Shown: positions 1 through 64,000 of the stretch, in pieces | How the letters are laid out: each line of letters begins with the position of its first letter | Numbering within the stretch: the first letter of the stretch is position 1 | NCBI GenBank assembly: GCA_041650995.1 | Contig: JBAZJZ010000001.1 | Span: forward strand, 299,302 to 363,301 | Reading direction: 5' to 3' | Origin: Patescibacteria group bacterium | Lineage (GTDB): Bacteria; Patescibacteriota; Patescibacteriia; XYB2-FULL-38-15 | Length of the DNA stretch: 64,000 nt | Translations under genes and position numbers: made by a program | The notes under the pieces: model-generated | What the model was told of the DNA's origin: nothing | Seen by the model: the letters and a program-made list of their open reading frames with translations, nothing else | Databases searched by the model: none

Positions 1-349
1 TTTGTTTATAAGTTTGTTCGGCAAAAACGGGTTTAACCAATCCGGATCTCACCAAAAAATTTCCCTCTATCTCCTCAGCCTGCTTATGCAAATCCATCAG
101 CAAATCGTAAACTTTTTTTCCCTTTTCTCTTACTACCTTCATTTGGTCGAGCATCTGTTCTGTGGTGTAGTTTTTATAGCCGTACATTGATAATCGAACA
201 TTTTCTTCCTGAAAGTTTAGATATTCGTTGTACAAAGATACGGACTGCTTATCAAAATTTTTTGTTTCTTTTGTTAAATTTTTCCAGGCAAAAAATGAAG
301 CTCCTGCGATCACCAAGATTATCATGATAAAAACAATTATTTTTTTCAT
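1..349 (-). CDS. hypothetical membrane-anchored protein, 3'-truncated at window edge
   Basis: Open minus-strand frame from ATG at 349-347 running off coordinate 1 (MKKIIVFIMIILVIAGASFFAWKNL...); N-terminal hydrophobic helix; not in ORF track because it lacks a stop inside the window. Confidence 0.35.
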   Translation of the reverse strand, partial: MKKIIVFIMIILVIAGASFFAWKNLTKETKNFDKQSVSLYNEYLNFQEENVRLSMYGYKNYTTEQMLDQMKVVREKGKKVYDLLMDLHKQAEEIEGNFLVRSGLVKPVFAEQTYKQ

Positions 350-425
350 AAATTTAATATTATTCTTTAGTTCTATAATTTTATTATCTCATTATCTTGT
401 CATCTGGTCAAAATAAAGGTTTCTT

Positions 426-456
426 TGGCTTCGGGGGTGGGATTCTTTCCGAACCC
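426..456. repeat. partial copy of tRNA-Asn 3' end (distal att-like repeat); a shorter echo catggctccg at 487-496
   Basis: 19/20 identity to 12485-12504, followed by gaacccc after a 5-nt insertion. Confidence 0.65.
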
Positions 457-549
457 CAACAATGAAAAAACGAGTATCTAGTGACACTCATTTTTTCATG
501 GCTCCGAGCTGTGAGAGAACTTAGAACTATCATTTTAAGCGGTTGGAAG

Positions 550-612
550 TCCTACGAACTGGACGCGGCCGTGGATATGCTGGAAGGAAAGTTCCCACTA
601 AACTACTAATTC
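550..612. repeat. 63-bp direct repeat copy A (pairs with 1053-1115)
   Basis: tcctacgaactggacgcGgccgtGgatatgctggaaggaaagttcccactAaactaCtaattc; 59/63 identical to copy B; flanks the 108-aa membrane protein gene. Confidence 0.8.
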
Positions 613-649
613 GATAAATTCCCTAAAAACTGGCGAGGAAATGAGAAAA

Positions 650-976
650 TTACTTTTTATACCCAACTACTAAATATAAAATTCCCGGAATAAGGGGTGT
701 AAGCAAATTAACGCTGAAGTTTGCGTCCGTTAAAAGTCCGACAACAAAACCGATTATTATAGGAATGATCACAAGAAATCCTCCTGCCTTGGGATATTTC
801 CAACCCAAAACCAAGCCGATAAAGACCAGTGGCATCATGGCCAGCGCGACATTTTCCCATAATGAATAATCCGGCTTGGCAAACGGCAAAGGATTGCCGT
901 AGCCGAAATAAAACGGCAAGGTAAAGATTAAAATACACAATGCAAGTATTCTGGCAACCCATTTTATTGCTTTCAT
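650..976 (-). CDS. small polytopic membrane protein (108 aa), unknown function
   Basis: ORF track; about four hydrophobic segments; bracketed by the 63-bp direct repeats. Confidence 0.5.
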   Translation of the reverse strand: MKAIKWVARILALCILIFTLPFYFGYGNPLPFAKPDYSLWENVALAMMPLVFIGLVLGWKYPKAGGFLVIIPIIIGFVVGLLTDANFSVNLLTPLIPGILYLVVGYKK

Positions 977-1052
977 ATTTTTATTGTTAGTTTAATTATT
1001 TTAAATTCCATCTATATTATAACAGGAATCGTTTTTATATGATATATGGCGC

Positions 1053-1115
1053 TCCTACGAACTGGACGCAGCCGTAGATATGCTGGAAGGAAAGTTCCCA
1101 CTGAACTATTAATTC
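1053..1115. repeat. 63-bp direct repeat copy B
   Basis: See copy A; it overlaps the stop codon of the 198-aa gene. Confidence 0.8.
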
Positions 1116-1705
1116 TTATGACGTTCTATCTCACGCGAAATTTTCTCTACCCCTTTATTGATCCCTTCAATATTTTTTGCCATCTCGTAAATTGGTGGCG
1201 TACCAAGCTGCCGTTCAACTAAACTCTTAAAACCCATAAGGTATTTATCGTTATAAGTATGTTCAAGGGAGTGATCACTATATTCCAACGAGATGGTCAC
1301 ATCTTTTTTCTGCAGGTCGTCTACTCTACCTACCAAAGAGAGTAAGGGAATTTTTATAGTTTGTTGAGGAGCGAGGGTGGGAAGACCGTTTTTTATAATT
1401 TCGATCTCGTTAAGATTTTCCTTCTCATTAAAAAGGGTCAAATTTCCGTCCACAATAAAGGAAATATTTCGAGCGATTCCGTTCCCGTAGTTACCGATCA
1501 CTAACTCTATCAAATTCAGCCAATCTTCCCTTTGAGCAATAAAAACTGCTATCCGAGGACGTCTATTTTCCTCCTCAGTTTTAGACATCAGCTGAACTGT
1601 GCGTTTCGTTTGCCATGCATAATAGGCCGTTATAACCACTAGCAGTAAAGTAGCAACTGCCTGAACAAAACCGCTATTATTATTTAACCAATTGACTATT
1701 TGCAT
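1109..1705 (-). CDS. hypothetical protein with N-terminal transmembrane anchor (198 aa)
   Basis: ORF track; N-terminal hydrophobic helix (AVATLLLVVITAYYAW); starts 5 bp after the 1261-aa ORF, so probably co-transcribed. Confidence 0.55.
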   Translation of the reverse strand: MQIVNWLNNNSGFVQAVATLLLVVITAYYAWQTKRTVQLMSKTEEENRRPRIAVFIAQREDWLNLIELVIGNYGNGIARNISFIVDGNLTLFNEKENLNEIEIIKNGLPTLAPQQTIKIPLLSLVGRVDDLQKKDVTISLEYSDHSLEHTYNDKYLMGFKSLVERQLGTPPIYEMAKNIEGINKGVEKISREIERHKN

Positions 1706-1709
1706 AAAA

Positions 1710-4700
1710 TTAATCCCAACGTAAATCTGTTAAATCTGATTCGATATCATGACCTTTAGCTTCGTTTTCGTATGACTCAGAAATAGACTTAAGCAATGCT
1801 CCAGTTCTTGGCCATCTATTTTTTACAGAATCACTCATAGCCTTATATCTTTGAGATAATTCACGCTCCTGCTTTCCTCCATCCATTAATCCGCGAGAAG
1901 TGACTCCTCGGCTATTATATATTTCAACTTGAACATGTTCGTCAATCGTCTTACTATTGAGCTTCTCTATAAGGTTTCTTACGGCTGTATGAGGCCATAC
2001 TCCATCTGGATCGCTGGGTGCATGGGCTAGTATAAAGCCTATCTGTAAATCGCCACCGATTGTGTGATTTGTTTCGGCACATTTCTCCCTGGCAGATTCG
2101 ACCCACTCAGTCAATTCTTTTTCATCGACACTTCCGTCACTTTTTACGCCCGGCAATAGATACCAAGAGTCTAGTGCTTCGCGGGCAACACGTGCTCGTC
2201 TTTCAAGTAATATATCATCCACTTTTTCTTTTTCCGGATCGGGCGCACGATCATCTCGCCTGTAAATAAATGAAATTAATTGGGCAAAAAAACCTGGGTC
2301 TTTTTGTAATAATCTATGAATCGCAGTAGATGATGAAGTATATCGTTTTAAATCGTCAAAAAGAGCAGCGAAAGGCCATTCTAATTTAACCATTTCTTCC
2401 ATGGAGAGATCATCATTTTTATAGAGCTGATCGAAAACATGACCCAAATGATATTCCTCCATTACACCTGCTTTTAACTTTTTATCCTCAAGCTTTAAAA
2501 TCTCTTCGAGTAATCGTTTAAGTAATATACTTGGAAGTAATAACTTGGGATCGCCCGCAATCCGTAATGCCACCTCTGGCCGTTTTACATCGAGTAGTTT
2601 TTCAATAGCAATAGGTGCTTCCTCGCTTTTGTCAGCCCTAGAATAACCGCTTGCAATTTTCCAATAAGCCTCCTCGGCCTCTTTACCTTGGGAGTTAACG
2701 GCTGACCAGGTTTCCGCGTTTTCTGGTAATCCAAGATACAAAAGCGCACACGCTTCAGATGAATAATTCCCCTTGGTTTTTAAACGTTTGATTTGCTGCT
2801 CAACCCATCCTGGTCCAGCGACCTCAACTCTTCCAAGTGCGTATCCTCGGATAAGAAGCGATGCATCGCCAATTCGGTCGATCATCCCATCTAAATTTTT
2901 TGCATCCTCTTCCTCGTCACAGATTACTTTACCGAGCGCATGACCAAGAACTCCTACGTATTGGATCGTTCCAGCATATTCGATAATTCGCTCTAAGGAT
3001 GCCTTGTCGAGTACCTCACGAGCCACTTTTTCTCGACTCGCATTTATAGTGGTATCCTTTGCGTCATATCCTTTTGGCTCCCCCTCGGGTAATCGTGGCC
3101 ATGGATCACTTAAAAGCCAGCCAACACGGTCCAGTATGTCTTCGGGTTGGAATTTTTCAAGCACTCGATATAGAGCAGGGACTTGTTTTTTTCTTTCATC
3201 ATCTCCATAGCTATTGACCCAATTACACGCCTCTCTAATACATTGGAGCAACCTAATTTTTTCTTCCCTTGAAAATGAATTAATATCGGCTTCTTCGAGT
3301 GTATTTAAAAGTTTTTCCCTGATTTCTAAAGGTAGTCGCGTAAATTCGTCGACGGATGAAATAAGATTCTCTCTTGAACATGCTAAATCGGTAAGTTTCG
3401 GTATTAATCCAGCCACATACTTCTGATGAGTCTCATTGCCTTCTGGCTCAAGTCCACGGCGATTGCCACCCATATCGCGCCAGCGAAACCGGTGTGCTTC
3501 GCTCATAGAACCATCCCCAAAATAATGCTGAGCGAATTTCCAAACAGTCTGCGAATCTTTAACAGTTATTGTGTCCCATGTAGCCAAACGTTCTTCTGGT
3601 GTTGCATACGTTTGTGGAAGCCCAGGAACAAAAATATCTTTCAAACTATTTATGGCTCGATTATTCCAGGTGCCGCCCTTATCAATTCTGGCTAGATCAA
3701 ATAACAAATTCACTGCGCGAAAAAAATATTCTGAGCTCCATGCCATACCCTCTAATGCCCAAAGTAAGCCAGAATGTTTACAGTCACCAAATATACCTCC
3801 CTCGTCAGTCATTAATTCCTGAAAAAGAGCTGGAAATTTTTTTATTTGTTGTTCTGTGGCCTCCATAAAATCATCTGGGGCAGCCTCAGCAAGAAGTGGA
3901 GTGACGTCTTTCAAAGATGCCCAAGTCTCCCATTTATCTGCATTAGCAAAAACTTCTTTGACTACTTGATTAGCAAAGGTTTGTGTAGATGAAATATGCG
4001 AGGAACGATTTCCATATACCGCAATTAGGACTAATGATTCCACTATACCGGTTCTAAGCCATTCTGAGTAAGGGTTTGATTTACCGTAGATTCCCGCTGC
4101 CCATCGTTTATCAGCAGACAATTCATATTTTGGGTCTGTCTTAGTAAGAACTGAAAGGATCGCTCGTTCAAATAGCTTCAAATCAGCTTCAGTCAAATGC
4201 TGTGCGAGCATAAACCATGCATCCAGTGGAGATTTAAGCATCCAAATGCTCCCGACTTTACGTATTGGAGCGTCATCAGTTGAAAGAAATGGTTTTAATT
4301 TTTCAATAAATTTATCGTGCGATTCTCCTGATAAAAGCTCAATAACTTGTCTATCTCCGTCCTTGCGTTCGTCCCAAGAACCAACAAATAAAACAGGCAA
4401 TAAAACCCTGGCTGAGGTTTCTTCCGCCCAGGTTGGGGCCTTTGCACTGGATAAAAATAGATGCCGACGCAGCACCGGAATACTTCTGCCCATATCACGT
4501 GCTATACGTTGAGCCTCTACTTCAGATAGACCATTTTTATTTAAATTCTTCTCAATTATTTCGCGTCTAGGACGGGATAATTCAAAAAGATTGCTTCGAA
4601 AATCGATTGATTTAGAATCAGCGCTAAGAAAAACATAATGACCTTTTTCAACTGCAAAACCTGCTGCTTCCCGGCACTCTGCCGGAGCGGCTATAATAAG

Positions 4701-5495
4701 AGAATTCTGGAAAGTAGTAGCACAAGACCTTAGCTGGTTAATGTTTTCAACTAATACGCAACGAGACAGGGCTCGTATTTTTTCGTTTTCAGGAAGGTTT
4801 GCAATCGCACTATACAAGAATGCAAATGGTTCATCGGGAGAATCTCCGCGGACCTCAAGAATCGAAGGACCTTTGGCTATCCATTGCTGAATCCTTTCCA
4901 TATCTGAAAGGCGGCCGCCAATAACAATCTCCGTTGTCATTTTAGGTTTTGTTGCAGCTGACCATTCTTCCCAAAAACCTTCTATATCACGAATGTTATC
5001 TGATAAATTCTTAATTTGTCTGCCCAACCATAGAGCCACGGCTGGAGCTAAATCAAGCCATTGCTCAATAGCATCGGCAGCAATTACTCTGACATCTTTC
5101 CAAGCGGCAGTGGCTCTTTTTTCGTTTTGCCATTTTACTCTACCAGGCCAAGCTCTGGGAGTAACAAAAACAAAACTGGTATCTTTCTGGGTAAACCCTA
5201 AAGGATCGGCAGTGCGTTTTAAGTAATCCTCTTCTGCTTTTTTACCTGGCGAAGCTTCTGTTCCGATCTCCCAAGCAGAACTTCCTGTCGGGAAAAGAGT
5301 AGAAGCTACGGGTGTTTTTAAACGACCATCCCATCCGGGATTTGCAACGCTGTCACCACTAGGAAACTCAATTTCTTCAATGGTTGGAGCAGTAGCAAAA
5401 ACAAGACGGCGGATAAGTTCCGGCAACGTCTGAGCACAATGTCGTTGATTGCTAGTTATCCAATTTTTAATATCTCCTGCTGTTATCCACTTCAT
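1710..5495 (-). CDS. large uncharacterised protein (1261 aa); island cargo, possible defence/abortive-infection component
   Basis: Single uninterrupted 3.8-kb ORF, Trp-rich, no clear P-loop apart from a weak AAGIYGKS; no family recognised by eye. Confidence 0.7.
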   Translation of the reverse strand: MKWITAGDIKNWITSNQRHCAQTLPELIRRLVFATAPTIEEIEFPSGDSVANPGWDGRLKTPVASTLFPTGSSAWEIGTEASPGKKAEEDYLKRTADPLGFTQKDTSFVFVTPRAWPGRVKWQNEKRATAAWKDVRVIAADAIEQWLDLAPAVALWLGRQIKNLSDNIRDIEGFWEEWSAATKPKMTTEIVIGGRLSDMERIQQWIAKGPSILEVRGDSPDEPFAFLYSAIANLPENEKIRALSRCVLVENINQLRSCATTFQNSLIIAAPAECREAAGFAVEKGHYVFLSADSKSIDFRSNLFELSRPRREIIEKNLNKNGLSEVEAQRIARDMGRSIPVLRRHLFLSSAKAPTWAEETSARVLLPVLFVGSWDERKDGDRQVIELLSGESHDKFIEKLKPFLSTDDAPIRKVGSIWMLKSPLDAWFMLAQHLTEADLKLFERAILSVLTKTDPKYELSADKRWAAGIYGKSNPYSEWLRTGIVESLVLIAVYGNRSSHISSTQTFANQVVKEVFANADKWETWASLKDVTPLLAEAAPDDFMEATEQQIKKFPALFQELMTDEGGIFGDCKHSGLLWALEGMAWSSEYFFRAVNLLFDLARIDKGGTWNNRAINSLKDIFVPGLPQTYATPEERLATWDTITVKDSQTVWKFAQHYFGDGSMSEAHRFRWRDMGGNRRGLEPEGNETHQKYVAGLIPKLTDLACSRENLISSVDEFTRLPLEIREKLLNTLEEADINSFSREEKIRLLQCIREACNWVNSYGDDERKKQVPALYRVLEKFQPEDILDRVGWLLSDPWPRLPEGEPKGYDAKDTTINASREKVAREVLDKASLERIIEYAGTIQYVGVLGHALGKVICDEEEDAKNLDGMIDRIGDASLLIRGYALGRVEVAGPGWVEQQIKRLKTKGNYSSEACALLYLGLPENAETWSAVNSQGKEAEEAYWKIASGYSRADKSEEAPIAIEKLLDVKRPEVALRIAGDPKLLLPSILLKRLLEEILKLEDKKLKAGVMEEYHLGHVFDQLYKNDDLSMEEMVKLEWPFAALFDDLKRYTSSSTAIHRLLQKDPGFFAQLISFIYRRDDRAPDPEKEKVDDILLERRARVAREALDSWYLLPGVKSDGSVDEKELTEWVESAREKCAETNHTIGGDLQIGFILAHAPSDPDGVWPHTAVRNLIEKLNSKTIDEHVQVEIYNSRGVTSRGLMDGGKQERELSQRYKAMSDSVKNRWPRTGALLKSISESYENEAKGHDIESDLTDLRWD

Positions 5496-5496
5496 A

Positions 5497-5512
5497 AATT
5501 ATTTAAATAATT
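5497..5512. promoter_or_regulatory. 16-bp perfect palindrome AATTATTTAAATAATT in the divergent promoter region between the 1261-aa ORF and the LexA-MTase gene; candidate operator
   Basis: Exact dyad symmetry, read directly. Confidence 0.4.
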
Positions 5513-5596
5513 ATTCACAATAGAGGGTATTCCATTTTCGTAAGATTTTCGGTATACTATAAATATATCACTTAGTTTTAAAAACATCAATCCATT

Positions 5597-7195
5597 ATGC
5601 CTATACCAATTACAAAAAGACAAAAAGAAGTTTTAGACTTCATTAAGGGGTTCGTAAAAAAGAAGAAATATCCCCCAACTCTAGAGGAAATATGTAGTGG
5701 GCTTAAGCTTTCCGCTGTATCTACTGTTCATCAACACATTGAAGCTCTTGCCGAAAAAGGATACCTAAAAAAGGCCGGCAATAATGCCCGGTCAATTGAT
5801 GTGAGCGAACCAGAAACAATGATTAAAATTCCTCTACTTGGAACAATTGCGGCCGGAGAACCGATTGAAGCAATTCAGCAAAATGAATTTATTGCTGTAC
5901 CCAAAACAAAATTACCGGCGCATGGTGAAGTTTATGCCCTTCGAGTAATTGGCAACAGTATGATCGACGAGAATATTAACGATGGAGATATTGTCCTGGT
6001 TAAACATCAGAGTACAGCTGAAAACGGCCAAAAAATTGTCGCGCTTATAAACAATCAAGAAACTACCTTAAAAAAATTCTATAAAGAAAAGGGGCACATA
6101 CGTTTACAACCGGCAAATAAAACCATCGAACCTATTATTTTAGACAGAGGAACTCCATTGGCTATCCAGGGAATAGTTTTGGATGTAATAGAAAGTCAAC
6201 CAAGAATAGAGGTCTCAAACAAACAAGAGCCAAAAAAAGAGACTGCGCAGCAACTCCTTTCGCTATCACAAAAGAAAATTAAAATTTCTCATAAACCAGC
6301 CACAGATGCCGACGTGATACTTTTTCATGGTGACCGGCTTGATCTTATGAAAGGATTACCTGATAAATCCGTAAAACTTGTCGTCACTTCACCACCATAC
6401 AACATTGGCAAAGAATACGAAAAAAGAAAAGATTTAGATTTGTATCTGGCCGAACAAGAAGAAACTATAAAAGAAGCGATCCGTATTCTTACTGATGATG
6501 GCAGTATTTGCTGGCAGGTTGGAAATCATATCGGCAAAGACGGTGAGGTCTTTCCGCTCGATGCGCTCATTTATGCTATAGGGAAAAAACTAGGTCTTAA
6601 ATTACGGAATAGAATTATTTGGCGATTTGGGCACGGCCTACATTGTACAAAGAGGTTTTCAGGACGACACGAAACGATTGTTTGGTTTACCAAGGGCGAT
6701 AATTATACTTTCAACCTTGATCCTGTCCGCGTGCCCCAAAAGTATCCAGGCAAAAAGAATTTTAAGAAAAATGAAAAGTATGGAACCTTATCAGGCAATC
6801 CCCTAGGAAAGAACCCTGAAGATGTGTGGGATATACCAAACGTCAAAAATAATCATCCGGAAAAAACAAATCATCCATGCCAGTTTCCAATTGAGCTTAT
6901 AGAGCGTTTGATATTATCCATGACCAACCCGGGAGATGCTGTGCTTGATCCGTATTTGGGCGTAGGGAGCGCAATCTGCGCTGCAGTGATTCATAACCGC
7001 AAAGGATATGGATCGGACATTATGAAGGGGTATTTGGATACTGCTGAAGAAAGAGTCAAGGCAGCTGCAAATGGCACACTAAACCGCCGGATGATGGGAA
7101 CACCGGTTTATCAACCAACCAGCAATGTAAAGCTTGCTGAATTACCAGATGAGTTTAAGAAAGCTCGTGAGAGTCTATTTGGGCCCGGGCTTTGA
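5597..7195 (+). CDS. LexA-like repressor (HTH plus S24 autopeptidase) fused to a beta-class DNA N4-C/N6-A methyltransferase (M.BglII-like)
   Basis: N-terminal half: LexA wHTH (TLEEICSGLKLSAVSTVHQHIEALAEKGYLKK), Ala-Gly cleavage site (IAAGEPIEA), Ser nucleophile (GNSMIDENINDGDIVLV) and Lys (TLKKFY). C-terminal half: VVTSPPYNIGKEY (motif IV DPPY-type) followed by LDPYLGVGSAICAA (motif I FxGxG); this beta-class order is read as N4C/N6A. Confidence 0.8.
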   Translation: MPIPITKRQKEVLDFIKGFVKKKKYPPTLEEICSGLKLSAVSTVHQHIEALAEKGYLKKAGNNARSIDVSEPETMIKIPLLGTIAAGEPIEAIQQNEFIAVPKTKLPAHGEVYALRVIGNSMIDENINDGDIVLVKHQSTAENGQKIVALINNQETTLKKFYKEKGHIRLQPANKTIEPIILDRGTPLAIQGIVLDVIESQPRIEVSNKQEPKKETAQQLLSLSQKKIKISHKPATDADVILFHGDRLDLMKGLPDKSVKLVVTSPPYNIGKEYEKRKDLDLYLAEQEETIKEAIRILTDDGSICWQVGNHIGKDGEVFPLDALIYAIGKKLGLKLRNRIIWRFGHGLHCTKRFSGRHETIVWFTKGDNYTFNLDPVRVPQKYPGKKNFKKNEKYGTLSGNPLGKNPEDVWDIPNVKNNHPEKTNHPCQFPIELIERLILSMTNPGDAVLDPYLGVGSAICAAVIHNRKGYGSDIMKGYLDTAEERVKAAANGTLNRRMMGTPVYQPTSNVKLAELPDEFKKARESLFGPGL

Positions 7196-7849
7196 CCCGT
7201 TGTATTTGCGAAGTTTTATTTTTGCTAGAGCCTCTGTTTTATTTGTTTTGAAAAGCTCTCTAAGAGTTTGGGATTTTGTTTTTTCTTCATCGGTCAAGCC
7301 GATACTTAAAACGAATACCGGAATATCAATATTACTTTCTCCTCGATTCTCAAAATCAACAAGTAGCTGTTCAAATGAGGAAACGCCGGTAGACATCAAT
7401 TTTACTAGCTCACTACTAGGCACGATCTCTATTCCGCATTCGATATATTTGAGATTTTTGAAAATGATCATCTTAGAAAAAATGTCATAACCCATAAAGG
7501 CATATTTTCCAAACTGAATTTCCAACCCAACTTTATTTTTTATTCCATCCATTTCACGAAATCTGCCTTTACCAAAAGCATGACGTGGCTCAACGAAATC
7601 CCGTTTCTTACCGTCTTTTGATTTCTCGGTCCAACCCTTTTTGTGAAGCTCATGTTTTAAATAATCATTCATGTCCACCGGCGAGAAGAGAACTTGTCCT
7701 TTTTTAGTTTTTTCTTTGCTCTCCTTCGTTAAACAAATAGTGCTATCCAAGGATTTTATTGCATTAAAAACTTCCTGAAGTTCTTTCGGGTGTTTTTCTT
7801 TGAGAAATTTCTCTCCGCCCTTAAATGAATAAGTATTGATAACCTTCAT
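7175..7849 (-). CDS. type II restriction endonuclease, BglII/BstYI family
   Basis: 224 aa. By-eye similarity to BglII: FSPVDMNDYLKHELHKKGW versus FDPVGTNQYIKDELVPKHW, and GLEIQFGKYAFMGYDIF versus LVEVQFSNYPFLLNNTV. Tail-to-tail with the MTase, overlapping it by 21 bp. Confidence 0.65.
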   Translation of the reverse strand: MKVINTYSFKGGEKFLKEKHPKELQEVFNAIKSLDSTICLTKESKEKTKKGQVLFSPVDMNDYLKHELHKKGWTEKSKDGKKRDFVEPRHAFGKGRFREMDGIKNKVGLEIQFGKYAFMGYDIFSKMIIFKNLKYIECGIEIVPSSELVKLMSTGVSSFEQLLVDFENRGESNIDIPVFVLSIGLTDEEKTKSQTLRELFKTNKTEALAKIKLRKYNGSKPGPK

Positions 7850-7965
7850 AAACCTATCTAAATTAGAAATCCCTTATAACTACAGGATATCAGAGAAATT
7901 GAAAAAAATCTATAACTAAGTTTTTGTCAGCTTTTGCCAGAATAATTTATCCACAGGGGGCCCTA

Positions 7966-8124
7966 TTGACGGCGGCCTTTATGGTCCGCTATTATGGACC
8001 TGTAAGATAGGAGTTTGCCTGACGGCGTTCCGATTTATCGGAACTAAGTGAGACGAGGCTACGACTTCTGTCATTAAGCACTACGTGTTTTTTGCTTGAT
8101 GATTAGAAGTGGTAGCCTCTTTTT
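7966..8124 (+). ncRNA. candidate small RNA: sigma70-like promoter (TTGACG-18-TATTAT, 7966-7995) to an intrinsic terminator (gaggctacgacttctg...tagaagtggtagcctc plus T5, 8055-8124)
   Basis: Promoter-like hexamers and a long GC-rich hairpin followed by a T-run in an otherwise AT-rich intergenic region; internal hairpin gttccgatttatcggaac. Confidence 0.3.
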
Positions 8125-8230
8125 ATTTATATAAATTAATTTAATACCCTTCTGAGGCAATCGCCTGGATAGGACATACATTTTGATAAGACGAGATTAG
8201 AGGCTAGCTCCCAGTTGGGGCCAGCCTTTT

Positions 8231-8431
8231 ATGTTGCCCCAAGAAGCAGTCCAACAATTCAAAGAATTATACGAAAAACGCTACGGCGTAAATCTCACTG
8301 ACGAGGAGGCTTCTTTGCGCGCTAACAATCTTTTTAATCTTTATAAAATCACCTATATCGGTGAACCTTCAATAAAAGACTTTAATAAAAAAGTAGTGAA
8401 AAGCCATGACCTCAAACCAAACCATAATTAG
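8231..8431 (+). CDS. hypothetical small protein (66 aa)
   Basis: ORF track only. Confidence 0.3.
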   Translation: MLPQEAVQQFKELYEKRYGVNLTDEEASLRANNLFNLYKITYIGEPSIKDFNKKVVKSHDLKPNHN

Positions 8432-8714
8432 CGAAATCCAATTCTACCCCGTTAAGCCCAAGGACGGACTCCTCGGGTTCGTTTCGTTTGTCCTGGACGG
8501 AAAATTCTGGATGGGGTCAGTGGCAGTATTCAGCAGGCCAGATGGCAATTACAGGTTGGTTTATCCGACACGTAAAGTAGCGGGTCAGAATATTAATATT
8601 TTTCATCCGATCACATATGAGGTCGGCCAACAGGTCGAAGTGGCCGTCAGTGAAAAAGTAGCTGAAATATTTAGTGAAAATTATGGACCAGACGAACCAA
8701 CAAGAAGCGAATGA
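8406..8714 (+). CDS. spoVG: SpoVG-family protein
   Basis: GFVSFVLDGKFWMGSVAVFSRPDGNYRLVYPTRKVAGQNINIFHPITYEVGQQVEVAV matches the SpoVG core (ASITIDNEFVVHDLRVIDG...RTPDGEFRDIAHPIN). Confidence 0.6.
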   Translation: MTSNQTIISEIQFYPVKPKDGLLGFVSFVLDGKFWMGSVAVFSRPDGNYRLVYPTRKVAGQNINIFHPITYEVGQQVEVAVSEKVAEIFSENYGPDEPTRSE

Positions 8715-9117
8715 AAAACATTTTAATTGTTTTTTCACTCCGCATAAAATTTTTGATGATGAAAAATTATGCCGGTCATTGACTCACGCCGAACACGGTT
8801 TTTTTACAGCTTTATGCCATTTACATAACCGTTGTGCTAACAAAGATGGATGGTTCTGGCATGTAGATCATTCTTTTACAGATAAAAACGGAAAGAAACT
8901 GGGATTTGCCACCATGGGTTTTGGCAGTTCAACCTGTAAGAGAGCGCGAATTAAATTAGTCAGACTTAAATTGATAGAAATCAAACCGTATATTACCGAT
9001 GAAAGTACTTGGCCGGCTACAATGTATCGCATTAATCCAAAACTCCTCTACGGTACCGGAGACCAAATTGGTCCACGGTCGAAGACCAATTTGAACTCTG
9101 GCCCGGGACCACCATGA
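8674..9117 (+). CDS. hypothetical protein (147 aa), island cargo
   Basis: ORF track; no recognisable motif. Confidence 0.45.
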   Translation: MKIMDQTNQQEANEKHFNCFFTPHKIFDDEKLCRSLTHAEHGFFTALCHLHNRCANKDGWFWHVDHSFTDKNGKKLGFATMGFGSSTCKRARIKLVRLKLIEIKPYITDESTWPATMYRINPKLLYGTGDQIGPRSKTNLNSGPGPP

Positions 9118-9192
9118 GCCCCTAAGTAATAAAGAGTAAATAATAAAAAATAATTAAGATTGCCTAATTAAGGCGAGCAAGCTCGTAAAAAT

Positions 9193-9813
9193 ATGAATCA
9201 ACAACCTACAACTTCAAAGATGCCAAAAGAAACCGAGCAGCAATACACGGCTTGGCTTTTGTATTGCGAATACGGGAGCATCGACAAACTGCTTCAGGCT
9301 TGGCAAGGAATCGAGAGGCGGACAAAGGCGGATGAAAGGCGGACAGAATTTGAAGCTCTAATGGAGAAATTAGGTAATCCTCCGGCGCGAACCACCATAG
9401 GAGAATGGTCAATAAAATATCAATGGATAAAAAGAAAAGAAATGAAGATAGCGGAAGATTTGGAAGCTCTACGAGAAAAGACGAAAAAAATAAAGCGAGA
9501 AAAGCTCCATAGGATCGCTGAAATATTTGACCGAATTACTAACAAAATTCTCAAAGGGCTTCGAGGAAATGAAGAACCAACTATTTCAGAATGGAAAATG
9601 GTCTGGGACATGTTTCAGATCGAGCTTGGCAAACCTACCACCAGAGGCGAATTAAAGACAGAACCAGAACAACGACCACTGACTCCCGAAGAAAAAGAGC
9701 ACGGAAAGAGACTTCATAAAGCTGTGGAATGGTATTTGGAAAACCAGCTGGATGATGAAGACAAATGGCAAGAATTCCAAAAGCTCATTGAGAAAAATAA
9801 GAAAATGAGATAA
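9193..9813 (+). CDS. hypothetical protein (206 aa), charged/coiled-coil
   Basis: ORF track. Confidence 0.5.
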   Translation: MNQQPTTSKMPKETEQQYTAWLLYCEYGSIDKLLQAWQGIERRTKADERRTEFEALMEKLGNPPARTTIGEWSIKYQWIKRKEMKIAEDLEALREKTKKIKREKLHRIAEIFDRITNKILKGLRGNEEPTISEWKMVWDMFQIELGKPTTRGELKTEPEQRPLTPEEKEHGKRLHKAVEWYLENQLDDEDKWQEFQKLIEKNKKMR

Positions 9814-9821
9814 AATAGAAT

Positions 9822-9966
9822 TGCGTCCTACAAGTTTGAATTAAAGCACAGGGTAATTGCTTCTTTTGAAGCCCAATTGCGGGCTGAAAGGGGCGACTAT
9901 CCTCCACAATTGGTTGCCTTGTGCAATTCAATCTTGTGGGACGCAGGCTCTGGTCGTCCCTTTTTG
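9822..9966 (+). promoter_or_regulatory. structured leader with mutually exclusive anti-terminator (9822-9835 pairing 9934-9947) and terminator (gggacgcaggctctggtcgtccc plus T5, 9938-9966); attenuator/riboswitch-like
   Basis: A 12-bp long-range stem gcgtcctacaag/cttgtgggacgc shares gggacgc with the terminator 5' arm; it encloses a ~100-nt GC-richer domain with an internal ccaattg/caattgg stem. Confidence 0.35.
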
Positions 9967-10041
9967 TTTTGTTTGACTTCCTAAAACCTTCGGCCCATGT
10001 TGTGTGTAGAAAGGCCGAAATCAATATTAAGTAAATAATTA

Positions 10042-10914
10042 ATGAACAAACATATGAAAAATAAAGCCATAATTTACGCCGTAATCGCCATTGTAGCGGT
10101 CTTTGGGGCAGGTTACGGAGTTTATCACCTTCTAAGCAACGTACCGCAGAATAAAGGCAACGTTGATGTAGCCTCAATAACGACATTCGAGGCATGCAAC
10201 AAAGCAGGCTTCCCGACCATCAAACATTATCCCGACCAGTGCCAGACTCCTGACGGGAGAATCTTCGTCAATGAAAATCCTCCGAGCGAAGCCGAGCTCG
10301 CCAAAGCAGAATCTGCGATCAAGACATTTATGGGAGAGCCGAATCTGGAGCTTGAATACATAACGCAAAAAAGACATCCCGCAAACTTCTCAGTCTTAAG
10401 CAACGTCAAACAAAATGACGGCGGGTTCACAGCCGACACTCCCGAAGAATGGTATCGCCCAGTCTACATTTTCCAGCAAAAGAATTATATCAATGACCGA
10501 TGTGAAGTCTACCAATACCAAGTGACGATCAAAACAAATCAGGTCGTGGAGATTGGAATTGTCTACCCGATAGAACGCAATGCCACAACGCCAGGCAATT
10601 GCCCTGATAATGGTTCGCTTGAGACTCCGTTAAAGACCAAAGCCGAGATTGAGCAGATTGCATTTGCTTATTTCGGCAGAGACCCGGAACACACAAAATT
10701 CATGCTCCGATCAGACATCCAGCCTCAATATATTCCAAGCAAGGCAGGCGCAGCGAATCCCGCACAAAACGAATGGCGATGGGAAGATAAAAATGTCTCG
10801 CTCCCAGATGGACTAACAGGCGATCCCTGGCAACATCCAATCGCCAGAATAATAATATCGAGTGGCGGTAAGCTGATTTATTACCTGAACACCACCGACT
10901 TATTTAAAAACTAA
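10042..10914 (+). CDS. secreted/membrane-anchored hypothetical protein (290 aa)
   Basis: N-terminal signal anchor (AIIYAVIAIVAVFGAGYGVY). Confidence 0.55.
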   Translation: MNKHMKNKAIIYAVIAIVAVFGAGYGVYHLLSNVPQNKGNVDVASITTFEACNKAGFPTIKHYPDQCQTPDGRIFVNENPPSEAELAKAESAIKTFMGEPNLELEYITQKRHPANFSVLSNVKQNDGGFTADTPEEWYRPVYIFQQKNYINDRCEVYQYQVTIKTNQVVEIGIVYPIERNATTPGNCPDNGSLETPLKTKAEIEQIAFAYFGRDPEHTKFMLRSDIQPQYIPSKAGAANPAQNEWRWEDKNVSLPDGLTGDPWQHPIARIIISSGGKLIYYLNTTDLFKN

Positions 10915-10915
10915 T

Positions 10916-12526
10916 ATGAACTCAGAGGAATTAACAAAAATAACATATTTCCTCTACGCCAGAAAATCATCTGAACAAGAAGACAGACAAGTACTCTCAA
11001 TTGATTCTCAGAAAAGTGAGCTTGAATCATTAGCTAAAAAAGAAAGACTAAATATTGTAAGTCGGTTTGAGGAATCATACTCGGCCAAAGGCCCGGGCAG
11101 AAAAATCTTTAATGAAATAATCGCCCGGATAGAAAAAGGTGAAGCCAATGCTATTCTTGCGTGGCATCCAAACAGGCTCTCAAGAAACTCGGTTGATACC
11201 GGATATTTGATCTATCTCATGGATCAAAACAAATTGCTTGAAATCCGGACTCCGGGCCAGACATTCAAAAATACTCCCAACGATAAATTCCTTCTTAACC
11301 TGCTTTGCAGCCAGGCCAAACTTGAAAACGACAACAAAGGCATAGATGTGAAGCGCGGGTTGAGGCGCAAAGTAGAATTGGGATGGCATCCCGGTCCGGC
11401 TCCGATCGGCTATTTAAACACGCCCGACAAAGAAAAAGGATTTAAGACAATCCGTAAAGATTCAAAAATGTTCCCGATTATCAGGAAAATGTTTGATATG
11501 GTCTTGAGCGGGAGCTATACCGCACCAAGAGTGCATGAGATCGCAGTCAATCAATGGGGTTTAAAGAAATTGGCCCGAAGCGGCTTCTATCGCACGCTTT
11601 ATAATCCCTTCTATTATGGCTGGTTTGAATGGCCAAGAGGTAGTGGTAACTGGCATAAAGGTAAACACGAACCGATGATCACGCGCGAAGAATTCGATCG
11701 CGTCCAACAGCTACTCCATCCTGGTCAAAAACCAAAGCCCGAAAAGCACGTCTTCGCTTATACCGGCATGATCCGCTGTGGCGAGTGTGGCTGTATGGTT
11801 ACGGCCGAAAATAAAGTTAAAAGAAATAAGCAGGGTGGCGAACATTATTATACTTATTACCACTGCACGAAGCGCAAAGGCCCGTGCAGTCAGCAATGCA
11901 TTGAAATAAAGGATTTAGAAAAGCAGATAGCAAAAACTCTGACCGGCATTGAAGTACCGCCAGAATTCCACAGCTGGGCTATGACATGGCTCCGGGCCGA
12001 GAACGGCAGAGAATCAAGCGACAGAAATAACATTCTTAACAATCTACAAAAGAATTACGAGGTGTGTGTCCGTAAGCTGGACACGCTGATTGATATGCGC
12101 GCTGCCGGGGAGATCACTGAAGAAGAATTTAACAAAAAGAAATCGACGGTGACCCAGGAAAAAGCCAGACTCCAGGAACTTTTAAATGACACTGACAACC
12201 GCGTAGACAGCTGGCTCGATGTTGCAAACCGGGTCATTAGATTCTCTGAAGACGCAAAAGAAGCATTCGAAAACAAAGGACTTCAGGCCAAGAAAATCAT
12301 TCTGGCCGGCCTCGGTTCGAACCTCCTCTTAAAAGACAAAATACTCGAGATTGACGTACAAAATGCACTCCTGCCCATGCAACTCGTCTCTTCCGGGGCG
12401 AAAATAAAAACAAACCGGTTAGAACCGGTCAAAGTGAGCCTAAATAAAGAGAAAAGCAGAGCTTTTGGCTCTGCAAATCCCACATGGCTCCGGGGGTGGG
12501 ATTCGAACCCACGACCAATCGGTTAA
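10916..12526 (+). CDS. large serine recombinase (resolvase N-domain, recombinase domain, Zn ribbon); putative island integrase
   Basis: YARKSSEQEDRQ...SIDSQ catalytic Ser region, NRLSRN, CGECGC...YYHCTKRKGPC zinc ribbon. The last ~14 codons are read through the tRNA-Asn 3' end. Confidence 0.85.
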   Translation: MNSEELTKITYFLYARKSSEQEDRQVLSIDSQKSELESLAKKERLNIVSRFEESYSAKGPGRKIFNEIIARIEKGEANAILAWHPNRLSRNSVDTGYLIYLMDQNKLLEIRTPGQTFKNTPNDKFLLNLLCSQAKLENDNKGIDVKRGLRRKVELGWHPGPAPIGYLNTPDKEKGFKTIRKDSKMFPIIRKMFDMVLSGSYTAPRVHEIAVNQWGLKKLARSGFYRTLYNPFYYGWFEWPRGSGNWHKGKHEPMITREEFDRVQQLLHPGQKPKPEKHVFAYTGMIRCGECGCMVTAENKVKRNKQGGEHYYTYYHCTKRKGPCSQQCIEIKDLEKQIAKTLTGIEVPPEFHSWAMTWLRAENGRESSDRNNILNNLQKNYEVCVRKLDTLIDMRAAGEITEEEFNKKKSTVTQEKARLQELLNDTDNRVDSWLDVANRVIRFSEDAKEAFENKGLQAKKIILAGLGSNLLLKDKILEIDVQNALLPMQLVSSGAKIKTNRLEPVKVSLNKEKSRAFGSANPTWLRGWDSNPRPIG

Positions 12527-12559
12527 CAGCCGAACGCTCTGCCACTGAGCTACCCCGGA
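12485..12559 (-). tRNA. tRNA-Asn (anticodon GTT), CCA encoded
   Basis: Reverse complement tccggggtagctcagtggcagagcgttcggctGTTaaccgattggtcgtgggttcgaatcccacccccggagcca gives a cloverleaf with a GTT anticodon loop. Confidence 0.9.
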
Positions 12560-12601
12560 ATATCTTAAAAATTACCAAAATTACTTTGGTTTTATACTTT
12601 A

Positions 12602-13837
12602 TCAATAATCTCTTAATTTTTCAATACCCTTAAATCCCTGCACTTTTTCAAGCGCCTTAGCTTCAATTTGACGGATACGTTCGCGCGTTACGCCAAACTC
12701 TTCACCGACTTCTTCCAAGGTATGCGAAACTCCATCAGAAAGTCCGAAACGCATTTCCAAAATTTTTTGTTCGCGAGGCAACAAATCTTTAATTGCTTCT
12801 TTAACATATTCGCGCAAAAGTTGCAGCGCCGCGGCGCGGTCCGGAGAAACATTTTTAAAATCTTCTATAAAATCTTCAAGCACACTGTCTTCATCTTCAT
12901 CACCAACCGAAGTATCAAGAGAAACCGTGTCTTGCGAAATCTGAATTAAATTTCTGATTTTTTCCACATCCTCGCCCATTTCCGAAGCAATTTCTTCCGG
13001 CAATGGTTCGCGTCCTAAATCCTGAATTAATTGCCGCGCCACCTGCTGGTAACGATTAATTGTTTCCACCATATGCACCGGAATTCTGATAGTTCTTGAC
13101 TGATCAGCGAGGGCGCGCGTGACAGCCTGACGGATCCACCAGGTCGCGTAAGTAGAAAATTTATAACCCTTACTCGGATCAAATTTTTCCACGGCACGCA
13201 TCAAACCGATATTCCCTTCCTGGATTAAATCTGCTAAAGATAAATTTTTTCCCACGAATTTTTTGGCAATAGAAACAACAAGACGCAAATTGGCGACCAT
13301 CAACCTCTGTGCCGCTTCCTGATCACCCTGGTCTTTTCGGCGAGCCAACGCCATTTCTTCTTCGGTTGTTAAAAGGGGGACCTTGCCGATTTCGCGGAGA
13401 TACATCTGAATAGAATCAGTAGAAATATCACCGAGGTCTAGCCGCTTTTTTTCTTTACTGACTCCAATGTCTGCTAAAAGTTTTTTTCTTTCTTCAACGC
13501 GTCCCAAAATATCGCTCTTTACTTCGACCACGGAAATTCCGACCTCATCTACTTTATCTAAAAACTCTTCGTATTTTTTAATATAGTTTTCCAAATCAGA
13601 AAAAGTAAAAAGTATTTCCGAGTCAGTTAAAAAACCTCTCATGCGACCCTTGTCCAGGAGAGTTTTTGTCGCTACTTCGCTTGGCGGAAGAATTTTTGGT
13701 GTGAGAGCTCTCGCTGCTTTTTTCGCTTTATTTTTTTCCCCGCGTTTAACAATCTTTTTCTTCCCGACGCGCTTTTTAACTTTAATTTTTTTAGCGCTGC
13801 TTTTCTTCTTCGGCCGACGCGCTTTTTTAGTTTTCAT
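12602..13837 (-). CDS. rpoD: RNA polymerase sigma-70 factor RpoD
   Basis: [13 protein letters not shown] and [13 protein letters not shown] regions; highly basic N-terminal extension. Confidence 0.9.
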
Positions 13838-13924
13838 TTATTTTAAATATTCAAAAATTTTAATCAAATCCTTAACCGCCAAAGACAAATTACAAAACTC
13901 CCCTCCCTATTTTATACTTCTACT

Positions 13925-15718
13925 TCAAATATTTATTAGCTGATTGAATTCTTCCGCCAATTCTTTTATTCGGCCAAGTTCTTTATTTTCTTCCGCTTTT
14001 TTCATTTCAGCTTGCAGCCGCCGGCGTTCGTTTTTAATATAGTTTTCACGCAATGATTTTGCGTTCTGCAAAATTTCATTACCAATTTCTTCTTCGCTAA
14101 ATTCGGCAAAATCTTTTTCCGCTAAAAGAAATAAGCTCGCAATATATTTTTTTTCATTTGGATCATCCGAAATACTAACCATTACGTTCTCTAAATCTTC
14201 TTTATCCACAGACTTATTATAGTATAAAATTAAGTTTTTGTAAATTTCCCCGAAAGGCTCTTCCGGAAACATAAACGGCTCAAGATAAGGAACAGCCAGG
14301 GATAATTGATTGGGATATTTAAAAACCAAAGCAATAAATCTCTCAGCTAAAAGAGGGCGGCGTTTTTTTGCGGCGGCGGTAATGATTTTTTCTCCGGGCA
14401 ACGACGGACTTGCCGCGATTTTTTCGTGAGGCAGGGATTCACGTAAAATCTGCTCCGGCACCCCTAAAATATTAGCTAATTTTTCCAGATAAAAATTTTG
14501 TTCAACTTTATCAGGAATTTTTATCAATTCCGCAAGTAGTGTTTTTGCCGCCTTCTTTTTGTCTTCCACCTTACGCAAATCAAGTCCGTTCAGAGTTTTT
14601 TTAATATAATAATCCATGAAGGCCATGGAGTTTGTAATCGCCTCGCGCCAAAGATTTGGATCTTTTTTTATATAATCATCGGGATCTTTTCCAATTTCCG
14701 GCGTTAACATTATAACTTTTATATTAATCCCTTCTTTCAGGGCGACGTCAATTCCCCGCATCGCCGCCGTATTACCCGCTAAATCCGCGTCAAAAGAAAT
14801 CGCGAGGTTTGGCGAATATCTTTTCAATAAATTTATTTGTTCTACGGTCATGGCCGTGCCGGAAGACGCTACAACATTTTGCACACCCGCCTGATGCGAA
14901 GCAATTACATCCATATTACCCTCAACCATCACTGCCAAGTTTTCTTTTTTAATTTCCTGTTTGGCAAAATCTAAACCATAAATCACCCGACTTTTATCAT
15001 AAACCAAAGTCTGCGGCGTGTTCACATATTTCCCGCCGGCGTTTTCCTTTTTCTCCGCCTCGGGCATCAAACGCGCCGTAAATCCGACAACGTGGCCGTG
15101 GATGTCGCGGATGGGAAACATTATTCTTCCCCGAAAACGATCGTAATATCCCGCGCCCCGCTCTTTTTTTACGGAAAGCCCGGCCAAAAAAATGTCTTTT
15201 TCAGAAAAACCTTTTCCGCATAAAAATTTTATCGCGCTATCCCAGGAATTCGGCCCGAAACCAAGAAAAAATTTCTCTACTGTTTCTTCAGTCAATCGAC
15301 GTTTTTCAAAAAGATAATTTCTCGCCGCTTCAGCTTCGGGCATTTTTAATAAATTATAATGATAAAATCTCGCTGCCGCTTCCAAAACATCTAACAATTT
15401 TGTTTTTTGGCTTGAAAGACTTTTATCTTCATAGCGAAGCGTTACTCCGGCGCGCTTGGCCAAAATTTTTAAAGCTTCGGGAAATTCAATATTTTCAATC
15501 TTCTGGACAAAACTTATTACGTCGCCGCCCTCACCGCAGCCAAAACAATGCCAGATTTGTTTGTCGCGAGAAACCATAAAAGAAGGTGTCTTCTCGTTAT
15601 GAAACGGGCAAAGACCCTTCCAATTACCACCCGCCTGTTTCATATTGGACACATACTCGCCAATAACTTCCACAATGTCCAGGCGGTTTTTAATTTCCTC
15701 AACTTGCGAATCGGGCAT
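13925..15718 (-). CDS. dnaG: DNA primase DnaG
   Basis: CHC2 zinc finger CPFHNEKTPSF...HCFGCG; TOPRIM region; classic dnaG-rpoD arrangement. Confidence 0.9.
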   Translation of the reverse strand: MPDSQVEEIKNRLDIVEVIGEYVSNMKQAGGNWKGLCPFHNEKTPSFMVSRDKQIWHCFGCGEGGDVISFVQKIENIEFPEALKILAKRAGVTLRYEDKSLSSQKTKLLDVLEAAARFYHYNLLKMPEAEAARNYLFEKRRLTEETVEKFFLGFGPNSWDSAIKFLCGKGFSEKDIFLAGLSVKKERGAGYYDRFRGRIMFPIRDIHGHVVGFTARLMPEAEKKENAGGKYVNTPQTLVYDKSRVIYGLDFAKQEIKKENLAVMVEGNMDVIASHQAGVQNVVASSGTAMTVEQINLLKRYSPNLAISFDADLAGNTAAMRGIDVALKEGINIKVIMLTPEIGKDPDDYIKKDPNLWREAITNSMAFMDYYIKKTLNGLDLRKVEDKKKAAKTLLAELIKIPDKVEQNFYLEKLANILGVPEQILRESLPHEKIAASPSLPGEKIITAAAKKRRPLLAERFIALVFKYPNQLSLAVPYLEPFMFPEEPFGEIYKNLILYYNKSVDKEDLENVMVSISDDPNEKKYIASLFLLAEKDFAEFSEEEIGNEILQNAKSLRENYIKNERRRLQAEMKKAEENKELGRIKELAEEFNQLINI

Positions 15719-15720
15719 AA

Positions 15721-16407
15721 TTATATTTTTTCTATTCTAATATTTTTGGAAAACATATCCTTTTCTTGTATATAAAATTCATCATTGAATGAAAGTATAT
15801 AAGATTGTGAAAATGTTTTTACATTATCGGCCCCAATCAATAAATCTAATTGATATTTTCCTGCTTCTAAAATATTGGGATAGACATCCCCCTCAACCTT
15901 ATTGGGCTGTGCCACGGTATCGATTTTAAACATAATCCGGTTATCCTTGATTAATACAAAAAAACCTATATCGCAGTGTCTAAAATGTTTGGGCAAAATT
16001 TTTTTAATAGTAATATCCCTATAATGACTCCATACTAAATTCATGGGTAAAAATTTCTTTAGCTCGTCTTTTTTCTCGCCATCAAATTTCCAACATTTAT
16101 TTATCATAACCTCAACATTTTCTGCCGGATGCTTTCCTATATTCACTACTTTCATCCTCATATAGAATGAATCACTTTCACTGCCCGTTTCTCGATCTTT
16201 TAATTTTATTTTGTGACAATCTGGCGGCTCTAGTTTGATATCGCTCTCTATTTTTGTTTTTTTGAAACGGGCGGTTATTTTTACCTGAAATAAAGCAACC
16301 AGTGCAGTAAAAAACATCACTACTGCTACTATTATATTAACAACCAAATTTGTGGGATCTGTTAAGACGGGAATAATTTGTGGTGCTTGTTTTATTACTT
16401 CATTCAT
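15721..16407 (-). CDS. hypothetical membrane-anchored protein (228 aa)
   Basis: ORF track; N-terminal TM helix; directly upstream of dnaG. Confidence 0.5.
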   Translation of the reverse strand: MNEVIKQAPQIIPVLTDPTNLVVNIIVAVVMFFTALVALFQVKITARFKKTKIESDIKLEPPDCHKIKLKDRETGSESDSFYMRMKVVNIGKHPAENVEVMINKCWKFDGEKKDELKKFLPMNLVWSHYRDITIKKILPKHFRHCDIGFFVLIKDNRIMFKIDTVAQPNKVEGDVYPNILEAGKYQLDLLIGADNVKTFSQSYILSFNDEFYIQEKDMFSKNIRIEKI

Positions 16408-16501
16408 ACAAAAATCACTATTATATAAATCAATTTTATGCTACAATTACAAAAGTATTTTGCCTTAATATTGTAGTTTAAAATCAGTTTTAAGTAAAGA
16501 T

Positions 16502-18193
16502 ATGGCTGACAAAAAAATTCCCGAATTAAAAAATCTTGCAAGTGAACCGAAAATCGCTTATTTTACGATGGAAATCGGTCTTCGCGAAGAAATTCCAACT
16601 TATAGCGGGGGCCTTGGAATTTTGGCTGGCGATGCGACAAAATCCGCAGCAGATTTGGAAATTCCTTTTGTCGCAGTTACCCTTTTAAACCATAAAGGGT
16701 ATTTTACACAAGAGCTAACAAAGAACGGCCAACAAATCGAATACCCGGTAAAATGGAATCATAAAAAATATTTAACACCGCTACCCTTCACGACCGAAGT
16801 TCATATTCATGGCCGGAGAGTTATAATTAAGCCTTGGCTTTACACTATACGCGGCGCGACCGGCGCGAAAGTCCATGTTATTTTTTTAGATACGGATATT
16901 AAAGAAAATATTTTAAAAGATCGAAAAATTTCTTATTTTCTCTATGGCGGCGATGCTAAATACCGATTGAAACAAGAAATCGTTTTAGGAGTTGGCGGGA
17001 CGCGCATTTTAAAATCGCTCGGTGTTGATGTAAAAAAATACCACATGAACGAAGGCCATGCCGCGTTTTTAACTTTGGAACTTTTGCGAATGAATAATTT
17101 TAATTTGGAAGAAACTAGAAAAAAATGTGTTTTTACGACACACACTCCGGTTGCCGCCGGGCACGACCATTTTGATTACGCCCTCGCGGAAGAACAAATG
17201 GAGCCGCTTGTCGCGCCGACACTTCTCCGGAAACTTTGCGGAAAAGAAAATTTAAATATGACTCGCCTCGCCTTCAATATGAGCAATTATGTGAACGGCG
17301 TGGCCAAACGGCATCGGGAAATTTCTGAAAAAATGTTCCCGGGATACGAAATTCACGCAATCACAAACGGCGTCCATTCTTTTACTTGGACTCATCCCGC
17401 CTTCCGAAAACTTTATGATAAATATCTTCCTGGGTGGGAGGCTGAACTAGAGCTTTTTATCCGTGCATCAATAATTCCCAATGAAGAAATTTGGAAGGCC
17501 CGCGACAAGGGAAAAAAAGAACTAATTGATTTTGTAAATAAAATAACTCATGTCGGGATGGAAAAAGATGTTTTAACGATTGGCTTTGCCCGCCGCGCCA
17601 CGGCCTACAAAAGACATAATTTTATTTTTAAAGATTTGGAACGCCTTGAAGAAATTGCCAAAAAGTTTCCATTGCAAATAATTTTTGCGGGCAAAGCTCA
17701 TCCGCGCGACCTTGGCGGAAAAAAAATAATTAAAGAAGTATTCCAAAATATCAAAAACCTAAAGGGAAAAATAAAAATAGTTTATCTCCCGAACTACAAC
17801 ATTGAAATGGCAAAAAAATTAACTTCCGGATGCGATGTTTGGCTGAATAATCCAGAACGGCCGATGGAAGCCTCGGGAACTTCAGGAATGAAAGCGGCGC
17901 ATAACGGAGTTTTAAATTTTTCAGTATTAGACGGCTGGTGGCTTGAGGGATTCGTGGAGGGTGTAACCGGGTGGGCAATCGGACCAAAACCTGATGAAAA
18001 AATAGGTCCAGTAGAAGCGGAAAAAAGAGAATTGGACGATTTGTACAACAAACTTGAATACACGATTTTACCGATGTATTACGACCGCCGCGACGAATGG
18101 ATGACAATGATGGAAAATTCTATCAGCAAACTGGCTTATTATTTTAATACGCACCGCATGATGCGACGCTATGTCCTTTATGCGTATCTATAA
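16502..18193 (+). CDS. alpha-glucan (glycogen/maltodextrin) phosphorylase family protein, GT35
   Basis: FTMEIGL...YSGGLGILAGD N-terminus and PLP site EASGTSGMK. Confidence 0.8.
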   Translation: MADKKIPELKNLASEPKIAYFTMEIGLREEIPTYSGGLGILAGDATKSAADLEIPFVAVTLLNHKGYFTQELTKNGQQIEYPVKWNHKKYLTPLPFTTEVHIHGRRVIIKPWLYTIRGATGAKVHVIFLDTDIKENILKDRKISYFLYGGDAKYRLKQEIVLGVGGTRILKSLGVDVKKYHMNEGHAAFLTLELLRMNNFNLEETRKKCVFTTHTPVAAGHDHFDYALAEEQMEPLVAPTLLRKLCGKENLNMTRLAFNMSNYVNGVAKRHREISEKMFPGYEIHAITNGVHSFTWTHPAFRKLYDKYLPGWEAELELFIRASIIPNEEIWKARDKGKKELIDFVNKITHVGMEKDVLTIGFARRATAYKRHNFIFKDLERLEEIAKKFPLQIIFAGKAHPRDLGGKKIIKEVFQNIKNLKGKIKIVYLPNYNIEMAKKLTSGCDVWLNNPERPMEASGTSGMKAAHNGVLNFSVLDGWWLEGFVEGVTGWAIGPKPDEKIGPVEAEKRELDDLYNKLEYTILPMYYDRRDEWMTMMENSISKLAYYFNTHRMMRRYVLYAYL

Positions 18194-18905
18194 AAATATG
18201 CAGCAAAAAAAATTGCAAGCAATTAAAAAAAATCCGGCACAGATCGCCAAATACATTGATCATACCGAAGTCAGCCCGAATTCCACGGCAGCGGATATCC
18301 GAAAGCTTTGTGCCGAAGCGAAAAAATATGAGTTTTATTTGGTTATGGTTTTGCCGTATTACGCCGCGCTTGCGAAAAAATTGGTGCGAGGTACAAAAAT
18401 AAAAGTTGGTGTGGTCATGGGTTTCCCTTTTGGCGCGCAATGTACTGAAGCAAAGCTCGCGGAAATGAAGAAAGCGTTTCCTTTTACTGATGAATTTGAT
18501 TTTGTCATCAACCGCCAAGCCTTAAAAAATAAAGATTATGGATTTATCCTAAAAGAGCTAAAAACTTTGGCCAGGGCGAAACGCGGAAAAATTATGAAAG
18601 TTATAATTGAATCGCCGGAACTCACAAACGCGGAAATTTACAAAGCGTCGCAACTGGTTTTGGCTTCTGGCGCTGATTTTGTAAAAACTGCGGTCGGCCT
18701 GCGCGCCGGAGCGAAAATTTCCGACGTAAAAATAATGAAAAAAGTTGTAGATGATAAAATTAGAATTAAAGCCTCTGGCGGAATCAAGAATTTAAAAACC
18801 GCTTTGGCATTTCTCTCGGCTGGCGCCTCACGGCTCGGTACTTCGCACGGAGTGGAAATTATAAAAAGCGGGGTTAGTAAAAAGAAAAGTTATTTTCACG
18901 AATGA
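18171..18905 (+). CDS. deoC: deoxyribose-phosphate aldolase
   Basis: GADFVKTAVGL and KASGGIKN motifs. The true start may be the internal Met at about 18201. Confidence 0.75.
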   Translation: MSFMRIYKNMQQKKLQAIKKNPAQIAKYIDHTEVSPNSTAADIRKLCAEAKKYEFYLVMVLPYYAALAKKLVRGTKIKVGVVMGFPFGAQCTEAKLAEMKKAFPFTDEFDFVINRQALKNKDYGFILKELKTLARAKRGKIMKVIIESPELTNAEIYKASQLVLASGADFVKTAVGLRAGAKISDVKIMKKVVDDKIRIKASGGIKNLKTALAFLSAGASRLGTSHGVEIIKSGVSKKKSYFHE

Positions 18906-19549
18906 AAACCATAATTCTAAAAATAAATTCTAAGAAACCAGAAAAAGAAAAAATAAAAACAGCCGCCTCTGTTCTTCGCCGAGGCGGTTTAGTTGCGTTT
19001 CCCACGGATACGGTTTACGGCCTAGCCGCTGACGCCACAAATTCAAAGGTAGTTAAAAAAATTTATAAAGTCAAAAAAAGACCGCTCGCAAATCCCCTGC
19101 CAATTTTAATCGCAAAAAAAAGTGATTTGAAAAAATATACGCTCGGCGCGCGTGGAAAAATTAAAAAATTAACTGATAAATTCTGGCCGGGGCCGTTGAC
19201 AATTGTCCTTGAAAAGAAAAAAATTATTTCTAACATAATTACTGCCGGAAAAAATTCCGTGGGCATTCGCGTGCCGGCAAATCCCATCGCGATAGCTATC
19301 ATTAACGCGCTCGGCCGACCTCTTGCCACAACTTCCGCAAATATTTCAAATAAAAAAAGTCCGACTACCTCGCGCGACGTAAAAAAATATTTGAACACAA
19401 AAATTGATCTTATTTTAGACGGTGGAAAAACCAAACTTGGCAAAGAATCAACTATTTTGGACTGCACGACTTCGCCGCCAACTATTCTCCGTCCCGGCGC
19501 AATTTCCAAAAATACGCTAGAAAAATTGATTGGAAAAATTAAAACATAA
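18902..19549 (+). CDS. tsaC: L-threonylcarbamoyladenylate synthase TsaC/YrdC
   Basis: VLRRGGLVAFPTDTVYGLAADA...KRP YrdC signature. Confidence 0.8.
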   Translation: MKTIILKINSKKPEKEKIKTAASVLRRGGLVAFPTDTVYGLAADATNSKVVKKIYKVKKRPLANPLPILIAKKSDLKKYTLGARGKIKKLTDKFWPGPLTIVLEKKKIISNIITAGKNSVGIRVPANPIAIAIINALGRPLATTSANISNKKSPTTSRDVKKYLNTKIDLILDGGKTKLGKESTILDCTTSPPTILRPGAISKNTLEKLIGKIKT

Positions 19550-19576
19550 AAACGGGCCTCGTGGCCCGTTTTTTTA
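19546..19576. terminator. bidirectional intrinsic terminator between the convergent tsaC gene and the small membrane protein gene
   Basis: aaaaacgggcc-tcgt-ggcccgttttttt. Confidence 0.7.
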
Positions 19577-19588
19577 TTAATACTACTT

Positions 19589-19951
19589 TTATCTAACAAA
19601 AATATTTACCAGAAATGCCGACAAGAGAATTACAAATAAATTCGCCACGGTAAAAAGGAGCATTTTAATCGCTTCTTTTTTCTTATCATTTAACCAAAGA
19701 TAAATCGGCCGACCAAAAACTAAAAGTCCGCACACAAGCGCCGAAAAAACAAAAAGCAAAAGGAATGCTACTGGTCCCCAAAAATTTTCCATCTGGCCAA
19801 AAATTTTCTCGCCGTTCGTTATAACCAAAACCACAAGCATCACATAGGCAAAAACTCCGATGGCGTTAACTGCCGACCACAACCAAATTTTTTGGTTCTT
19901 CATAAATTTTATTAAATTATTATTCTTTTTTAAGAGCAACAATCGGTTCAA
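19589..19951 (-). CDS. small membrane protein (120 aa)
   Basis: ORF track; three hydrophobic segments. Confidence 0.45.
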   Translation of the reverse strand: MNRLLLLKKNNNLIKFMKNQKIWLWSAVNAIGVFAYVMLVVLVITNGEKIFGQMENFWGPVAFLLLFVFSALVCGLLVFGRPIYLWLNDKKKEAIKMLLFTVANLFVILLSAFLVNIFVR

Positions 19952-21200
19952 GGCGCGCCGCGGCGCGAGCAGGATAAATTCCAGAAATTAAACCGACTAA
20001 AACAGAAACGCTAACTGCGAGAACAATATATTGCGGCGATAAATGAAATTGCCAGGCAAATCCCAAAGAATTAGCAATCACGCTCACAGCTAAGGAAATA
20101 AGCGTGCCTAAAATGGTTCCGGCCACGCCACCCAAAAAAGTTATACTAACAGCCTCTACTAAAAACTGATTTAAAATATCACGACTCTTCGCGCCAATGG
20201 CTTTACGCAATCCAATTTCAAAAGTCCGCTCGGCAACAGCAACATACATCACATTCATAATTCCTACGCCTCCGACAACAAGTGAAATACTAGCTAGGGC
20301 AAAAAGTAAAATTTTTATCGCGCCAGTAATTGTACCAAGTAACGCTAAACCTTCTGCCGCGGACATCACGGCAAAATCATCTTTTTTAGGATCGTCAATT
20401 TTATGCAATTCGCGCATTCTCGAGATAACATCTTCAACCGTAACTTCTGTGCGAGCAGTATCCTCAACTTGAATAAAAATAAATTGAATGTAATCTATGC
20501 CCAAAACTAATTTTTGTAAAGTACGCAATGGTAAAATGGCAATATCGTCAAAAGAAAAAACTCCGGCACTTCCCCTCTCTTTCATTACGCCAATAACCCT
20601 ATAATTTTGTTTCCCAATTTTTATCCGTTTCCCAATAGCATCTTCATCACCAAATAAATTTTTCTTGATATTACTGCCAAGAACAACAACTCGCGCCAGA
20701 CTTTTATCTTCCGCATCAGTGAAAAAACGACCCCTTTCTACTTCTCCGGAATCTATCGCGTCAAACGAAGATGTGACACCAAAAATTAAAGTTACTTTAT
20801 TCTGATCTTTATAGGAAAAAACTGCCTGGCCGGTCTGCCCGGAATAAATATCACGGACATTGGCAAGTTTCTTTAATTCGTCCGCATCTTTTTCTTTTAG
20901 AGTAGTAACCGTGACGCCCTGCGCCATACCAGCCACGTTTTCGCTTGAGACATGCCCTGTTGAGGGAACTTTTACTTCTACTTCAATGTAGTCTGTTCCA
21001 AACATTGTCACTTGCCCAATAATAAAGTCTTCAATGGCTCGTCCAGCTGAAAGCACGACAATCACGGCAGTAATGCCGACTGTAATGCCTAAAACAGTTA
21101 AAATAGTTCTGAGTTTATGCCGCAAAAGCGCGTCAGTGGCAATATTGATCGGTGTTTTTAAAAAAGAAAAATTCATTTTATTCGTAGCGCAAGGCTTCAA
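19920..21200 (-). CDS. ABC transporter permease, MacB/FtsX-like
   Basis: FtsX-type C-terminal TM bundle, large periplasmic domain, paired with the adjacent paralogue and ATPase. Confidence 0.8.
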   Translation of the reverse strand: MKPCATNKMNFSFLKTPINIATDALLRHKLRTILTVLGITVGITAVIVVLSAGRAIEDFIIGQVTMFGTDYIEVEVKVPSTGHVSSENVAGMAQGVTVTTLKEKDADELKKLANVRDIYSGQTGQAVFSYKDQNKVTLIFGVTSSFDAIDSGEVERGRFFTDAEDKSLARVVVLGSNIKKNLFGDEDAIGKRIKIGKQNYRVIGVMKERGSAGVFSFDDIAILPLRTLQKLVLGIDYIQFIFIQVEDTARTEVTVEDVISRMRELHKIDDPKKDDFAVMSAAEGLALLGTITGAIKILLFALASISLVVGGVGIMNVMYVAVAERTFEIGLRKAIGAKSRDILNQFLVEAVSITFLGGVAGTILGTLISLAVSVIANSLGFAWQFHLSPQYIVLAVSVSVLVGLISGIYPARAAARLEPIVALKKE

Positions 21201-22419
21201 TCGGATTTAATTTTGCCGCCCGCCGTGCCGGATAAATTCCAAATACTAGTCCTATTAAAATGGAAATCGAGCAAGCAAGCAAAATTGCTTTGTAAGAAAT
21301 TATAAGATCCCATTCGTAACCAAGCTGCCTGGCCACAAGAGCAACTAAAAAAGAAATCGAGATGCCAAAAATTATTCCGACAACCCCTCCGGACAAAGTG
21401 ACAACAATCGCTTCGGCTAAAAATTGGCTTAAAATATTTTTATTTTTAGCTCCCAGGGATTTTCGCAAACCGACTTCCCTGGTCCGCTCCACCACGGCGA
21501 TTAACATTATGTTCATAATTCCAATACCGCCGACTAAAAGAGATATCGCGGCAATAGCCGCTAAAAAATATGTCAGGGAATCGGTAATGGAAGAAAAAAT
21601 TTCAAGAGCCTGAGTTTGCGCCCTGAGACTAAAATCATCAGGTTCATTTTTCTCAAGTTTATGGCGGTCACGAAGAAGCGCCCTGATGTCAGCCACGGCT
21701 CGGTCAACGTTTTCCTCGGAATCTATTTGAACTCTGGCCAAAGAAACGTAATTAACGCCCAACATTATCTTCTGCGCAGTCGAAATCGGAATGAAAGATA
21801 GGGCATCTTGATTTTCAAACATTTGCGTACCCTGTTTTTCCATAACGCCAATTACTTTAAATTCTTCTTTTTTTATTTTAATATTTTTTCCAATAGGATT
21901 ATTATCTCCAAATAATTCTTCGGCAACATCTGATCCCAGCACAACTACCCTGGCCAGGCCCTTTTCTTCGTCCTCACTAAAAAAACGTCCGCTTGCTACC
22001 TCCGCGCCGTGCACTTTAGTATAACTCACCGTTGTTCCGACAAATGTTCCGTCATATTTTCTTTCCCGCCACTGGAAAGTTCCTACTCCGCGATTGTAAT
22101 AAGTCACAGCTATGGCATTCGGGACATTATTGTTTTTCAAAATCGCGTCGAGGTCGGCATTTTTTAAAGTAGTATTAACAATTCCAAGCGCCGACGGCGG
22201 CGGCCCCTCTTCTTCCGACGCGCCTGGAAAAATTCCGATTAAATTTGACCCCATTCCCTTTACTTGATTTAAAATCAAACTCTGCGCTCCACCACCCACG
22301 GAAACAATAATGATGACTGAGGCAATACCAATAATTATCCCGAGCATTGTCATAAATGTTCGGGATTTTTTTGTTTTAAGTCCGATGTAAGCAATGCGAA
22401 TTGTTGACTGCAAATCCAT
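21178..22419 (-). CDS. ABC transporter permease, MacB/FtsX-like (paralogue)
   Basis: Same architecture; the shared motif LRKSLGAKNKNILSQFLAEA corresponds to LRKAIGAKSRDILNQFLVEA in the neighbour. Confidence 0.8.
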   Translation of the reverse strand: MDLQSTIRIAYIGLKTKKSRTFMTMLGIIIGIASVIIIVSVGGGAQSLILNQVKGMGSNLIGIFPGASEEEGPPPSALGIVNTTLKNADLDAILKNNNVPNAIAVTYYNRGVGTFQWRERKYDGTFVGTTVSYTKVHGAEVASGRFFSEDEEKGLARVVVLGSDVAEELFGDNNPIGKNIKIKKEEFKVIGVMEKQGTQMFENQDALSFIPISTAQKIMLGVNYVSLARVQIDSEENVDRAVADIRALLRDRHKLEKNEPDDFSLRAQTQALEIFSSITDSLTYFLAAIAAISLLVGGIGIMNIMLIAVVERTREVGLRKSLGAKNKNILSQFLAEAIVVTLSGGVVGIIFGISISFLVALVARQLGYEWDLIISYKAILLACSISILIGLVFGIYPARRAAKLNPIEALRYE

Positions 22420-22423
22420 AGCA

Positions 22424-23155
22424 CTATTTTATTAAAACATCTTCGTTTCTAGCAAAAAGGCGCTGCTTAACCTCCTCGTCTGCCTGAACTGTCCCGTCCA
22501 TAACTTTTATAATACGCCGCGCGTGTTCGGCTGTATATTTTTCATGAGTGACAAGAATAATAGTTTTCCCCTTTTCATTCAAAGTTTGCAAAATTTCCAT
22601 AACTAATTTTCCACTTTTAGAATCAAGGTTGCCGGTCGGTTCGTCGGCAAAAATAACTTCTGGCTCAGTTACAAGCGCCCGGGCAATAGCCACTCTCTGT
22701 TTTTCGCCGCCCGATAATTGATTAGAAAGATTATCCATGCGGTGGTATAGCCCGACTGCCTTAATCGCCTCAACAATAGCCTCGTGCTGATCTTTTATTC
22801 TCTTTTTTTCATCGTAGAGAAGCGGAAGGCGGACGTTGTCATACACGGAAGTTTTGGGTAAAAGATTGAAAGACTGAAAAATAAAACCTATCTTCTCGTT
22901 TCTAATTACGGCTAGTTCATCATCAGTAAATTGTGCTCCATCCTTACCCTCAAAAAAATATTGTCCGCAGGTTTGCCTCTCCAAAAAACCTAAAATCTGC
23001 ATCAGAGTTGATTTTCCCGAACCGGACGGCCCCATAATCGCGACAAACTCCCCTCTCCTAATTTCAAGGTCAATGTTATGCAGAACCTTAGTGATTACTC
23101 CATCGTTATCGTATTCTTTGCAAAGATGAATAGTTTTTATAAGCGGCTGTTCCAT
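22424..23155 (-). CDS. ABC transporter ATP-binding protein (MacB/LolD-type)
   Basis: Walker [10 protein letters not shown], signature [15 protein letters not shown], Walker B IIFADEPT. Confidence 0.9.
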
Positions 23156-23156
23156 A

Positions 23157-25025
23157 TTAAGGTTTTTTCTCTAAAATAATAACTTTGTCTCCGACCGAGA
23201 GGCCCGAAATAACCTCTACCTCGCCTTCATCGCCGCGCAAACCCACCTCCACGTCTTTCTCTATCGGTTTGCCATCTACGAGAATTTTTACAAATTGTCT
23301 GCCATTTTCATCTTCTTCAAGCGCCCGATAAGGCATAGTCAAAACATTTTCCCGACTTGCTGTTAAAATATCGCAGTTTGCCGTCATGCCAATTTTTATT
23401 TCATAAGTTGATTCATCTATTTCCGCTTTAACTTTATAATAAACAACGTCTTGAATAACTGTTTCCGCCGGATAAACTAAAATTACCTGACCATTAAACT
23501 TGACACTATCAGGGTAGGCATCAAGCGTTATGGAAACTTTATTTCCAACTTTAACCTTGGCGATATCAGATTCGGGAATATCAACCTCAACATAAAATTT
23601 ATTTTTTCCAAGCATAGAAACAACAGCCTTTGTTAAACTTAGCTGCTCGCCCACACTATAATTCACAAATGTTATTTTTCCATCAGTTGGAGCTTTCAGG
23701 ATATAATCATCGAGCTGGCTTCTATAAAATTGGAGCGAAGCGCTCGCCTGCGCGACCTGGGCACGATAATAAGATACGTCTACTGTGCGTGGTGTGGCTG
23801 TTTTATAATCACGTTGGGCTTTAGCTAAATTATAAGAACCCAGGGCGCTATCCACAATAGCCTTTGAACTTGCGAGTTGAACATCTTTACTCGCCATAGC
23901 CGTGGAAAGATTTGTTCTCGCGGCTGTAAGAGTATTGTTAGCGGTATTTACTGCCGCCTGATAAGTATCAATCTGCGTTTGATAATTATTTTCCGCATTT
24001 AAAAGAGCCTGCTGAGCTGACTGAACCGCCGATAAGGCCGTAGAAATTGAAGTTTGATCTGTCTTAACATTTGTTTTTACTGATTCAATTGTCGTCAACT
24101 CTCCTGGATTGCCGGCCGCGGCCGTAGAAACTGCCGCTAAAAGATGAGAAAGTGAAGTTAAAATTTTATTCAATGTGGAACTGACCTGGCTCAAAGCCAA
24201 ACGCACGTCATCTTTACTTTCAGTTATTTTTGCCAAAGCTAAAGTTGATTTGGCAATACCCGATTCATTAACAGCCATCGCCCTATCATTGTCGGCGGCG
24301 TAAATTTCTTGCTGATTAGCCGTAATGCCGCTTCTTACAATTGATAAATTATAATTGATGTTATTCAAAACTATATCACCCAAAAGTAAGTTTGTTTCCA
24401 TGGCAACAATTGCGCTACTTCTGGAATTTACAACTGCCTGATCGTAATAAACTTTTGCGTTTTCCAAATTTTTCCAGCTATCAGCGAGCGAAGTCTCCGC
24501 CGAAGTTACGGCTTTTTCATAACCATCTATATCTTTATCCAATTTTGCCGCCAGGGCATCGTAATCGCGTTTAGCATTTTCATAAGCAATTTTGGCGTTA
24601 TTAACTGTCTCTTCGGAAATTTTAATGTCTTCAGAGCTGGCCCCAGCTAAAATTTTATTTAAATTAGAAACAGCCGAAGATAAACTAGCCTGGGCTTGCG
24701 CCACCTGCGCCTGAGCCGCGCGATTATCAAGACGGGCTAAAACTTGGCCAGTCTTAACTTCATCGTCTTCGCTCACGGAAATCTCGGTCAGCGTTCCCGT
24801 TACTTTAAAATTTAAATCAATTTTTTCAGAAGTAGTAACCGCGCCTGTCGCCGAGACCGTCTGGCTTACGTTACTCATCTTGGCTTCTTCGGTAACATAC
24901 TCAATTTTGTTAGCCTTCATCGCGGCATTAACAAAATATGAACCGCCAAGAATGGCTATAACTAAAATTATCCAAAAAGTCTTTTTTTTGACTAAAGACT
25001 GTAAAAAACTAAATACTTTTCCCAT
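23157..25025 (-). CDS. HlyD-family periplasmic adaptor (membrane fusion protein), unusually long coiled-coil
   Basis: N-terminal TM, long Ala/Gln-rich coiled-coil, C-terminal beta-barrel region; operonic with the ABC components. Confidence 0.7.
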   Translation of the reverse strand: MGKVFSFLQSLVKKKTFWIILVIAILGGSYFVNAAMKANKIEYVTEEAKMSNVSQTVSATGAVTTSEKIDLNFKVTGTLTEISVSEDDEVKTGQVLARLDNRAAQAQVAQAQASLSSAVSNLNKILAGASSEDIKISEETVNNAKIAYENAKRDYDALAAKLDKDIDGYEKAVTSAETSLADSWKNLENAKVYYDQAVVNSRSSAIVAMETNLLLGDIVLNNINYNLSIVRSGITANQQEIYAADNDRAMAVNESGIAKSTLALAKITESKDDVRLALSQVSSTLNKILTSLSHLLAAVSTAAAGNPGELTTIESVKTNVKTDQTSISTALSAVQSAQQALLNAENNYQTQIDTYQAAVNTANNTLTAARTNLSTAMASKDVQLASSKAIVDSALGSYNLAKAQRDYKTATPRTVDVSYYRAQVAQASASLQFYRSQLDDYILKAPTDGKITFVNYSVGEQLSLTKAVVSMLGKNKFYVEVDIPESDIAKVKVGNKVSITLDAYPDSVKFNGQVILVYPAETVIQDVVYYKVKAEIDESTYEIKIGMTANCDILTASRENVLTMPYRALEEDENGRQFVKILVDGKPIEKDVEVGLRGDEGEVEVISGLSVGDKVIILEKKP

Positions 25026-25074
25026 ATAATTTATAAATAATTATTATTTACATTATTATATCACTAATATCTCT

Positions 25075-25314
25075 TCACGTCTTTTTATATTTTTTTATTT
25101 TTTTTAATACTCCCGTCATTTCATTAATAAGGGCATTAAATTTTTCTGGCTTAATCATGGCGACAATTTCATCATCGTGGGCGAAAACGAAAAATTTTTC
25201 CCCAGAATGGGTTTTCATCACAGATCGGACTTCCTTCGGAATGACAATCTGACCACGTTCTCCGACCGTGGTCACTCCATAAAATTTAAAATCGCTTGGT
25301 GAAAAGTGTGACAT
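25075..25314 (-). CDS. AbrB/MazE/SpoVT-family DNA-binding protein
   Basis: GVTTVGERGQIVIPKEVR looped-hinge helix motif. Confidence 0.7.
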   Translation of the reverse strand: MSHFSPSDFKFYGVTTVGERGQIVIPKEVRSVMKTHSGEKFFVFAHDDEIVAMIKPEKFNALINEMTGVLKKIKKYKKT

Positions 25315-25420
25315 AAAATTTTATAATTAGATTTGAAAAGTATGATTTATCATATTTTTGATAATATCAAAAGAACCGCATCGTGTCAATACGGTTCTTG
25401 TGGATAAATTTTATAAAAAA

Positions 25421-25651
25421 TTATTTCTTTTCAACTACTAAGGTACATTTGGTAAGTACGCCCGCAACGGCGCCGACAGCGGCTAAAATCGGAAGAAGAA
25501 CTGCGCCAACCACGACAAAAGTGAGAGGAATTTCGATTATTGTCTCCCCTTTTTCACTTTTGATAATAATTTTTCGGGCGTTTCCCTCCTTGATAATTTC
25601 TTTAATTTTTTTCAAAATTTCTTCGCCGGAAATTTTAAATTCTTCAGTCAT
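25421..25651 (-). CDS. small membrane-associated hypothetical protein (76 aa)
   Basis: ORF track. Confidence 0.4.
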   Translation of the reverse strand: MTEEFKISGEEILKKIKEIIKEGNARKIIIKSEKGETIIEIPLTFVVVGAVLLPILAAVGAVAGVLTKCTLVVEKK

Positions 25652-25666
25652 AAAAATACAAATAAA

Positions 25667-25933
25667 TTATTTATGCTGTTTATTTTTTATGTCAAATTTA
25701 ATGGTAATTATCGTTCCCGCAAAAGCTCCGAGCGCCGCTGGAATCAAATACCACCTGTTATCAACATAAGCCAAAACAACGAGGCCACCTAGAAGAACAA
25801 TGAGCGAGGAAAAAGCCGCCGCGGAAATCGCTTTACCCTTGCTTGTTCGGCGAATATAAAAAACCCAGAGAACATCGGAGGCCGCAGTAGCCAAAAAAAT
25901 TAAAATTACTTCAAACCAGTTAATCTCCGACAT
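25667..25933 (-). CDS. small membrane protein (88 aa)
   Basis: ORF track; two TM helices. Confidence 0.4.
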   Translation of the reverse strand: MSEINWFEVILIFLATAASDVLWVFYIRRTSKGKAISAAAFSSLIVLLGGLVVLAYVDNRWYLIPAALGAFAGTIITIKFDIKNKQHK

Positions 25934-25944
25934 AATTAAATAAA

Positions 25945-26526
25945 TTATTTTTTAGTTTCTAAAATTATCGTCTTTAAACTTAACTCGCCCTCGCCGACCT
26001 GAACTGATACCGGCCCGGGCGGCGGCATAAGGTCTGCCGGAAAATTACCCTGGTTAAAATAAATCACGTAATCACCCGGTTTGATTTTAAAAGTAGCGAC
26101 TCCATCCGCGTTCGTATTTCTAAATCCCCCCTGAGGCGGCTGGCCAGTTTCCTTGGCCACATCAACTTCAATGTTAACCACGGGCGCGCCGTTCTGCCGC
26201 ATGACGGTTACTTGTAACTCCGCGTCTCCACTGATATTTTCCGGCATCACACCGCGTCCTAAACTAAAAAGAAGAAACAACAGCAACAATAAGAGAACAA
26301 CATCCAGTCTGAATCTTATTTTTGTCGTCACCAAAAAATATACGCTGACGGCAATTGATGGAATGGCAAAAACGACGAATGGCGACATTATATAAAAATA
26401 CGCGACCGTTATAAAATCTTGGTTAGCTAATATCGGCGTAATAAAAAATAACCAAACCAAAATCAGCAAACCAAAAACGAATCTAGCATACTTGATGATT
26501 TTTACTTTCTGCTCAGACGAAATCAT
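25945..26526 (-). CDS. membrane protein with C-terminal carboxypeptidase-regulatory-like beta domain
   Basis: Polytopic N-terminus and C-terminal TNADGVATFKIKPGDYVIYF beta-sandwich-like region. Confidence 0.45.
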   Translation of the reverse strand: MISSEQKVKIIKYARFVFGLLILVWLFFITPILANQDFITVAYFYIMSPFVVFAIPSIAVSVYFLVTTKIRFRLDVVLLLLLLFLLFSLGRGVMPENISGDAELQVTVMRQNGAPVVNIEVDVAKETGQPPQGGFRNTNADGVATFKIKPGDYVIYFNQGNFPADLMPPPGPVSVQVGEGELSLKTIILETKK

Positions 26527-26536
26527 AAAATTAAAG

Positions 26537-27001
26537 TTAATGAATATTTTCCAGATTATTTTTAATTCTATCTGTTAAAAATCTAGAAAAAGCAAGATAA
26601 TCACTTATTGTTCGGCTGTCCACAAAATCAGACCACAAATTTTCCAGGGCGATTTTATCCTGCTTGTCGGTTAATTTCTTAATTTGTGCTTCAATTTCCT
26701 CAACCTCAGAACTGCCAAGCGAGGCAACCTTTATGTCTCCTGCAACTAAAAAGGTTTCAGATGAATCCTTAAGGAGCGACGCGCTAAATTTTGCTTTTTC
26801 CAAACTCTGATCAATCAAGTTGCGAAGTCGATCCAATTCTTCTATATTTCGTTGTAATTCATTTTCTGTTCGTGCCAAATCGTCTCGCGTTATCGCTAAT
26901 TTTTCTTTGTCCACTCCTCCCTGCCAATAAAAATAACCGGCAACAGAAATTGCTAAAACCGCGACAACAATCGCGATTATCAAGTAAATTCTTTGATTCA
27001 T
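26537..27001 (-). CDS. hypothetical coiled-coil protein with N-terminal TM anchor
   Basis: ORF track. Confidence 0.45.
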   Translation of the reverse strand: MNQRIYLIIAIVVAVLAISVAGYFYWQGGVDKEKLAITRDDLARTENELQRNIEELDRLRNLIDQSLEKAKFSASLLKDSSETFLVAGDIKVASLGSSEVEEIEAQIKKLTDKQDKIALENLWSDFVDSRTISDYLAFSRFLTDRIKNNLENIH

Positions 27002-27043
27002 AATAAAATCGATTAACTTTATACCCGATTTTTAAAGACCACT

Positions 27044-27256
27044 CTACGCCCCAAGCACAGAGAATACTCTGTATGCCAAAAACGCCGGCCAAACTATTGC
27101 TTTTAATACTCCCAGCACACCCGCCCAAAAACCGTGTGATTGCTGTACAAAATAAACAGCCGTGCCAATTACGGTTAAAAAATAAAATCCACAAATTGAA
27201 CCACGGGGACCACGCCATTTACGATAATCGCATTTTTCATTTTTTTCATTTTCCAT
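27044..27256 (-). CDS. small membrane protein (70 aa)
   Basis: ORF track. Confidence 0.35.
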   Translation of the reverse strand: MENEKNEKCDYRKWRGPRGSICGFYFLTVIGTAVYFVQQSHGFWAGVLGVLKAIVWPAFLAYRVFSVLGA

Positions 27257-27298
27257 AATTTTTTTATTAATAATTTTTCTACGTAATGTATATTTATC

Positions 27299-27345
27299 AA
27301 AACGGAGAGGGCGAGATTCGGGCTCCTCGGCGCAAGGTCGGCCGC
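27299..27345 (-). repeat. 3'-half pseudo-copy of tRNA-Ser (att-site scar)
   Basis: aaaacggagagggcgagattcg is identical at 27299-27320 and 27417-27438. The homology continues through a variable-arm-like ccttgcgccgagg. Confidence 0.6.
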
Positions 27346-27420
27346 AACGGGCCAGCGGTGTGAGTTCTCATCAAAACCCTCAATTTTTTTCAAATCTGCC
27401 AAAGGGCAAATTTGTAAAAA

Positions 27421-27505
27421 CGGAGAGGGCGAGATTCGAACTCGCGATACCTTGCGGTATGCACGCTTTCCAAGCGTGTGCACTAGGCCACTATGCGACC
27501 TCTCC
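27421..27505 (-). tRNA. tRNA-Ser (anticodon GGA), class II with long variable arm
   Basis: Reverse complement ggagaggtcgcatagtggcctagtgcacacgctTGGAAagcgtgcataccgcaaggtatcgcgagttcgaatctcgccctctccg. Confidence 0.9.
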
Positions 27506-27588
27506 ACATTTTACAATTTTAATCTATTTCTTTATAAAAATCAAACTCCCGCCAATCGCGGCGGGAGTTTTTATCGCTATAAAACCTA

Positions 27589-28338
27589 TTATAAATAGCT
27601 ATCAATAATTTGCTTAAATTGCTCATAAGGAACCGCTCCGCTCACCAACTCTCCGTTCACGAAAGTCGCGGGCGTACCTTCCACTCCGGCGGCTAATCCC
27701 TCTTCTTCTTCAGCGGCAATTTTACTCGCGTATTTTCCGGAATCTAAACATTCATTAAATTTCTTTGTATTCAACCCAAGATTTTTTGCTTCCGCTTTCC
27801 ATTTATCCACGCCCATTGTTCCGGCTTCGTTAGCCGCAAATATTTTATCATACATTTCCCAAAATTTTCCTTGCTCGGCCGCGCATTCTGAAGCTTCAGC
27901 CGCTTTTTGTGCGTTCGCATGGAAAGAAAGCGGATAATGACGAAAAACAACTCTCACCTTATCGCCGTAATTTTCCATAATTTGGTCCGTAGTTTTTTTA
28001 TGGTTTGCGCAATAAGGACATTCAAAATCAGAATATTCAATTAAAGTCACTTTGGCATTTGCGGAACCCTTCACGTGGTCATCAGAAGTCACGGCCGGCA
28101 CTGGGGTATATGACACTTCCGTCGGTTCGTTCGCGACAGGCTGATTAACATTTACTACGGCGTTTGTGTTATTATTTCCATTCTCTTTAGCCAAATTTAT
28201 CCCCTGCCCAGAAAAAGCCAAAGCAAAAAAACCAACTAAGGCGAATGTGCTCATCCCGGCGATTCCGCACATAAGTCCAAGAAAAAAAGATGTTCGCCGC
28301 GTTCCATTTACTAAGTCATTATTCATTTGATCATTCAT
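27589..28338 (-). CDS. DsbA-like thiol:disulfide oxidoreductase (thioredoxin fold, CPYC)
   Basis: FECPYCANH active site; N-terminal TM anchor. Confidence 0.75.
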   Translation of the reverse strand: MNDQMNNDLVNGTRRTSFFLGLMCGIAGMSTFALVGFFALAFSGQGINLAKENGNNNTNAVVNVNQPVANEPTEVSYTPVPAVTSDDHVKGSANAKVTLIEYSDFECPYCANHKKTTDQIMENYGDKVRVVFRHYPLSFHANAQKAAEASECAAEQGKFWEMYDKIFAANEAGTMGVDKWKAEAKNLGLNTKKFNECLDSGKYASKIAAEEEEGLAAGVEGTPATFVNGELVSGAVPYEQFKQIIDSYL

Positions 28339-28403
28339 AAATTTTAATTAAAAAAATTAATGTTTAATGAGTTAAAAAATTTTACTATAAATATCTGCCG
28401 CTG

Positions 28404-29180
28404 TCAAATTGCACTTTTACTATCAACTTTATTGCGGCGTTTTAATTTGTAAAATAACCAAATTCCGCCCGCCGACAAAATTATTGATAAATACTGCGCT
28501 AAGGTTAATCCAAGGTATCTCGGATCAGAACCGACTAAATCTTCTGCTCGAAAAAAATCCAAGAAAAAACGAACTGCTCCGTAAAAAATGGCAAAGGTTG
28601 AGACGTAAAAACCCGTGAACCGTTCTTTGCGCCGCAAAAATAAAAATATCAAAAAAATAGCTAGACCAAGTAGGGCGTCATATAATCCTAAATCATGGCG
28701 AACGCCGTCAGGAAAATTTACTCCTAAAAAAAATTCTGTTTTTATCCCAGGATGATCGTGAATTGAAAAGCACCCCAGTCGCCCGATAAAAAGCCCGAGT
28801 GGTAAACCGAAGGCCACTGCGTCGGCATATTGCCAAAAATCTAGTTTATATTTTTTTAAATAAATCACTGCGGCAAAAATAGCACCAAAAAATCCCCCAT
28901 AAACCGACATTCCGCCGTGCCATAATTTTAAAATCTCAAGCGGCGCGGCAGAATAAAAATTCAAGTGTTCCACGACAAAAAATATTCGACCGCCGATTAA
29001 AGCAGACAAAATTATCCAAAAAGCTAAATCATAAATGCGATTGGCGTCCAGTTTTCTTTTCTTTAATTCAAAGTAAGCGACAACCATTCCGATAACAAAA
29101 CCCAAGGATACAAAAATTCCCCAAACATTCAATTTCAGAAAACCCAAATAAATTGAGTGATATTCAAACCAAGGAATCAT
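28404..29180 (-). CDS. lgt: prolipoprotein diacylglyceryl transferase
   Basis: GGRIFFVVEH and GLFIGRLGCFSIHDHPG, corresponding to the Lgt signature GRIGNFINGE. Confidence 0.7.
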   Translation of the reverse strand: MIPWFEYHSIYLGFLKLNVWGIFVSLGFVIGMVVAYFELKKRKLDANRIYDLAFWIILSALIGGRIFFVVEHLNFYSAAPLEILKLWHGGMSVYGGFFGAIFAAVIYLKKYKLDFWQYADAVAFGLPLGLFIGRLGCFSIHDHPGIKTEFFLGVNFPDGVRHDLGLYDALLGLAIFLIFLFLRRKERFTGFYVSTFAIFYGAVRFFLDFFRAEDLVGSDPRYLGLTLAQYLSIILSAGGIWLFYKLKRRNKVDSKSAI

Positions 29181-29187
29181 ATTGACC

Positions 29188-29865
29188 TTATATTTTTCCT
29201 AAAATCATCAAAACGCCTAAAGCAAGCGCTCCTAATCCAAGAATTAACCTTAACCATTTCCTATTCTTGGTTCTCCACTCCTCAATCTGTTTCGCGGAAA
29301 TACCGAAATAAACTAAGCCCAAAATAATAAAAAGAGGCAAGACAAAAATAAAATTATAAAGCAATAAATATGGCACAGCGGAAAGTTGCGTTTCCCGGCT
29401 CGCGAGCAGTCCCAAAATCGCGAGATATACTCCACCAGTGCAAGGCAGTTCAAAAGCAGAAACTAAAAATCCGAGAGCTACGGCCGCGGGAATTGAAGCC
29501 TTGCGCACATATTTTTCAATCAATGGCTTTTTTGATTCCGGAATTGCCAGAGTAAAGCCTTTTCCATACCAAAAAAAATCTTTAACATTAATAAGCCCGA
29601 CAAAAATTAGAATCACGGCGGCAACTTTATACATAATCGCCGCGACGCCAAATGCTGTTAAGACTCTCAACAATCCCAGCCCAGCAAGAAAATAAACTAT
29701 AAAAATTGTGGCGATATAAACCAAGCCGACCCGTAAAATTAATTTTGACGAGCCTAATGCAAGAAGATAGCCCAATAAAAAAATTATTACGGCAAAAGCG
29801 CACGGATTGATTGAATCAATCGCCGCTCCGCCAATAAGCGCTGGGATGGTTAAATTATCAAACAT
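29188..29865 (-). CDS. ccdA: cytochrome c biogenesis / DsbD-like transmembrane electron transporter CcdA
   Basis: DSINPCAFAVIIFLL conserved Cys-containing TM1; six TM helices. Confidence 0.75.
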   Translation of the reverse strand: MFDNLTIPALIGGAAIDSINPCAFAVIIFLLGYLLALGSSKLILRVGLVYIATIFIVYFLAGLGLLRVLTAFGVAAIMYKVAAVILIFVGLINVKDFFWYGKGFTLAIPESKKPLIEKYVRKASIPAAVALGFLVSAFELPCTGGVYLAILGLLASRETQLSAVPYLLLYNFIFVLPLFIILGLVYFGISAKQIEEWRTKNRKWLRLILGLGALALGVLMILGKI

Positions 29866-30391
29866 TATTTTTTATCTTAATAATAAAAAATGTAAATATA
29901 ATGCCAAACGTTACAATTACGACAATTACTATCCATCCGACAATTTCGTTTTGGTTATTATTATTCCTCGGCTGGTTGGCATTTAAAGCCGAGTTAACAT
30001 TGTTTTCCGCGGCGGCAAGTTTATCAGCTGGCGACAAGCAAGGTTCAAGAGAACATCTCTCCATGGCGCTTTTTAATTTTTCATAATTTTCACCAATTAT
30101 TGCTTCATTGCCAATAAAAATAGCGGGCACACCATTGGAGGAGATTTTGTAGGCCGTGGCCATCTTTTCAAATAAATCTTGATTTTCTCGATTAAAATAA
30201 ACTTCAAAATCTTTCACAACAAGATTTGGATAGTCAGTTTTTAAACCCTCCAAAAAACTTTTCATCTTGGCGCAGTGCTGACAGCCTTGGCCTTCAAAAA
30301 AATACAATTCTATGGAATTTGCCGCCGATCCAACTGTTGGTAAAACTAAAATTAAGAGAAAAACAATAAAAATAATCTTTTTCATATTCAT
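29858..30391 (-). CDS. secreted thioredoxin-family protein (CxxC)
   Basis: FEGQGCQHCAKMK; signal peptide. Confidence 0.7.
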   Translation of the reverse strand: MNMKKIIFIVFLLILVLPTVGSAANSIELYFFEGQGCQHCAKMKSFLEGLKTDYPNLVVKDFEVYFNRENQDLFEKMATAYKISSNGVPAIFIGNEAIIGENYEKLKSAMERCSLEPCLSPADKLAAAENNVNSALNANQPRNNNNQNEIVGWIVIVVIVTFGIIFTFFIIKIKNNV

Positions 30392-30500
30392 CTATTTTAT
30401 AATAAAAAACTGACTCAGTCAAACTTCCCAATCTTTTTAGTCCGCTATAATTAAAATAGCCCGCCGACTTGGCGAGCCATTTTTGTAAATCTACCAAAAA

Positions 30501-31406
30501 TTACTTTCTTTTTCTTTCGGCCAATTCCTGCCAAACGACAAGCGCGGGGCTCGCGATGAAAATCGAGGAATAAGCGCCGAGGCCAATGCCGACAATCAAA
30601 GCCAGGGCGAAATATTTTACCGACTCCCCTCCCCAAAAGAAGATTGCCACGAGCGCGAGCAGGGTTGTCAATGTCGTGTTGATGGAACGCGCGAAAGTTT
30701 GATTCACGCTTTCATTCACAATTTTATCAAAGTTTTCATAATCTCCGCCGGCGTGAATTAAATTTTCTCGCACGCGGTCAAAAACCACTATCGTATCATT
30801 TACGGAGTAACCAACAATAGTTAAAATTGCCGCTACAAAAGCACTATTCACCTCCACTCCGGCAAAATGCCCAAGCACGGCAAAAAGACCAATCGGAATA
30901 CCCACGTCGTGAAGCAACGCAAAGACGGCTATCACGCCATACTTCCAGGAAGCGACCGGTTTTGAAACTTTTCTAAAAGCCCAGGCAATATAAAGAATTA
31001 TACAAATCAAAACAATCAAGATTGAGTACGTCGCTTTTGTCCGCAACTCCTTGCCAATCGTCGGTCCGATAGATTCAAATCTTTTTTCCTCTACTTCACC
31101 AAATTTTTCTCCGAGATGTTTTAAAATTTCTTGATGCCGAGCTTCATCAACTGACTTAAAACGTAAAAGCATGCCGTCTTCCCCTACCGACTGAATACTA
31201 ACATTCTCCGCGCCAAAACTCGCAAGGTCAGAGGCTAAATCCGCGGTTGCCGGACGATTTACAAAAGACAATTCCAAAAGCGAACCGCCAGTAAAATCAA
31301 TGCCAAATTTTAATCCCCAAATTGAAATAACCACAATGCTCGCCACGATTAGCGTGCCAGCAACAAGAAGCCATATTTTTCTGTGTCCAATTACGTTGAG
31401 TTTCAT
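30501..31406 (-). CDS. secF: protein translocase subunit SecF
   Basis: SecF TM bundle; directly downstream of secD. Confidence 0.85.
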   Translation of the reverse strand: MKLNVIGHRKIWLLVAGTLIVASIVVISIWGLKFGIDFTGGSLLELSFVNRPATADLASDLASFGAENVSIQSVGEDGMLLRFKSVDEARHQEILKHLGEKFGEVEEKRFESIGPTIGKELRTKATYSILIVLICIILYIAWAFRKVSKPVASWKYGVIAVFALLHDVGIPIGLFAVLGHFAGVEVNSAFVAAILTIVGYSVNDTIVVFDRVRENLIHAGGDYENFDKIVNESVNQTFARSINTTLTTLLALVAIFFWGGESVKYFALALIVGIGLGAYSSIFIASPALVVWQELAERKRK

Positions 31407-31440
31407 ATTTGCGTAAGTAGATTAAATGCGTAGTAAATTT

Positions 31441-33498
31441 TTATTTTTTCTTGACCCCAAATATCCATGTTCCATGAAACCACGGCGCGATAAAGTTCAA
31501 AAAAGATCGCGTGATAAAGATGGCCGAAAATAAACTCATAATAACACCGACTGAAAGCGTCAAGGCAAATCCTTTAATCATGCTCGTGGAAAACCAAAAT
31601 AAAACAAAACAGGAAATTAAAGTGGTAATATTGCCATCACGAATTGAGGGCCAAGCGCGTATGAATCCTTCATTAATCGCCGAGCCGAGCGGTTTTCCTA
31701 ACCGCAATTCTTCTTTCATTCTTTCGAAAATCAAAACATTTGCGTCAACGGCCATGCCGACCGATAAGACAAACCCCGCGATGCCAGCCAAAGTCAATGT
31801 GACGGGGATCAATTTGAAAAGCGCGAGAACAAGCACGGCGTAAAAAATTAAAGATAGGGCCGACAAAAATCCGGGCAAACGATAATACAAAATCATAAAA
31901 ACAATCACGGCTAAAAATCCGATTAAACCGGCAATTAAACTTTTTGTCACTGATTCTTGGCCCAGGGCCGCGCCAATTGTTTCCTGACTGATTAGATTGA
32001 TCGGGACCGGAAGAGCGCCAGCATTCAACCGTTGTGCCAAAATTTTTGCTTCGGGAATTGTAAAGCTTCCGCTGATAATCGCGCTGCCATCTTTAATCGG
32101 TTCCTGAACGGTTGGAACGCTAATTGGTTCGCCATCCAAGAAAATCGCAACAAGCTTGCCAACATTTCTTTCCGTAATTTCACCAAATAATTCTTTCCCT
32201 TCGTCATTGAATTCCAAACCTACCTGCGGAGCGCTAGTATTCGGGTCAAACTGAACTTGAGCGCGCACTAATTGTTTTCCGGTAAGCCCGGTATAAATCC
32301 ATTCTTCTGATGGAGGCACAACTTCTGATGAAGTTTTTTTATCAATCAAAATTCTCGAGACGCGATATTCTTTTACCGCCCGTTCATCGGTTTTATAAAT
32401 TAAGTGATAGCCGAATTGTGTTTCAATCACATCGGAAATTTCTCCAACTTTCATGGCAAAAGTCGCTTCTTCAAACGGCTTTACCATCATGTCTTTTCCA
32501 AACCAACCCAAATCTCCGCCGGATTCCGAAGCGCCCGGTTCGCTTGAGTTCGCCTTAACTAAATCTATAAAATTAGCGGCTGTCGCTTCTGTTTTTAATT
32601 CATCAATTTTTTTCTTAGCGTCTTCTTTTGATAAATTTCCCGTGCAACTTTGCGCTCCTTCCCAACAGATCAAGAGATGATTGGCTTTTACTTCCTTTGA
32701 ATCCTGCACGGCAACCAATTTTATGATGCCGATATATTCATCAGTTTCAATCAAACCGCTAACTCCTCCAACTTTTAATTTTGCCGCGTCATCATACCAA
32801 TCCGCATAAACACCATCTTTTGTAATAAAGCCCAAATCGCCTCCAACGCTCTTTGTCGCTTCATCAGTGGAATACTCCTCCACTAGGGTAGCAAAATCCG
32901 CGCCCTTTGCCCGGGCTTTTTTCAAAGCTTCATTTGCCGTTTTTTTTGCCGTGGAATTATAATCATTCATTTCTTTTTTCTGTTCATCAGTTAAAATTTG
33001 CGCTGTTCCAATGTCTGGATTTTGCTCTTTAAATTCCAAAAGCGGCGTTTCGCCGATCATTTTAATGGCCTCTGACACATCTTTTATTCCAGCCAATTCA
33101 ACAATAATACGCTGACTGTCTCCAGCACTCGTTGTCTGGACAACCGGCTCGGCCACGCCAAACGCGTTCACGCGGCGTTCAATCACGTCTCTCGCACCTT
33201 CAAGCGCGTCGTCGCGGTCTTTATCTGGAATTGCCGAAGTGTCGGCTTCGTAAATCAAATGTGTTCCGCCTTGTAAATCCAACCCGAGGCGAAATGGTAA
33301 TTTATAAAATTCCGGCAAAGCAATGCCAGTAGTTTTTCTAAGCCAATTCACGCCCTGATCATAATATTTTGGATAATCCAAAAATCCGGCCAAAACTGTA
33401 ATAGCTAAAATTAAAATGATAAGCCACCAAACTTTAGCTCTGGCGGTCGTAAATAACTTCTTTCCCGCGTTCGCGAAGAATCTTTTGATTTTGTTCAT
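31441..33498 (-). CDS. secD: protein translocase subunit SecD with two inserted parvulin-type PPIase domains
   Basis: SecD TM core and P1 head, plus two parvulin signatures: GGDLGFITKDG... and GGDLGWFGKDMMVKPFEEATFAMKVGEISDVIETQFGYHLIYK. Confidence 0.85.
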   Translation of the reverse strand: MNKIKRFFANAGKKLFTTARAKVWWLIILILAITVLAGFLDYPKYYDQGVNWLRKTTGIALPEFYKLPFRLGLDLQGGTHLIYEADTSAIPDKDRDDALEGARDVIERRVNAFGVAEPVVQTTSAGDSQRIIVELAGIKDVSEAIKMIGETPLLEFKEQNPDIGTAQILTDEQKKEMNDYNSTAKKTANEALKKARAKGADFATLVEEYSTDEATKSVGGDLGFITKDGVYADWYDDAAKLKVGGVSGLIETDEYIGIIKLVAVQDSKEVKANHLLICWEGAQSCTGNLSKEDAKKKIDELKTEATAANFIDLVKANSSEPGASESGGDLGWFGKDMMVKPFEEATFAMKVGEISDVIETQFGYHLIYKTDERAVKEYRVSRILIDKKTSSEVVPPSEEWIYTGLTGKQLVRAQVQFDPNTSAPQVGLEFNDEGKELFGEITERNVGKLVAIFLDGEPISVPTVQEPIKDGSAIISGSFTIPEAKILAQRLNAGALPVPINLISQETIGAALGQESVTKSLIAGLIGFLAVIVFMILYYRLPGFLSALSLIFYAVLVLALFKLIPVTLTLAGIAGFVLSVGMAVDANVLIFERMKEELRLGKPLGSAINEGFIRAWPSIRDGNITTLISCFVLFWFSTSMIKGFALTLSVGVIMSLFSAIFITRSFLNFIAPWFHGTWIFGVKKK

Positions 33499-33583
33499 AG
33501 ATTAAAAAAATTATCCTCCTTGTGGATATTTTATGAGTTTAGCGCAAGTTGATTGAAGTGTAAAGGATCGCTGGCGTGAAAGG

Positions 33584-33997
33584 TTAGTAAAATATTTCAA
33601 AACCCTTAGCCTCGGCCTCACCTGCTCTTTGGGGATTATGAAATCTGGAAAACTTAACTTCACCATTGCGCATAATCATCCATCGGTTCCACCCTCCATT
33701 CCCGTAAACAGAATAAACTGCATTTCCCGATTCTTCGGGTTCCTTTCCTTCGCTTCTCAATTCCTCGTCAAACGCGGCCAATCTTTTTAAATGTTCAATC
33801 GCGCCGCGAGTCGTGTAATCTGTCTTTTTACTATTTTGATCCTTATTAAACCAAGCCTCGCCTTCCACCTCGGCCATAGCGCGAATAGTTTCTTCGTAGT
33901 TTGTTAGAAGATTAAATTTTGCTGGCCGTTCTCTTTCTTCAATTTTTCCTTCTGATAATTTTTCTGGCATATTTATTTTATTTATTTCCCGCAACAC
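33584..33997 (-). CDS. hypothetical protein
   Basis: ORF track. Confidence 0.45.
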   Translation of the reverse strand: MLREINKINMPEKLSEGKIEERERPAKFNLLTNYEETIRAMAEVEGEAWFNKDQNSKKTDYTTRGAIEHLKRLAAFDEELRSEGKEPEESGNAVYSVYGNGGWNRWMIMRNGEVKFSRFHNPQRAGEAEAKGFEIFY

Positions 33998-33999
33998 TT

Positions 34000-34308
34000 T
34001 TAACTTCTTAATATCGCCCCAAGGGAAATGATTTCCATTTTATCGTAGCCACTCAATTCTTGAATTATTTCTTCCGTAAGTTCGTCGAAAAATTTATATT
34101 TGATCTTCAGTTCATTAATACCGCCTGTTATTTTCTTGACTGACATGATCCTTACTTCTAGACCCCACTCTGTTTTTAAAATATCTCCTTCCTTGAACTT
34201 TTCATATTCGTTGCTAACTCGAATTGTATAAACAATCTTTCCGTTATTAAGTCTGGATTTAATACTATCCCATTCATTTTTGGGAAAACTTATTATGTTC
34301 ATACACAA
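34000..34308 (-). CDS. hypothetical protein
   Basis: ORF track. Confidence 0.4.
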   Translation of the reverse strand: MCMNIISFPKNEWDSIKSRLNNGKIVYTIRVSNEYEKFKEGDILKTEWGLEVRIMSVKKITGGINELKIKYKFFDELTEEIIQELSGYDKMEIISLGAILRS

Positions 34309-37020
34309 TTATCTCCCGCAACACTTTTTGTATTTCTGCCCGCTGCCGCAGGGACACGGATCGTTTCTCCCGATTTTTTCTCCCTCAGCCGTGCGAGGTT
34401 TGGCTTTGATGTCGGCCGGCGCATTGCGACTGTCGCCTTCTTTTGCCGGCGCGGATAATTTTATACCCTGGCGTTGCATCAAAGATGGCGCAGTTTTTGT
34501 TTCCAAGCCAACTTTATAAACATTATAAACAACTTCTCTGTTTATAAAATGCATCAACTCCTGGAACATTCTATATGTTTCTTTTTTGTATTCAACAAGC
34601 GGATCGTGTTGGCCATAGCCGCGGAGGCCAATGCCAGTACGTAAATAATCAACCGCGCTCAAATGATCAACCCAAAGAGAATCAATCGCCCGAAGTGTCA
34701 TGGCACGTTCAATCTGGCGCATAATTTTTTCTCCGTCCTGATTTATTTTCGCCGCCTGCTCGGCAATACGTTTTTCCAAATCTTCATAAGCCTTTCGCGC
34801 GAGTTCCATTAAATACTCAATAATGCGAGTGCGAACCGCAGCGTCGTGCATTTTGTCACCAGCCCATCTCTTAATATCGTCCATTTTGATGCGCGCTTCC
34901 GGCGGCATCGGGAAAATCGTGCTGACAACTTCATAAATTTCTTCCAAATTCCATTCCCCTTCTTGTTCTGACGCAGTATGAAATAAAACAACTTGTTCAA
35001 TTTCATCTTCAACCATTTCCAAAACTTTGGTCTTGCTATCTTCGGCCGCCAAAATATCCCGCCGTTTTTTATAAACTACTTCACGATGCTTATTTAAAAC
35101 ATCGTCGTAATCAAGTAAATGTTTTCTAATATCAAAATTACGGCCTTCCACGCGGCGCTGCGCTGACTCAAGAGAGCGGGAAACCATTTTATTTTCAATC
35201 GGCATATCTTCCGGCATATTGAGCCGTGTCATCAAACCTTTCAGCCGATCGCCGGCAAAAATTCTCATCAAATCATCTTCAAGCGAAAGATAAAATTGCG
35301 ACGAACCGGGATCGCCCTGACGTCCGGCACGGCCGCGCAACTGATTATCAATTCGACGGGATTCGTGCCGCTCGGTGCCAAGAATGTGGAGGCCGCCCAA
35401 TTCGCGAACTTTTTTTGCTTCTTCCGGATCGGCCGGGTTTCCACCTAAAATAATATCCACGCCGCGGCCAGCCATGTTTGTCGCGACAGTCACAGCGCCT
35501 TGCCGCCCGGCCTGAGCAATAATTTCCGCTTCTTTTTCATGATGTTTAGCATTCAAAACCTGATGCTTCACACCTTCGCGTTCCAACATTTGGCTTAAAA
35601 TTTCATTTTTTTCAATGGAAATTGTGCCAACCAAAACCGGCTGTCCTTTTTCATAGCGCTCTTTTATTTCCCGAACCACGGCTGTAAATTTTCCTTGCTC
35701 TGTCCGATAAATTCTGTCGGCCAAGTCTCCGCGGATCATTGGCTTGTTGGTCGGAACAGAAACTACTTCCAACTTATAAATTTTGGAAAATTCTTCCGCT
35801 TCGGTTAAGGCAGTACCGGTCATACCGGCCAATTTTTTGTAAAGCCTAAATAAATTTTGAAAAGTAACCGTGGCTAAAGTTTTTGATTCTTCGCGAACGC
35901 GCACGCCTTCTTTGGCTTCAATCGCCTGATGTAAACCTTCGCTATATCGCCGGCCAATCATAAGGCGTCCGGTAAATTCATCAACAATTATTACTTCTCC
36001 CTCGCGCACGACATAATCTCTGTCGCGCTTAAATAAAGTTTCGGCGCGCAAAGCCTGTTCAATGTGATGAACCATGGTAATTCCGCCGGCCGTATAAATA
36101 TTTTCCACGCCGAGCCATTTTTCCATTTTGGCAATGCCCGCTTCGGTCAATGTCGCTGCGCGCATTTTTTCATCAATATTATAATCTTCCTTTTCTTTCA
36201 AACCGCGCACAAGATTGGCAAATTTAGCGTAAAGATCTCCCGACTCCTCTGCCGGCGCGGAAATAATCAAAGGAGTCCGGGCTTCATCAATCAAGATACT
36301 GTCAACTTCATCAATAATCGCGTAATTCAATTCCCGCTGTACCATATTCTCCAAACTCGTCACCATGTTGTCGCGCAAATAATCAAAGCCAAACTCATTA
36401 TTTGTGCCATACAAAATATCCGCGGCATAAGCTTCTTTTCTTGAAACCGGTCGCAAAAATTCTTGGACAACCTTAAAGCTGGCTTCCTGGCCGCTCTCTT
36501 CCGCCGTGGCTTCACCTTTATATGTTGAGTCGTATAAAAACGCCGCGTCGTGCTGAATACAGCCGACGGATAAACCCAGGGCGCCATAAACTTGCCCCAT
36601 CCAAACCGCGTCTCTTTTTGCCAAATAATCATTAACTGTAACAACGTGCACGCCGCCGCCCGTAAGCGCATTCAAGTATACCGCCAGAGTAGCGGTCAAA
36701 GTTTTTCCTTCACCGGTTTTCATTTCAGAAATTTGTCCGCGATGCAAAACCACGCCGCCGATTAACTGAGCGTCAAAATGACGCTGACCCAAAACTCTCT
36801 TCGCTATCTCGCGAACTACGGCAAATGCTTCAGGTAAAATATCATCCAGGGTCTCATCTTTCCCGAGCCGCTCCTTAAAATCCGCCGTCATCTTTCTCAA
36901 TTCTTCAAAAGAAAACGACTCGAATTTAGATTCGAGTTCGTTTATTTGCCGGATAATCGGCATTATTTTTTCTATTGTTTTTTTATTTGGATCACCAAAA
37001 ATCTTTTGAAGTAATGGCAT
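34309..37020 (-). CDS. secA: preprotein translocase ATPase SecA
   Basis: DEAD-like motor motifs, preprotein cross-linking domain, C-terminal zinc finger [14 protein letters not shown]. Confidence 0.95.
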
Positions 37021-37027
37021 AAAAAAA

Positions 37028-37570
37028 TTAAGGAACTAATACCGCCGCGGAAATCACCGTCGTCCACAAACCATTTTTGTCTGCCACGGCTGATTGCGTA
37101 ATATTTGTTGTTTTAACTATTTTTCCGCTGACTTTATAAATTTGTTCTCGCTCATCCCAAGCTCTATCCATATCAAATTCAACGCCAAGAGTTGAGGCAA
37201 GCATGGAGGCAGCTAAGTCTTCGGCGTAATCACCGGCTTTTTCTTCCGTTTCGCCAAATGAATGATGTTCGGAAAGATATCCATAATGCGAAGTATCAGC
37301 CGGAACAGCCAGACCGATTGAGGCGGCTAAAAGGCGGTTTGGCTCATTTGTTTCGTTACGGGCCATTACACAATAAACGATTTGTCCAGCCTTAAGTTCG
37401 GCCAGCCCATTGGCTTTTTGAACCATTTTGGCTCCCGGCGGAAAAATACTTGAAACACAAACAATGTTAAATTTTTCAATTCCCGCGTCACGAAGCGCGG
37501 CTTCAAATGATTGAAGTTTTTCTTTATGTTTACCAACTCCTTTGGTAAAAAAAACTTTACTTGGAACCAT
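37028..37570 (-). CDS. pdaD: pyruvoyl-dependent arginine decarboxylase
   Basis: [17 protein letters not shown] matches the PdaD self-cleavage site region (VNLIRISSIMPPEAEIV). Confidence 0.75.
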
Positions 37571-37599
37571 TTCTTTAAAATTATGAATTAATTAATAAA

Positions 37600-38028
37600 T
37601 TAAATTCCTTCTTCCCGTTCTCGTTTTCCTTTAATTTCTTCGTCTCTCGGTCGCACGCCTTTTGCTACAACCGTCATTCTCTTCGCCAACCGCCCTCCCC
37701 TTTTCACCTTCGCATCCCTGGCACCTTTATAAGATTTTATCTGCCTCTCCAATTCTTTTTTTATTTTAACAATTGCCTGGCGCAAATCTTTGTGTGTTTC
37801 TTCCGCCCGCAAAATTTTTCCTGGCAAACGGAGATCAGTTTCTGCAAGATAAACCATGCCTCCGGTTTTGTGGTGCTTCGTCGTCCGCGCTACTTCTACC
37901 CACGCCTCGGCCACGCCGTCGGCATCATAAGTCGGAATAAACTTTGCCAGGCCACCGATTTTTTCATCAACAAAAACACTGATGCTTTCTATCGGCTCTA
38001 GGTTCGTCCATTTTAAAGTAATTTTCAT
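37600..38028 (-). CDS. hpf: ribosome hibernation promoting factor (HPF/RaiA family)
   Basis: Beta-alpha-beta YfiA-like pattern with KELERQIKS terminal motif. Confidence 0.7.
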   Translation of the reverse strand: MKITLKWTNLEPIESISVFVDEKIGGLAKFIPTYDADGVAEAWVEVARTTKHHKTGGMVYLAETDLRLPGKILRAEETHKDLRQAIVKIKKELERQIKSYKGARDAKVKRGGRLAKRMTVVAKGVRPRDEEIKGKREREEGI

Positions 38029-38078
38029 AAAATAGCAATAAATTTATATTAAAGCATTATAACACTTTTCAATCATCA

Positions 38079-39068
38079 CTAAAATCCAACATACTCCACT
38101 TCTTCCTGCAATTGCACGCCAGTCTCGTCGCGGACTTTCATTTTTACCAAACTCGCGAGGGCAATGACATCAGCCGCCGTCGCGCTCCCCGCGTTCACAA
38201 TAAAATTGGCGTGCTTTTCGGAAATTTTCGCTCCACCGATCCGCTTTCCCTTTAAATCACATTGCTCAATAAACCAAGCAGCGGGAATTTTTCCTTTTTG
38301 AATGTAGTCGGTCGGCACATCTTCGTGCGTATGTTCTTTGATAATTTTTATAATCTCCTCCGTCACTTCCACATTTTTAAAAAAAGATCCGGCGCTTGCA
38401 TCAGTCGGAATTTTCCCGTCCCGCGCCGCGAAAATTTTATCCATCTCTTCTTTAATTTTATTTTTATCACCCGGAACTAATTTAAAAACCACTTTCAAAA
38501 CAATCCCTCCTTCTTTTTTAAAAATACTTTCCCGATAACCAAACTTGCAATCTTCTTTTTTATATTTTTCAACTTTCAATTTTTGATTTAACACTTCAAC
38601 TTCTTCTACCGCGTCACTCGTCGCCTTTCCATACGCTCCGGCATTTCCCCGCACCGCCCCGCCGACCATTCCCGGAATCCCCGCCGCCCATTCCAGTCCG
38701 CTCAAACCATTTTCCGCCGCCGCGTTTACAATTTCCGCGAGTTTCACTCCGGCCTCGACTTCAATTTTAGTGTCTTGTATTTTGTATTTTGTATTTTGTA
38801 TTTTAATTATTAAACCATCAAAACCTATATCCGCGAAAAGCACATTACTTCCGCCACTCAAAACAAAAATTTTCAAACCCAAATCTTTCGCCGCCTTTAC
38901 CGCTTTTACAATTTCCTCAGAATTTTTTGCGACAAAAAAATATCTGGCCGGTCCGCCGATTTTAAAAGTGCAGTGATTGGATAGGGGTTCATTTTCCAAA
39001 ACTTCCTCGCCCAATTTTTCCCGCAATTCTTTAATCATATTTCTAATAAAGTTTACCAAAAATAACAA
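38079..39068 (-). CDS. murB: UDP-N-acetylenolpyruvoylglucosamine reductase
   Basis: FAD-binding N-domain (FKIGGPARYF, SGGSNVLF) and MurB C-terminal domain. Confidence 0.85.
   Translation of the reverse strand: MLFLVNFIRNMIKELREKLGEEVLENEPLSNHCTFKIGGPARYFFVAKNSEEIVKAVKAAKDLGLKIFVLSGGSNVLFADIGFDGLIIKIQNTKYKIQDTKIEVEAGVKLAEIVNAAAENGLSGLEWAAGIPGMVGGAVRGNAGAYGKATSDAVEEVEVLNQKLKVEKYKKEDCKFGYRESIFKKEGGIVLKVVFKLVPGDKNKIKEEMDKIFAARDGKIPTDASAGSFFKNVEVTEEIIKIIKEHTHEDVPTDYIQKGKIPAAWFIEQCDLKGKRIGGAKISEKHANFIVNAGSATAADVIALASLVKMKVRDETGVQLQEEVEYVGF
38777..38804. repeat. (gtatttt)x4 heptanucleotide tandem repeat inside murB
   Basis: Read directly; encodes KIQNTKYKIQDTK in MurB. Confidence 0.8.
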
Positions 39069-39080
39069 GTAAATACAAGA

Positions 39081-39288
39081 CCATCATAACAGCCTAAAGG
39101 CTGTCAGTCCGTTATTGGGGAGTGACACCCTTTAGGGTGTTAATTAAGTCCTCACTAAAGTGAGGAGTCCGTTGAAATTGGAGTCCATTATAACAGCCTA
39201 AAGGCTGTCAGTCCGTTATTGGGGAGTGACACCCTTTAGGGTGTTAATTAAGTCCTCACTAAAGTGAGGAGTCCGTTGAAATTGGAGT
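39081..39288. repeat. 2 x 104-bp tandem duplication (1 mismatch), each unit carrying three short tetraloop hairpins
   Basis: cagccTAAAggctg, acacccTTTAgggtgt, cctcacTAAAgtgagg per unit; a fourth hairpin tcccgacTTTAgtcggga follows at 39290-39307. Confidence 0.85.
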
Positions 39289-39377
39289 CCCGACTTTAGT
39301 CGGGATTTTGTCTTAAATAAAAAAACCCGCACCAGCCGAACTCCAGATGAACCGGAATTGACCGATGCGGGCGTACT

Positions 39378-39803
39378 TCACTCCTTGTCTTCGCGTGGCT
39401 CGCTCTTCGGGAAGAAGGCGAGAATTTTCTTGAGCACCTCCCCTGCCTCTCGTCGGGATTCTTCGTACTGTCTGTCGCTCTGGTCCGGCTTTTTCTCGAG
39501 AACAAACTCACCGCAAGCGGGGCAAAGCCAGCCCACAATAATCGTCTGGACGCGAAAGAGAGGGATCCTCGTAGCCCTGTCCTTGGCCAGAGAGAATTCG
39601 AACATTCCCCCGCCGCATTCATGCGCCTTGTCGGACGGGTTCAGGTTGCAGCGAACGTTTTCTCTGCTTTCGTCGTCAACAGATCCCGCGTAGAGACGAC
39701 GACCGCGCCGAAGAGAAAGATCAGTGCGGCCGGTCAACATGAAGACCAGCCATGTGCTCCAAATACCCACCAAGGCGCCAACCACCAACGAGGTCATGTC
39801 CAT
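39378..39803 (-). CDS. GC-rich small membrane protein with CxxC pair (141 aa), probably horizontally acquired
   Basis: Visibly GC-richer than flanks; TM helix and CGGG...CPAC; own terminator and promoter-like motif. Confidence 0.5.
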   Translation of the reverse strand: MDMTSLVVGALVGIWSTWLVFMLTGRTDLSLRRGRRLYAGSVDDESRENVRCNLNPSDKAHECGGGMFEFSLAKDRATRIPLFRVQTIIVGWLCPACGEFVLEKKPDQSDRQYEESRREAGEVLKKILAFFPKSEPREDKE

Positions 39804-39851
39804 GGGTTTTTCTCTTTCTACCCGAATGCCAATCCACTAACTGACTTTATA

Positions 39852-39880
39852 AACTAACATGATTTTAAAAAATTGTCAAG
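39852..39880 (-). promoter_or_regulatory. conserved 29-bp promoter-like motif (minus sense cTTGACAattttttaaaatcatgtTAGTTt); second copy at 47433-47462
   Basis: Near-identical sequence upstream of two unrelated GC-rich small membrane protein genes; contains TTGACA-17-TAnGTT. Confidence 0.5.
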
Positions 39881-39928
39881 AATTTTAAGCTTGTCTTAAA
39901 TCACAATCTTCTATAAACTTTAAATATC

Positions 39929-40693
39929 ATGAATCATAAAAAACCTGAGTCCGACGATCCGTTGGCCGAAAAAAAATATTCGCCGGTTCGAGGGATTGTC
40001 CATAAATATCCTGACCGCGTGATTTTTTGTCCAACCTTCGCTTGTCCCTCGCGTTGTTCTTTTTGTTTTAGAAAAAATCTTGTTGATGGCAAAAACGGAC
40101 GGCTTTCCGAAAAAGAAATGGCCGCGGCAATTGATTATATTAAAAAAGATAAAAAAATACGCGAGGTAATTTTGTCCGGCGGCGACCCCTTATTTTTGAA
40201 TGATAAAACTTTGTCGGATATTTTAAAAAAACTTCACGCCATTCCGCATGTTCGGCTGCTGCGAATTCACACCCGGATCCCAGTTACTCTACCCTCACGT
40301 GTCACAAAAAAATTAGCGGCCATTTTAAAAAAATCAAAACCGCTTTGGGTTGTTGTTCACATAAATCACCCGAAAGAAATTACGCCGAAATTTAGGGAAG
40401 CCGCCGCCAAATTCAAAGTAGTCGGCATTCCCCTTCTCTCTCAATCGGTTTTACTTCGCGACGTAAACGACAACGCCGAAACTTTAAAAAAATTATTTTA
40501 CGGACTCGTGAAACTCGGTATCAAACCTTATTATCTGCACCAATGTGATCCGGCACGAGGCACAAAAAAATATTGGGTTTCAATAAAAAAAGGTAAAAAA
40601 ATAATGCGCCAATTGCGCAAAGAAATTTCCGGAATTTGTCTTCCGACTTATGTCCAAGACTCGCCTCATTGCGGCAAAACGCCACTATACTAA
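39929..40693 (+). CDS. KamA-family radical SAM protein (lysine 2,3-aminomutase-like, short form)
   Basis: YPDRVIFCPTFACPSRCSFCFR (CxxxCxxC) and GGDPL motifs. Confidence 0.65.
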   Translation: MNHKKPESDDPLAEKKYSPVRGIVHKYPDRVIFCPTFACPSRCSFCFRKNLVDGKNGRLSEKEMAAAIDYIKKDKKIREVILSGGDPLFLNDKTLSDILKKLHAIPHVRLLRIHTRIPVTLPSRVTKKLAAILKKSKPLWVVVHINHPKEITPKFREAAAKFKVVGIPLLSQSVLLRDVNDNAETLKKLFYGLVKLGIKPYYLHQCDPARGTKKYWVSIKKGKKIMRQLRKEISGICLPTYVQDSPHCGKTPLY

Positions 40694-42061
40694 TTTTTTC
40701 AACAACAATTCTCCAACTCGCCAAACGTCTCCCGCGCCCATTGTGATTACCACATCTCCACTTTTCACTTCTTTCGCCAAAAACTCCGCCGCTTCAGAAA
40801 TAGTCGAAATATAGAGAGCATCCTTGCCCTCTTTTTTTATTAATTCAACGAGCTCGCCGGAACTTACTCCGCCGGCGACTTCGCGCGCCGAACCATAAAT
40901 ATCAATCACAATTGTTTTATCAACCGCGCCAAATGATTTTGCAAAATCAGAAAGCAACGCTTTAGTTCTTGTAAAAGTGTGCGGATGGAAAACGCACCAA
41001 ATTCGCCGGCCAGGATATTTTTGCCGCGCCGCTTCAAGCGTTACTTTAATTTCTGTTGGATGATGACCGTAATCGTCAATCACTAAAACGCCGCCCGCCT
41101 CTGCTTTTATTTCAAACCGCCGAACCGCGCCTGAAAATTTTTCTAATGCCTCGCGAATTTTTTCTAAATCAAAACCCAACTCTCTCGCCGTGGCGATTAC
41201 CGCCAAAGCGTTTGCCACATTATGATTACCGAATAACTGAATTTTAAAAATCCCATGCGATTCGCCATATTCCAAAACTTCAAATTCCATTCCGCAGACG
41301 CGCGCTAAAATATTCTCTGCTCGCCAGTCGCCAGCTGTCAATCCATAGGAAATTATTTTACACTTTGCCGACTTAGAAATTTCTAAAACACTTTTATCAT
41401 CCCCGCACGCTACCAAAAATCCGTCTACTGGAATTTTTTCCACAAACTTTCTGAAAGCATCATTATATTCTTCTGGAGTTTTGAAAAAATCCGGATGATC
41501 ATATTCCGCGCTCGTCAAAATTATTGCCCGCGGATCAAAATACAAAAATTTATTTTGATATTCATCAGCTTCAATAACAACATACTTTCCTCCGCCAGCC
41601 CGGGCGTTTCCTCCGAGTTGCGGCACCGCCGAACCAACAATCACCGTTGGATCCGCGCCCAATTCCCGCAAAACAAATCCGAGCATTGCCGTGGTTGTCG
41701 TTTTTCCGTGCGTGCCAGAAATCGCGATCCCAAAACCTTCTTTCAAAATTTGTCCGAGCGCCTCCGGATAACTTAAAATCGCAACTCCACTTTTCCGCGC
41801 CGCGGCCAATTCCGGATTTTCTTCAGTATAAGCCGTGGAATAAATTACTAAATCCGGTTTTTCCGCCGCTAAATTTTTTGCATCAAATCCTTCATAAAAT
41901 TTTATTCCATTTTTCGCCAAAACTTCGTCAGTAAAAAACTTCTCATGCGTATCGGAACCAGTAACTTCCGCTCCGCGCAATTTAAAAACTTGGGCAATCG
42001 CGGTCATGCCTACGCCCTTTATGCCGATGAAATAAATTTTCTTGGAATCTTTTAAATTCAT
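40685..42061 (-). CDS. murC: UDP-N-acetylmuramate--L-alanine ligase
   Basis: IYFIGIKGVGMTAIAQ, GTHGKTTTT P-loop, Mur ligase C-domain. Confidence 0.9.
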   Translation of the reverse strand: MNLKDSKKIYFIGIKGVGMTAIAQVFKLRGAEVTGSDTHEKFFTDEVLAKNGIKFYEGFDAKNLAAEKPDLVIYSTAYTEENPELAAARKSGVAILSYPEALGQILKEGFGIAISGTHGKTTTTAMLGFVLRELGADPTVIVGSAVPQLGGNARAGGGKYVVIEADEYQNKFLYFDPRAIILTSAEYDHPDFFKTPEEYNDAFRKFVEKIPVDGFLVACGDDKSVLEISKSAKCKIISYGLTAGDWRAENILARVCGMEFEVLEYGESHGIFKIQLFGNHNVANALAVIATARELGFDLEKIREALEKFSGAVRRFEIKAEAGGVLVIDDYGHHPTEIKVTLEAARQKYPGRRIWCVFHPHTFTRTKALLSDFAKSFGAVDKTIVIDIYGSAREVAGGVSSGELVELIKKEGKDALYISTISEAAEFLAKEVKSGDVVITMGAGDVWRVGELLLKKLV

Positions 42062-42071
42062 CTCTCACAGA

Positions 42072-42160
42072 CTGTCATTCTCGCCCCGCATCAAGTGCGG
42101 GGTAAACTCCAGCGGGAATCCAGGAATAGGAACTGGATCCCCGATCAGGTCGGGGATGAC
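42072..42160. mobile_element. MITE-like palindromic element with TGTCAT termini (89 bp)
   Basis: tgtcattctcgccccg...cggggatgaca; internal hairpins; shares gcgggaatccag with the inverted repeats of the GIY-YIG element. Confidence 0.5.
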
Positions 42161-42185
42161 AATATTATTTTGATTTTTCATCCTA

Positions 42186-42917
42186 TCACTTTTTCGCGAT
42201 TGTGACAATATTCTTCCCGTTCCAAAAATGCGCTTTTTTATCATCAATTGAATAAAAATTTTCTAAAATTTCAAAGCCTGATTCTTTGACGAGACGTTTC
42301 AATTCCCGTAAAGTAAAAGCGTGAACATAGCGTTCGGCCATAACCTTACCGGTTTCAGAACTCTTCCAAGGAACCGAGGCATCGCCAAAATCCAAATCGC
42401 TCCGGCCTAATAATTTTAAAATAATATTTTTCGTGACAAGCATCAGGTATTTTTTTCGGAATAGTGCCCAGTTGGTCATAATTAAAAAGCCGTTTGGCGC
42501 AAGAACCCGGCCGACATTTTCCAAAACTTTCTTGCGCAAATCCCGGGATGGTATGTGGTGCAAAGTGGCAATCAAAAAAACCACGTTATATTTTTCACCT
42601 TTCCACCAATCCAAATTTATCGCGTCGCCCAATAAAAATTTCCGAGATGCGTTTTCACCCCATCTTTTTTTAGCAAGATCCAAAAGTTCTGACGAATTAT
42701 CAACGCCGGTATAATCGATTGACTTATCTTTTAGAACCTCGTACAATCTTCCATTGCCGCAACCCAAATCAAGCACACGATCGCCCGACCCTAAACTTTC
42801 GGCAAAATCACGCATCTCATCCCAAAATTTTTGTCTTTTTGCCGAAAACTGAGGCGCGATAATCGCGTAATCAGTCTTAACTTTATTTAATATTTTTCCC
42901 GCGACTTCTTTTTTCAT
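42186..42917 (-). CDS. class I SAM-dependent methyltransferase
   Basis: VLDLGCGNGR motif I. Confidence 0.7.
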   Translation of the reverse strand: MKKEVAGKILNKVKTDYAIIAPQFSAKRQKFWDEMRDFAESLGSGDRVLDLGCGNGRLYEVLKDKSIDYTGVDNSSELLDLAKKRWGENASRKFLLGDAINLDWWKGEKYNVVFLIATLHHIPSRDLRKKVLENVGRVLAPNGFLIMTNWALFRKKYLMLVTKNIILKLLGRSDLDFGDASVPWKSSETGKVMAERYVHAFTLRELKRLVKESGFEILENFYSIDDKKAHFWNGKNIVTIAKK

Positions 42918-42991
42918 TTTAATTATTGCCTGAGCTTGTCGAAGGCCCTTCGACTCACTTCGTTCGTTCAGGGAATAAAATATAAAGTCAG

Positions 42992-44560
42992 ATGAACACC
43001 ATCGAAACCATCACTAAAAAAATTATCAAATCACGGCCAGAAAGCCGTGCCGACTTGGCGCAGATTAAACGCCAGACCGCGGGTAAATTTAAATTACCGC
43101 CGCCTCTCTCCGCTGATATTTTTAAAATTTATAAAAAACTTTTGCGGCAGAAAAAAATTAAACGCGACGAACGGCTGGAATTGCTTTTGAAAAAACGCGA
43201 AGTGCGGACAATTTCCGGCGTCGCGCCCATTGCCGTTTTAACAAAATTCTATCCTTGTCCTGGAAAATGCGCATATTGCCCAACAGAAAAAAACATGCCA
43301 AAATCTTATCTTTCCAACGAACCGGCTGTAATGCGCGCCATCACTTTTAATTTTGATCCCCAAAAACAAGTTGCCGGGAGAATTAAGGTTTTGGAAATGA
43401 ACGGACACCCCACCGACAAACTGGAATTGATTGTTATCGGCGGAACCTGGTCTGCTCTGCCCGACCGCTACCAAAAATGGTTTATCCAAAAATGTTTTGA
43501 CGGGGCGAACGGCAGAAAATCTTCTTCACTTGCCTCGGCGCAAAAAATAAACGAAACTGCCAAACACAGAATTATCGGCATTACTCTTGAAACCCGCCCT
43601 GATTATATTACACCCGTTGAAATAAAGCGAATGCGCGAACTTGGAGCCACAAGAGTTGAACTCGGCGTCCAAAGCATTTACAATTCTATCTTACAGCGAA
43701 ACCGCCGCGGGCACAATGTCGCCGAAACTATCCGCGCCACGAAATTGCTAAAAGACGCTGGCTTTAAAATTTGTTATCACATGATGCCCAATCTTCCAGG
43801 TTCCACACTAGCTAAAGATTTTAAAATGTTCCGCGAAATTTTTACGAATCCAGATTTCCAGTCGGATATGCTTAAAATTTATCCCTGCGTTGTGACGCGC
43901 GATTCAGAAATTTATAAATGGTGGAAACAGGGGAAATATAAACCATACACAGAAAAACAACTCGTGGAGCTGCTCATTAATATTAAAAAATTTCTCCCGC
44001 CTTACGTCCGCGTGAATCGTTTAATCCGCGACATCCCGAGCCCAAGCATTGCCGCGGGAAATAAAGTTTCTAATCTGCGCGAAGTTGTTACCGCGGAAAT
44101 GGCGCAACGCGGGCTACGATGCAAATGCATCCGCTGCCGGGAAGTCGGCCACCAAAAAAATCTCAAACACTCTGCTCCTAAACTATCCGTAAAAAAATAT
44201 CTGGCATCAGACGGCACGGAATATTTTATAAGTTTTGATTCGCCAGATAAAAAAATACTCTACGCTTTTGTCAGATTACGAATTCCTAACTTAAAAACCG
44301 ATCCCATTTTACCAGAGTTAAAAAATGCAGCGCTTATCCGTGAATTGCACACTTACGGTCATCTTGTTCCAATTGATAAAAAATCTCCCGGCGCGACACA
44401 GCATCTTGGACTGGGAAAAAAATTAATGGCCGAAGCGGAAAAAATCGCGCGAAAATCAGGCGTAAAAAAAATGGCCGTCATCTCCGGCGTCGGCGTCCGT
44501 GAATACTACAAAAAAATTGGATATCAAAAAGACGGAACTTACGTGACAAAAAATTTATAA
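42992..44560 (+). CDS. Elp3-like radical SAM/GNAT protein (tRNA wobble uridine modification family)
   Basis: Radical SAM CPGKCAYCP cluster and C-terminal acetyltransferase fold. Confidence 0.8.
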   Translation: MNTIETITKKIIKSRPESRADLAQIKRQTAGKFKLPPPLSADIFKIYKKLLRQKKIKRDERLELLLKKREVRTISGVAPIAVLTKFYPCPGKCAYCPTEKNMPKSYLSNEPAVMRAITFNFDPQKQVAGRIKVLEMNGHPTDKLELIVIGGTWSALPDRYQKWFIQKCFDGANGRKSSSLASAQKINETAKHRIIGITLETRPDYITPVEIKRMRELGATRVELGVQSIYNSILQRNRRGHNVAETIRATKLLKDAGFKICYHMMPNLPGSTLAKDFKMFREIFTNPDFQSDMLKIYPCVVTRDSEIYKWWKQGKYKPYTEKQLVELLINIKKFLPPYVRVNRLIRDIPSPSIAAGNKVSNLREVVTAEMAQRGLRCKCIRCREVGHQKNLKHSAPKLSVKKYLASDGTEYFISFDSPDKKILYAFVRLRIPNLKTDPILPELKNAALIRELHTYGHLVPIDKKSPGATQHLGLGKKLMAEAEKIARKSGVKKMAVISGVGVREYYKKIGYQKDGTYVTKNL

Positions 44561-44625
44561 AGAAAGCCCGCCTAACCGGTGGGTTTTTGAAATAAAAAAC
44601 TCCCGGGAATTTCACTTCACGGGAG

Positions 44626-44979
44626 TCACTCATTACGGCAAGAAAGAAAACCGTTGTCTTCCGCCGTTTCGAGAAAATCCAACATTTCCTCGCAGACCGA
44701 GCCGCAATACGGATCGCTCCGCCCCCTTTCAATGTAGGCGCCGAACTCCTCGCGTAAGCGCTGTAAATCCTGAAGGGCGTTACGTATAATTGCTCTTCTC
44801 TTTTCAGAGGACAACCCGATGCCCTGACAAGAGGCCGCCTCCATGCGCGCTATCGAAATATGCAGATGCAGCGCTAGAACCGCGTCGGCGCTCGGTCGAA
44901 CCACCTCGGTTTTGGCAGTGCAACCAACGAACGCAGCCAAGAGAATCGCGTAAATTTTCTTCATCGCCCCTCCTCTCAT
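44626..44979 (-). CDS. GC-rich small lipoprotein (117 aa), paralogue of the next gene
   Basis: Lipobox FVGC; shares the C-terminal DPYCGSVCEEMLDFLETAEDNGF..CR motif with the 136-aa neighbour. Confidence 0.45.
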   Translation of the reverse strand: MRGGAMKKIYAILLAAFVGCTAKTEVVRPSADAVLALHLHISIARMEAASCQGIGLSSEKRRAIIRNALQDLQRLREEFGAYIERGRSDPYCGSVCEEMLDFLETAEDNGFLSCRNE

Positions 44980-45386
44980 GGCCGGCAGAAAAAACCGTTC
45001 TGCCTTGCCTCTTCCAGGAACTTAGTTATCTCGAGGCAGACTGGACCGCAGTAACAGTCAGTCCGTCCCGCCGCGTGGTAAACGTCGAACTCCGCACCGA
45101 GACGACTCACGTCGCGCTCGGCAGCATTTCTCACGGCTTGTCTTGCACCAACTTCCGACATCGCTGCCTCGCAGATTCCGACTTCTGTCCGCCAAGCAGC
45201 CAGCTGGTAGTACTGTCCGGCAGTTCCGCCAAGTGTTGGTTCGCAGGTAACTACCTCGACTGTAACCGGATCAGTTGGCTCTGACAAACTTCCGCCACAA
45301 CCGAAAACGAGAAACAGGAGCCCCAGAATGGCGCCGATTCCTCCGCCATAGTAACGCCGTTGTAGCGTGTATCCACTCTGTTCCAT
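44976..45386 (-). CDS. GC-rich small lipoprotein (136 aa), paralogue
   Basis: Lipobox VFGC; DCYCGPVCLEITKFLEEARQNGFFCR. Confidence 0.45.
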   Translation of the reverse strand: MEQSGYTLQRRYYGGGIGAILGLLFLVFGCGGSLSEPTDPVTVEVVTCEPTLGGTAGQYYQLAAWRTEVGICEAAMSEVGARQAVRNAAERDVSRLGAEFDVYHAAGRTDCYCGPVCLEITKFLEEARQNGFFCRP

Positions 45387-45488
45387 CCCTCAACCCTCCT
45401 TCTATCGCTCGTTTCAGGCGAATATAAAATTTTCTAACTTTTTTTGCTTTTTGTCAAGGAGAGATGTAAAATAAAAACACCCATCCTT

Positions 45489-45899
45489 GTCATTCCCGCG
45501 AAAGCGGGAATCCAGTTTTATGAAAAATTATTATGTTTATATAATGACAAACCGACGAAATGGTACGCTATACATTGGAGTAACAAATGATTTAACCCGC
45601 AGAGTTTACGAACACAAACATAATTTAGCAGATGGATTTACTAAAAAGTATAACATACACCTATTGGTGTATTACGAGGGAACGCCCAATGTTGTAAGCT
45701 CTATTCAAAGAGAAAAACAACTCAAGAAATGGAATAGAAAATGGAAACTTGCACTAATTGAAAAAATTAATCCCGAATGGGAAGATTTATATAATAAAAT
45801 AATTCAATGACTACACTCTTTGTCATCCTCAATTTAAAGCCACAAGTGGCCTTGACCCGGAGATCCAGCGATCTGGATTCCCGCTTTCGCGGGAATGAC
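45489..45899. mobile_element. small element with perfect 27-bp terminal inverted repeats carrying a GIY-YIG nuclease gene
   Basis: gtcattcccgcgaaagcgggaatccag (45489-45515) and its exact reverse complement ctggattcccgctttcgcgggaatgac (45873-45899). Confidence 0.65.
45520..45810 (+). CDS. GIY-YIG domain nuclease (UPF0213/URI-like)
   Basis: YYVYIMTNRRNGTLYIGVTNDLTRRVYEH GIY-YIG core. The track ORF start at 45487 would translate the inverted repeat, so the start is more likely the Met at 45520. Confidence 0.7.
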   Translation: MKNYYVYIMTNRRNGTLYIGVTNDLTRRVYEHKHNLADGFTKKYNIHLLVYYEGTPNVVSSIQREKQLKKWNRKWKLALIEKINPEWEDLYNKIIQ

Positions 45900-45913
45900 A
45901 TTGTGGGTCGGGC

Positions 45914-47209
45914 ATGACAAATACAACTATGTCTTTTTTATCAAAATTCGATCCCGAAATCGCAAACGCGATTGAAAATGAAATTAACCGCCAGCGGTCT
46001 GGTCTCGAAATGATCGCTTCGGAAAATATCGTTTCCCGCGCAGTTTTGGAAGCCATGGGCACGCCACTCACCAATAAATATTCCGAGGGTTATCCTGGCA
46101 AACGTTATTATGGTGGAAATCAGTTTATTGACGTCTCGGAAAATCTGGCCATTGACCGCGCAAAAAAAATCTTTAACGCCGAGCATGCCAATGTCCAGCC
46201 GCACTCCGGCAGCCAGGCCAACGCCGCGGCTTATTTGGCGCTTTTGAATCCTGGCGACAAAATTTTAGCCATGAACTTGGCGCACGGCGGACATCTTTCG
46301 CACGGCTCGCCTGTAAATTTTTCTGGAAAATTTTATAATGTTGTTTTTTACGGGGTGGACAAAGATACCGGCCGAATTGATATGGATGAAGTCAAAGAAA
46401 TCGCGCTTCGGGAAAAACCGCGCCTGATTTTGACTGGAGCTTCGGCTTATCCTCGCGAGATTGATTTTGCCGCTTTTCAAAAAATTGCTGATGAAGTTGG
46501 AGCGTATTTAATGGCTGACATTGCTCATATCGCCGGACTCGTTGCCGCGAAAATTCATCCTAATCCAATTCCCGTTTGCGACGTTGTGACGACCACGACT
46601 CACAAAACTTTACGCGGTCCGCGCGGCGCTTTAATTTTATCAAAAATTGCCGACCGCCTGCGCCCGGAAGATAAAAAAAATCTGGCGCAAAAAATTGACT
46701 CGGCCGTTTTCCCGGGAATGCAAGGCGGTCCGCTTGAACATATAATCGCCGCCAAAGCCGTGGCCTTTCTCGAAGCGCTCCAGCCGGATTTCATTGAATA
46801 CCAAAAACAAATTGTAAAAAATGCCAAAGTTCTGGCGGAGACATTGCTTGGCGGCGGATTAAAATTAGTTTCCGGCGGCACGGATAATCATCTGATTTTG
46901 ATTGACCTCTCCGAGACCGGCCTCGGAGGAAAACAAGTTGAAGACGCGCTGGGCGAAGTGGAAATTTATGTCAACAAAAACATGATTCCTTTTGACACTA
47001 GAAAACCGACCGATCCTTCCGGCATTCGTCTTGGCACCCCAGCCTTGACTACTCGCGGCATGAAAGAAGATGAAATGAAAAAAGTTGGCGAAATGATTGT
47101 AAAAATTATAAAAAATATTTCCGATGAAAATGTAAAAAAAGAAGTCCGCGAAAGTGTTCACGGACTTGTGACGAAGTTCCCGATCTATCCGGGGCTGACT
47201 GTTTTGTAG
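45914..47209 (+). CDS. glyA: serine hydroxymethyltransferase
   Basis: [30 protein letters not shown]-lysine region. The true start may be the Met at 45929. Confidence 0.9.
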
Positions 47210-47222
47210 TAGAGGCGCCCGG

Positions 47223-47411
47223 CTACTTCATACGAGGCTTGGCCATGCTAGCGATCAAGAGTGAAACAATGATCAGCTCAACTGGCCGCACGTATTCCGT
47301 AATACCTACGGTGAAGTGCCGATAGATAATCCACCCGAATATCCCGATGTAGGGAATGAGGAAATCCGCCACTTGCCACACACGCCTAATCAGGCTTTTC
47401 TTCTCACCCAT
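47223..47411 (-). CDS. GC-rich small membrane protein (62 aa)
   Basis: ORF track; RBS aaggagg; preceded by the conserved promoter-like motif. Confidence 0.4.
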   Translation of the reverse strand: MGEKKSLIRRVWQVADFLIPYIGIFGWIIYRHFTVGITEYVRPVELIIVSLLIASMAKPRMK

Positions 47412-47432
47412 TTCTGTCCTCCTTTCCGAGAA

Positions 47433-47462
47433 AACTTAACATGATTTTAAAAAAATGTCAAG
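47433..47462 (-). promoter_or_regulatory. second copy of the conserved promoter-like motif (minus sense cTTGACAtttttttaaaatcatgtTAAGTt)
   Basis: See 39852-39880. Confidence 0.5.
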
Positions 47463-47465
47463 GAT

Positions 47466-48290
47466 ATGCCCGCTCAAATAATTGATGGCAAAAAAATCGC
47501 CGCGGAAATCCGCGTGGAAATAAAAAAAGAAATCGCTGAATCGGGAATTACACCCGGTTTGGCCGTGATTTTAGTTGGGGCTGATCCGGCCTCGCATTTG
47601 TATGTTGGCCTTAAAGAAAAAGCCGCCGCCGAAGCTGGCATTCATTTTGAAAAATATTTATTTTTCGCCACTGAGCCAGAAGAAAAAATTACTATGAAAA
47701 TTCAGGAACTAAACGCCCGGCCGGATATCCACGGAATCCTGGTTCAGCTTCCCCTGCCAGGCGGCTACGACGAAAGTAAAATCATCGCCGCGATTGATCC
47801 AAAAAAAGACGCCGATGGTTTTCATCCGGAAAATATTAAAAAACTTATTTCTGCCGCGCCGGAAATTATTCCACCAGTCGTCTCTGGAATTTTAAAATTG
47901 ATTGAATCAACCGGCGTGGAATTAAAAAATAAAAAAATCGCCATCTTGGCGAACAGCGAAATTCTAGCAAAACCGCTGGAAAAAATTCTAACAGGTAATG
48001 ATATCCAAACCATCATCGCCCCGGAAACATTGACCACAGAAATTGCCGACGCCGATATCATTATCTCGGCGCTTGGCCGAGCAAAAATTATAACTGCCGA
48101 CGCCATAAAACCCGGCGCGATTTTGGTTGATGTCGGAACAACTCGGCTGGATGACGGCACAACGGTCGGCGACGTTGACTTTGAATCAGTAGCCGCGAAG
48201 GCCAGCTGGATTACGCCCGTTCCCGGAGGCGTTGGACCAATGACCGTGGCAATGCTCTTGCAAAATGTCGTGAACATCGCAAAAAAATAA
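47466..48290 (+). CDS. folD: bifunctional methylenetetrahydrofolate dehydrogenase/cyclohydrolase
   Basis: IIDGKKIA...ILVQLPLP, GVGPMTVAML. Confidence 0.9.
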   Translation: MPAQIIDGKKIAAEIRVEIKKEIAESGITPGLAVILVGADPASHLYVGLKEKAAAEAGIHFEKYLFFATEPEEKITMKIQELNARPDIHGILVQLPLPGGYDESKIIAAIDPKKDADGFHPENIKKLISAAPEIIPPVVSGILKLIESTGVELKNKKIAILANSEILAKPLEKILTGNDIQTIIAPETLTTEIADADIIISALGRAKIITADAIKPGAILVDVGTTRLDDGTTVGDVDFESVAAKASWITPVPGGVGPMTVAMLLQNVVNIAKK

Positions 48291-48295
48291 TTCTA

Positions 48296-48325
48296 AAAAC
48301 ACGGCCCTCGAGACGTGTTTTTTAT
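48296..48325 (+). terminator. intrinsic terminator after folD
   Basis: acacggccctcgagacgtgt followed by tttttt. Confidence 0.6.
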
Positions 48326-48329
48326 TCTC

Positions 48330-48770
48330 TTAAATTTTGTATAGTAGCCAATTTTTCCCTTCCATTTTTACCAGCGCATAATCGCCTTTCAATTTCTCGC
48401 CATACATTTCAATTTTCATGGCCTTGGTATTTTTCTCTTTCAAAATAAATTTCCCCTTGTCCCAAATCAACACTTTTCCCGCGCCGTATTGGCCCTCGGG
48501 AATTACGCCCTCAAAATCAATATATTCAACCGGATGATCCTCAACTTGCACCGCCAACCGCTTTACTCCCGCGACCTCCGGCGGACCCTTTGGCACAGCC
48601 CAAGATTTTAAAACTCCATCCATTTCCAGACGAAAATCATAATGCAAGTGTCTCGCGTGGTGCTCTTGAACAACAAACCGACTTTGGCCGGTTTTTTTAA
48701 TTTCACCCCTTGGTTCAGAAGTAACGGAAAATTTTCTTTTTACCCGATAATTTTTTAAATCCGAAGCCAC
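48330..48770 (-). CDS. stand-alone DNA ligase D 3'-phosphoesterase (LigD-PE) domain protein
   Basis: [32 protein letters not shown]...[23 protein letters not shown]. Confidence 0.75.
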
Positions 48771-48781
48771 AAAATTTTTCT

Positions 48782-49918
48782 TTAGAATTCAGGATAAATT
48801 ACTTTATAAATAATTCCCAAAATAAATACAAACGCCACCAGACTCAAGACCCATTCGGAAATTTTAACTTTATATTCCGGAGTTCTTTTCCCTTCTTTTT
48901 CCGCCTTGAGCCAAATCAAAATTATCAAAAGCCCCTCGATTCCTCCGAGCACCGCGCCGGTAAAAGCAGCGACAGAAATAAATTCCGGTCGAGCCAAAAG
49001 AAAAATTATAAATGGAACCAGGCATGCCAAAAGCCAGGAAAGCCAGCCATTCACCTTGTAATCTAATTTAAAAATCTCTTTGAGATTCAGTCCCAAAACA
49101 AGAAAAGAAGTAGTAATAGCCAAAAAACCGAAAATCGCGCCAAAGAGAACAATATTGCTTCCAAGCGGCCCGACTAAACCGCTGATTGCTTCTGACGTGG
49201 TATTTTCTCCGCTGATCCCGATTACCACGAAAGAAAAAAGAATTGTAATGACAATCGGAATTGCCGTGCCCCAGATCAACGCCTTTTTCATTTTCTTTTC
49301 CTGGCCACGTAGCAAATCTCTGATTTCAGGAACTGCCGCCGCCCCACCTAGGGCGAATAAAATCACGCCGTAAGGGAAAAATATTTCTTTCAAATTCATG
49401 ACAAATAAATTTGGATACCAAACGTAAGACAGACCAAAAATAAAAATTATCGCTACTACGGCCAGAAGAAACATTGTCATCGCGAATTCAATCGGCGCCA
49501 CGAGGCGAAGGCCGACTCCGACCGTGAGCGACGTAACAATAAAAAATCCGATTTGATAAGCCAAAATCGTTCCGCCAAAAACCGGCGAGAGAAGCAGGTG
49601 TAAAAATTGTCCGCCAATAATTATATAGGCGATAAGCGCGCCGTAAAAAGAAAAAATTTGCGCCAGAGCCGCTACTATTTTTCCCTTACTCCCAAGATAT
49701 ATTTCCGCATAACCAACCAACCGATGTTTCCCTTCGGTGCGGAGAGCTACTTCACCATAGAGAACATGCACAAGCAATAGAAGCATGCCCAAAATAAAAA
49801 TATAAGTGGCGCCAAGAGCAAAGCCCACTTTCTCCACGGCGTAAGGCACGCCAAAAAGCCCCACTCCTACGATCATGCCAACCATCATGGCGATGGCATG
49901 AAAAAATCTTTTATTCAT
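48782..49918 (-). CDS. polytopic permease (amino-acid/aromatic amino acid transporter-like)
   Basis: About 11 TM segments; family assignment is by eye only. Confidence 0.55.
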
Positions 49919-50066
49919 AACTCTCTAAAATTAGTTCTAATAGTTTAGAACATTATAACATAAACGAAATTATAACTCAAAATAAGGCTATTTTTAAACG
50001 TGGACAAAATGTGCAAAAATCCATTTGCCTTTTTCCCCCAAATCATCTAAGATTTAAGAACCTAAA

Positions 50067-51440
50067 TTGCCAACTATGGCTACCGAAAAAATCACTCCGC
50101 AAAATATTGAAGCCGAACAATCTCTTTTGGGAGCGCTTTTAATTGATAAAGATTCTGTCATCCGCGTTGCCGATATTGTCCGGACGGAAGATTTTTATAA
50201 AGAAAGCCACGCCGTGATTTATGAAGCGATCTTGGATCTTTTCGGTCGCCATGAGCCGATTGATATTTTAAGTTTAACTTCAAAACTTGAAGAACGCGAC
50301 AAATTGGAAATGATCGGCGGAAGAAGTTATTTGATGACTCTCGCTAATTCCGTCCCGACCGCCTCGCACGTTGTCCATTACGCCAATATTGTCCAGAAAA
50401 AAGCGACTTTACGACGGCTTCTAACCGCAGCCGGAGAAATCACCTCACTTGGCTACAACGAAGAAGAAGACGTGGAGGTTGTTTTGGATAAAGCTGAACA
50501 AAAACTTTTTTCCGTTTCCCAAAAATATTTAAAACAAATTTTCATCCCGATTAAAAATATTTTAACCGAAGCCTTTGATCGCATTGACGAATTGCATCGG
50601 GAAAAAGGAAAACTCCGAGGCCTCACGACCGGCTACCATGATTTGGATAATCTCTTGGCTGGGCTTCAAAAATCGGATCTTGTGATTTTAGCCGCCCGCC
50701 CTTCCGTCGGTAAAACTTCGCTTGCCTTGGATATCGCGCGAAATGTCGCTACCAAAGCAAAAGTCCCGGTCGGTATTTTTAGCTTGGAAATGTCAAAAGA
50801 ACAACTTGTTGACCGCCTACTCTGTTCCGAAGCCGGGGTGGATCTTTGGAAAATGCGCACGGGCAAACTGTCCGACCGTGATGAAGACGATGATTTTCCG
50901 CGTATCGGCCACGCCATGGGAACTCTTTCCGAAGCCCCGATTTTTATTGACGATTCGGCAACTTCAAATATAATGGAAATCCGGACTAAAGCCCGACGGC
51001 TTCAAATTGAAAACGGTTTGGGTCTTCTGATTATTGACTATTTGCAATTGATGGAATCCCGTTCGCAAAAAGCCGACAACCGCGTCCAAGAAGTCGCGGA
51101 AATCACGCGTTCGCTAAAAGGTATTGCTAGAGAATTAAATATCCCCGTGCTTGCCTTGTCTCAATTATCCCGCGCCGTGGAAGCGCGTTCCCCGGCCATC
51201 CCGAAACTCGCGGATCTCCGCGAATCGGGCTCAATCGAACAGGACGCCGACGTGGTTTTGTTTATTTATCGCAAAGCCATGGACCGCAACTTCCGCGAAA
51301 TAACTCCGGAAGAAAGAAACATCGCCGAAATTCACATTGCCAAACACAGAAACGGCCCGACCGGAATCGTCAATCTCTTCTTTGATGAAAACCGGGTCAG
51401 TTTTAAAAATTTGGAACGGCGCGCGGAAGAACAGCAATAG
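50067..51440 (+). CDS. dnaB: replicative DNA helicase DnaB
   Basis: N-terminal EAEQSLLGALL, Walker A ARPSVGKTS, RecA-like fold. Confidence 0.9.
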   Translation: MPTMATEKITPQNIEAEQSLLGALLIDKDSVIRVADIVRTEDFYKESHAVIYEAILDLFGRHEPIDILSLTSKLEERDKLEMIGGRSYLMTLANSVPTASHVVHYANIVQKKATLRRLLTAAGEITSLGYNEEEDVEVVLDKAEQKLFSVSQKYLKQIFIPIKNILTEAFDRIDELHREKGKLRGLTTGYHDLDNLLAGLQKSDLVILAARPSVGKTSLALDIARNVATKAKVPVGIFSLEMSKEQLVDRLLCSEAGVDLWKMRTGKLSDRDEDDDFPRIGHAMGTLSEAPIFIDDSATSNIMEIRTKARRLQIENGLGLLIIDYLQLMESRSQKADNRVQEVAEITRSLKGIARELNIPVLALSQLSRAVEARSPAIPKLADLRESGSIEQDADVVLFIYRKAMDRNFREITPEERNIAEIHIAKHRNGPTGIVNLFFDENRVSFKNLERRAEEQQ

Positions 51441-51442
51441 TT

Positions 51443-51511
51443 AGTAACGGGTAACGCGTAAATTGAATATTTTAAAAATTACTGGTTACTGATTACACGT
51501 TACTGGTTACT
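51443..51511. repeat. imperfect inverted repeat agtaacgggtaacgcgtaa / ttacacgttactggttact between dnaB and recR
   Basis: 19-bp arms with 3 mismatches and a 31-bp AT-rich spacer. Confidence 0.5.
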
Positions 51512-51517
51512 TCAACA

Positions 51518-52129
51518 ATGTCTAAATTCCCCTTATCACTACAAAATCTCGTCGATCATTTCTCTAGTTTGCCGGGCGTTGGCCCCAAAACCGCGCTCCG
51601 GTTTGTTTTTTATTTGTTAAAACAACCGAAAGCAGAAGTGGAAAAATTCGCGGTGGCGCTTGGGTCTTTAAAAAATGTTCTAGCGACTTGTAGTGTCTGC
51701 CAAAACTTTTCTGAAAAAAATCCCTGCGCAATCTGCGGCGATTTGAGACGCGACCACGGAACAATTTGCGTTGTAGCCGAGCATCAAGATTTACCGGTTA
51801 TTGAAAATACCGGCATCCATAACGGGACTTATCATGTTTTGGGTGGAGTTTTAGACGCGCTTCACGGCATTACTCCAGACCAGCTAAAAATTAAAGAACT
51901 GGTTACCCGTATCCAAAATGGCAATGGAAAAATTAAAGAAATAATTCTGGCCCTTAACCCTGATTTGGAAGGCGAAACAACTATGCTTTATCTCACAAAA
52001 CTCATGAAGTCATTCGGTAAAAATATAAAGATCACTCGCCTCGCCCGCGGGCTTCCCATGGGAAGCGACCTTGAATACGCTGACGAAGTGACTGTTTCCG
52101 ACGCTCTGAAAGGAAGAAAAGAAATATAA
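51518..52129 (+). CDS. recR: recombination protein RecR
   Basis: C4 zinc finger CSVCQNF...CAIC, Toprim domain. Confidence 0.9.
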   Translation: MSKFPLSLQNLVDHFSSLPGVGPKTALRFVFYLLKQPKAEVEKFAVALGSLKNVLATCSVCQNFSEKNPCAICGDLRRDHGTICVVAEHQDLPVIENTGIHNGTYHVLGGVLDALHGITPDQLKIKELVTRIQNGNGKIKEIILALNPDLEGETTMLYLTKLMKSFGKNIKITRLARGLPMGSDLEYADEVTVSDALKGRKEI

Positions 52130-52137
52130 AAGAATTA

Positions 52138-52168
52138 AAAAAATCAGCCGCGTTTGGGCTGATTTTTA
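52138..52168. terminator. bidirectional terminator between recR and rplU
   Basis: aaaaatcagcc-gcgtttgg-gctgattttt. Confidence 0.65.
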
Positions 52169-52173
52169 TTTTA

Positions 52174-52485
52174 TTATTTTATACTCGTAACTTTTACTTT
52201 CGTGAACATCTGTCTGTGGCCATTCTTTCGGCGATAACGAACTTTTGGTTTGTACTTTATGATGTTCAACTTTTTTGCCCGGCCTTGCTCTAAAATTTCT
52301 CCGGAAACTTTCGCCCCAGAAACCGTCGGTTTTCCAACTTTTACATCCTTACCGTCTTCGTCAGCCAAAAGCAAAACTTCAAAATCAATCTTATCGCCGG
52401 CTGCTCCGCCGATTTTTTCGATTTTTAAAATATCCCCTTCTTTAACTTTATACTGCTTTCCGCCTGTTTTAATTACTGCAAACAT
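52174..52485 (-). CDS. rplU: 50S ribosomal protein L21
   Basis: [15 protein letters not shown]-terminus. Confidence 0.9.
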
Positions 52486-52566
52486 AATTTATTTTTGAGT
52501 ATTAAAAAATTAACATTCAACTATTAAAACATCTATTTAAAAAACTGTCAACTTCTTCCAGTTTTC

Positions 52567-53133
52567 CTAACGCCCTTTTCCCAGCTCCTTGTCGATCGCC
52601 GCGACAAAACTTCTAAATTGATTCAGATCCGGATCATCCTGGGCTCTTTTCAAATCTTGCCTTATTTCTTCCTGTCCTTGACCAACTCTTCCGATAGCAT
52701 CATCTATATTACCAATCTCCTTAAGGATAGTCTGGGCTCTTTTAAAATTTTCCTCTCGCTTAGCCCTTTCCAATTCCCCAAGAAGTCGCGCGCTTTCTTT
52801 ATTGAGTTTGTCTACCTTTGGCTTCGCGGCTGCTATTGCCTCGCGCAAATCCCTGGCCATTTGCAGTGCCGCCCGTTCCTTTCTCCCTACAAGCGCCGCG
52901 AAATATTCTCTAGCTAACGAAAGCTGCCCTCTTTTTAAGGAATTAATAACTCCTTCCAGATTTTCAATACTCTGCTGCCTCGCTTTCCCGCTCTGTTCAT
53001 TAAACACTCCAAAATTTTTGGTTTGACGTAATTCGCGCTGGAGAAAATCAACCATTGCTTCTTTAATTTTTAAAAAATCTTTCCCCTCTATACTTCTTTC
53101 TTCCTCCACTCCGAGTATCTCAATCCTATGCAT
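52567..53133 (-). CDS. hypothetical coiled-coil protein
   Basis: ORF track. Confidence 0.5.
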   Translation of the reverse strand: MHRIEILGVEEERSIEGKDFLKIKEAMVDFLQRELRQTKNFGVFNEQSGKARQQSIENLEGVINSLKRGQLSLAREYFAALVGRKERAALQMARDLREAIAAAKPKVDKLNKESARLLGELERAKREENFKRAQTILKEIGNIDDAIGRVGQGQEEIRQDLKRAQDDPDLNQFRSFVAAIDKELGKGR

Positions 53134-53139
53134 ATTTTT

Positions 53140-53595
53140 CTAAATTTTAATATCCACCTTATCTCCTATTTTTATCCCGTGCTCCGCGGCAAACCCGGCG
53201 TTGACTTCTAAAACATAATTAGCTGGTTCTCTCGGTGTGTAGGTTGATAAAAATTCCGCGGCCGTAACCGGAAGATTTGGCGCGATATCAACAACTACAT
53301 TATTTTTAATCCAAATAATATCAATGGAAAAATTCATATCTTTCATCCAAAATGCCGGCTGACCGGGGGTAGCAAAAATAAAAAGCATTCCATGATTTTT
53401 ATCCAAACTTTTACGGTTGCTTAAACCTTTTGCCATTTCCATCGGCTCATCAGCGATTTCCACTTTAACTTTTACATCATCAATAATTACTGAGCCGTGT
53501 TCTTCGACGTATTGGCCTACTTTTAAAAATCCCGCCGCCGCCAAAATTACGATAAAAATGACCGAATAAAAACGTTCCATAACATTCAATGTCAT
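53140..53595 (-). CDS. DUF192 domain protein
   Basis: MAKGLSNRKSL...GMLFIF...FWMKDMNFSIDIIW pattern. Confidence 0.65.
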   Translation of the reverse strand: MTLNVMERFYSVIFIVILAAAGFLKVGQYVEEHGSVIIDDVKVKVEIADEPMEMAKGLSNRKSLDKNHGMLFIFATPGQPAFWMKDMNFSIDIIWIKNNVVVDIAPNLPVTAAEFLSTYTPREPANYVLEVNAGFAAEHGIKIGDKVDIKI

Positions 53596-53667
53596 TACGA
53601 GCTTAGCGAAGCAATCTCATTTATGGGATTGCCGCGTCGCTCATTTTATTCGCTCCTCGCAATGACA
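53590..53667. mobile_element. MITE-like palindromic element with TGTCATT termini (78 bp)
   Basis: tgtcattacgagc...gctcctcgcaatgaca. Confidence 0.5.
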
Positions 53668-53724
53668 AAATAATTCTTTTAATTATTGTACCAAAATATC
53701 ATAAAATCGCAAGCTAAATAAAAA

Positions 53725-53811
53725 CCCTGGAGTGAGTGAGCAATCCTCGAATATCCAGACAAACAGAGAGAGATTTGTTTGCTGAACGAGGCTTACTCAC
53801 TCGCTTCAGGG
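53725..53811. repeat. 87-bp imperfect palindrome (ccctggagtgagtgag...ctcactcgcttcaggg with inner caaaca...tgtttg)
   Basis: Read directly; lies at the left boundary of the GC-rich segment. Confidence 0.6.
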
Positions 53812-54017
53812 TTCAAACATTTTTTGAGGCCACCACCCGACTGAAATTCATGTTAACTAATTTGAGCGGGTGACATTCTCGAAAAATGCGGGGAGTTACT
53901 AAGCATAAACTTTTCACTCCCCCGAGGCTCTGCTTCCTCTGGGCTCACCACTGCGCAGGTGACGCGTTCGGGCGCGGCTGGCGAACGTTGACCTTGCGGT
54001 CAAGCGATGGCAGCTAT

Positions 54018-54191
54018 CTATCTCACGCCTACCTCCTTCTTTTCGCCGAGCAGGAACCGGACGAACTGGTCCAGCTGCGGCTCGTACCGCTGCATGAGCC
54101 GGGCCGTCGCCTGCGGTGTGATCCGGTCGGCGATTCTGACCACAAGTACTGTGGAGACGAGAATCGCCGTGCTAGCGATCTCCCATGCCAT
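54018..54191 (-). CDS. GC-rich small membrane protein (57 aa from MAWEIAS...)
   Basis: RBS agggag; start chosen at the internal Met of the track ORF. Confidence 0.4.
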   Translation of the reverse strand: MAWEIASTAILVSTVLVVRIADRITPQATARLMQRYEPQLDQFVRFLLGEKKEVGVR

Positions 54192-54211
54192 CTTCACAAT
54201 TTTTCTCCCTT

Positions 54212-54493
54212 CTAGCCGATCTTCCGAGGATTTGTTGCGACGAACACCAAGTACGCCGCGACGAGCAGAACGACGTTCAGGAGGACGGCACCGAGATTGG
54301 CGGCCGGTCTCCACCAGGCGTTCGGCAACGCCAGATAGAACTCTCTGTAGATCGTCGCCCCTCCCGCGAGGACAGCCACGATCGTGAACACGAAGGCTCC
54401 ACCTGGAGAACCTTGCGCCCAGCGGAGGATGATCATCGCCCCGAAGGCAACGATCATCACCCAGAACGCGATCGTTCCGATTGCTTCGAGCAT
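54212..54493 (-). CDS. GC-rich small membrane protein (93 aa)
   Basis: ORF track; three TM helices. Confidence 0.45.
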   Translation of the reverse strand: MLEAIGTIAFWVMIVAFGAMIILRWAQGSPGGAFVFTIVAVLAGGATIYREFYLALPNAWWRPAANLGAVLLNVVLLVAAYLVFVATNPRKIG

Positions 54494-54505
54494 CTTCTTC
54501 TCTTT

Positions 54506-54640
54506 CTACCCGCCGAGGACCAGCAAGGTCCCGACGAAAGCGAAAAAGACAATGAACAGAAAAACATTGCCCTCGGCTCCGTCTTCTGCCCCACCGACAA
54601 CCATGAGCCGCCGGCGTTCCAGTTTTTGCACTCCTTTCAT
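54506..54640 (-). CDS. GC-rich small membrane protein (~45 aa, MKGVQKLERRR...)
   Basis: The upstream part of the track ORF is translation of the leader repeat; the start is trimmed to the first Met downstream of the repeat. Confidence 0.35.
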   Translation of the reverse strand: MKGVQKLERRRLMVVGGAEDGAEGNVFLFIVFFAFVGTLLVLGG

Positions 54641-54898
54641 GAGAATGTACAGGTACGCTCCTACCACCAAAACTCCCAATGCCAACCTGAACAATCTCTT
54701 TTCCTCCTTCTTTGAAAGCACCACTTCTCGTGATGCCCTCGAAAAAGGGCGGAACTCATTTTTTAGGTGGGTTCCGCTAACTCGCTTAAGTTGCTCGTCG
54801 CGCATTACTGCGTGATTTCGCAAAACTTTAGCGAGCGCTCAACCTAGGATGGTTGAACTTTCCTGGCATACTTTGGAAGCCAGGACGTTGGGAAGGAA
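54641..54898 (-). repeat. leader repeat unit 1 (homologous to 55286-55586 and 56067-56333)
   Basis: Shared blocks gatgccctcgaaa.agggcggaactcatt..ggtgggttccgct...gcaagccgctcaacctaggatggttgaactttcctggcatactttgg. Confidence 0.8.
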
Positions 54899-55285
54899 CT
54901 ACGAGCAGCCCTCGTCGACCGTGCCGTCGCAGTCGTCATCGACCCTATTGCAGTCCTCTTCGGTCGAGACGAATTGCGACTTGCAGGCAGTCCACTCACG
55001 GTTCAGGCAGGTGCTCATGCCGATTGCGCAAATGCCACGCGCGCCATCCACCGAACAAGTCTGTACCGAACCCTCCGGCACCTCCTCTAGACGGCCGTCC
55101 TCGTAGACGAGGCACCCTCCTTCTACCGCCTCCGTACCCGCCGGCTCGTCGATGATAGGCTGGCTCGTACCGCCGAAATCGAAAGTGTAGTACTGCGAGA
55201 GCCAAGCCGCGAGACCGATGCCGACGAGAATCAATCCCACGACGATCGCCGCGACCTCCGCTCTCTTCGACCTCTGCGTCATCAT
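54899..55285 (-). CDS. GC-rich secreted Cys-rich protein with C-terminal DDDCDGTVDEGC metal-binding-like motif (128 aa)
   Basis: Signal anchor; 10 Cys; RBS aggaaggaagggg. Confidence 0.5.
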   Translation of the reverse strand: MMTQRSKRAEVAAIVVGLILVGIGLAAWLSQYYTFDFGGTSQPIIDEPAGTEAVEGGCLVYEDGRLEEVPEGSVQTCSVDGARGICAIGMSTCLNREWTACKSQFVSTEEDCNRVDDDCDGTVDEGCS

Positions 55286-55586
55286 ATCTCTCCCTCCCCT
55301 TCCTTCCTTGTTTGTTGCCCAATGAAGGGCAGTGTAAAGAACTTTGTCCCGGACACGCGAGATATTCGCGGCCGAGAAACTTTCCTCTCTTCGAGCTCAC
55401 CACTTGCATGATGCCCTCGAAAGAAGGCGGAACTCATTTTTGAGGTGGGTTCCGCTGGAGCTCGCTTGGTTGCTTGTCGCACACTTGCGTGTGAGATTTT
55501 ACAAACCTTTGCAAGCCGCTCAACCTAGGATGGTTGAACTTTCCTGGCATACTTTGGTTTGAATTTGCCAGGACGTTTGGAAGGAG
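55286..55586 (-). repeat. leader repeat unit 2
   Basis: See unit 1. Confidence 0.8.
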
Positions 55587-56066
55587 CTACGAACTGCAGC
55601 CAAGCATCTGCGGCGTCAGCAACAGATTGCCTTCGCCGCCGATCCACGGATGGCGAATCACTGCCGGTTCCACCGAGAGACCGTCAACGGTAACCATGAG
55701 ACGGTCGAGCATGCCCAGATCGCCGTACCAGCGTCCGTCGGTACGTCGAGCATTGACCTCGACGCCTCCCGCGCGACCGCAGGCCTGCGCCTTGGTCAGC
55801 CGCACCTCGAACATGGCCGGCCCGTAGGACACATCTCCGTTCGAGGCATCACCGGGATCGACTGCGTGAAAGATGTAAATCTCGGCCGACTGCTCATCCT
55901 TGGAGTTAATCCGAACCGTCACGGAGTCCCGCTGCTTGTCCGCGCGCTTGTCTGCCAGCAGAGCCAGAAGACCCAAGCTCAACATGCCGAACATGAAAAA
56001 GCAAACCGCACCCACAAGCCACCAATTGCGCCACCAGTTGCTGAGAGCCTTCAGTGCCTTCTTCAT
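55587..56066 (-). CDS. GC-rich membrane-anchored protein (~160 aa from MKKALKALSNWW...)
   Basis: RBS aaggagaag; the longer track ORF (to 56162) runs into the repeat. Confidence 0.45.
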   Translation of the reverse strand: MKKALKALSNWWRNWWLVGAVCFFMFGMLSLGLLALLADKRADKQRDSVTVRINSKDEQSAEIYIFHAVDPGDASNGDVSYGPAMFEVRLTKAQACGRAGGVEVNARRTDGRWYGDLGMLDRLMVTVDGLSVEPAVIRHPWIGGEGNLLLTPQMLGCSS

Positions 56067-56333
56067 CTTCTTCTCCTTTTTCCTTCCTTGTTGTAAAGAA
56101 CTTTGTCCCGGACACGCGATGATTCGCGCGCCGAGAAAACTTCCTCTCTTCGAAAGTACCACTTTCGTGATGCCCTCGAAAAAGGGCGGAACTCATTGTG
56201 GTGGGTTCCGCTAAACTTGCTTGGTTGCTTGTCGCACATTACTGTATGATTTTGCAAAACCTTGCAAGCCGCTCAACCTAGGATGGTTGAACTTTCCTGG
56301 CATACTTTGGAAGCCAGGACGTTGGGAAGGAAG
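56067..56333 (-). repeat. leader repeat unit 3
   Basis: See unit 1. Confidence 0.8.
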
Positions 56334-56693
56334 CTATGGCACACATTCGCAGATGCCGTAGTCACAGTAGCCAAACTTCTCTCTGCAAGAATTCCGGCAC
56401 TCTTCATCCCTGCAGAATCTCTCATCGTTCAGGTCGCACCGTTCGCCGATGCCATCATTGTCCGCATCGAACTGGTCGGGGTTAGGATCAATAGGACAGT
56501 TGTCCCAACGATCTGGAATCTTGTCGCCATCCTGATCCTTTATCATGACCGGCTGAACAACCACGCCCCGCCAGTGGAGAGAAGCCGCTCGGGAAACTTC
56601 CAGGCAAAAACCGCGCAACGCGCAGAAAAACGTGAAAACGACGAACGTGAACGACGCTACCGTGATTACTGTCCTTGCCACTTTTCCATTCAT
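56334..56693 (-). CDS. GC-rich secreted protein with thrombospondin-type-3-like Asp-rich Ca-binding repeats and Cys-rich C-terminus (119 aa)
   Basis: DKIPDRWDNCPIDPNPDQFDADNDGIGERCDLNDE; signal peptide. Confidence 0.5.
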   Translation of the reverse strand: MNGKVARTVITVASFTFVVFTFFCALRGFCLEVSRAASLHWRGVVVQPVMIKDQDGDKIPDRWDNCPIDPNPDQFDADNDGIGERCDLNDERFCRDEECRNSCREKFGYCDYGICECVP

Positions 56694-56786
56694 TATGTTT
56701 TTACTTCCTTATTTCATCCGCCAAAGGCGGACTGGTCAATGAACTATTCCCTTGTCGCACCATGCGGTTTAGGAAATCTCTTCAGT

Positions 56787-56867
56787 GGCGCTGGTGGGAA
56801 TTGAACCCACTCTGACCCGGTCGACCCTTGCGGGCTCTCTCCTTGAGACTTTTTGACCGGCAGCGCC
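56787..56867 (-). other. tRNA-like element (T-arm gtgggttcaattcccac plus 7-bp acceptor-like stem ggcgctg/cagcgcc) lacking a normal D/anticodon arm
   Basis: Minus-sense ggcgctgccggtcaaaaagtctcaaggagagagcccgcaagggtcgaccgggtcagagtgggttcaattcccaccagcgcc-a; a second long-range stem ccggtc/gaccgg replaces the D/anticodon region. Confidence 0.3.
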
Positions 56868-56955
56868 CCTCGAGCAGAAACTCGTGCTTCTGCCCTGGCT
56901 TGAATCGATGAATACTCATCGCCTCAAGTCATTTAGACAAACAAAAACGGGCGAG

Positions 56956-57104
56956 GAGAGAATCCGCCCGAAATTAAATTATTTGTACAAATAATTTAGG
57001 GTGGTTTCCCGCCAAATCGGCGGGTCTCTCTCAAACCAACTTATCTTATTGTCAACAAATTAGTATACCATAAAAACAACAATCTGTCAAGAGTTTTTGA
57101 CAGA
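56956..57104 (-). ncRNA. candidate ~110-nt small RNA: near-consensus promoter (TTGACA-17-TATACT, 57076-57104) to an intrinsic terminator (cgggcggattctctcctcgcccg plus T5, 56956-56984)
   Basis: Hexamers and spacing read directly. The -35 box lies in a 7-bp perfect inverted repeat ctgtcaa-gagttt-ttgacag (57098-57117). Internal hairpin cccgccgatttggcggg. Confidence 0.4.
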
Positions 57105-57142
57105 TTTATACATTCCACTCTATTTTTCCTTTTAAATTAACC

Positions 57143-57628
57143 AAATTTACCCCTCCCCTTAAGAATTGACTACTCTTCCCCTCCTCCCTGAGGAGGGGTT
57201 GGGGGTGGTGCGTAATTTTTGCAAAATTATTGCCAAAGCATTATCTAAACTATCTCTCACATCGTTGTCTGTAAAACGCACAACTCTTATGCCAGCCCTT
57301 TCAATAAATTCTTGTTTTACGCGGTCGTGTTCCGCAGCTCCAATTTGATAATGACTATCACCATCAATTTCCACCGCGAGTTTAGCTTCCGGACAATAGA
57401 AATCGACAACATACGGCCCTATTCCTTGCTGCCGGCGAAATTTGTAGCCGCCCAGATTATTCCCACATAAATAATGCCAAATTATTTTTTCAGAACACGT
57501 GGGACGGTTGCGAAGATTTCGACGCGTTAACTTTTGTGATTTGCGGTTAAATAGTTTGATCATAACCACCCCTTGATCCCCTCCTTGGAAAGGAGGGGAA
57601 ACTACAACCTTAAGAGGGGGAAATTTAC
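57143..57628. mobile_element. small element with imperfect terminal inverted repeats plus subterminal cccctcc...ggagggg hairpins at both ends, carrying a DUF559 nuclease gene
   Basis: Left aaatttacccctccccttaag and right cttaagagggggaaattt; hairpins at 57177-57198 and 57578-57599. Confidence 0.5.
57159..57569 (-). CDS. DUF559 (Vsr/PD-(D/E)xK-like) endonuclease domain protein
   Basis: RRQQGIGPYVVDFYCPEAKLAVEIDGDSH...RVVRFTDNDV pattern. Confidence 0.7.
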   Translation of the reverse strand: MVMIKLFNRKSQKLTRRNLRNRPTCSEKIIWHYLCGNNLGGYKFRRQQGIGPYVVDFYCPEAKLAVEIDGDSHYQIGAAEHDRVKQEFIERAGIRVVRFTDNDVRDSLDNALAIILQKLRTTPNPSSGRRGRVVNS

Positions 57629-58713
57629 TCCCCTATTTTATGCTCGTTCCGACGGCCTTTTATCAAAACAACTGTCCAGGCTACGCCCAAAATTCCCAAA
57701 ACTACCAAAGCAAAAACTTTGCCCCCAGATTTTAAAATCAAAGTTGAAGTGCCAAAAGCCAAAGTCACAAAATACAGTGAAAGCACGGCCTGGCGCTGGG
57801 TCATCCCGGCGCGAAGCAGGCGAAAATGCAGATGTTTTTGGTCAGCCAAAACCAAACTTTTCGGCCGGCTCCAAAGTCGCCGTAAAATGACAATCGCGGC
57901 ATCCAAAATCGGCAAACCCATAATCAAAAGTGTGGTCGCGATTTTACCGCCGGCAATGATGGATAAAACCCCTAAAATAAATCCTGTAAACAGGCTTCCG
58001 CCCTCGCCCAAAAAAATCTTCGCCGGATTAAAATTCCAAACTAAAAATCCGGCGCAAGCTCCGGCAAAAATTATCGCGAGCATCGCTGTCCCCGGCTGGG
58101 CGACTTCGGCCATTAAACTGACGAAAAAAATTATTATTGCGCCGATGGTTGAAACTCCGGAAACCAAACCGTCCAAGCCGTCCAAAAATTTTGTCGTGTA
58201 CATCATTCCCATCAACCAAATAAAAGTGAAAAGATCGGCGAGGATTGTAATTTTATAAGGAATACCATCCCACCAAAAAATAATTTTCTGCCAGGAATCA
58301 AGATGTAATAGTCCGCCGAAAGGGTTGGTGATCTGGCTAATTCCCACGCCGCCTATAATTACAGCAATCACCGCCGCAATCGGCCAGATGATTTGATATT
58401 TTGGCGCCAATTTATATTTGTCATCCAAAAATCCGCCAATCATCAAAAGCGCGCCGCCCAAAAACACGCCAATTAAATTTTTCGCAAAAATTTCCGTACC
58501 TAAAACTTTGTCGGAGAAAAAAATATAATAAACTAAAACTCCGAAAAAAGATAAAAAAATCGCCAACCCGCCCAGAAGCGGCATTGGCTTTTTATGAATT
58601 TTTCTTGTTTCATTCGGCTCGTCAACCACGCGCCACTTCAAAGCCAACCGGCGGACAAGCCCGGTCAAAAAAACCGCCAACAAAAAAGTGACGATGAATG
58701 AAGTAAAATACAT
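57625..58713 (-). CDS. glycosyltransferase family 4 polyprenyl-phosphate sugar-1-phosphate transferase (MraY/WecA-like)
   Basis: PLLGGLAIF, LDDKYKL, DGLDGLVSG, FLGEGGS motifs; 10-11 TM helices. Confidence 0.75.
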   Translation of the reverse strand: MYFTSFIVTFLLAVFLTGLVRRLALKWRVVDEPNETRKIHKKPMPLLGGLAIFLSFFGVLVYYIFFSDKVLGTEIFAKNLIGVFLGGALLMIGGFLDDKYKLAPKYQIIWPIAAVIAVIIGGVGISQITNPFGGLLHLDSWQKIIFWWDGIPYKITILADLFTFIWLMGMMYTTKFLDGLDGLVSGVSTIGAIIIFFVSLMAEVAQPGTAMLAIIFAGACAGFLVWNFNPAKIFLGEGGSLFTGFILGVLSIIAGGKIATTLLIMGLPILDAAIVILRRLWSRPKSLVLADQKHLHFRLLRAGMTQRQAVLSLYFVTLAFGTSTLILKSGGKVFALVVLGILGVAWTVVLIKGRRNEHKIGE

Positions 58714-58724
58714 GGCATTTCATT

Positions 58725-61490
58725 TTATAATTCTCTCGCCTTCTCGATTTTAAAATTCCCACCGACTTCAAAAATAATTTTGTCCCGTCGGCCGACTTGT
58801 TTTGTTAAAAGCAAATTTGCCAAACCATCTTCCACTTTTTCCTGAATTACGCGGCGAAGAGGCCTCGCGCCAAAAACCGGGTCAAAGCCGGCTTTGGCGA
58901 GTTCGCGAACCGCTTCGGGTGTCGCCTCAAAAATAATTCCATGCTTATTTTCCAATTGTTTGCTAATTTTGTCAAGCATCAGACCTGCGATTGTTTCAAT
59001 CTCATTTTCCGCGAGAGGTTTATAAACAATTACCCCGTCAAAACGATTCAAAAATTCCGGACGAAAATACGGTTTTAGCTCCGTGTTTATCAGGCGATCT
59101 TTAATCGCTTCAATTGATAATCCGCCCCTGATCCCCTCCTGAATCGCCGGTGAGCCGGCGTTTGAAGTCGCGATTAAAATTACGCTCGTAAAATCAATTG
59201 TTCTTCCCTGATTATCAGTCAAGCGGCCGTCATCCATTACTTGTAAAAAAACATTTAAAATATCTGGGTGGGCTTTTTCAATTTCATCCAGGAGCAACAA
59301 AGTAAAAGGACTTTTCCGAACTGCTTCAGTTAAAAATCCTGATGAATCCCCTGCCGGCGCGCCGATTAATTTATAAATACTCGCCTGATCCTGATATTCT
59401 GACATATCAAGGCGAATCATATTTTCTTCGCTGCCAAAATAAACTTCTGCCACGGTTTTCGCGGTTTCAGTTTTACCAACGCCAGTCGGCCCCAAAAATA
59501 AGAAATTGGCAATCGGCCGTTTGCCTTCGCGAAGTTCGGCCCGAGAACGCCGCAGCGCCGCGGCCACCATTTTCACGGCTTCATCCTGGCCGATAACGCG
59601 ACGATGCATCACTTCTTCCAGCCGCAAAAGTTTTTCGGTTTCGCCTTCGGTCACGGCCGTTACCGGAATTTTCGTTTTCTGCGCCACAACTTCGGCTACA
59701 TCTTCGCCGGCGACCACCGCGCCTTCGCCTTTTTTACTCCGCGTATAGTGCGCCGACTCGCGCAAAATTTCTATGGCCTTTTCCGGCAAAAATCTTTCAT
59801 GCAAATACCTGTCGGACAAAGTCACGGCCTTTTCCAGAGCGTCGTAAGAAAAAAATACTTTGTTTTGATATTCCACGCCGCCAACTTTTGCTTCCAAAAT
59901 TTGGATCGCTTCATTTATTTCCGGCTCGCGGACTTCAACTTTTTGCAAAACATTGCCCAAAGGCGAACCTTCAACATGCCTGCTCCAATTCATCGGCGTG
60001 GCCGTTGCCAAAACAAAGAAATAACCCTTGGCAAGTTCATCCGCCAAAACGCGAGAAAGATCAACGCTTTCCTCCGCCCCCGCGGTTATGCCGATTAATC
60101 CTTCAATGTCTTGGATATAAAGAACAATATTTCCGGCGCGGGCAATTTCATTACAAATAATCAAAAGCCGTTCCTGGGCATCGGCTGGAGACGCACCTGC
60201 CACAAGTTGACCAATATTTAAACTGATCAATCTTTTATCCTGTAAAATTTTTGGCACATCTTCTTCAAGCATTCTTTCGGCAATGCCTTCAATAATTGTA
60301 TTTTTCCCGACGCCGGGATGACCGATTAAAATTACGCTCTGGTGTCCGCCTTCAATAATTCTCATTATTTCTTCTGCTTCTTTTTCGCGGTCAATACAGG
60401 GCGCGAGATACGCAAACTTCGCCATTAAAGTCAGATCTCGGCTGAATTGATCCAAATACGGCGTGGCCATGGCCGTCATCGCGCGAGACATTGTTCCGCC
60501 CGGGCGAAGCCGCGCCAAGGCGCGCGCCTGTTTCCATTTCTTCCGCAAAAGTTCGGAAATTTTCAGCCACTCCACCACGTTTCTAAGTTTCGCTAAATCA
60601 ACTTCCATGGAATACAAAACTTCTTGGATTAATTCTTCTGATTCGGCCGACGCTAAAATAAGTTCGGCAATATCAATTTGTTCGCGGCGCGCGGCGTATG
60701 CTTTAAAATATGATTCAAAAAATACTAAAATCCCTGCCGAAGAAAGCGCGGGTTCTCCTCGTTCCGGCAAATTTACGGGAAGCGCACCTAATTGTTTAAT
60801 AATTTTTTCCTGTAAAATTTTTAAATTAATGCCAAGCCGCCCGAAAACCACAGCCGATTTTCCGGAAAAAAGAAGCGCGCCAAAAATATGGAGCGGCAAA
60901 ACTTCCGCGTGGCCAAATTTCAAGGCCGCTTTCCAAGCGTCAACGAGCGCGTGCTCGGCCTCCTGGCTCAAAGTTTTGGCCACATTTATTTTTTCTTTTG
61001 CCGGCAACTGCCGAACAGCCGCCCAGTCGGTGATTTCCCCAACCGGCGCCGTTTTTATTCTTTCATCCACTTTTTCCGAATATTCCCGCTTTTCCACTTT
61101 TCCCGTTAATGCCCGCTCCAAAGAAAACTGGTAAACTAAATAAAAATCACCGACAAGAGATAATAAAAATAAAATTACTTCCAGCCGCCCGGAAATCCAA
61201 AAAGTAGTGTCAAAAATTGAAATAAAACCGACTTCCCAAATTCGCCAGCCTAAAAATAAAATAGCGCCCAAGCCAAAAATCAAGGTAGCTCCGGCGAGGA
61301 CAACTTTCAAAAATTTTTCTATCTTTTTTCTTTGCAGTTCGCGCTTGGTAATTATTTTATTCCAATACAAAAATCTGCTATTTCGCCAAAGGCCCGCCCC
61401 AAATCCCTGGCAAGCCAGACATTTTCCGGCTCCCACTTTTCCGCTGCCATTGCAGGCGGGGCAAATTAAAATATTTTGGTTAGGCGTCAT
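58725..61490 (-). CDS. Clp/Hsp100-type AAA+ ATPase with N-terminal zinc ribbon and two TM helices
   Basis: Two AAA modules (GHPGVGKNT; GPTGVGKTE...LLLDEIEKAHPD); CPACNGSGK...CLACQG ribbon. Confidence 0.85.
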   Translation of the reverse strand: MTPNQNILICPACNGSGKVGAGKCLACQGFGAGLWRNSRFLYWNKIITKRELQRKKIEKFLKVVLAGATLIFGLGAILFLGWRIWEVGFISIFDTTFWISGRLEVILFLLSLVGDFYLVYQFSLERALTGKVEKREYSEKVDERIKTAPVGEITDWAAVRQLPAKEKINVAKTLSQEAEHALVDAWKAALKFGHAEVLPLHIFGALLFSGKSAVVFGRLGINLKILQEKIIKQLGALPVNLPERGEPALSSAGILVFFESYFKAYAARREQIDIAELILASAESEELIQEVLYSMEVDLAKLRNVVEWLKISELLRKKWKQARALARLRPGGTMSRAMTAMATPYLDQFSRDLTLMAKFAYLAPCIDREKEAEEIMRIIEGGHQSVILIGHPGVGKNTIIEGIAERMLEEDVPKILQDKRLISLNIGQLVAGASPADAQERLLIICNEIARAGNIVLYIQDIEGLIGITAGAEESVDLSRVLADELAKGYFFVLATATPMNWSRHVEGSPLGNVLQKVEVREPEINEAIQILEAKVGGVEYQNKVFFSYDALEKAVTLSDRYLHERFLPEKAIEILRESAHYTRSKKGEGAVVAGEDVAEVVAQKTKIPVTAVTEGETEKLLRLEEVMHRRVIGQDEAVKMVAAALRRSRAELREGKRPIANFLFLGPTGVGKTETAKTVAEVYFGSEENMIRLDMSEYQDQASIYKLIGAPAGDSSGFLTEAVRKSPFTLLLLDEIEKAHPDILNVFLQVMDDGRLTDNQGRTIDFTSVILIATSNAGSPAIQEGIRGGLSIEAIKDRLINTELKPYFRPEFLNRFDGVIVYKPLAENEIETIAGLMLDKISKQLENKHGIIFEATPEAVRELAKAGFDPVFGARPLRRVIQEKVEDGLANLLLTKQVGRRDKIIFEVGGNFKIEKAREL

Positions 61491-61494
61491 AAAA

Positions 61495-61863
61495 TTATCC
61501 TGCCAAATTTAAAATAATTCCTAAAACTACGAAGAGCGGTAGAACAATCCAAACAAAAAAGACCAAGATCATAATCATGGTCCATAAAAACAAAACCAGC
61601 GTCCGGCCGATTATCTGAAAAATTCTCATGAAAAAACTGATAAGCACTCCGGCAATATCATGCTGGCCAAACATCGGTTTGAAAATATTTACCGCCCAGA
61701 CTTTGACGCCAAGGCGGACTTCCATATTCTTTATTCTCTGCCAGGAAAAATTCGCCGCCATCGCAAGCCCCTTCGTATACCACCAAATTGGGAAATACAA
61801 AATTTCCCGGATAATATCCAGAAACACGTCTCGTATGAGACCGCTTGTCACCTTTTGAACCAT
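61495..61863 (-). CDS. small polytopic membrane protein
   Basis: ORF track. Confidence 0.45.
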   Translation of the reverse strand: MVQKVTSGLIRDVFLDIIREILYFPIWWYTKGLAMAANFSWQRIKNMEVRLGVKVWAVNIFKPMFGQHDIAGVLISFFMRIFQIIGRTLVLFLWTMIMILVFFVWIVLPLFVVLGIILNLAG

Positions 61864-62050
61864 ACCCCGTAGTAGAACTTCGACTCGCGAATAAGTCTCG
61901 GCTCCTCTATATTTTATTTATTTACGCTCCGCGATGAACTTTGACACATAATTTTGCTAACATTATTCGCTAAAGGCGAATTGTCGAAGTTTCACTACGG
62001 GGCATATTTAATTATTTTAGCACAAAAAACGTTTTTAGAGAAACCCCAAG

Positions 62051-63770
<1,720 letters not shown>

Positions 63771-63771
63771 A

Positions 63772-63996
63772 TTATATTTTTATTTCTCCTTGTTTTACTT
63801 TTTCAAAAAACTTTTTAGTGCCGGGATATAATTTTAATTCAAGCGCCTCGTCCGGCGTCACCCATTTAAACTCAGACGCTTCGCTTTCATCAATTTTTAA
63901 ATCGCCGCCAATTATTTCAGCCAGCCAGAACGAAACTGTTTTAACTTTTGTATCTGCTTTTGTTGTCCAAAGTTTTTTAATTGGCTTAACTTTCAA
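63772..63996 (-). CDS. hypothetical protein, possibly C-terminal part of a NUDIX-like hydrolase; may extend past the window edge
   Basis: ORF track; start Met is 4 nt from the window end. Confidence 0.3.
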   Translation of the reverse strand: MKVKPIKKLWTTKADTKVKTVSFWLAEIIGGDLKIDESEASEFKWVTPDEALELKLYPGTKKFFEKVKQGEIKI

Positions 63997-64000
63997 ACCG

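Follow-up and report, generated by a model that had tools for sequence, protein, structure and literature searches.

The window analysed here is a 64,000-nt stretch of DNA from a Patescibacteria group bacterium (GCA_041650995.1 JBAZJZ010000001.1:299302-363301), and it carries an accessory gene island beside an intact tRNA-Asn gene (Table 1). A first-pass annotation, made from the sequence alone, had described a site-specifically integrated island enclosed by two copies of the tRNA 3' end, with housekeeping genes beyond it. On the far side of the tRNA this description of the surroundings holds, since rpoD and dnaG are found there; on the left the window covers only 425 nt, and the ORF in it is without homologues. 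The island is not distinguishable from its surroundings by base composition.

Table 1. Features of the tRNA-Asn island and its junctions; positions are counted from the first nucleotide of the window.
Feature	Position	Strand	Basis
Degenerate tRNA-Asn 3' end copy (acceptor 3' strand and T-arm, 5-nt T-loop insertion)	426-457	-	
Strong hairpin just outside the far junction	455-505	-	-22.9 kcal/mol, z = -6.3
Far junction core (B-O-P'), CATGGCTCCG	497-506	+	10/10 identical to 12483-12492
P' arm and displaced LSR C-terminal tail, WLRAVRELRTIILSGWKSYELDAAVDMLEGKFPLNY*	499-608	+	
Predicted zinc-ribbon-domain (ZD) motif, TTAGAACT	521-528	+	in P' arm
DUF7670 small membrane protein	650-976	-	Pfam PF24709, E = 1e-13
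Truncated second tail-end copy, WRSYELDAAVDMLEGKFPLNY* (inner far junction remnant)	1047-1111	+	
198-aa protein (p198), cargo	1109-1705	-	phrog_9607, E = 1.4e-10
1261-aa protein, cargo	1710-5495	-	phrog_18693 full length, E = 4e-174
LexA-N6/N4 DNA methyltransferase fusion	5597-7195	+	Pfam; N6_N4_Mtase E = 7e-52; PADLOC MTase_II
BglII-family type II restriction endonuclease	7175-7849	-	Pfam PF09195 (Endonuc-BglII) E = 1.5e-18; PADLOC REase_II E = 1e-33
Promoter-like conserved site	7966-7995	+	promoter match 10/12
Candidate structured small RNA, ~120 nt, ending in a long stem and T-run	~8010-8130 (region 7966-8133)	+	
Core module ORFs upstream of LSR: 66-aa, SpoVG-like 102-aa, 147-aa, 206-aa, 290-aa	8231-10914	+	
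Large serine recombinase (LSR), 536 aa	10916-12526	+	Resolvase, Recombinase, Zn_ribbon_recom domains (Pfam)
Two terminator-like hairpins, antisense in last LSR codons	12456-12474 and 12413-12430 (12413-12474)	-	terminator scan
tRNA-proximal junction core (P-O-B'), CATGGCTCCG	12483-12492	+	
Intact host tRNA-Asn(GTT)	12485-12559	-	ARAGORN; Rfam 70.9 bits
Predicted ZD motif of B' half-site (tRNA T-loop), TTCGAACC	12502-12509		

The cargo is accessory in character, as had been claimed, and consists of a restriction-modification (R-M) system together with phage-associated proteins of unknown function. The LexA part of the methyltransferase comprises a DNA-binding domain and an S24 self-cleaving peptidase (TIGR00498 lexA, 183 bits against a cut-off of 111), and the adjacent methyltransferase and endonuclease genes form a predicted type II R-M pair, for which Pfam and PADLOC bear out the earlier annotation. 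The 1261-aa protein has 337 homologues of ~1260 aa in which no Pfam domain is found, and it belongs to a length-conserved family spread across phyla; the 198-aa gene lies beside it in four related loci as well (L169, L170, L210 and L211).

Between the cargo and the tRNA lies a more conserved part. The region at 7966-8133 shows 68-87% nucleotide conservation across 12 elements, and for the candidate small RNA within it RNAalifold gives 30 pairs, nine of them with compensatory changes, while no family was matched in Rfam. Homologues of the core-module ORFs keep the same order in L082-L102. The reported SpoVG gene is present as a SpoVG-like ORF, but its score of 28.1 bits falls just below the Pfam cut-off of 29.6; PHROGs weakly matches the 206-aa ORF to a small terminase (E = 9e-5), and nothing was assigned to the core-module ORFs, from 66 to 290 aa, by PDB, Pfam or PADLOC. 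This module may act in regulation, in replication or as a directionality factor, and no candidate for the last was identified among the small ORFs of the element. Virion structural, packaging and lysis genes were not found, with PHROGs giving families of unknown function besides the terminase match, and close relatives are absent from IMG/VR.

The tRNA-proximal gene had been read as a 536-aa LSR running into the tRNA, which is confirmed by its domains and by an overlap of 42 nt with tRNA-Asn. It is also the sole recombinase, since no ORF of positions 1-16000 contains a tyrosine (phage-integrase family) recombinase domain. The catalytic domain (PF00239, E = 1e-20) spans residues 12-154, a YxRKSSExxDRQ block does not vary across the 19 sequences of a family alignment, and the C-terminal domains PF07508 (30.3 bits) and PF13408 (31.5 bits) are above their cut-offs. 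Residues 372-441, where the coiled-coil insertion of the zinc ribbon was looked for, match SHOCT (33 bits) and, weakly, DUF4164. The protein belongs to the phrog_95 integrases (E = 1e-62); in the PDB it comes nearest to the SPbeta and A118 integrases, with low similarity to solved LSRs (E = 5e-11), and NCBIfam gives weak Ccr similarity well under the cut-offs. A C-terminal extension of ~100 aa is lacking in ~430-aa relatives from IMG/VR. These matches support the LSR as the integrase of the island; once integrated, the gene takes its final 12-14 codons from the antisense of the tRNA.

About 90 related loci were compared to place the junctions. Of 79 relatives, 52 have an LSR gene whose end falls within the 3' end of a tRNA gene on the opposite strand (32 Asn, 11 Gln, 4 Glu, 3 His and 2 Ser), and at least six further loci adjoin sequence matching the 3' half of an intron-containing tRNA-Asn, with an Rfam group I intron at that spot in both of the two of those six that were scanned. 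Because this overlap is extremely conserved, it could in principle mark a conserved gene pair, that is, an LSR and a tRNA that are vertically inherited neighbours, or a tRNA carried by the element, with no targeting of a host tRNA. We consider this exceedingly improbable, as different LSR subclades are paired with different tRNAs, of five amino-acid specificities in all, the tRNA sequence follows the host and not the LSR, the host genes flanking the LSR-tRNA pairs differ, the far junctions share a core, and a distant relative (L027) has tRNA-Asn without an LSR-sized ORF after it. For example, LSRs 92% identical to the one here adjoin tRNA-Asn in different contexts (rpoD, Avd/DUF456 and ATP synthase); these tRNAs are different along their whole length and their stems carry compensatory changes, whereas conservation of the LSR end extends to TGGCTCC. 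The tRNA body therefore varies with the host while the LSR end does not, which indicates that the tRNA is the host's own and is not borne by the element.

In relatives from other hosts, homology ends at CATGGCTCCG, the extreme 3' end of the tRNA, and the tRNA body beyond it is host-specific; in L168, whose LSR protein is 97% identical, the match stops exactly at 12492. The second copy of this core is the short echo that had been placed at 487-496 and which exists, 10/10 identical, at 497-506, giving 11,986 bp from core to core. The chance expectation for CATGGCTCCG is 0.03 copies per window, and a third copy occurs at 11985, within the LSR gene. Homology with L211 and L095 starts at 497-506, and the sequence leftward is unrelated. 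The DNA of L211, 92% identical, adjoins a different flank, with homology beginning at GCTCCG, and the same element is also present in L169 with different flanks. In the six elements where both junctions are visible, each shares a 5-10-bp core equal to the tRNA terminus, and each far junction is bordered on one side by a host terminator flank and on the other by a conserved tail in the LSR frame. Moreover, all six pairs show one fixed offset: relative to the T-loop in the B' arm, the P'-arm motif TT[AC]GAAC is displaced by exactly 5 bp away from the core (6/6). The ZD motif of serine integrases sits 5 bp nearer the centre in attB than it does in attP (PMC3783163), and the observed offset fits this attP/attB rule. 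A recognisable shared motif is confined to the P'/B' half-site pair; the P and B arms of the six pairs have no shared motif and only a hairpin-like character in common. From this spacing, the crossover dinucleotide is predicted at ~12488-12490.

These junctions differ from the boundary proposed initially, namely the direct repeat TGGCTTCGGGGGTGGGATTC at 426-445 and 12485-12504, within which recombination was supposed to have occurred. The repeat itself is real and far beyond chance: the copies agree at 19/20 positions in the same orientation, and 100 shuffles gave 0 matches even with 3 mismatches allowed. Similarity resumes beyond a 5-nt insertion (on the tRNA strand, GGGTTCGGAAAGAATCCCACCCCCGAAGCCA in the copy against GGGTTCGAATCCCACCCCCGGAGCCA in the tRNA), although Rfam calls no tRNA in the 426-457 copy at E<=0.1. 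One may argue that the repeats would enclose all accessory genes and that their identity ends at the centre of the T-loop, a plausible crossover point and a breakpoint that recurs in L090, L112 and L139. Nevertheless, we give recombination within the duplicated segment little credence. For strand exchange, serine recombinases use a 2-bp core; they neither need nor make 20-bp repeats (PMC3783163, and established knowledge). In addition, family homology stops at GGCTCCG and not in the T-loop, and the acceptor- and T-stem bases beside the LSR change with the host and hence are not carried by the element. The far junction with its LSR-frame tail lies at 497-506, 54-70 bp inside the 426-445 repeat, and the far junctions of L211, L095 and L155 have no tRNA copy nearby. 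The copy at 426-445 is probably the scar of a separate and still older T-loop-directed insertion outside the element. Family breakpoints, together with the far junction, put the crossover in the 10-bp core at 497-506/12483-12492 and not in flanking direct repeats of the tRNA 3' end.

The sequences on either side of the two cores are consistent with an exchange between the LSR gene and the tRNA. Tails homologous to that at 499-608 continue the LSR frame directly in L168 (P0006), L090, L100, L118 and L128, and stand at the far junctions of L095, L112, L139, L155, L120 and L211. Substitutions in the tail favour third codon positions, which suggests that it is translated. Conservation of the proximal tail could instead come from recognition of the P' arm as DNA and not from a function of the protein; separately, the arrangements of LSR plus tail could be tandem junctions and not free attP sites. 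Flanks with a hairpin and T-run occur at the place equivalent to 455-505 in L095, L112, L139, L155 and L211, and this hairpin, on the B-arm side of attB, is best taken for the one that formerly followed the tRNA as its terminator region. At the tRNA-proximal end, the region 12413-12474 has a fold z of -4.6, and its proximal hairpin, followed by a T-run, shows compensatory changes in five of the seven stem pairs across 10 elements. These hairpins are a predicted terminator supplied to the tRNA by the element, as part of the P arm.

It is thus likely, in our judgement, that 497-12492 is a mobile element integrated by its LSR at the extreme 3' end of a host tRNA-Asn in a CPR (Patescibacteria) bacterium. 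The tRNA end would serve as attB, with crossover within GGCTCC, a stretch running from the first bases of the CCA end across the discriminator base to the acceptor-stem top, and with the T-loop TTCGAACC as the ZD motif of the B' half-site. The attP would fall within the LSR reading frame, at its 3' end, and the P' half-site would bear the T-loop-like TTAGAAC 5 bp farther out. Integration would then exchange the C-terminal tail of the LSR: the last ~35 codons would be stranded at 499-608 and the gene would read into the tRNA in antisense, while the tRNA would be kept intact and receive a new intrinsic terminator from the last LSR codons. The element itself combines a conserved 4.6-kb core (promoter and candidate small RNA, five small ORFs and LSR) with exchangeable cargo, represented here by the LexA-fused methylase, the BglII-like nuclease and the phage-associated 1261-aa/198-aa pair. 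Family comparison and junction cores thus uphold the initial proposal of a site-specifically integrated accessory island at tRNA-Asn, while the far end moves to the echo at 497-506.

The proposal of a single element between the repeats also has to be revised, because an inner junction remnant at 1047-1111 makes the island composite. This remnant is a 63-nt repeat with 94% identity, and all 4 differences, judged by eye, are at third codon positions; at the equivalent place beside p198, L211 has a full tail, a GCTCCG core and a host terminator, and lacks the DUF7670 segment. An older element probably left the far junction and the DUF7670 gene at 497-1046, the latter as putative cargo of this outer remnant (507-1046). 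The element with the present LSR, to which 1047-1111 presumably belonged, would have inserted later on the tRNA side. That serial insertion occurs elsewhere is shown by L120, where an LSR-to-tail junction lies upstream of a second element.

Whether the element can still move is a separate matter from its origin. Since the present LSR has only a truncated far junction of its own, precise excision may now be impossible. It is accordingly a serious, if somewhat doubtful, possibility that the island arrived by LSR integration and has since become an immobile defence locus with the LSR as a relic. This would agree with the loss of the native tail from the integrated LSR, and with a truncated-tail arrangement that is common to L169 and L170 (89% identical) and hence old. 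There is also strain polymorphism, seen only as an internal deletion: in a sister strain with identical RpoD, an illegitimate 3,904-bp deletion with 1-nt microhomology has removed the core module and 410 LSR codons and left the R-M genes in place. Against such fixation, the LSR ORF is full length with every family-invariant residue, the outer far junction keeps an intact core and P' motif, and near-identical elements occur with different flanks; in related genomes contigs break at tRNA-Asn, which suggests population heterogeneity. Exact-match scans of collections without a close genome of the species recovered neither an empty attB nor an excised attP junction or circle for this element.

The integrated island belongs to a very large and apparently undescribed group of elements whose serine recombinases target tRNA ends. 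For CPR bacteria there is essentially no description of such elements, in line with the earlier remark that mobile defence islands are poorly described in small-genome bacteria of this compositional type. Several of their features recall known systems. As in the A118/LI integrase, SPbeta SprA, phiC31 and Bxb1, the enzyme combines a resolvase catalytic domain, a recombinase domain and a zinc ribbon, in which a coiled-coil region may be inserted, the common core is short, the attB motif lies 5 bp nearer the centre than that of attP, and the integrase gene lies at the element end beside the att site. The usual targets of known serine integrases are protein-coding genes or intergenic sites. Here, unlike in those systems, the target is the 3' terminus of a tRNA with the T-loop as recognition motif, attP lies within the integrase ORF, and the elements are without recognisable virion genes.

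Tyrosine-integrase islands and prophages at tRNA genes (P4-like) resemble the present element in their insertion at the tRNA 3' side, tRNA-proximal integrase gene, functional tRNA, accessory or defensive cargo and nearby tRNA-end fragments. However, the enzyme here is a serine recombinase, the shared core comprises no more than 5-10 bp at the tRNA terminus, and the long tRNA-derived repeat is not the junction of this element. An attP inside an element gene is known from the archaeal virus SSV1, where integration splits the integrase, and from integration-dependent immunity in mycobacteriophages, where it truncates the repressor; these systems use tyrosine recombinases and in several cases target tRNA genes. 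In both, as here, integration alters the gene product, whereas the present system uses a serine recombinase and exchanges only the last ~35 codons. Finally, SCCmec, with its Ccr recombinases, shares LSR insertion at the 3' end of a conserved housekeeping gene and the serial build-up of composite arrays bounded by short repeated cores. Its target is rlmH instead of a tRNA, its host lineage and cargo differ, and Ccr recombinases, unlike the single LSR of this island, often work as pairs.

The boundary of the island on its tRNA side is marked by a close relative. At locus L168, the large serine recombinase (LSR; protein P0006) is 97% identical in protein to that of the window, the proposed integrase of the island, and homology between the two loci ends precisely at 12492, after CATGGCTCCG. 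Beyond this point, the L168 LSR frame goes on as ...WLRMINELRTYILSH and a stop rather than into the tRNA, and the window from 499 on encodes WLRAVRELRTIILSGWKSYELDAAVDMLEGKFPLNY and a stop, the displaced 36-aa C-terminal tail of the frame. Related tails stand immediately after the LSR frame in some loci (L090, L100, L118/L119, and L128) and 5-10 kb upstream of the LSR in others (L095, L112, L139, L155, and L120). In six elements, a core of 5-10 bp, equal to the tRNA terminus, is common to both junctions, with the order host flank (hairpin and T-run), core, and tail at the far junction and LSR end, core, and tRNA at the near junction. The cores of the window lie at 497-506 and 12483-12492, 11,986 bp apart core to core. 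The first-pass annotation had noticed the far core as a short echo of the tRNA end at 487-496; the echo is real, but its site is 497-506, where CATGGCTCCG is identical to 12483-12492. Independent confirmation of the far junction comes from L211, which shares 92% DNA identity with window 1053-3209. There, a complete tail adjoins the 198-aa gene, GCTCCG comes before the tail, and before that stand a terminator and an unrelated flank gene; L211 and the window are homologous exactly from GCTCCG on.

The same annotation took a 20-bp repeat of the tRNA end as the boundary of the island. The repeat itself holds up: the copy at 426-445 differs from 12485-12504, within the tRNA-Asn(GTT) gene (12485-12559, minus strand; ARAGORN, with Rfam in agreement), by one mismatch in 20, and no shuffle of the window produced a match, even with up to three mismatches allowed. 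As a junction, however, it fails: the far junction is 54 bp inward of the copy, and L211, L095, and L155 have no such copy, which excludes it from the LSR junction. The similarity extends further than first described: past a 5-nt insertion in the T-loop, it resumes with the T-stem 5' strand. Identity with the tRNA ceases in the T-loop. tRNA 3'-end copies truncated at the same T-loop point occur in L090 (12252-12705), L112 (513-678), and L139 (1191-1335). An inverted T-arm piece accompanies the copy in L112 and L139, on the other side of a 105-125-nt insert. In L090, a small GIY-YIG nuclease gene lies between the copy and the intact tRNA, which suggests a separate class of small T-loop insertions that duplicate the tRNA end. 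The 426-445 copy might be an older scar, a reading we put at a little short of even. A T-loop crossover for the LSR itself was rejected because the acceptor and T-stem bases adjoining the LSR differ from host to host, and homology within the family goes no further than GGCTCCG.

For read mapping, the predicted junctions are ...GTGACACTCATTTTTTCATGGCTCCGGGGGTGGGATTCGAACC... for attB (the tRNA 3' end, with arms B and B') and ...GGCTCTGCAAATCCCACATGGCTCCGAGCTGTGAGAGAACTTAGAAC... for attP (the element site, with arms P and P'), as against ...AAAGGTTTCTTTGGCTCCGGGGGTGGGATTCGAACC... if the 20-bp repeat were the boundary. By exact-match scan, the empty site (left flank joined to tRNA end) was absent from the metagenome collection, and the attP predicted from the 20-bp repeat was absent from viral contigs. 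A third copy of the core, CATGGCTCCGGG, lies within the LSR gene at 11985-11996 (+), where it encodes TWLRA in a conserved WAMxWLRxEN motif. By chance, 0.03 copies of its 10-mer are expected per window, and the same amino acids and codons as in the att core may account for it.

The association of this LSR with tRNA ends is well supported at the level of the family. Homologues of the LSR numbered more than 7,000 in a protein search; genomic context was retrieved for about 90 of them, and in 52 of the 79 loci with enough sequence the LSR frame terminates within the 3' end of an opposite-strand tRNA (Asn 32, Gln 11, Glu 4, His 3, and Ser 2). In six further close relatives that seemed to lack a tRNA, the sequence after the LSR matches the 3' half of tRNA-Asn. 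An attP with an anticodon-loop crossover, considered for L089, L091, L092, L095, L099, and L101, was rejected: Rfam places a group I intron at the anticodon loop of tRNA-Asn in the two loci scanned (L092 11618-11807 and L095 11118-11400), which are therefore intron-containing tRNA-Asn genes, and the sequence pattern of the other four is the same. Such genes, missed by ARAGORN, are present in several hosts of the candidate phyla radiation (CPR). LSRs with 92% identity to that of the window adjoin tRNA-Asn in varied neighbourhoods (rpoD-dnaG, Avd/DUF456, and ATP synthase). Their 3' end, ...GCAAATCCCAyATGGCTCC, is kept, and the tRNA beyond it varies along its whole length, its acceptor and T stems carrying compensatory changes; hence the tRNA is the host's, and the DNA of the element ends at the extreme tRNA end. 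Exact-protein look-ups of the LSR, the DUF7670 protein, and the methylase gave no match.

The arrangement of the sites can be compared with serine-integrase geometry. In an attP half-site, positions 16-24 are those of the zinc-ribbon-domain motif, which in attB lies 5 bp nearer the centre (Rutherford et al., PMC3783163). The tail, as the P' arm, carries a T-loop-like motif, TT[AC]GAAC(C), that is exactly 5 bp farther from the core than the tRNA T-loop TTCGAACC of the B' arm in six of six pairs, and the left arms (P versus B) have no common sequence motif. Applying the published positions and spacing, the central dinucleotide, predicted as CT/TC, would fall at about 12488-12490 and about 502-504, within the shared core.

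Integration at this place would separate the LSR from its tail and also has consequences for the tRNA. The tRNA-strand sequence directly after the tRNA is the antisense of the last LSR codons and folds into a GC-rich hairpin of 7 bp with a T-run behind it, which a terminator scan calls a terminator; across ten elements, five of the seven pairs change on both sides with pairing retained. With a terminator hairpin in the end of its LSR gene, the element appears to substitute for the tRNA's own downstream hairpin, now stranded at 455-505. As to the tail, substitutions between the window and L095 fall on codon positions 1, 2, and 3 in the ratio 9/5/16 (12 synonymous and 11 non-synonymous codon changes), and the distal tail, present twice in the window (550-612 and 1053-1115), shows four differences between its copies, each at a third position. 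This third-position bias suggests that the tail is translated in some state, whereas the proximal tail could be conserved as DNA and not as protein; a functional role for the tail is unproven.

Genes between the repeats (see table) agree with the first-pass description of a restriction-modification (R-M) pair, a 1261-aa protein with membrane partners, SpoVG, and unknown ORFs, and rpoD and dnaG come after tRNA-Asn.

Genes of the island and their coordinates in the window
Feature	Coordinates	Strand
DUF7670 membrane protein	650-976	-
198-aa protein	1109-1705	-
1261-aa protein	1710-5495	-
Methyltransferase with complete LexA fused	5597-7195	+
BglII-like endonuclease	7175-7849	-
Five small ORFs, one weakly SpoVG-like	8231-10914	+
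LSR, 536 aa, 42-nt overlap with tRNA	10916-12526	+

The small ORFs (66, 102, 147, 206, and 290 aa in the window) and the LSR belong to a core module with a conserved order in the family: a 66-aa protein, a SpoVG-like or DUF5659 protein, a 147-aa protein, one of about 200 aa, YceG in some elements, one of about 300 aa, and the LSR. PADLOC made no assignment in this module, and PDB sequence searches with the 290-aa and 206-aa ORFs gave no useful match. The roughly 315-nt non-coding region 5' of the 66-aa ORF is also conserved across elements. It includes a promoter-like TTGACG-18-TATTAT followed by a candidate structured small RNA of about 120 nt with a long terminal stem and T-run (7966-8133, +). 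This region is conserved in 12 elements, where nine of 30 predicted pairs show compensatory changes, and the candidate RNA has no Rfam family match; in positions 1-13000, the tRNA was the sole Rfam match. A conserved hairpin, GGCTAGCTCCCAG..TGGGGCCAGCC and then TTTT, stands directly before the ATG of the 66-aa ORF at about 8200-8235 (+), covaries by eye, and may be a translational or attenuation structure. A LOOT RNA (RF03000, 73.6 bits) is found in a related LSR element (L139 6294-6412, -). In addition, a 23-nt inverted repeat of 96% complementarity links 9483-9505, in the 206-aa ORF, with 13716-13738, in the rpoD 5' region; it is A/T-rich and of low complexity, and may be of chance origin.

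The cargo upstream of the core differs among elements and includes type I, II, and III-like R-M systems, a Fic protein, and, in at least five elements, LexA-methylase fusions. The LexA part of the window fusion has both the DNA-binding domain and the S24 self-cleaving peptidase (TIGR00498, 183 bits against a cut-off of 111), and similar fusions are present in at least four related elements (L086, L090, L094, and L104). The upstream intergenic region, 5496-5596, is conserved in three of these relatives. These features suggest R-M control responsive to DNA damage; we found no description of LexA-methylase fusions in the literature. Among PHROGs families, the 1261-aa protein corresponds over its whole length to phrog_18693, and its 198-aa neighbour to phrog_9607. 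The former belongs to a family of strikingly uniform length (1255-1279 aa) with 50-93% identity and no Pfam domain, which crosses phyla (CPR bacteria, Margulisbacteria, and a 4.3-Mb contig), and the 198-aa partner is always present where seen.

The island appears to be composite and decaying. A second, truncated tail at 1047-1111 stands where L211 has its full far junction, and 507-1046, with the full tail and the DUF7670 gene, is therefore most plausibly what is left of an earlier element, on the tRNA side of which the present one would have inserted. The same arrangement is intact in L120, where the C-terminus of an upstream LSR continues as a tail and, beyond it, a second element has its LSR directly against tRNA-Asn; additional tail remnants occur in L168 and L169. 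A sister strain from the same sample (L001 and L210), with identical RpoD and 99.9-100% identity on either side, lacks 8244-12147 (3,904 bp; L001 11690; 1-nt microhomology), a deletion that takes the core module and 410 LSR codons and keeps the R-M genes. Among species-representative genomes, the closest RpoD proteins are from Patescibacteria at only 64-66% identity, thus the host is a CPR bacterium without a close sequenced relative in that collection; a homologue search with the left-flank ORF (2-349) was empty. In the MAGs with the closest RpoD, contigs stop at, or within about 150 nt after, tRNA-Asn (L002 12331-12403, L003 20844-21068, and L006 4134-4344), suggesting that assemblies routinely break at such islands. 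The L003 stub beyond the tRNA resembles the antisense of an LSR 3' end.

A prophage was considered and rejected, as the genes annotated with PHROGs include no structural or virion genes. Close LSR relatives are absent from IMG/VR, which holds distant short-form LSRs of about 430 aa that do not abut tRNAs, except for one 549-aa relative beside tRNA-His. Hence, we read the island as a non-viral integrative element with defence cargo.

CPR bacteria, or Patescibacteria, make up a large share of bacterial diversity, and to our knowledge their mobile elements have barely been characterised; in the literature, we found no account of serine recombinases that target tRNAs in CPR. The locus belongs to a family whose homologues number in the thousands and which appears to be a main vehicle for R-M transfer between CPR bacteria. 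Taken together, the observations permit a tentative reading, to which as a whole we give clearly less than an even chance: that the T-loop, conserved in tRNAs universally, has become through evolution the attB motif recognised by a CPR-wide LSR clade, that attP lies within the clade's own reading frame, and that stacking at the tRNA builds defence islands. The C-terminal tail would be exchanged upon integration and restored upon excision, and the LSR gene would be a built-in sensor of the integration state that may set directionality or expression. Sequence specificity would reside only in the tRNA half of the target, and the terminator-like left arm would be rebuilt by the element, so that successive elements could stack at one tRNA, a possible route by which small-genome bacteria assemble and exchange defence islands.

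Judged from sequence, the apparently unusual features are the tRNA-end target, the attP within the integrase gene, and the antisense terminator. What these elements would add to knowledge of serine integrases is tRNA targets, the T-loop as a zinc-ribbon-domain motif, and an attP inside the integrase gene. Moreover, a short, nearly universal recognition sequence with no need for long homology makes these LSRs candidate genetic tools for CPR and possibly elsewhere. There is also a practical warning that the longest tRNA-derived direct repeat need not be the island boundary. By its sequence, the LSR is a large serine recombinase, and its putative sites are consistent with the attP/attB offset rule. 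The island is not of the tyrosine-integrase type, and the long repeat is not its junction.

Follow-up and report, generated by a model that had tools for sequence, protein, structure and literature searches.

STAND/NLR immune receptors are thought to switch between a resting and an oligomeric state by nucleotide binding, and the tetramerisation of Avs1-4 requires ATP binding. Some plant sensor NLRs working with helpers have degenerate P-loops. The closest described system to the locus reported here is Avs8, also named PD-λ-4 (Vassallo et al. 2022; 10.1101/2025.07.02.662641; PMC13581612). Avs8A binds the HK97 capsid protein, dsDNA cleavage then follows, and Avs8B is dispensable in E. coli (10.1101/2025.07.02.662641). 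PMC13581612 and its preprint describe KpAvs8 as naturally devoid of the residues for nucleotide binding; it went through phage-defence assays there as a single Avs protein, beside other Avs proteins.

The window, i.e. the whole 64,000-nucleotide stretch of DNA that was analysed, carries a gene for a 1261-aa protein which we consider, with a probability of about 0.7, to be a stand-alone Avs-type anti-phage pattern-recognition receptor; its family would be a very large sister group to Avs8A/PD-λ-4A in which nucleotide binding has been lost. The initial annotation had proposed a defence module made of this protein, as a cytoplasmic sensor, and of two small membrane proteins. Its three ORFs were all recovered on the minus strand, as were the divergent orientation of the large gene relative to a LexA-methyltransferase gene and the location on a mobile island beside a restriction-modification (R-M) system, which is real (att-type repeat, tRNA-Asn and serine recombinase). 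The features are the following:

426-445, no strand: left att-type repeat, copy of the tRNA-Asn 3' end (seed extension, alignment)
552-613, no strand: left copy of a direct repeat of about 62 bp bracketing the DUF7670 gene (alignment with the relative L089, blastn)
650-976, minus: 108-aa four-helix membrane protein, DUF7670 (ORF; Pfam PF24709, E 1e-13)
1052-1113, no strand: right copy of the repeat of about 62 bp, starting at the stop codon of the 198-aa gene (alignment, blastn)
1109-1705, minus: 198-aa protein with one N-terminal transmembrane segment (ORF, hydropathy)
1710-5495, minus: probable Avs8-like P-loop-less STAND-type receptor-nuclease of 1261 aa (ORF), the core of the finding
1713-4229, minus: predicted all-α HEAT/ARM-like solenoid, residues ~423-1261, presumed ligand sensor
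4230-4580, minus: predicted helical domain 1 and winged-helix domain of the STAND module, residues ~306-422
4581-4940, minus: predicted degenerate nucleotide-binding domain, residues ~186-305 (model, Avs8A alignment)
5001-5495, minus: predicted restriction-endonuclease-like domain (PD-(D/E)xK, Mrr/FokI-type), residues ~1-165
5496-5596: divergent intergenic region of 101 bp common to the 1261-aa and LexA-methyltransferase genes (sequence)
5597-7195: LexA-N6/N4 methyltransferase fusion gene
7175-7849: BglII-like endonuclease gene paired with the methyltransferase
10916-12526, plus: large serine recombinase at the right end of the island (Pfam Resolvase, Recombinase, Zn_ribbon_recom)
12485-12559, minus: tRNA-Asn, the integration target, with the right att repeat at 12486-12505 (ARAGORN, Rfam, alignment)

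The integrative island measures about 12 kb and its edges are the 20-bp direct repeat of the tRNA-Asn 3' end, the two copies of which differ by one mismatch (19/20, from an extended 14-bp exact seed). The divergent intergenic region contains a 16-bp perfect palindrome (5497-5512) and one promoter-like site on the minus strand (5590-5562), such sites not being in excess over shuffles. Promoter and terminator scans of positions 400-5700 gave no excess over shuffles and delimit no transcription units.

The 1261-aa protein had no match in sequence searches of Pfam, NCBIfam or PDB, and a profile of its N-terminal half gave only noise against PDB. The earlier description of a protein with no recognisable enzymatic motif and of no nameable family thus holds for ordinary sequence searches, but fails for structure and profile-profile comparison. 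Structure prediction, which had been recommended, gave models with pLDDT of 94.0 and 92.6, built from alignments of fragments of the window protein with full-length relatives. The predicted architecture comprises an N-terminal restriction-endonuclease-like domain, the tripartite NBD-HD1-WHD fold of the STAND superfamily and a HEAT/ARM-like solenoid, which corresponds to the C-terminal α-helical repeat (TPR-like) sensor that is a feature of Avs8. The leading fold matches of the models were CED-4, NB-ARC, Avs5 and Apaf-1, and the best solved structure found with Foldseek was the EcAvs4-portal complex 8dgf (E 3e-7, probability 1.00). CED-4, Apaf-1 and plant NB-ARC proteins have a different effector and sensor, and their nucleotide-binding motifs are absent here. 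Avs1-4 (AVAST; EcAvs4 8dgf, SeAvs3) are built on the same plan of effector, STAND module and repeat sensor, the effector being a nuclease, but show no sequence-level similarity to the window family, which has no P-loop. At the Walker A position the window protein reads G217-D-S-P-D-E222-P, modelled as a β-strand (212-216), a loop and a helix (221-232), and at the Walker B position it reads L266-I-I-A-A-P. With the NTP-binding motifs absent, the protein is STAND-derived but no working STAND NTPase.

Full-length profile comparison establishes, at the sequence level, homology to Avs8A along almost the whole length of the protein. The alignment by hhalign of the 77-sequence family with seven Avs8A homologs, whose full-length sequences were obtained via searches of E. 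coli genomes and plasmids, gave a probability of 98.9% (E 3.8e-17) over 1,034 colinear columns, from window residues 1-1137 against EcAvs8A 2-1169, whereas the reversed-template control gave 0.2%. Family profiles against the single EcAvs8A sequence gave 85-87% (E 4-7e-6). An Avs8 HMM built here matched the window protein, with an E-value of 1.7e-12 that holds for this one comparison, and also 38 of the 80 family members. The PD-Lambda-4_A models of PADLOC v2 made no significant call; the window protein had a partial match (E 0.0019) and other members weak colinear ones (E 0.017 to 2.7e-5), all of these covering about 150-220 residues of the helical region. The link emerges with full-length profiles only: when the family profile was compared with just the 182-aa NBD segment of EcAvs8A, no similarity emerged (probability 0.1%), and a word-index search with this segment returned only fragments of at most 319 aa. 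A plasmid match (H26) considered as a bridge to Avs8 was rejected, being a 110-aa gene remnant.

EcAvs8A (WP_000963924.1) has 1283 aa against the 1261 aa of the window protein, and their identity is only 15.4%. They share the domain order, with an N-terminal Mrr/REase-like nuclease domain (putative in the window protein), a linker motif (WLE..PAV..WL), NBD-HD1-WHD and an α-helical repeat sensor. The two sensors have in common the LAW/LAY...PQT/SGT-HA..R motif; the motif of the window solenoid that Avs8A shares is LLWALE-LAWS-Y..RA..NR.INSL..IF.P..PQT.A...R (residues 575-636). Moreover, both genes lie on an integrase-bearing island with a small gene of unknown function next downstream. As one of the STAND-type receptors in the Avs8 lineage, the protein is not without precedent. 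Differences lie in the nucleotide site and in the putative nuclease. Where Avs8A has the Walker A sequence GLSGVGKT (in all seven homologs examined), the window protein has GDSPDEP, and the Walker B 'ilvlDN' of Avs8A aligns to 'LIIAAP', so that Walker B is lost. The catalytic QxK of Avs8A is ExG in the window family, with an invariant Lys eight residues later. Nuclease activity is not certain from the alignment, because the column of the canonical (D/E/Q)xK catalytic Lys is Gly78 and K86 is unaligned with any Lys of Avs8A. Nothing in the Avs8A alignment corresponds to the final ~125 residues, among which G1206, G1207, E1210 and D1250 are invariant.

The family is large, with 5,344 clusters at 50% identity, and is found in 383 species genomes from nearly all phyla, candidate-phyla-radiation lineages included; its length is always about 1250-1265 aa. 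An exhaustive representative search yielded, among the top 150 matches listed, core members only and no outgroup bridge with an intact P-loop. In the putative nuclease domain all 77 sequences, at 28-93% identity, keep D56, G57, E76 and K86, and FVTPR at 110-114 is a further invariant element; the invariance of D56, E76 and K86 argues for a working active site. The 77 members show no conserved Walker A (GxxxxGK[ST]); the acidic loop in its place follows the family motif [AG][DE][ST]x[DE]E[AV]hAF, with E222 present in 72. In about 23% of the members a DNA-binding domain of the HTH, LexA or ArsR type stands at the N-terminus, which is not a described Avs feature. Islands, plasmids and transposons all harbour the genes, and R-M, Abi or TA genes are frequent neighbours: one relative closes a type I R-M operon, another follows a helicase-MTase-ResIII cluster and others adjoin AbiE. 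Conjugative plasmids carry 12 of 25 plasmid matches. The genes appear enriched in defence islands, although many neighbours in other genomes are ordinary cargo, and in 80 loci from different species no neighbour is conserved.

The proposal of a three-gene abortive-infection operon, in which a giant cytoplasmic sensor would act through two small proteins that kill by membrane disruption, finds support in the arrangement of the genes. The 198-aa gene starts 4 nt past the stop codon of the 1261-aa gene, and the block common to the window and the relative L084 (93% identity) coincides with the three genes: it begins 7 bp before the ATG of the 1261-aa gene and stops where the DUF7670 gene ends, between unrelated flanks. 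Moreover hydropathy agrees with the membrane assignment, giving one hydrophobic segment in the 198-aa protein (residues 11-29) and four in the 108-aa protein. However, homologs of either small protein were found at 0 of the 80 loci of family members in different species; the initial annotation had itself named in advance the absence of conserved co-occurrence as decisive against its module, and by this absence the three-gene operon is already largely refuted. The 198-aa gene is kept only in L084, L088 and L089, all with at least 89% DNA identity; its product matches PHROG 9607 (unknown function; E 1e-10) and has no relatives in viral contigs. The DUF7670 gene, separated from the 198-aa gene by 132 bp with a repeated element, is precisely missing from the 92%-identical L089, so the unit is not fixed; alignment of window 480-640, window 980-1130 and L089, together with the second HSPs of blastn, identifies it as a dispensable repeat-flanked cassette. 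No mention of DUF7670 was found in the literature. The small gene that lies downstream in Avs8, the homologous system, is dispensable, and for this reason a two-gene operon with Avs8B is not a strict criterion; Avs8B has no BLASTP similarity to the 198-aa protein (E 1.8) and no TM segment. The likely effector is instead the nuclease-like N-terminal domain of the 1261-aa protein itself. The three-gene sensor/membrane-effector module is thus not a real conserved system, and killing by the small proteins is very improbable; these are lineage-specific passengers, at most accessory genes, and not effectors.

It is also rather unlikely, if somewhat less so, that the 1261-aa protein cannot kill by itself and instead binds the ligand for another immune protein or regulates that protein, much as the sensor does in a plant NLR pair; the HTH-fused forms would, on this view, regulate transcription. 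The loss of Walker A and B and the Gly in the catalytic Lys column are compatible with this, as is the annotation of members with fused DNA-binding domains as regulators or antitoxins. Rhizobium plasmids have a canonical Avs8-like gene with intact GASGLGKS lying 64 bp downstream of a family member. Yet neither an Avs8-like nor another STAND neighbour occurs in the 80 GTDB loci or on the island of the window, which indicates that most members are solitary, and sensor/helper pairing was rejected as a general rule. The invariant D56, E76 and K86 also speak against a decoy, and the published P-loop-less KpAvs8 was assayed for defence as a single protein. A non-immune role in maintenance or addiction, or in competition between mobile elements (plasmid or island stabilisation), is as improbable as the three-gene operon. 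It would accord with the frequency of the family on conjugative plasmids, transposons and integrative islands and with database labels such as 'HigA family addiction module antitoxin' and 'HTH transcriptional regulator', but these labels stem only from a fused XRE-type HTH of ~100 aa that is missing in the window protein, the core of 1250 aa shares its ancestry with a receptor of proven anti-phage function, and there is no conserved toxin partner.

The reading as a stand-alone receptor is therefore preferred, and most likely the 1261-aa protein senses phage by itself. We infer the defence role of the family from the remote homology and from its context. Of the original idea, defence and a cytoplasmic sensor are very probably right for the 1261-aa protein (full-length remote Avs8A homolog, island, R-M), while the membrane effectors are not. 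If it works as Avs8A, Avs3/4 and the P-loop-less KpAvs8 of the literature suggest, the solenoid would wrap around a conserved phage protein made in infection, possibly an HK97-fold capsid monomer as with Avs8; ligand binding could relieve autoinhibition and drive oligomerisation without ATP, and the clustered N-terminal nuclease domains might then degrade DNA, so that the infection is aborted. A P-loop-less and reportedly functional Avs8, KpAvs8, is already published; it could belong to the window family or be a degenerate member of the canonical Avs8 clade.

A wider and more speculative reading, which we hold as possible though doubtful, is that of a pan-bacterial Avs/STAND branch (at least 5,300 clusters at 50% identity) in which the nucleotide switch has been permanently replaced. 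The acidic loop may fill the former phosphate-binding site as a built-in pseudo-nucleotide, and activation would then depend on ligand binding alone. Safety could be provided at the level of transcription, by HTH, LexA or ArsR modules that are fused to the protein or encoded next to it, and some plasmids may pair a family member with a canonical P-loop Avs8-like 'helper'. A large conserved family with a STAND fold but an acidic loop for the P-loop would offer a natural system for studying receptor control free of nucleotides. In addition, since Pfam, NCBIfam and PADLOC v2 miss the family, a family profile would better the annotation of defence systems; thousands of genomes have such genes of ~1,260 aa under the names 'hypothetical', 'HTH regulator' or 'HigA antitoxin'. 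The improvement would reach Klebsiella, Enterobacter and Pectobacterium, and members do exist in Klebsiella pneumoniae, e.g. WP_125346660.1 with 1253 aa.

The gene encoding the 1261-aa protein is followed on the minus strand by two small genes. The 198-aa and 108-aa products carry one and four hydrophobic segments, in agreement with the single-pass and four-helix membrane proteins of the initial annotation, which had also placed the three genes on a mobile island beside a restriction-modification system. The island is about 12 kb in extent and includes all three genes, since it is bounded by tRNA-Asn repeats with a recombinase abutting. Its features are:

426-445 and 12486-12505: att-type direct repeats of 20 bp with one mismatch (19/20), copies of the tRNA-Asn 3' end
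650-976, minus strand: 108-aa gene (ORF, hydropathy and Pfam), four hydrophobic segments, Pfam DUF7670 (E 1e-13)
1109-1705, minus strand: 198-aa gene (ORF and hydropathy), one N-terminal hydrophobic segment, starting 4 nt past the stop codon of the 1261-aa gene
1710-5495, minus strand: gene of the 1261-aa protein (ORF)
5597-7195, plus strand: LexA(wHTH+S24)-N6/N4 methyltransferase fusion, upstream of and divergent from the 1261-aa gene
7175-7849, minus strand: BglII-like endonuclease, convergent with the LexA-methyltransferase gene, the ends overlapping
10916-12526: large serine recombinase, abutting the right att-type repeat and tRNA-Asn
12485-12559: tRNA-Asn

The recombinase ORF extends about 40 nt into the tRNA-Asn gene, on the opposite strand. 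The LexA part of the methyltransferase fusion is complete, with a DNA-binding wHTH and an S24 self-cleaving peptidase (TIGR00498, E 4e-54), and together with the BglII-like endonuclease it looks like a restriction-modification system whose methylase could come under the control of a LexA-type self-cleavage switch, or be destroyed by it.

The 1261-aa protein belongs to a large sister family of Avs8 that is unannotated and NTPase-dead. No sequence matches to it were obtained in Pfam, NCBIfam or the PDB, and it matches end to end PHROG 18693, which has no assigned function. Among the curated libraries only PADLOC gave a hint, a weak colinear match to PD-Lambda-4_A (E 0.0019, and 2.7e-5 for the best of the other family members). 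PD-λ-4 has been renamed Avs8, and in Avs8A (WP_000963924.1) a repeat sensor and a STAND NTPase are joined to an Mrr nuclease; dsDNA is degraded once the protein has bound HK97-fold capsid monomers, and Avs8B, the product of the small gene downstream, is dispensable (10.1101/2025.07.02.662641). A 77-sequence alignment of the family was compared, profile to profile, with an alignment of seven Avs8A sequences, namely EcAvs8A (1283 aa, encoded at L092:5358-9209 in an E. coli chromosome) and six plasmid homologs with 31-55% identity. The match had a probability of 98.9% (E 3.8e-17) over 1,034 colinear columns, aligning residues 1-1137 with EcAvs8A 2-1169 at 15.4% identity, and the reversed Avs8A alignment, used as a control in the same comparison, gave 0.2%. 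An HMM built from these seven sequences also matched the 1261-aa protein at residues 577-797, as well as 38 of 80 family members. From the profile-profile score, the control and the HMM matches, homology to Avs8A across essentially the whole protein can therefore be taken as established. The initial statement that the protein matches no family thus holds for Pfam, NCBIfam and PDB sequences but not for the profile-profile comparison. The family is still clearly distinct from canonical Avs8: PADLOC made no call on the 1261-aa protein and the NBD segment of EcAvs8A by itself showed no similarity to the family profile.

The two halves of the protein were modelled separately from an 85-sequence alignment, with pLDDT 94.0 and pTM 0.90 for residues 1-650 and pLDDT 92.6 and pTM 0.84 for residues 641-1261. 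In the N-terminal half, residues ~1-165 form an α-β-β-β-α-β domain and residues ~186-305 an α/β domain with five strands; a helical domain and then a winged helix come next (~306-422). The top solved-structure match by Foldseek was EcAvs4 in complex with a phage portal (8dgf; E 3e-7, probability 1.00). In the predicted models the domain order is that of an Avs protein, with an effector nuclease, a STAND module and a repeat sensor.

The motifs of Avs8A are altered in this family. In each of the seven Avs8A homologs Walker A reads GLSGVGKT or nearly so and Walker B 'hhhhDN', whereas the 1261-aa protein has G217-D-S-P-D-E222-P-F and L266-I-I-A-A-P at these positions. The family consensus at the former P-loop is [AG][DE][ST]x[DE]E[AV]hAF, with E222 kept in 72/77 sequences and A225/F226 in 70-71, and a conserved GxxxxGK[ST] was found nowhere in the family. 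This conserved acidic loop is incompatible with P-loop-type phosphate binding. In the nuclease domain, D56 corresponds to the Asp of 'GGID' in Avs8A and E76 to the Gln of 'FQAK', whereas the column of the canonical catalytic Lys is occupied by G78. The helix after G78 carries K86-A87, which is invariant, together with D90 and R94, and displaced catalytic lysines have precedents in the PD-(D/E)xK superfamily. By analogy, we infer nuclease activity for the N-terminal domain of the family. A published Avs8 that naturally lacks the P-loop is KpAvs8 (PMC13581612). The family described here has members in Klebsiella pneumoniae (e.g. WP_125346660.1), and KpAvs8 may be one of them or a degenerate member of the canonical Avs8 clade.

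A GTDB scan detected the family in 383 species genomes spread over almost all phyla, among them Parcubacteria, Saccharibacteria, Gracilibacteria, Elusimicrobia, Proteobacteria, Actinobacteria, Cyanobacteria, Bacteroidota and Firmicutes. At 50% identity 5,344 clusters matched with E <= 1e-3, 2,885 of them with E <= 1e-30, and the length of the core is nearly constant (~1250-1265 aa). The contexts are mobile or of defence type. Members are frequent on plasmids (25 records, 12 of them conjugative), and close relatives occur as the last gene of a type I restriction-modification operon (HsdM-S-R-YgjP) and behind a helicase-MTase-ResIII cluster. The family is rare in viral sequence, with one weak match in 50,697 phage records and five in 2.9 million IMG/VR contigs. 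A 110-aa 'hypothetical protein' encoded among toxin-antitoxin genes of Salmonella plasmid pCFSAN024579 (L090:5013-5345) is the remnant of a family member, matching residues 365-471 of the 1261-aa protein (E 6e-9).

About 23% of the members (84/362) have an N-terminal extension, mostly an XRE-type HTH but also an ArsR-type wHTH or a LexA DNA-binding domain; in one, the Avs8-like core is preceded by a tyrosine-integrase domain. Examples are proteins P0147, P0177, P0184, P0187, P0142, P0163 and P0150, many PF01381 proteins, and the plasmid loci L081 and L082. To our knowledge an HTH fusion is not among the described features of Avs proteins. In L084, the contig of a close relative, an HTH_17 gene lies 5 bp upstream of the family gene. 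It is a speculation that these recurrent DNA-binding modules (fused XRE, LexA and ArsR domains, the HTH_17 gene and the divergent LexA-methyltransferase) provide tight transcriptional control where a nucleotide checkpoint is lacking.

Several other readings of the locus were considered, among them the abortive-infection operon of a giant sensor and two small membrane effectors proposed in the initial annotation. In its favour, L084 (big protein 93% identical) has 89.3% DNA identity to the window across 4,868 bp, beginning 7 bp before the big-gene ATG and ending with the DUF7670 gene, with unrelated flanks, so the three-gene block has moved as a unit at this depth. However, another close relative, L089 (92% DNA identity), precisely lacks the DUF7670 gene. 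A direct repeat of ~62 bp brackets this gene in the window (552-613 and 1052-1113), one copy beginning where the 198-aa gene has its stop codon and the other lying downstream of the DUF7670 gene; as L089 has a single copy and no gene, recombination at the repeat accounts for the gain or loss of the gene. Moreover, no homologs of the 198-aa or the 108-aa protein were found among the ORFs of 80 loci from different species (phmmer, E <= 1e-3), whose family members are 28-64% identical to the 1261-aa protein. The association with the membrane partners is thus confined to a very shallow evolutionary depth, and the three-gene operon is essentially refuted, on the very ground that the initial annotation had named, a lack of co-occurrence in other genomes. 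The proposed defence and sensor role is supported by the Avs8A homology; the membrane effectors, the three-gene system and the unprecedented family are not upheld. The family gene is mostly solitary: in clustering of flanking ORFs the sole recurrent neighbour was an AbiEi/AbiEii pair (7 alphaproteobacterial-type loci), and a tightly coupled same-strand downstream gene was present in about 10 of 77 loci, different every time. The 198-aa protein matches PHROG 9607, which has no assigned function, and is unrelated to Avs8B; its role, if any, is lineage-specific.

It is possible that the protein is a sensor-only or decoy 'pseudo-Avs', as Rhizobium plasmids pair a family member with a canonical Avs8-like gene that has kept its P-loop, 64 bp downstream. 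On R. leguminosarum pPR4 (also hits H61 and H62) the family member (L081:5665-9783) precedes a distant Avs8A-like protein of 1281 aa with Walker A GASGLGKS (L081:9847-13692), an arrangement that resembles sensor/helper NLR pairs. However, this pairing was found in none of the 80 GTDB loci and is absent from the island, and the invariant D56/E76/K86 triad favours catalysis. A non-immune maintenance role is suggested only by database names, and these stem from the fused domain: members are named 'HTH transcriptional regulator' or 'HigA family antitoxin' because of the XRE-type HTH, and such labels are mis-annotations. On the favoured reading, that of an NTPase-dead Avs8 relative, the solenoid would bind a conserved phage protein, and this binding would relieve autoinhibition and drive nucleotide-free oligomerisation, after which the N-terminal nuclease domains could cut DNA, leading to abortive infection. 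That the ligand is the HK97 capsid protein is a guess by analogy with Avs8 alone.

Some further observations can be reported. In the locus of E. coli FORC_069 another, 1248-aa 'hypothetical protein' (WP_000871159.1; L092:1144-4890, minus strand) is encoded between EcAvs8A and an integrase, on the strand opposite to EcAvs8A. The G+C content of the window is 0.56-0.58 at 54000-56000 and ~0.41 elsewhere, and Rfam and tRNA searches gave no matches inside this segment. Within the intergenic region shared with the LexA-methyltransferase gene, a perfect 16-bp palindrome, AATTATTTAAATAATT, lies at 5497-5512, 2 nt upstream of the big-gene start codon; it could be an operator or a chance product of AT-rich DNA. 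Two further products of the island are a SpoVG-like protein (8406-8714; Pfam E 2e-6, just under the family cut-off) and a protein with weak similarity to the small terminase subunit (9193-9813; PHROG 6299, E 9e-5), which hint at a phage-satellite-like element.

Follow-up and report, generated by a model that had tools for sequence, protein, structure and literature searches.

A complete LexA repressor is translationally fused to the methyltransferase of a BglII-family Type II restriction-modification (R-M) system in a Patescibacteria group bacterium (XYB2-FULL-38-15), and profile matches, motifs and an unbroken reading frame confirm that the fusion is real. Its LexA part is apparently self-cleaving, and the design probably ties self-protection against restriction to DNA damage. 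The window, by which we mean the whole stretch of DNA analysed, comprises 64,000 nt (contig JBAZJZ010000001.1, positions 299,302-363,301 of the forward strand, assembly GCA_041650995.1), and its fusion belongs to a widespread design that is apparently undescribed. Our best reading, to which we give a probability of about 0.5, is that of a damage-gated, self-repressing methylase gene in a mobile Type II R-M module; self-cleavage, RecA dependence and operator binding of the fusion are all properties that we infer from the features and comparisons described below.

Domain architecture of the fusion protein

The fusion gene and its parts are placed as follows in the window.

5597..7195, + strand: LexA-methyltransferase fusion gene, one open reading frame of 532 aa (ORF list, Pfam, NCBIfam)
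5606..5791, + strand: LexA winged helix-turn-helix (wHTH), aa 4-65, recognition helix STVHQH (Pfam LexA_DNA_bind, PF01726, E 2.9e-17)
5852..5857, + strand: Ala86-Gly87, predicted autocleavage bond, between the wHTH and S24 domains (translation check, alignment)
5831..6178, + strand: S24 autopeptidase/dimerisation domain, aa 79-194 (Pfam Peptidase_S24, PF00717, E 1.3e-28)
5957-5959, + strand: Ser121, nucleophile (GNSM motif, translation)
6071-6073, + strand: Lys159, general base (TLKK motif, translation)
6197..6271, + strand: linker from LexA to methylase, aa 201-225, disordered and weakly conserved (AlphaFold pLDDT ~30, variable alignment columns)
6371..7051, + strand: beta-class N6/N4 DNA methyltransferase domain, aa 259-485 by Pfam (N6_N4_Mtase, PF01555, E 6.8e-52)
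6389-6400, + strand: methylase motif IV, SPPY, aa 265-268, preceding motif I
6947-6970, + strand: methylase motif I, DPYLGVGS, aa 451-458, after motif IV

Both halves of the protein are what an earlier note on this DNA had taken them for. Its N-terminal part carries the LexA hallmarks it was credited with, namely the wHTH, the Ala-Gly bond (in the context AAGEP), the serine and the lysine, and the NCBIfam equivalog model for lexA (TIGR00498) scores 183.3 bits against a cut-off of 110.95. The C-terminal part matches PF01555 with SPPY ahead of DPYLGVGS, as the note's assignment to the beta-class amino-methyltransferases implies; PADLOC scores it as MTase_II (E 2.4e-80), and the solved structures nearest to it are M.RsrI, 8URK, CcrM and M.MboIIA. 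All four profiles that the note had suggested searching (LexA_DNA_bind, Peptidase_S24, N6_N4_Mtase and Endonuc-BglII) found their match, and an AlphaFold model, also proposed there, has the wHTH helices at aa 7-23, 29-35 and 41-53 and a disordered linker. Within the recognition helix, Q46 is the residue that correlates with operator specificity. With its methyltransferase domain included, the 532-aa protein does not match the size of a stand-alone LexA of ~200 aa.

Residues A86, G87, S121 and K159 are invariant among 37 aligned class-1 fusions, and the Ala-Gly, GxSM and TLK motifs are found in all 68 distinct fusions of all classes, whose LexA parts range from 53 to 100% in identity. That the Ala-Gly, Ser and Lys are kept in every one of these proteins argues that cleavage is under selection.

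A putative operator at the methylase promoter

5534..5553, + strand: putative LexA operator, direct repeat ATTTTCG-TAAG-ATTTTCGGT with an 11-bp period (conserved repeat in related promoters)
5553-5564, + strand: -10-like TATACT/TATAAAT, abutted by the putative operator (sequence)

The direct repeat at 5534-5553 is the likely operator of the fusion gene, judging from its conservation among relatives. A repeat with the consensus ACTTTCTATTTATTTTCTAT occurs, in either orientation, in 75 of 77 distinct regions upstream of related lexA(-methylase) genes, where it overlaps the -35/-10 spacer, and 82 of the 92 position weight matrix (PWM) hits of the motif in 1.38 Mb of loci fall at these promoters. 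Recognition-helix residue and operator vary together, F/Y/H, Q/E and K going with TTTC-TA/GA, -GG and -GC, respectively, with no exceptions. The first half-site of the window's operator is TTTCGTA. This copy is divergent, scoring 9.1 bits on the family PWM versus 24-29 for most loci; it is the sole close match, with no second operator, in the 64-kb window, where the loose operator pattern alone is no more frequent than expected by chance. A consensus promoter scan did not detect the methylase promoter. No operator motif lies upstream of endonuclease or C genes, either in the window or in the 1.38 Mb of loci. A standalone LexA of the same clade (L165) has the motif at a second operon besides its own promoter.

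A different target for the HTH had been put forward in the earlier note, the 16-bp sequence at 5497-5512 (AATTATTTAAATAATT). It is a perfect palindrome, consists only of A and T and overlaps the start codon of a divergent 1261-aa gene; we rejected it as the operator because it is conserved in none of ~80 related upstream regions, the conserved repeat being the one at 5534-5553. We likewise rejected TGTGGATAA as a cassette-boundary repeat, since the sole place where it recurs consistently is upstream of the operator, not the module's right end.

The convergent endonuclease gene and the C protein

7175..7849, - strand: BstYI-like (BglII-family) Type II restriction endonuclease, 224 aa (Pfam Endonuc-BglII, PF09195, E 1.5e-18)
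7547-7549, - strand: D101, predicted catalytic (aligns with BstYI D119)
7520-7522, - strand: E110, predicted catalytic (aligns with BstYI E128)
7514-7516, - strand: Q112, predicted catalytic (aligns with BstYI Q130)
7175..7195: 21-bp overlap of the convergent genes (ORF list; same overlap in relatives)

The fusion gene (5597-7195, +) runs into an endonuclease gene (7175-7849, -) with which it shares 21 bp, the convergent, overlapping arrangement that had been described before. The 224-aa product does belong to a restriction endonuclease family, and the BglII family assigned to it stands (PF09195), but BglII is not its nearest relative: among PDB entries the protein is much closer to BstYI (E 1.2e-31) than to BglII (E 4.6e-5). 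PADLOC calls it REase_II (E 9.7e-34). The endonuclease gene adjoins the methylase gene, convergently, in all class-1 loci, and the pair occurs together in more than 60 loci. A terminator scan found no terminator-like site at or near 7175-7195; on the + strand such sites lie inside the endonuclease gene only at 7680-7698 and 7774-7790, far downstream of the overlap, and their total is not above that of shuffled sequence. As a guide to the recognition sequence we also considered target-site avoidance and discarded it, the signal being too weak (RGATCY 21 observed versus ~29 expected, AGATCT 2 versus 5.0, GGATCC 5 versus 10.2), so that RGATCY is a guess only.

LexA had been thought to replace the C protein that normally controls such systems. 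This fits the window, which lacks a C homologue and has no small ORF between 7850 and 8300, but it is not general: sister loci with the same fusion (L002, L006 and L086) have both, with a C gene upstream of the endonuclease, and many fusions of other methylase classes also have a C gene. Unfused M/R/C versions of the same system exist in CPR bacteria as well (L007, L171).

LexA modules on many methylases

The earlier note had proposed looking for other LexA-methyltransferase fusions in metagenomes, and doing so uncovered a large family with several methylase classes. LexA modules that are up to 96% identical are yet fused to at least 13 unrelated clusters of beta-class methylases, and LexA is also fused to gamma-class and C5 methylases, each fusion class having its own endonuclease (TaqI-like, HNH, MutH-like, BsaWI-like or BstYI-like). 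In an exhaustive library, 30 of the 40 closest LexA representatives are fusions of at least 430 aa. Homology between fusion classes ends at the linker, and at the DNA level it stops ~590-770 bp into the gene, at or just past the end of LexA. The proposed damage-gated logic appears to have been adopted by many unrelated Patescibacteria R-M systems via recombination at the lexA/methylase linker. Because the fusions span beta-class, gamma-class and C5 methylases and at least five endonuclease folds, what is coupled is LexA with DNA methylation as such, and not by accident of one gene pair. A phage origin was rejected: among 2.9 million IMG/VR contigs only one (L161) holds a convincing fusion, which argues that this is not primarily a phage gene.

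The architecture had been thought undescribed, and a search of the full-text literature gave, within its scope, no published description of a LexA-methylase fusion; the paper likeliest to bear on the fusion or its operator (Sanchez-Osuna, Barbe and Erill 2017, Environ Microbiol 19:3465) falls outside that scope.

How damage might gate the methylase

In the reading we favour, a dimer of the LexA-methylase would bind the repeat at 5534-5553 and repress its own gene; given such self-repression, entry into a naive cell would bring a burst of methylase and then a set level. Since the gene junction has no terminator-like site, strong methylase transcription into the convergent, overlapping endonuclease gene would probably lower endonuclease expression. 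Upon DNA damage, or with single-stranded DNA, RecA* would trigger self-cleavage at Ala86-Gly87, and the possible triggers include cuts that the module's endonuclease itself makes where methylation is incomplete. The SOS response is known to set in when Type II methylation is lost or insufficient. Cleavage would remove the DNA-binding domain and derepress the promoter, and more methylase would be made, a damage-driven feedback that would protect the chromosome as a Type II analogue of restriction alleviation. The earlier idea that cleavage might release the methylase is misleading, as a cut at A86-G87 would split off just the DNA-binding domain of 86 aa, with the methylase still attached to the S24 dimerisation domain. 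The 64-kb window contains no recA.

Transcriptional control alone needs no fusion, given that operon versions exist: in L005 and L008 an unfused lexA-like gene immediately precedes a methylase of the same class, and in L167 a standalone LexA of this clade is followed directly by a DpnI-type endonuclease. Selection has favoured physical fusion again and again, a hint of some post-translational step for which the damage-gated model has no account. One might look to a reversed logic, which we consider unlikely, in which damage triggers a loss of protection. RecA*-induced cleavage would expose degradation signals, the S24-methylase fragment would be destroyed with the LexA fragments, and the ratio of methylase to endonuclease would fall, leading either to stricter restriction of incoming phage DNA or to delayed suicide of the damaged or infected cell. 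Such post-translational coupling would need a physical fusion and not an operon; selection for fusion extends to every methylase class, and the catalytic residues are conserved. ClpXP and Lon degrade both fragments of cleaved LexA in E. coli, so the outcome of damage could be a loss of methylase and not a rise in its level. The genomic setting is also in keeping with this logic: the window's module lies among defence genes, as does a near-identical copy in another host (L169, with NACHT/Cap4 and Type I R-M genes around it), and the LexA-DpnI pair of L167 suggests damage-induced restriction. However, cleavage would also derepress the gene, so that synthesis would rise simultaneously; existing methylation lasts for generations, which would make killing slow; with the convergent layout, firing of the methylase promoter should lower the endonuclease level and not raise it; and degradation tags are not identifiable from sequence.

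Slightly less probable still is that the LexA part does no more than autoregulate and dimerise, like the N-terminal HTH of M.SsoII, timing the methylase during establishment, and that its self-cleavage is of no physiological importance. Methylases that autoregulate are known from other systems, a putative operator is present at the gene's own promoter, the module is mobile and must establish itself in new hosts, and the co-occurring C proteins would handle the endonuclease side. But nothing would stop a simple HTH-dimer module from losing the Ala-Gly, Ser and Lys that 68 of 68 fusions possess.

A mobile module in a tRNA-Asn island

5530..8243: mobile R-M module with operator/promoter, lexA-methylase, endonuclease and a structured non-coding tail (homology to L169)
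423..445, + strand: att-like copy of the tRNA-Asn 3' end, putative left end of an island of ~12 kb (20-nt blast match, 1 mismatch, E 0.004)
10916..12526, + strand: large serine recombinase, 536 aa, putative island integrase (Pfam Resolvase, Recombinase and Zn_ribbon_recom)
12485..12559, - strand: tRNA-Asn, putative integration site and right boundary of the island, followed by rpoD and dnaG

The module is 95.4% identical in nucleotide sequence, over 2715 bp, to L169, a copy on a 957-kb contig from another host. Homology begins 4 bp before the operator and stops at 8243, the flanks differ, and none of the 120 best SecA relatives is on the L169 contig; on this comparison, the module is one recently transferred between CPR hosts. 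Around it, the att-like match at 423..445 extends to ~21 nt by eye, with GAACCC recurring after a 5-nt insertion, and homology with L169 at the right end of the island stops at 12490. Serine recombinases of the same family adjoin LexA-methylase modules in L006, L129, L130, L138 and L143.

These findings bear on whether the fusion might be the cell's own master SOS repressor, with the methylase a passenger attached to a chromosomal lexA. Some features would suit that role: the score above the LexA equivalog cut-off, the 60-72% identity of the fusion's LexA to standalone Patescibacteria LexA proteins of ~210 aa, an operator type shared with the standalone LexA of L088, L125 and L165, and the lack of a second lexA within the 64-kb window. 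A gene in a horizontally transferred module within an integrative island is, however, unlikely to be simply the host's vertical lexA. It sits with a serine recombinase in the tRNA-Asn island, its 2.7-kb module persists at 95% identity amid different flanks, its upstream neighbours are not conserved across ~70 loci, and the window offers it no other operator to act on. We regard the master-repressor role as quite improbable.

That lexA and the methylase are two adjacent genes joined by a sequencing or assembly frameshift, as unusual fusions often are and as the unfused versions (L005, L171) might encourage one to think, is scarcely credible and was rejected, because ~88 clusters of full-length fusions (523-559 aa, 69-97% identical) come from independent assemblies: the same continuous frame runs through ~88-90 protein clusters from JGI, ENA, NCBI and Logan assemblies and through 13 loci of class 1 and ~55 of other classes, the methylase part has no initial Met, the linker has no stop, and the key residues do not vary in the 37 aligned sequences. 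The frameshift that the earlier note had named as a way to overturn its claim is thus not there.

Relation to known systems

The fusion resembles LexA (TIGR00498, S24 family) in its winged HTH, Ala-Gly bond, Ser/Lys dyad and putative operator at its own promoter. The LexA boxes of Alphaproteobacteria are GTTC-N7-GTTC direct repeats (as quoted in PMC8565304), and the putative operator is similar to them in being a direct repeat with an 11-bp period. Unlike LexA, the fusion has ~330 extra C-terminal residues that form a DNA methyltransferase, it sits in a horizontally transferred R-M module, and in the window no regulon was detected beyond its own gene. With BstYI and BglII systems it shares the endonuclease fold family, the D...E-x-Q motif and a beta-class amino-methyltransferase with SPPY; BglII has a C protein, as do relatives of the window's system, whereas the window's copy has no C gene, and its methylase is fused to LexA.

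HTH-bearing methylases autoregulate R-M systems such as SsoII and EcoRII (according to the reference list of PMC3874152). M.SsoII, M.Ecl18kI, M.EcoRII and M.ScrFIA have an N-terminal DNA-binding domain on the methylase, as the fusion does, and a site in their own promoter that gives autoregulation, as is proposed for the fusion, but the likeness is a functional analogy with no sequence relationship: those enzymes are C5 methylases with a short HTH extension of ~70 aa and no protease, whereas the fusions carry a complete 200-aa LexA with autocleavage machinery on beta-class, gamma-class and C5 enzymes. Repressors of prophages and integrative elements that are of the CI/SetR type with an S24 domain, CapH/CapP and WYL regulators offer another parallel, in that a repressor sensing RecA or damage and encoded on a mobile element controls genes of the element or of defence (for an example of DNA-damage-responsive defence regulators, see PMC12392091). 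Those are separate proteins that act on transcription only, and none is fused to the enzyme it regulates.

We know of no built-in SOS link in Type II R-M systems. Restriction alleviation upon damage belongs to Type I systems and works differently, by ClpXP proteolysis of HsdR, and in Streptococcus pneumoniae DpnA is induced during competence from a ComX-dependent promoter. Like our proposed model, both are programmed shifts toward protection at times when, following damage or the uptake of single-stranded DNA, self or recombinant DNA is likely to be unmethylated, but their mechanisms are entirely different and involve no LexA fusion. A methylase bearing the canonical damage sensor would let an R-M system sense self-inflicted or external damage and adjust its protection.

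We are tempted to go further, on a proposal that we would put at somewhat below even odds: LexA-methyltransferase fusions may constitute a large class of Type II R-M modules in Patescibacteria that are gated by DNA damage and so far undescribed. Self-cleavage triggered by RecA* would reset the balance of methylase and endonuclease, serving as a feedback loop, for Type II restriction alleviation or against self-damage, or, reversed, as a kill switch that damage sets off. The conserved lexA module at one end and, opposite it, the C-gene module would act as recombination handles for swapping methylase-endonuclease specificity cassettes of any enzyme family, and the operator/helix variants (F/TA, Q-E/GG, K/GC) would be regulatory incompatibility groups. 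The fusions offer a compact natural set of orthogonal repressor/operator pairs whose specificity code can be read from a single residue, they show how R-M specificity cassettes shuffle in gene-poor, uncultured Patescibacteria, and the proteins can be tested in E. coli (autocleavage, EMSA, methylome).

Ends of the module

7990..8135, + strand: very stable structured element ending in a U run, in the module's non-coding tail (MFE -60.4 kcal/mol, z -8.5)

Long inverted repeats flank the module in about a dozen other loci and are absent in the window. The structured element in the tail matches no Rfam family, and it is conserved at 95% in L169.

The LexA-methylase fusion and its partner

5597-7195, +: 532-aa LexA-methylase ORF, single uninterrupted frame
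aa 4-65 of the 532-aa protein: LexA_DNA_bind (Pfam)
aa 79-194 of the 532-aa protein: Peptidase_S24 (Pfam)
aa 259-485 of the 532-aa protein: N6_N4_Mtase (Pfam)
7175-7849, -: 224-aa endonuclease ORF, convergent, its 3' end sharing 21 bp with the 532-aa ORF

Pfam, NCBIfam and codon-level translation agree that a complete LexA and a methylase lie on one protein, as the earlier note had proposed. The NCBIfam LexA equivalog model scores the protein at 183 bits (cut-off 111), and the exact codons give the LexA motifs AAGEP (Ala86-Gly87), GNSM (Ser121) and TLKK (Lys159) as well as the methylase motifs SPPY (265-268) and DPYLGVGS (451-458). The N-terminal half qualifies as a LexA on every sequence criterion; the one LexA feature that it lacks is that of being a standalone protein. 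An AlphaFold model built with 37 homologues as input (mean pLDDT 69.5) has a winged helix, a beta-rich S24 domain and a Rossmann-type methylase, with residues 201-225 disordered (pLDDT about 30). Among solved structures, the methylase part is closest to M.RsrI, CcrM and M.MboIIA, all beta-class enzymes. PADLOC recognises in the pair a Type II methylase and endonuclease, the first 230 residues falling outside all its methylase models.

The fusion is genuine: a search of 5.8 billion proteins returned about 88 clusters of full-length fusions (523-559 aa, 69-97% identity) drawn from JGI, ENA, NCBI and Logan assemblies, with Parcubacteria or Uhrbacteria as named sources. These sequences are already public under generic labels, including 'BstYI methyltransferase', 'LexA repressor' and 'adenine-specific DNA-methyltransferase'. 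Across 37 aligned sequences A85, A86, G87, S121 and K159 do not vary, and conservation is far higher in the methylase half than in the LexA half. The SecA encoded in the window matches a 'Candidatus Falkowbacteria' protein at 93% identity, which makes the host a Patescibacterium.

The suggested likeness of the 224-aa protein to BglII holds at the level of family, as it matches Pfam Endonuc-BglII, but among solved structures BstYI (E 1.2e-31) is far closer than BglII (E 4.6e-5), and D101, E110 and Q112 align with the catalytic D119, E128 and Q130 of BstYI. With the methylase, it makes up a Type II system of the BglII/BstYI type. The pair without LexA is widespread in ordinary bacteria, arranged in tandem with the methylase first (55-66% identity).

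A family of exchangeable modules

The LexA-methylase fusion is a family and not a single case. When metagenome contigs were scanned with the LexA part alone and 80 loci kept, 64 of the 66 complete ORFs were LexA fusions (428-613 aa) and only two were standalone LexA. Their C-terminal parts form at least 13 clusters with mutual identity mostly of 22-30%, and every cluster representative has LexA_DNA_bind, Peptidase_S24 and N6_N4_Mtase. The Ala-Gly site, GxSM serine and TLK lysine are all kept in 68 of 68 distinct fusions. Against 1.84 billion representatives, 30 of the best 40 matches to the LexA part are at least 430 aa long with LexA at residues about 2-197, and the longer proteins among these 40 carry a gamma-class (N6_Mtase/Eco57I/TaqI_C) or C5 cytosine methylase. 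The viral contigs of IMG/VR yielded just one fusion.

In most fusion classes a partner gene particular to the class lies convergent to the fusion (TaqI-like, His-Me/endonuclease VII, MutH-like, BsaWI-like or BstYI-like, and several without a Pfam match), often followed by a small C-like HTH_3 gene. Methylase class has next to no bearing on how similar two LexA parts are: their mean identity is 71.9% within classes against 67.8% between them, and in pairs such as L124/L126 the LexA parts are 96% identical and the methylases 25%. The DNA common to classes begins about 50-95 bp before the ATG and extends some 590-770 bp into the gene, to the end of the LexA part or slightly past it. The block with the C gene is sometimes common to different classes, and upstream neighbours vary between loci.

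In about a dozen loci (among them L006, L086, L104, L122, L124, L126, L132, L138, L143 and L149) inverted repeats of 50-300 nt, 83-100% identical, bracket the whole lexA-methylase/endonuclease/C module, and some of these modules adjoin large serine recombinases. Such repeats, absent around the module in the window, may mark invertible or transposable cassettes.

Operator and promoter

5534-5553: putative operator, window copy, ATTTTCGTAAGATTTTCGGT, a divergent variant and the sole close match in 64 kb

The AT palindrome at 5497-5512, which the earlier note put forward for a test of HTH binding, is rejected as the operator: it is not conserved in related upstream regions, about 80 of which, when aligned, show instead a direct repeat of 11-bp period (consensus ACTTTCTATTTATTTTCTAT). 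Of 77 distinct upstream regions, 75 contain the repeat, in either orientation, and it lies over the -35/-10 spacer or a little past the -10. In 1.38 Mb of fetched DNA, a PWM scan placed 82 of its 92 matches at lexA(-methylase) promoters; no match stood before an endonuclease or C gene. The motif also occurs at standalone LexA genes of the clade (L088, L125). The recognition-helix residue between the two histidines sorts, in every case, with the dinucleotide that follows TTTC (F, Y or H with TA or GA; Q or E with GG; K with GC; in the window, Q46 with TTTCGG), the pattern that direct readout would be expected to give, though inflated by shared ancestry.

At one locus (L165, 7461-7480) a second strong operator precedes an operon of 63-aa and 156-aa genes next to a standalone lexA, and both genes are candidates for a Patescibacteria LexA regulon. 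In many relatives (e.g. L105, L112, L124) the -10 TATAAT lies within the second operator repeat, and its distance of only about 6-10 nt from the ATG suggests leaderless mRNAs. A DnaA-box-like 9-mer, TGTGGATAA (or TGGGGATAA), stands immediately upstream of the -35/operator in about 50 of 70 lexA-methylase genes (L081-L160), and DnaA or another factor could co-regulate them. It is missing at the window's fusion promoter and present upstream of the endonuclease gene; the window holds three exact copies (7947-7955, 14202-14210, 25399-25407; 0.32 expected).

Relation to C proteins

The idea that LexA stands in for the C protein fits the window, where no C gene or small ORF was found upstream of the endonuclease, but not sister loci L002, L086 and L006, which have both. 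Because of these, and because unfused convergent pairs in Patescibacteria (L007, L171) come with a classical C protein of 70 aa, encoded upstream of the endonuclease, LexA is an add-on at the methylase side and no general substitute for C. Loci L005 and L008 have, directly upstream of the same methylase class, another LexA-like gene (209 aa, 28% identical) that is unfused and preceded by a TAGAACA-N4-TAGAACA repeat.

A mobile island

423-12559: integrative island, ~12 kb, between a tRNA-Asn end copy (putative left end) and tRNA-Asn (putative right end)
423-445: att-like copy of the tRNA-Asn 3' end, ~21 nt, one mismatch
1710-5495, -: 1261-aa ORF, divergent from the lexA-methylase gene
7990-8135, +: stable RNA-like structure, long hairpin and U tail (-60.4 kcal/mol, z -8.5)
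8406-8714: SpoVG-like ORF
10916-12526: large serine recombinase, abutting tRNA-Asn
12485-12559: tRNA-Asn, with housekeeping rpoD and dnaG next

Besides these ORFs and the R-M module, the cargo includes several ORFs without matches. On a 957-kb contig (L169) the module recurs at 95.4% nucleotide identity, the match covering exactly window 5530-8243; window 8244-12147 is missing there, and Type I R-M genes lie near the module. None of the 120 best relatives of the window's SecA is on that contig, so the module must have passed from one host to another. The 1261-aa ORF has no Pfam, NCBIfam or PADLOC match; it may be an uncharacterised defence gene, since its slot in the near-identical island copy (L169/L170) holds a 1975-aa Cap4-nuclease/NACHT (STAND) defence-type protein. 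The structured element, which has no Rfam family, is preceded by a promoter-like site (7966-7995) and kept at 95% in L169, within the module.

A possible damage-driven feedback

We think it most likely, at a probability of roughly 0.5, that the observed architecture, conserved cleavage machinery, promoter-overlapping site tracking the recognition helix, convergent overlap and mobility serve a feedback in which cleavage raises methylase. The fusion would repress its own promoter, giving a methylase burst on entering a new cell and then a set level. RecA* arising from damage, ssDNA or the system's own endonuclease at under-methylated sites would trigger cleavage at A86-G87, and loss of the DNA-binding domain would derepress the gene and raise methylase. 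The convergent junction has no terminator-like site, and strong read-through from the methylase gene may also damp the endonuclease. That loss of Type II methylation induces SOS (PMC2685091) makes such feedback plausible.

The main alternative has the opposite sign, namely that cleavage marks the S24-methylase fragment for degradation and protection is lost; we think it unlikely overall, though it accounts better for the repeated selection of a physical fusion over a mere operon. Somewhat less probable still is that the protein is an autoregulator only. That it acts as the host's master LexA we doubt most.

At L167/L168 (6001-7412) a standalone lexA from the clade, its operator of the type described above, forms an operon with a DpnI-family (methyl-directed) endonuclease gene that starts 6 bp on. 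The arrangement suggests a LexA-controlled restriction enzyme with no need of a methylase, and that direct control of an endonuclease is also open to these LexA proteins.

The nearest functional precedent is the autoregulating methylases with an N-terminal HTH (SsoII, EcoRII and ScrFI, which figure among the references of a 2013 review of R-M regulation, PMC3874152); unlike the fusion, they are without a signal-sensing protease. The review names LexA only in connection with toxin-antitoxin systems. DNA-damage-responsive regulators of mobile elements and defence systems are known (e.g. PMC12392091) but are separate proteins. The fusion joins a regulatory methylase and a LexA-family repressor on a mobile element, each of a known kind, and its interest lies in its breadth and direct testability. 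Full-text searches of the literature yielded no description of a LexA-methylase fusion; a 2017 study of the SOS network in Patescibacteria, which PMC8565304 cites, may report the operator or mention the fusions.

Other features of the window

48330-48770, -: stand-alone LigD 3'-phosphoesterase-domain protein, without a LexA operator upstream
50067-52129: DnaB and RecR, likewise without a LexA operator upstream
54700-56900: GC-rich stretch, GC 0.56-0.58 (about 0.41 elsewhere)

No rRNA was found at the GC-rich stretch, which consists of three tandem repeat units of ~680-760 bp with small ORFs and ends near a tmRNA-like tRNA-domain match (56783-56867, -) that scores under the Rfam gathering score.

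Follow-up and report, generated by a model that had tools for sequence, protein, structure and literature searches.

The DNA analysed here, called the window throughout, is a 64,000-nt stretch of a Patescibacteria genome that contains an array of hairpins upstream of murB, a gene encoded on the minus strand (ATG at 39038 to 38079). Along the minus strand, the order is murC, a radical-SAM gene (itself on the plus strand), an ORF of 141 aa, a terminator-like hairpin, the array and murB. The MurB protein is 100% identical to MFA5128702.1 and the product of the 141-aa ORF is 100% identical to MFA5128703.1 (locus tag WC445_01915). The 141-aa ORF (39378–39803, minus strand) is a GC-rich (56–58%) orphan with an N-terminal hydrophobic, probably transmembrane, segment and scattered Cys and His residues; it has no Pfam match, and it shares neither DNA nor protein similarity with the GC-rich block at 54–57 kb. 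The ORF ends at an intrinsic-terminator-like hairpin (39319–39371, minus strand) with the stem CCCGCA...TGCGGG followed by T7, and the hairpin cluster begins 13 nt downstream of it. The consensus scan did not list this terminator-like hairpin on account of its long loop. Directly downstream of the cluster lies the putative native promoter of murB, TTGTAT and TGGTAAACT separated by 17 nt (39050–39078, minus strand), which is conserved in two relatives that lack the hairpins (L059 and L061). The ORF coordinates agree with the location given in the initial annotation, which had placed the array between murB and the GC-rich gene.

Tandem Repeats Finder described positions 39081–39290 as a repeat of period 104 with 2.0 copies and 99% matches, confirming the two 104-bp units with one mismatch that had been noticed before; the lone difference between the units is a C at 39085 against a T at 39189. 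The unit nearest to murB (39081–39184) contains the hairpins h1a, h2a and h3a and then a spacer with a GGAGT tag that lacks a hairpin. The second unit (39185–39288) differs from the first at 39189 only and is missing in an otherwise identical assembly (L001, see below). A scan for perfect hairpins located ACAGCC-TAAA-GGCTGT (h1) at 39089–39104 and 39193–39208, ACACCC-TTTA-GGGTGT (h2) at 39125–39140 and 39229–39244, TCCTCAC-TAAA-GTGAGGA (h3) at 39149–39166 and 39253–39270, and a single copy of TCCCGAC-TTTA-GTCGGGA (h4) at 39288–39305. These seven perfect hairpins with TAAA or TTTA loops are as first described, except that two of the stems are one pair longer. Among the perfect hairpins with such loops and stems of at least 6 bp, seven out of the eight in the 64-kb window fall within the 217 nt of the array, whereas 300 first-order Markov simulations of 64 kb gave 0.65 on average and never more than 3. 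The clustering of the hairpins is far beyond chance and the duplication is non-random.

The array also folds very stably, as was seen when the proposed check of folding it as single-stranded DNA and as RNA was carried out: the z-scores against shuffles ranged from about -7 to -11 on both strands (-10.9 and -10.4 for the two strands as RNA, -9.0 and -7.2 as DNA). In the minimum-energy folds of both DNA and RNA, h1 pairs with h2 to form a single long hairpin, and h3 and h4 remain separate. A single flipped base pair, ACA[C/G]CC...GG[G/C]TGT, separates h1 from the reverse complement of h2, and h3 differs from the reverse complement of h4 at two compensated pairs, so that each of the small hairpins is preserved. 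The h1-h2 and h3-h4 spacers are homologous to each other (AGTCCGTT..ATTGG..GAGT).

Among 36 hairpins taken from the window and six other loci, nearly all, once oriented to give a TTTA loop, have GGA(G/C)T or a motif close to it 0–2 nt before the stem; in the window, the tags are GGAGTG, GGACTG, GGAG(T) and GGAC(T). With this reading direction, the order of orientations along the plus strand is - + - - + - +, and the TAAA and TTTA loops alternate because the orientation of the repetitive extragenic palindromic (REP) elements alternates, as in BIMEs. The arrangement had been called designed rather than random: its non-randomness holds, whereas its regularity simply reflects alternating REP orientation. 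The h1/h2 and h3/h4 pairs are head-to-head inverted doublets with a conserved spacer, ...CTCC..AAT..AACGGACT....

Two types of REPs can be distinguished by their stems. Type A comprises h1a (39089–39110, minus strand; tag GGACTG followed by ACAGCC-TTTA-GGCTGT) and h2a (39119–39140, plus strand; tag GGAGTG followed by ACACCC-TTTA-GGGTGT), which stand head to head and can fold REPIN-like as one long hairpin. Type B is represented by h3a (39149–39170, minus strand; GGAC followed by TCCTCAC-TTTA-GTGAGGA). It is followed by the head-to-head spacer GTTGAAATT and the orphan tag GGAGT without a hairpin (39171–39184, plus strand), which together form the junction of the duplication. In the second unit, the type A REPs h1b (39193–39214, minus strand) and h2b (39223–39244, plus strand), each again consisting of hairpin and tag, precede the type B REP h3b (39253–39274, minus strand), which faces h4 across the same spacer. 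The REP h4 (39284–39305, plus strand), also of type B, consists of the tag GGAG and TCCCGAC-TTTA-GTCGGGA.

REPs have been defined as palindromes of 20–50 nt that follow a conserved tetranucleotide, BIMEs as inverted REPs that are often arranged in tandem, and tnpAREP as a single-copy gene flanked by REPs (PMC8266576, PMC3333891). Head-to-head REP heterodimers with conserved spacers are common (PMC3733652), and REP doublets have been described as REPINs (PMC3116915). The elements of the window are stem-loops of 21–22 nt, each consisting of a tag, a perfect stem of 6–7 bp and a 4-nt loop, with GGA(G/C)T as the conserved motif directly 5' of the palindrome. The canonical GTAG tag was not found in the window REPs, but it is the motif present "most often" and is not obligatory (PMC8266576); two related contigs (L015 and L062) carry the tag GGAGTA-G, which includes GTAG. 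The cluster is extragenic, with the terminator of the 141-aa ORF on one side and the murB promoter-like region on the other, and REPs are likewise intergenic in the related loci L006, L015, L025, L032 and L052. They are also dispersed in the genome under study: the window cluster, the flanks of the REPtron described below (L069, 9858–10709) and a further doublet (L069, 3613–3654) make up three loci in the approximately 84 kb examined, whereas no additional copy was found in the 64-kb window either with up to 3 mismatches or by a loose hairpin scan. REPs usually number tens to hundreds per genome. As in BIMEs, REPs alternate with inverted REPs, the 104-bp unit being present twice in tandem here and once in L001. 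We thus consider it very likely, with a probability of about 0.9, that the hairpins are REP elements in a BIME-like cluster, part of a REP/RAYT system of a Patescibacteria (CPR) bacterium.

The same genome encodes a candidate partner for these elements. The 192-aa protein MFA5128349.1 (P0294), whose gene is located on a contig of the same 567,161-bp length as the one with murB (MFA5128702.1), scores 100.5 bits against the NCBIfam model of the REP-associated tyrosine transposase (NF047646; equivalog cut-off, 80 bits). Its accession number is 353 numbers away from that of the MurB entry. Its sole sequence match in PDB is TnpAREP of E. coli (4ER8), where the NHYH and YIHQNPVKHG segments of MFA5128349.1 align with HMH and YIYINPVKHG, that is, with the HUH motif and with the catalytic tyrosine in its Y-I-x-x-N-P context. 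The protein is thus both above the model cut-off and in possession of the two motifs expected of a RAYT. The RAYT locus L069, which shares its ENA sample with the twin contig of the window, has the RAYT gene flanked on both sides by doublets of ACAGCC-TTTA-GGCTGT and ACACGC-TAAA-GCGTGT with the spacer CACTCC-CAATAA-ACGGACTG, and another doublet is found in L069 6 kb from the RAYT gene. By comparison of the sequences, the flanking doublet is the h2/h1 doublet of the window, including the spacer and the TTAYRAT tail, and the REP h1a itself recurs there. An own-genome RAYT gene with type A doublets on both sides corresponds to a REPtron. Accordingly, the earlier proposal of an array of protein-binding hairpins or a recombination-related site appears to have been essentially right, the REPs being the predicted single-stranded DNA substrates of the RAYT of their own genome, which they flank.

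Type A REPs (ACAGCC/ACACCC stems) are predicted to be cognate to the own-genome RAYT, and type B REPs (CCTCAC/CCCGAC stems) to the RAYT of sister lineages. REPs identical to h3a flank RAYT genes in L025, L032, L052, L054 and L065, and the CCCGAC-TTTA-GTCGGG REP of h4 flanks RAYT genes of sister lineages, whereas no type B REPs were seen beside the own-genome RAYT. Since type A flanks its own RAYT and type B that of sister lineages, the window cluster appears to be a mosaic of two REP types.

We searched public sequence collections for other doublets with the pattern CTAAAG-N-AGTCCGTT-N-CTTTAG. Most of the matches in genomes and metagenomes lack stems and are due to chance, and among the viral contigs none of six matches to the doublet pattern has stems. 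Both cores lie in perfect stems in L006, L012/L015, L025 and L032, and less clearly so in L037 and L039; L006, L015, L025 and L032 are Patescibacteria-like contigs. For example, the h3/h4 doublet is found nearly unchanged at unrelated loci, such as 3' of gatA in L006, an 886-kb chromosome (OZ246416.1) whose MurB is 79% identical to that of the window. The REP cluster is the sole DNA similarity between the window and these loci of relatives, which contain many more such hairpins in their intergenic gaps, including 37-nt and 57-nt tandem arrays in L032 and L039. The hairpins flank an ORF of 177–182 aa in L025, L032, L039, L052, L054 and L065, and they do so on both sides in L025, L032 and L039. 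Those of the ORFs that were scored reach 95–106 bits against NF047646; the ORFs from L025, L032 and L039 pass the cut-off of 80 and match Pfam Y1_Tnp, and the RAYT assignments in L052 and L054 are based on Pfam Y1_Tnp only. A protein search returned named relatives of the RAYT from Patescibacteria, Buchananbacteria, Paceibacterota and Falkowbacteria.

The genomic neighbourhood of the RAYT gene is also conserved. The gene order GHL15, GT4, sigma-70, DUF5667, large protein, RAYT, TPR and Big_1 is shared by L052, L054, L062, L064–L068 and L069; in L052, L054/L055 and L064–L068, the RAYT gene in this neighbourhood is flanked by CCCGAC/CCTCAC REPs, which correspond to h4 and h3 of the window. Being syntenic in at least six related contigs, the RAYT locus behaves as a single-copy, vertically inherited gene, where single-copy refers to the synteny of the locus across the contigs compared. 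It should be noted that the RAYT locus L065 was considered as a part of the same MAG as the window and rejected, as the accession numbers are about 284,000 apart and thus belong to a different MAG.

The number of units at the murB locus varies. An independent assembly from the same population (L001/L002; ENA ERZ27247363, k141_2401970) is 100% identical to the window over positions 28079–49803 (21.7 kb) but contains one unit instead of two; two apparent mismatches between L001/L002 and the window are an alignment overhang at the repeat. Unit numbers of one in L001 and two in the window point to the variation in copy number that is typical of BIMEs, and support the recent expansion postulated in the initial annotation. 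The two-unit allele is recognized by the junction TTATAATGG|ACTCCAATTT and the distinguishing base, both of which are lacking in the one-unit version. The sequence of the unit-unit junction can also be written as TTATAATGGACTCCAATTTC, or as TTATAATGG|ACTCCAATTTC, and the one-unit allele reads GTCGGG|ACTCC...TTATGATGG|TCTTG inside one 104-bp span. From these comparisons, the 104-bp duplication appears to be polymorphic in the natural population.

A possible mechanism can be proposed from the systems studied in E. coli, Stenotrophomonas and Marinomonas. At a stage when the DNA is single-stranded, for instance at the replication fork, the RAYT would recognize and bind, on one of the strands, the folded REP and the tag 5' of it. 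The enzyme, an HUH protein with a single catalytic tyrosine, would then cut nearby, form a 5'-phosphotyrosine link and transfer strands. Such transfer could spread doublets to new intergenic sites, and local amplification could give rise to tandem units. Binding of the folded single-stranded REP by RAYT/TnpAREP, variation in BIME number and a model of RAYT-based amplification have all been reported (PMC3333891, PMC8266576). The 104-bp duplication would represent one event of local amplification, or else unequal recombination or slippage between REPs. The latter scenario, with true REPs whose duplication and polymorphism arose by slippage or unequal homologous recombination and not by RAYT amplification, has in our estimate a little less than even odds. 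It is consistent with the 2-nt microhomology shared by the unit boundaries (GG|ACTCC and GG|TCTTG) and with the ability of recombination to remove one of two 104-bp direct repeats, and RAYT-catalysed amplification at this locus is itself a proposal by analogy. On the other hand, one of the boundaries lies exactly at the foot of REP h4, between the stem and the tag, which would fit REP-associated cleavage, and tandem amplification of BIMEs is recurrent in REP/RAYT systems, for which a RAYT-based model has been proposed (PMC3333891). The observations are compatible both with RAYT amplification and with slippage or recombination.

It is improbable that the second unit is an assembly artefact at a locus that truly has one unit, with no biological duplication. 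Tandem repeats are a classic source of assembly errors, and the same-population assembly with its single unit could be taken in this sense. However, an assembler cannot create the junction TTATAATGG|ACTCCAATTT and the variant base without reads. Moreover, the 104-bp unit is shorter than the k of 141, so a MEGAHIT contig should not collapse a true duplication, and a real second copy should survive in it; both versions are therefore probably real, and we regard the one-unit and two-unit versions as probable alleles. A further contig (L070; Logan SRR8542065) is 100% identical to the window and terminates once it has covered exactly 30 nt of the shared unit start. With the k=31 used by Logan, this stop would be a graph branch point if two different sequences enter the unit; a REP copy elsewhere could equally cause the branch. 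The initial annotation had held that a single copy in the reads would expose an artefact: a one-unit version does exist in L001, but the element is no artefact for that.

Comparison of the murB regions suggests how the cluster came to its place. In L059 and L061, whose MurB proteins are 79% and 85% identical to that of the window, the gap between the radical-SAM gene and murB is only 81 nt, and in the window this gap is filled by the REP cluster together with the 141-aa ORF. The relatives L057 and L058 have a different GC-rich ORF at this spot, without REPs. A sequence TCTTGTATTT...TG(G/T)TAAA(C/A)T...ATG is common to the window and the relatives, and in the window it begins at the end of the array (39078). 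As the 5' sequence of murB that is shared with the relatives starts where the array ends, the native promoter-like region appears to be intact and downstream of the array. The cluster and the GC-rich orphan gene thus seem to have been inserted upstream of it. A role in murB expression is not needed to explain the presence of the cluster. The search of the genome and its relatives that had been suggested earlier thus recovered doublets at unrelated loci and at RAYT flanks, and none at the orthologous region upstream of murB in L059, L061, L057 or L058.

These observations leave only a very slim chance for a structured non-coding RNA, a possibility also raised by the initial annotation, or for a leader that regulates murB in cis, and we consider this reading as already largely refuted. 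The position between a terminator and the start of murB, the very stable RNA folding on both strands and the compensatory changes in the stems would all suit such an RNA. In contrast, with the murB promoter-like sequence downstream of the array, the array would be outside the murB transcript; relatives with MurB proteins of 79–85% identity are entirely without it; copies of the doublet are found at unrelated loci, where they face the opposite way with respect to the neighbouring genes; and hairpins occupy both sides of a transposase gene. A search of the whole window against Rfam 15 at the gathering score gave no match at the array, and no family matched the locus even at E≤10, where the best sub-threshold hit had 22 bits against a required 60.

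A reading of the palindromes as duplex operators, bound by dimeric transcription factors that regulate murB or the GC-rich gene, has a practically negligible chance: the sites are palindromic, lie in a promoter-proximal intergenic region and include GGAGTCC direct repeats about 16–20 nt apart, but the four different stems share only the loop and the tag while keeping their palindromy by compensation, which argues for selection on a folded single strand and against a sequence recognized by one factor, and the sites are absent from the orthologous promoters and flank RAYT genes.

Several other candidate assignments were rejected. A CRISPR array does not fit, as the whole 104-bp unit repeats without unique spacers and the match to CRISPR-DR58 is weak (18.5 bits against a gathering score of 38). 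The hairpins are not intrinsic terminators, since none of the seven is followed by a run of five or more T residues (h4 has TTTT before a G) and the scan found no terminators there. An IS200/IS605 insertion sequence was dismissed because the RAYTs score 16–26 bits against NF033573, for which the cut-off is 55; the 64-kb window contains no transposase gene. The elements TGTTATAAT / TGTTATGAT on the minus strand, considered as a promoter created by the repeat, were rejected as the main point: TTAYRAT is the conserved tail linker of type A REPs in the REPtron, and the promoter-like sequence common to the window and the relatives lies downstream of the array. The tRNA/tmRNA scan found nothing at the locus, and the scan for promoter and terminator consensus sequences found nothing within the array.

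To our knowledge, research on REP/RAYT systems has dealt almost entirely with Proteobacteria and to some extent with Cyanobacteria and Bacteroidetes. The REPIN/RAYT literature that we searched contains no mention of Patescibacteria, the top-ranked Patescibacteria literature does not contain the term "repetitive extragenic palindromic", and in a 2026 preprint a RAYT is noted for an archaeon only. Elements of this kind are well known, but their occurrence in Patescibacteria seems to be undescribed. Taken together, the RAYT gene, syntenic and in single copy, the tagged hairpins predicted to be cognate to it, the doublets scattered over several loci and the tandem cluster with its polymorphism make up what is very likely a complete system in a streamlined genome (probably of about 1 Mb), and indicate that even CPR bacteria keep a domesticated transposase and its repeats. 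The very small perfect REPs with a TTTA loop and a GGAST tag offer a simple substrate for testing hairpin recognition by a RAYT. For annotation, such hairpin arrays in CPR MAGs would be recorded as REPs and not as ncRNAs or CRISPR remnants, with the caution that assemblies break or differ in copy number at REP arrays. A more far-reaching scenario is speculative and, taken as a whole, rather doubtful: that a domesticated REP/RAYT system is still live in this ultra-small, streamlined genome, with the non-GTAG tag GGAST, minimal TTTA hairpins of 6–7 bp and REP types of different RAYT lineages in one mosaic cluster; that its clusters are being amplified or contracted within a natural population, as the one-unit and two-unit alleles of otherwise identical genomes would show; and that the cluster may have been co-opted as a buffer which separates the promoter of the essential murB gene from a GC-rich gene of recent acquisition.

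Among the characterized systems, the REP/BIME elements and RAYT REPtron of E. coli K-12 (PMC3333891, PMC3479197, PMC8266576) share with the system described here tagged short extragenic palindromes, the alternation of REPs and inverted REPs with linkers, tandem clusters whose copy number varies between strains and a Y1/HUH transposase gene that is syntenic, present in one copy and bordered by REPs of the same kind. Unlike E. coli K-12, the host is a bacterium with an ultra-small Patescibacteria genome, the tag is GGA(G/C)T and not GTAG, the stems are perfect, very short (6–7 bp) and free of bulges, the tetraloop is always TTTA, the density is low (three loci in the approximately 84 kb examined), and two REP types with different predicted cognate RAYT lineages are combined in one cluster. 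Short perfect palindromes with a 5' tag and head-to-head dimers are also typical of the Group 3/subclass 2.5 REPs of Pseudomonas, Stenotrophomonas and Marinomonas Mb (PMC8266576). Subclass 2.5 RAYTs have the motifs DH[LF]H and YI[VI]ANP, in contrast to NHYH ... YIHQNP in the RAYTs of 177–192 aa found here, which by motif comparison only resemble subclasses 2.6/2.8 (table in PMC6006769).

Similar to the REPINs of Pseudomonas fluorescens SBW25 (PMC3116915, PMC3337134), the window doublets are inverted REP pairs with a conserved spacer, h1/h2 forms one long hairpin, and the same doublets occur at unrelated loci, whereas h3/h4, unlike REPINs, folds as two separate hairpins. The GTAG/CGTC-tagged REP superfamilies likewise include tagged palindromes and head-to-head heterodimers with differing stems, whose conserved spacers sometimes contain a small stem-loop (PMC3733652), but the window tags GGAGTG, GGACTG, GGAGT and GGACT fit neither consensus. 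Compared with the IS200/IS605 family, the system described here has in common a tag 5' of the hairpin foot and a Y1 HUH enzyme, here a predicted one. In IS200/IS605 elements, the Y1 HUH enzyme recognizes the subterminal hairpins in single-stranded form, and a guide or tag sequence precedes the foot of the hairpin on its 5' side. Unlike in these elements, the enzyme of the patescibacterial system, with 19.6–25.9 bits, falls below the IS200 model cut-off of 55, its gene is single-copy and syntenic, and the hairpins are dispersed without the gene.

Hairpins of the REP type recur at the RAYT (REP-associated tyrosine transposase) loci of related genomes. The syntenic RAYT gene at locus L062 (9790–10620), from a relative whose MurB is 82% identical, is frameshifted: its ORF spans 155 aa, and the C-terminal portion continues in a different frame. 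Its upstream flank carries hairpins that are tagged GGAGTA and possess the tetraloops GTAA, GCAA and TCAC, not TTTA. At the RAYT locus of the window's own genome (L069, 10050–10065) and on the related contig L054 (10124–10141), REP-like hairpins were found within the annotated RAYT coding sequence itself, with the tag's complement (CACTCC or CTCC) directly after them. For subclass 2.4, REPs inserted in tnpAREP genes are described in PMC6006769. The most amplified BIME-like array among the loci examined belongs to the related contig L039 (1919–3307), in which a RAYT gene has tandem arrays of 57-nt units on either side, 12 copies in total, and each unit is composed of two hairpins, ACCC-TAAA-GGGT and AAGGC-TTTA-GCCTT. 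REP doublets were also identified on a related contig with a ribosomal-protein operon (L015, 1–10279), whose unusually wide intergenic gaps of 200–400 nt are packed with these doublets (stems GCGAGC, GCGGAG and GCGGGC) and with 97-nt AT-rich repeats.

The window's only other TTTA-loop hairpin whose stem reaches 6 bp or more, GTTCCGA-TTTA-TCGGAAC at 8027–8044, lacks the GGAST tag that marks the window's REPs. It lies in a stretch of 1.3 kb (7850–9190) without ORFs of at least 150 aa, which is long for this genome; a terminator-like hairpin is located near 8060–8125, and no Rfam matches were identified in the stretch at E ≤ 0.1.

The REP cluster of the window lies in the gap that separates murB from the radical-SAM gene and is only 81 nt long in two relatives (L059, 5919–6001). 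In the window, the part of this gap at 39378–39928 holds a GC-rich 141-aa ORF, and in the relatives L057 and L058 (L057, 5558–5887) it holds an unrelated GC-rich ORF of 102–109 aa. Both gap ORFs encode a hydrophobic, probably transmembrane, segment. The gap seems to be a hot spot where small foreign genes insert. Small GC-rich ORFs with hydrophobic, probably transmembrane, N-termini are also present on the minus strand of a block at 53900–56800, where GC content is 56–58% vs. a background of ~41%. The block is composed of three ~700-bp units with common conserved segments of 48–109 nt and resembles an array of small-gene cassettes that were acquired. The block shows no similarity to the 141-aa ORF beside the REPs.

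Within the murB coding sequence, there is a perfect 7-nt repeat, TTGTATT × 4.3 (38775–38804), which encodes the peptide KIQNTKYKIQ. Since this peptide is conserved in the closest relatives, the repeat belongs to the native coding sequence, and a one-unit slippage would throw murB out of frame. An independent Logan contig from SRR8542065 (L070, 1–1352) is 100% identical to window positions 40612–39261 and breaks off after precisely 30 nt of the start that the 104-bp units share, the break point expected for a repeat in a graph with k=31, the value used by Logan.

Elsewhere in the window, perfect 28-nt inverted repeats (TGTCATTCCCGCGAAAGCGGGAATCCAG; 45488–45515 and 45873–45900) lie on either side of a small GIY-YIG ORF that demonstrates 57% identity to one in the chromosome OZ246416.1 (L006). 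The positions of GIY-YIG ORFs differ among the relatives (L001, L057 and L069), suggesting that the element is mobile. Finally, a partial copy of the 3' end of a tRNA-Ser gene (27292–27325 vs. 27410–27443, 88% identity) is located 118 nt away from that gene (27420–27506) and may represent an integration-site remnant.
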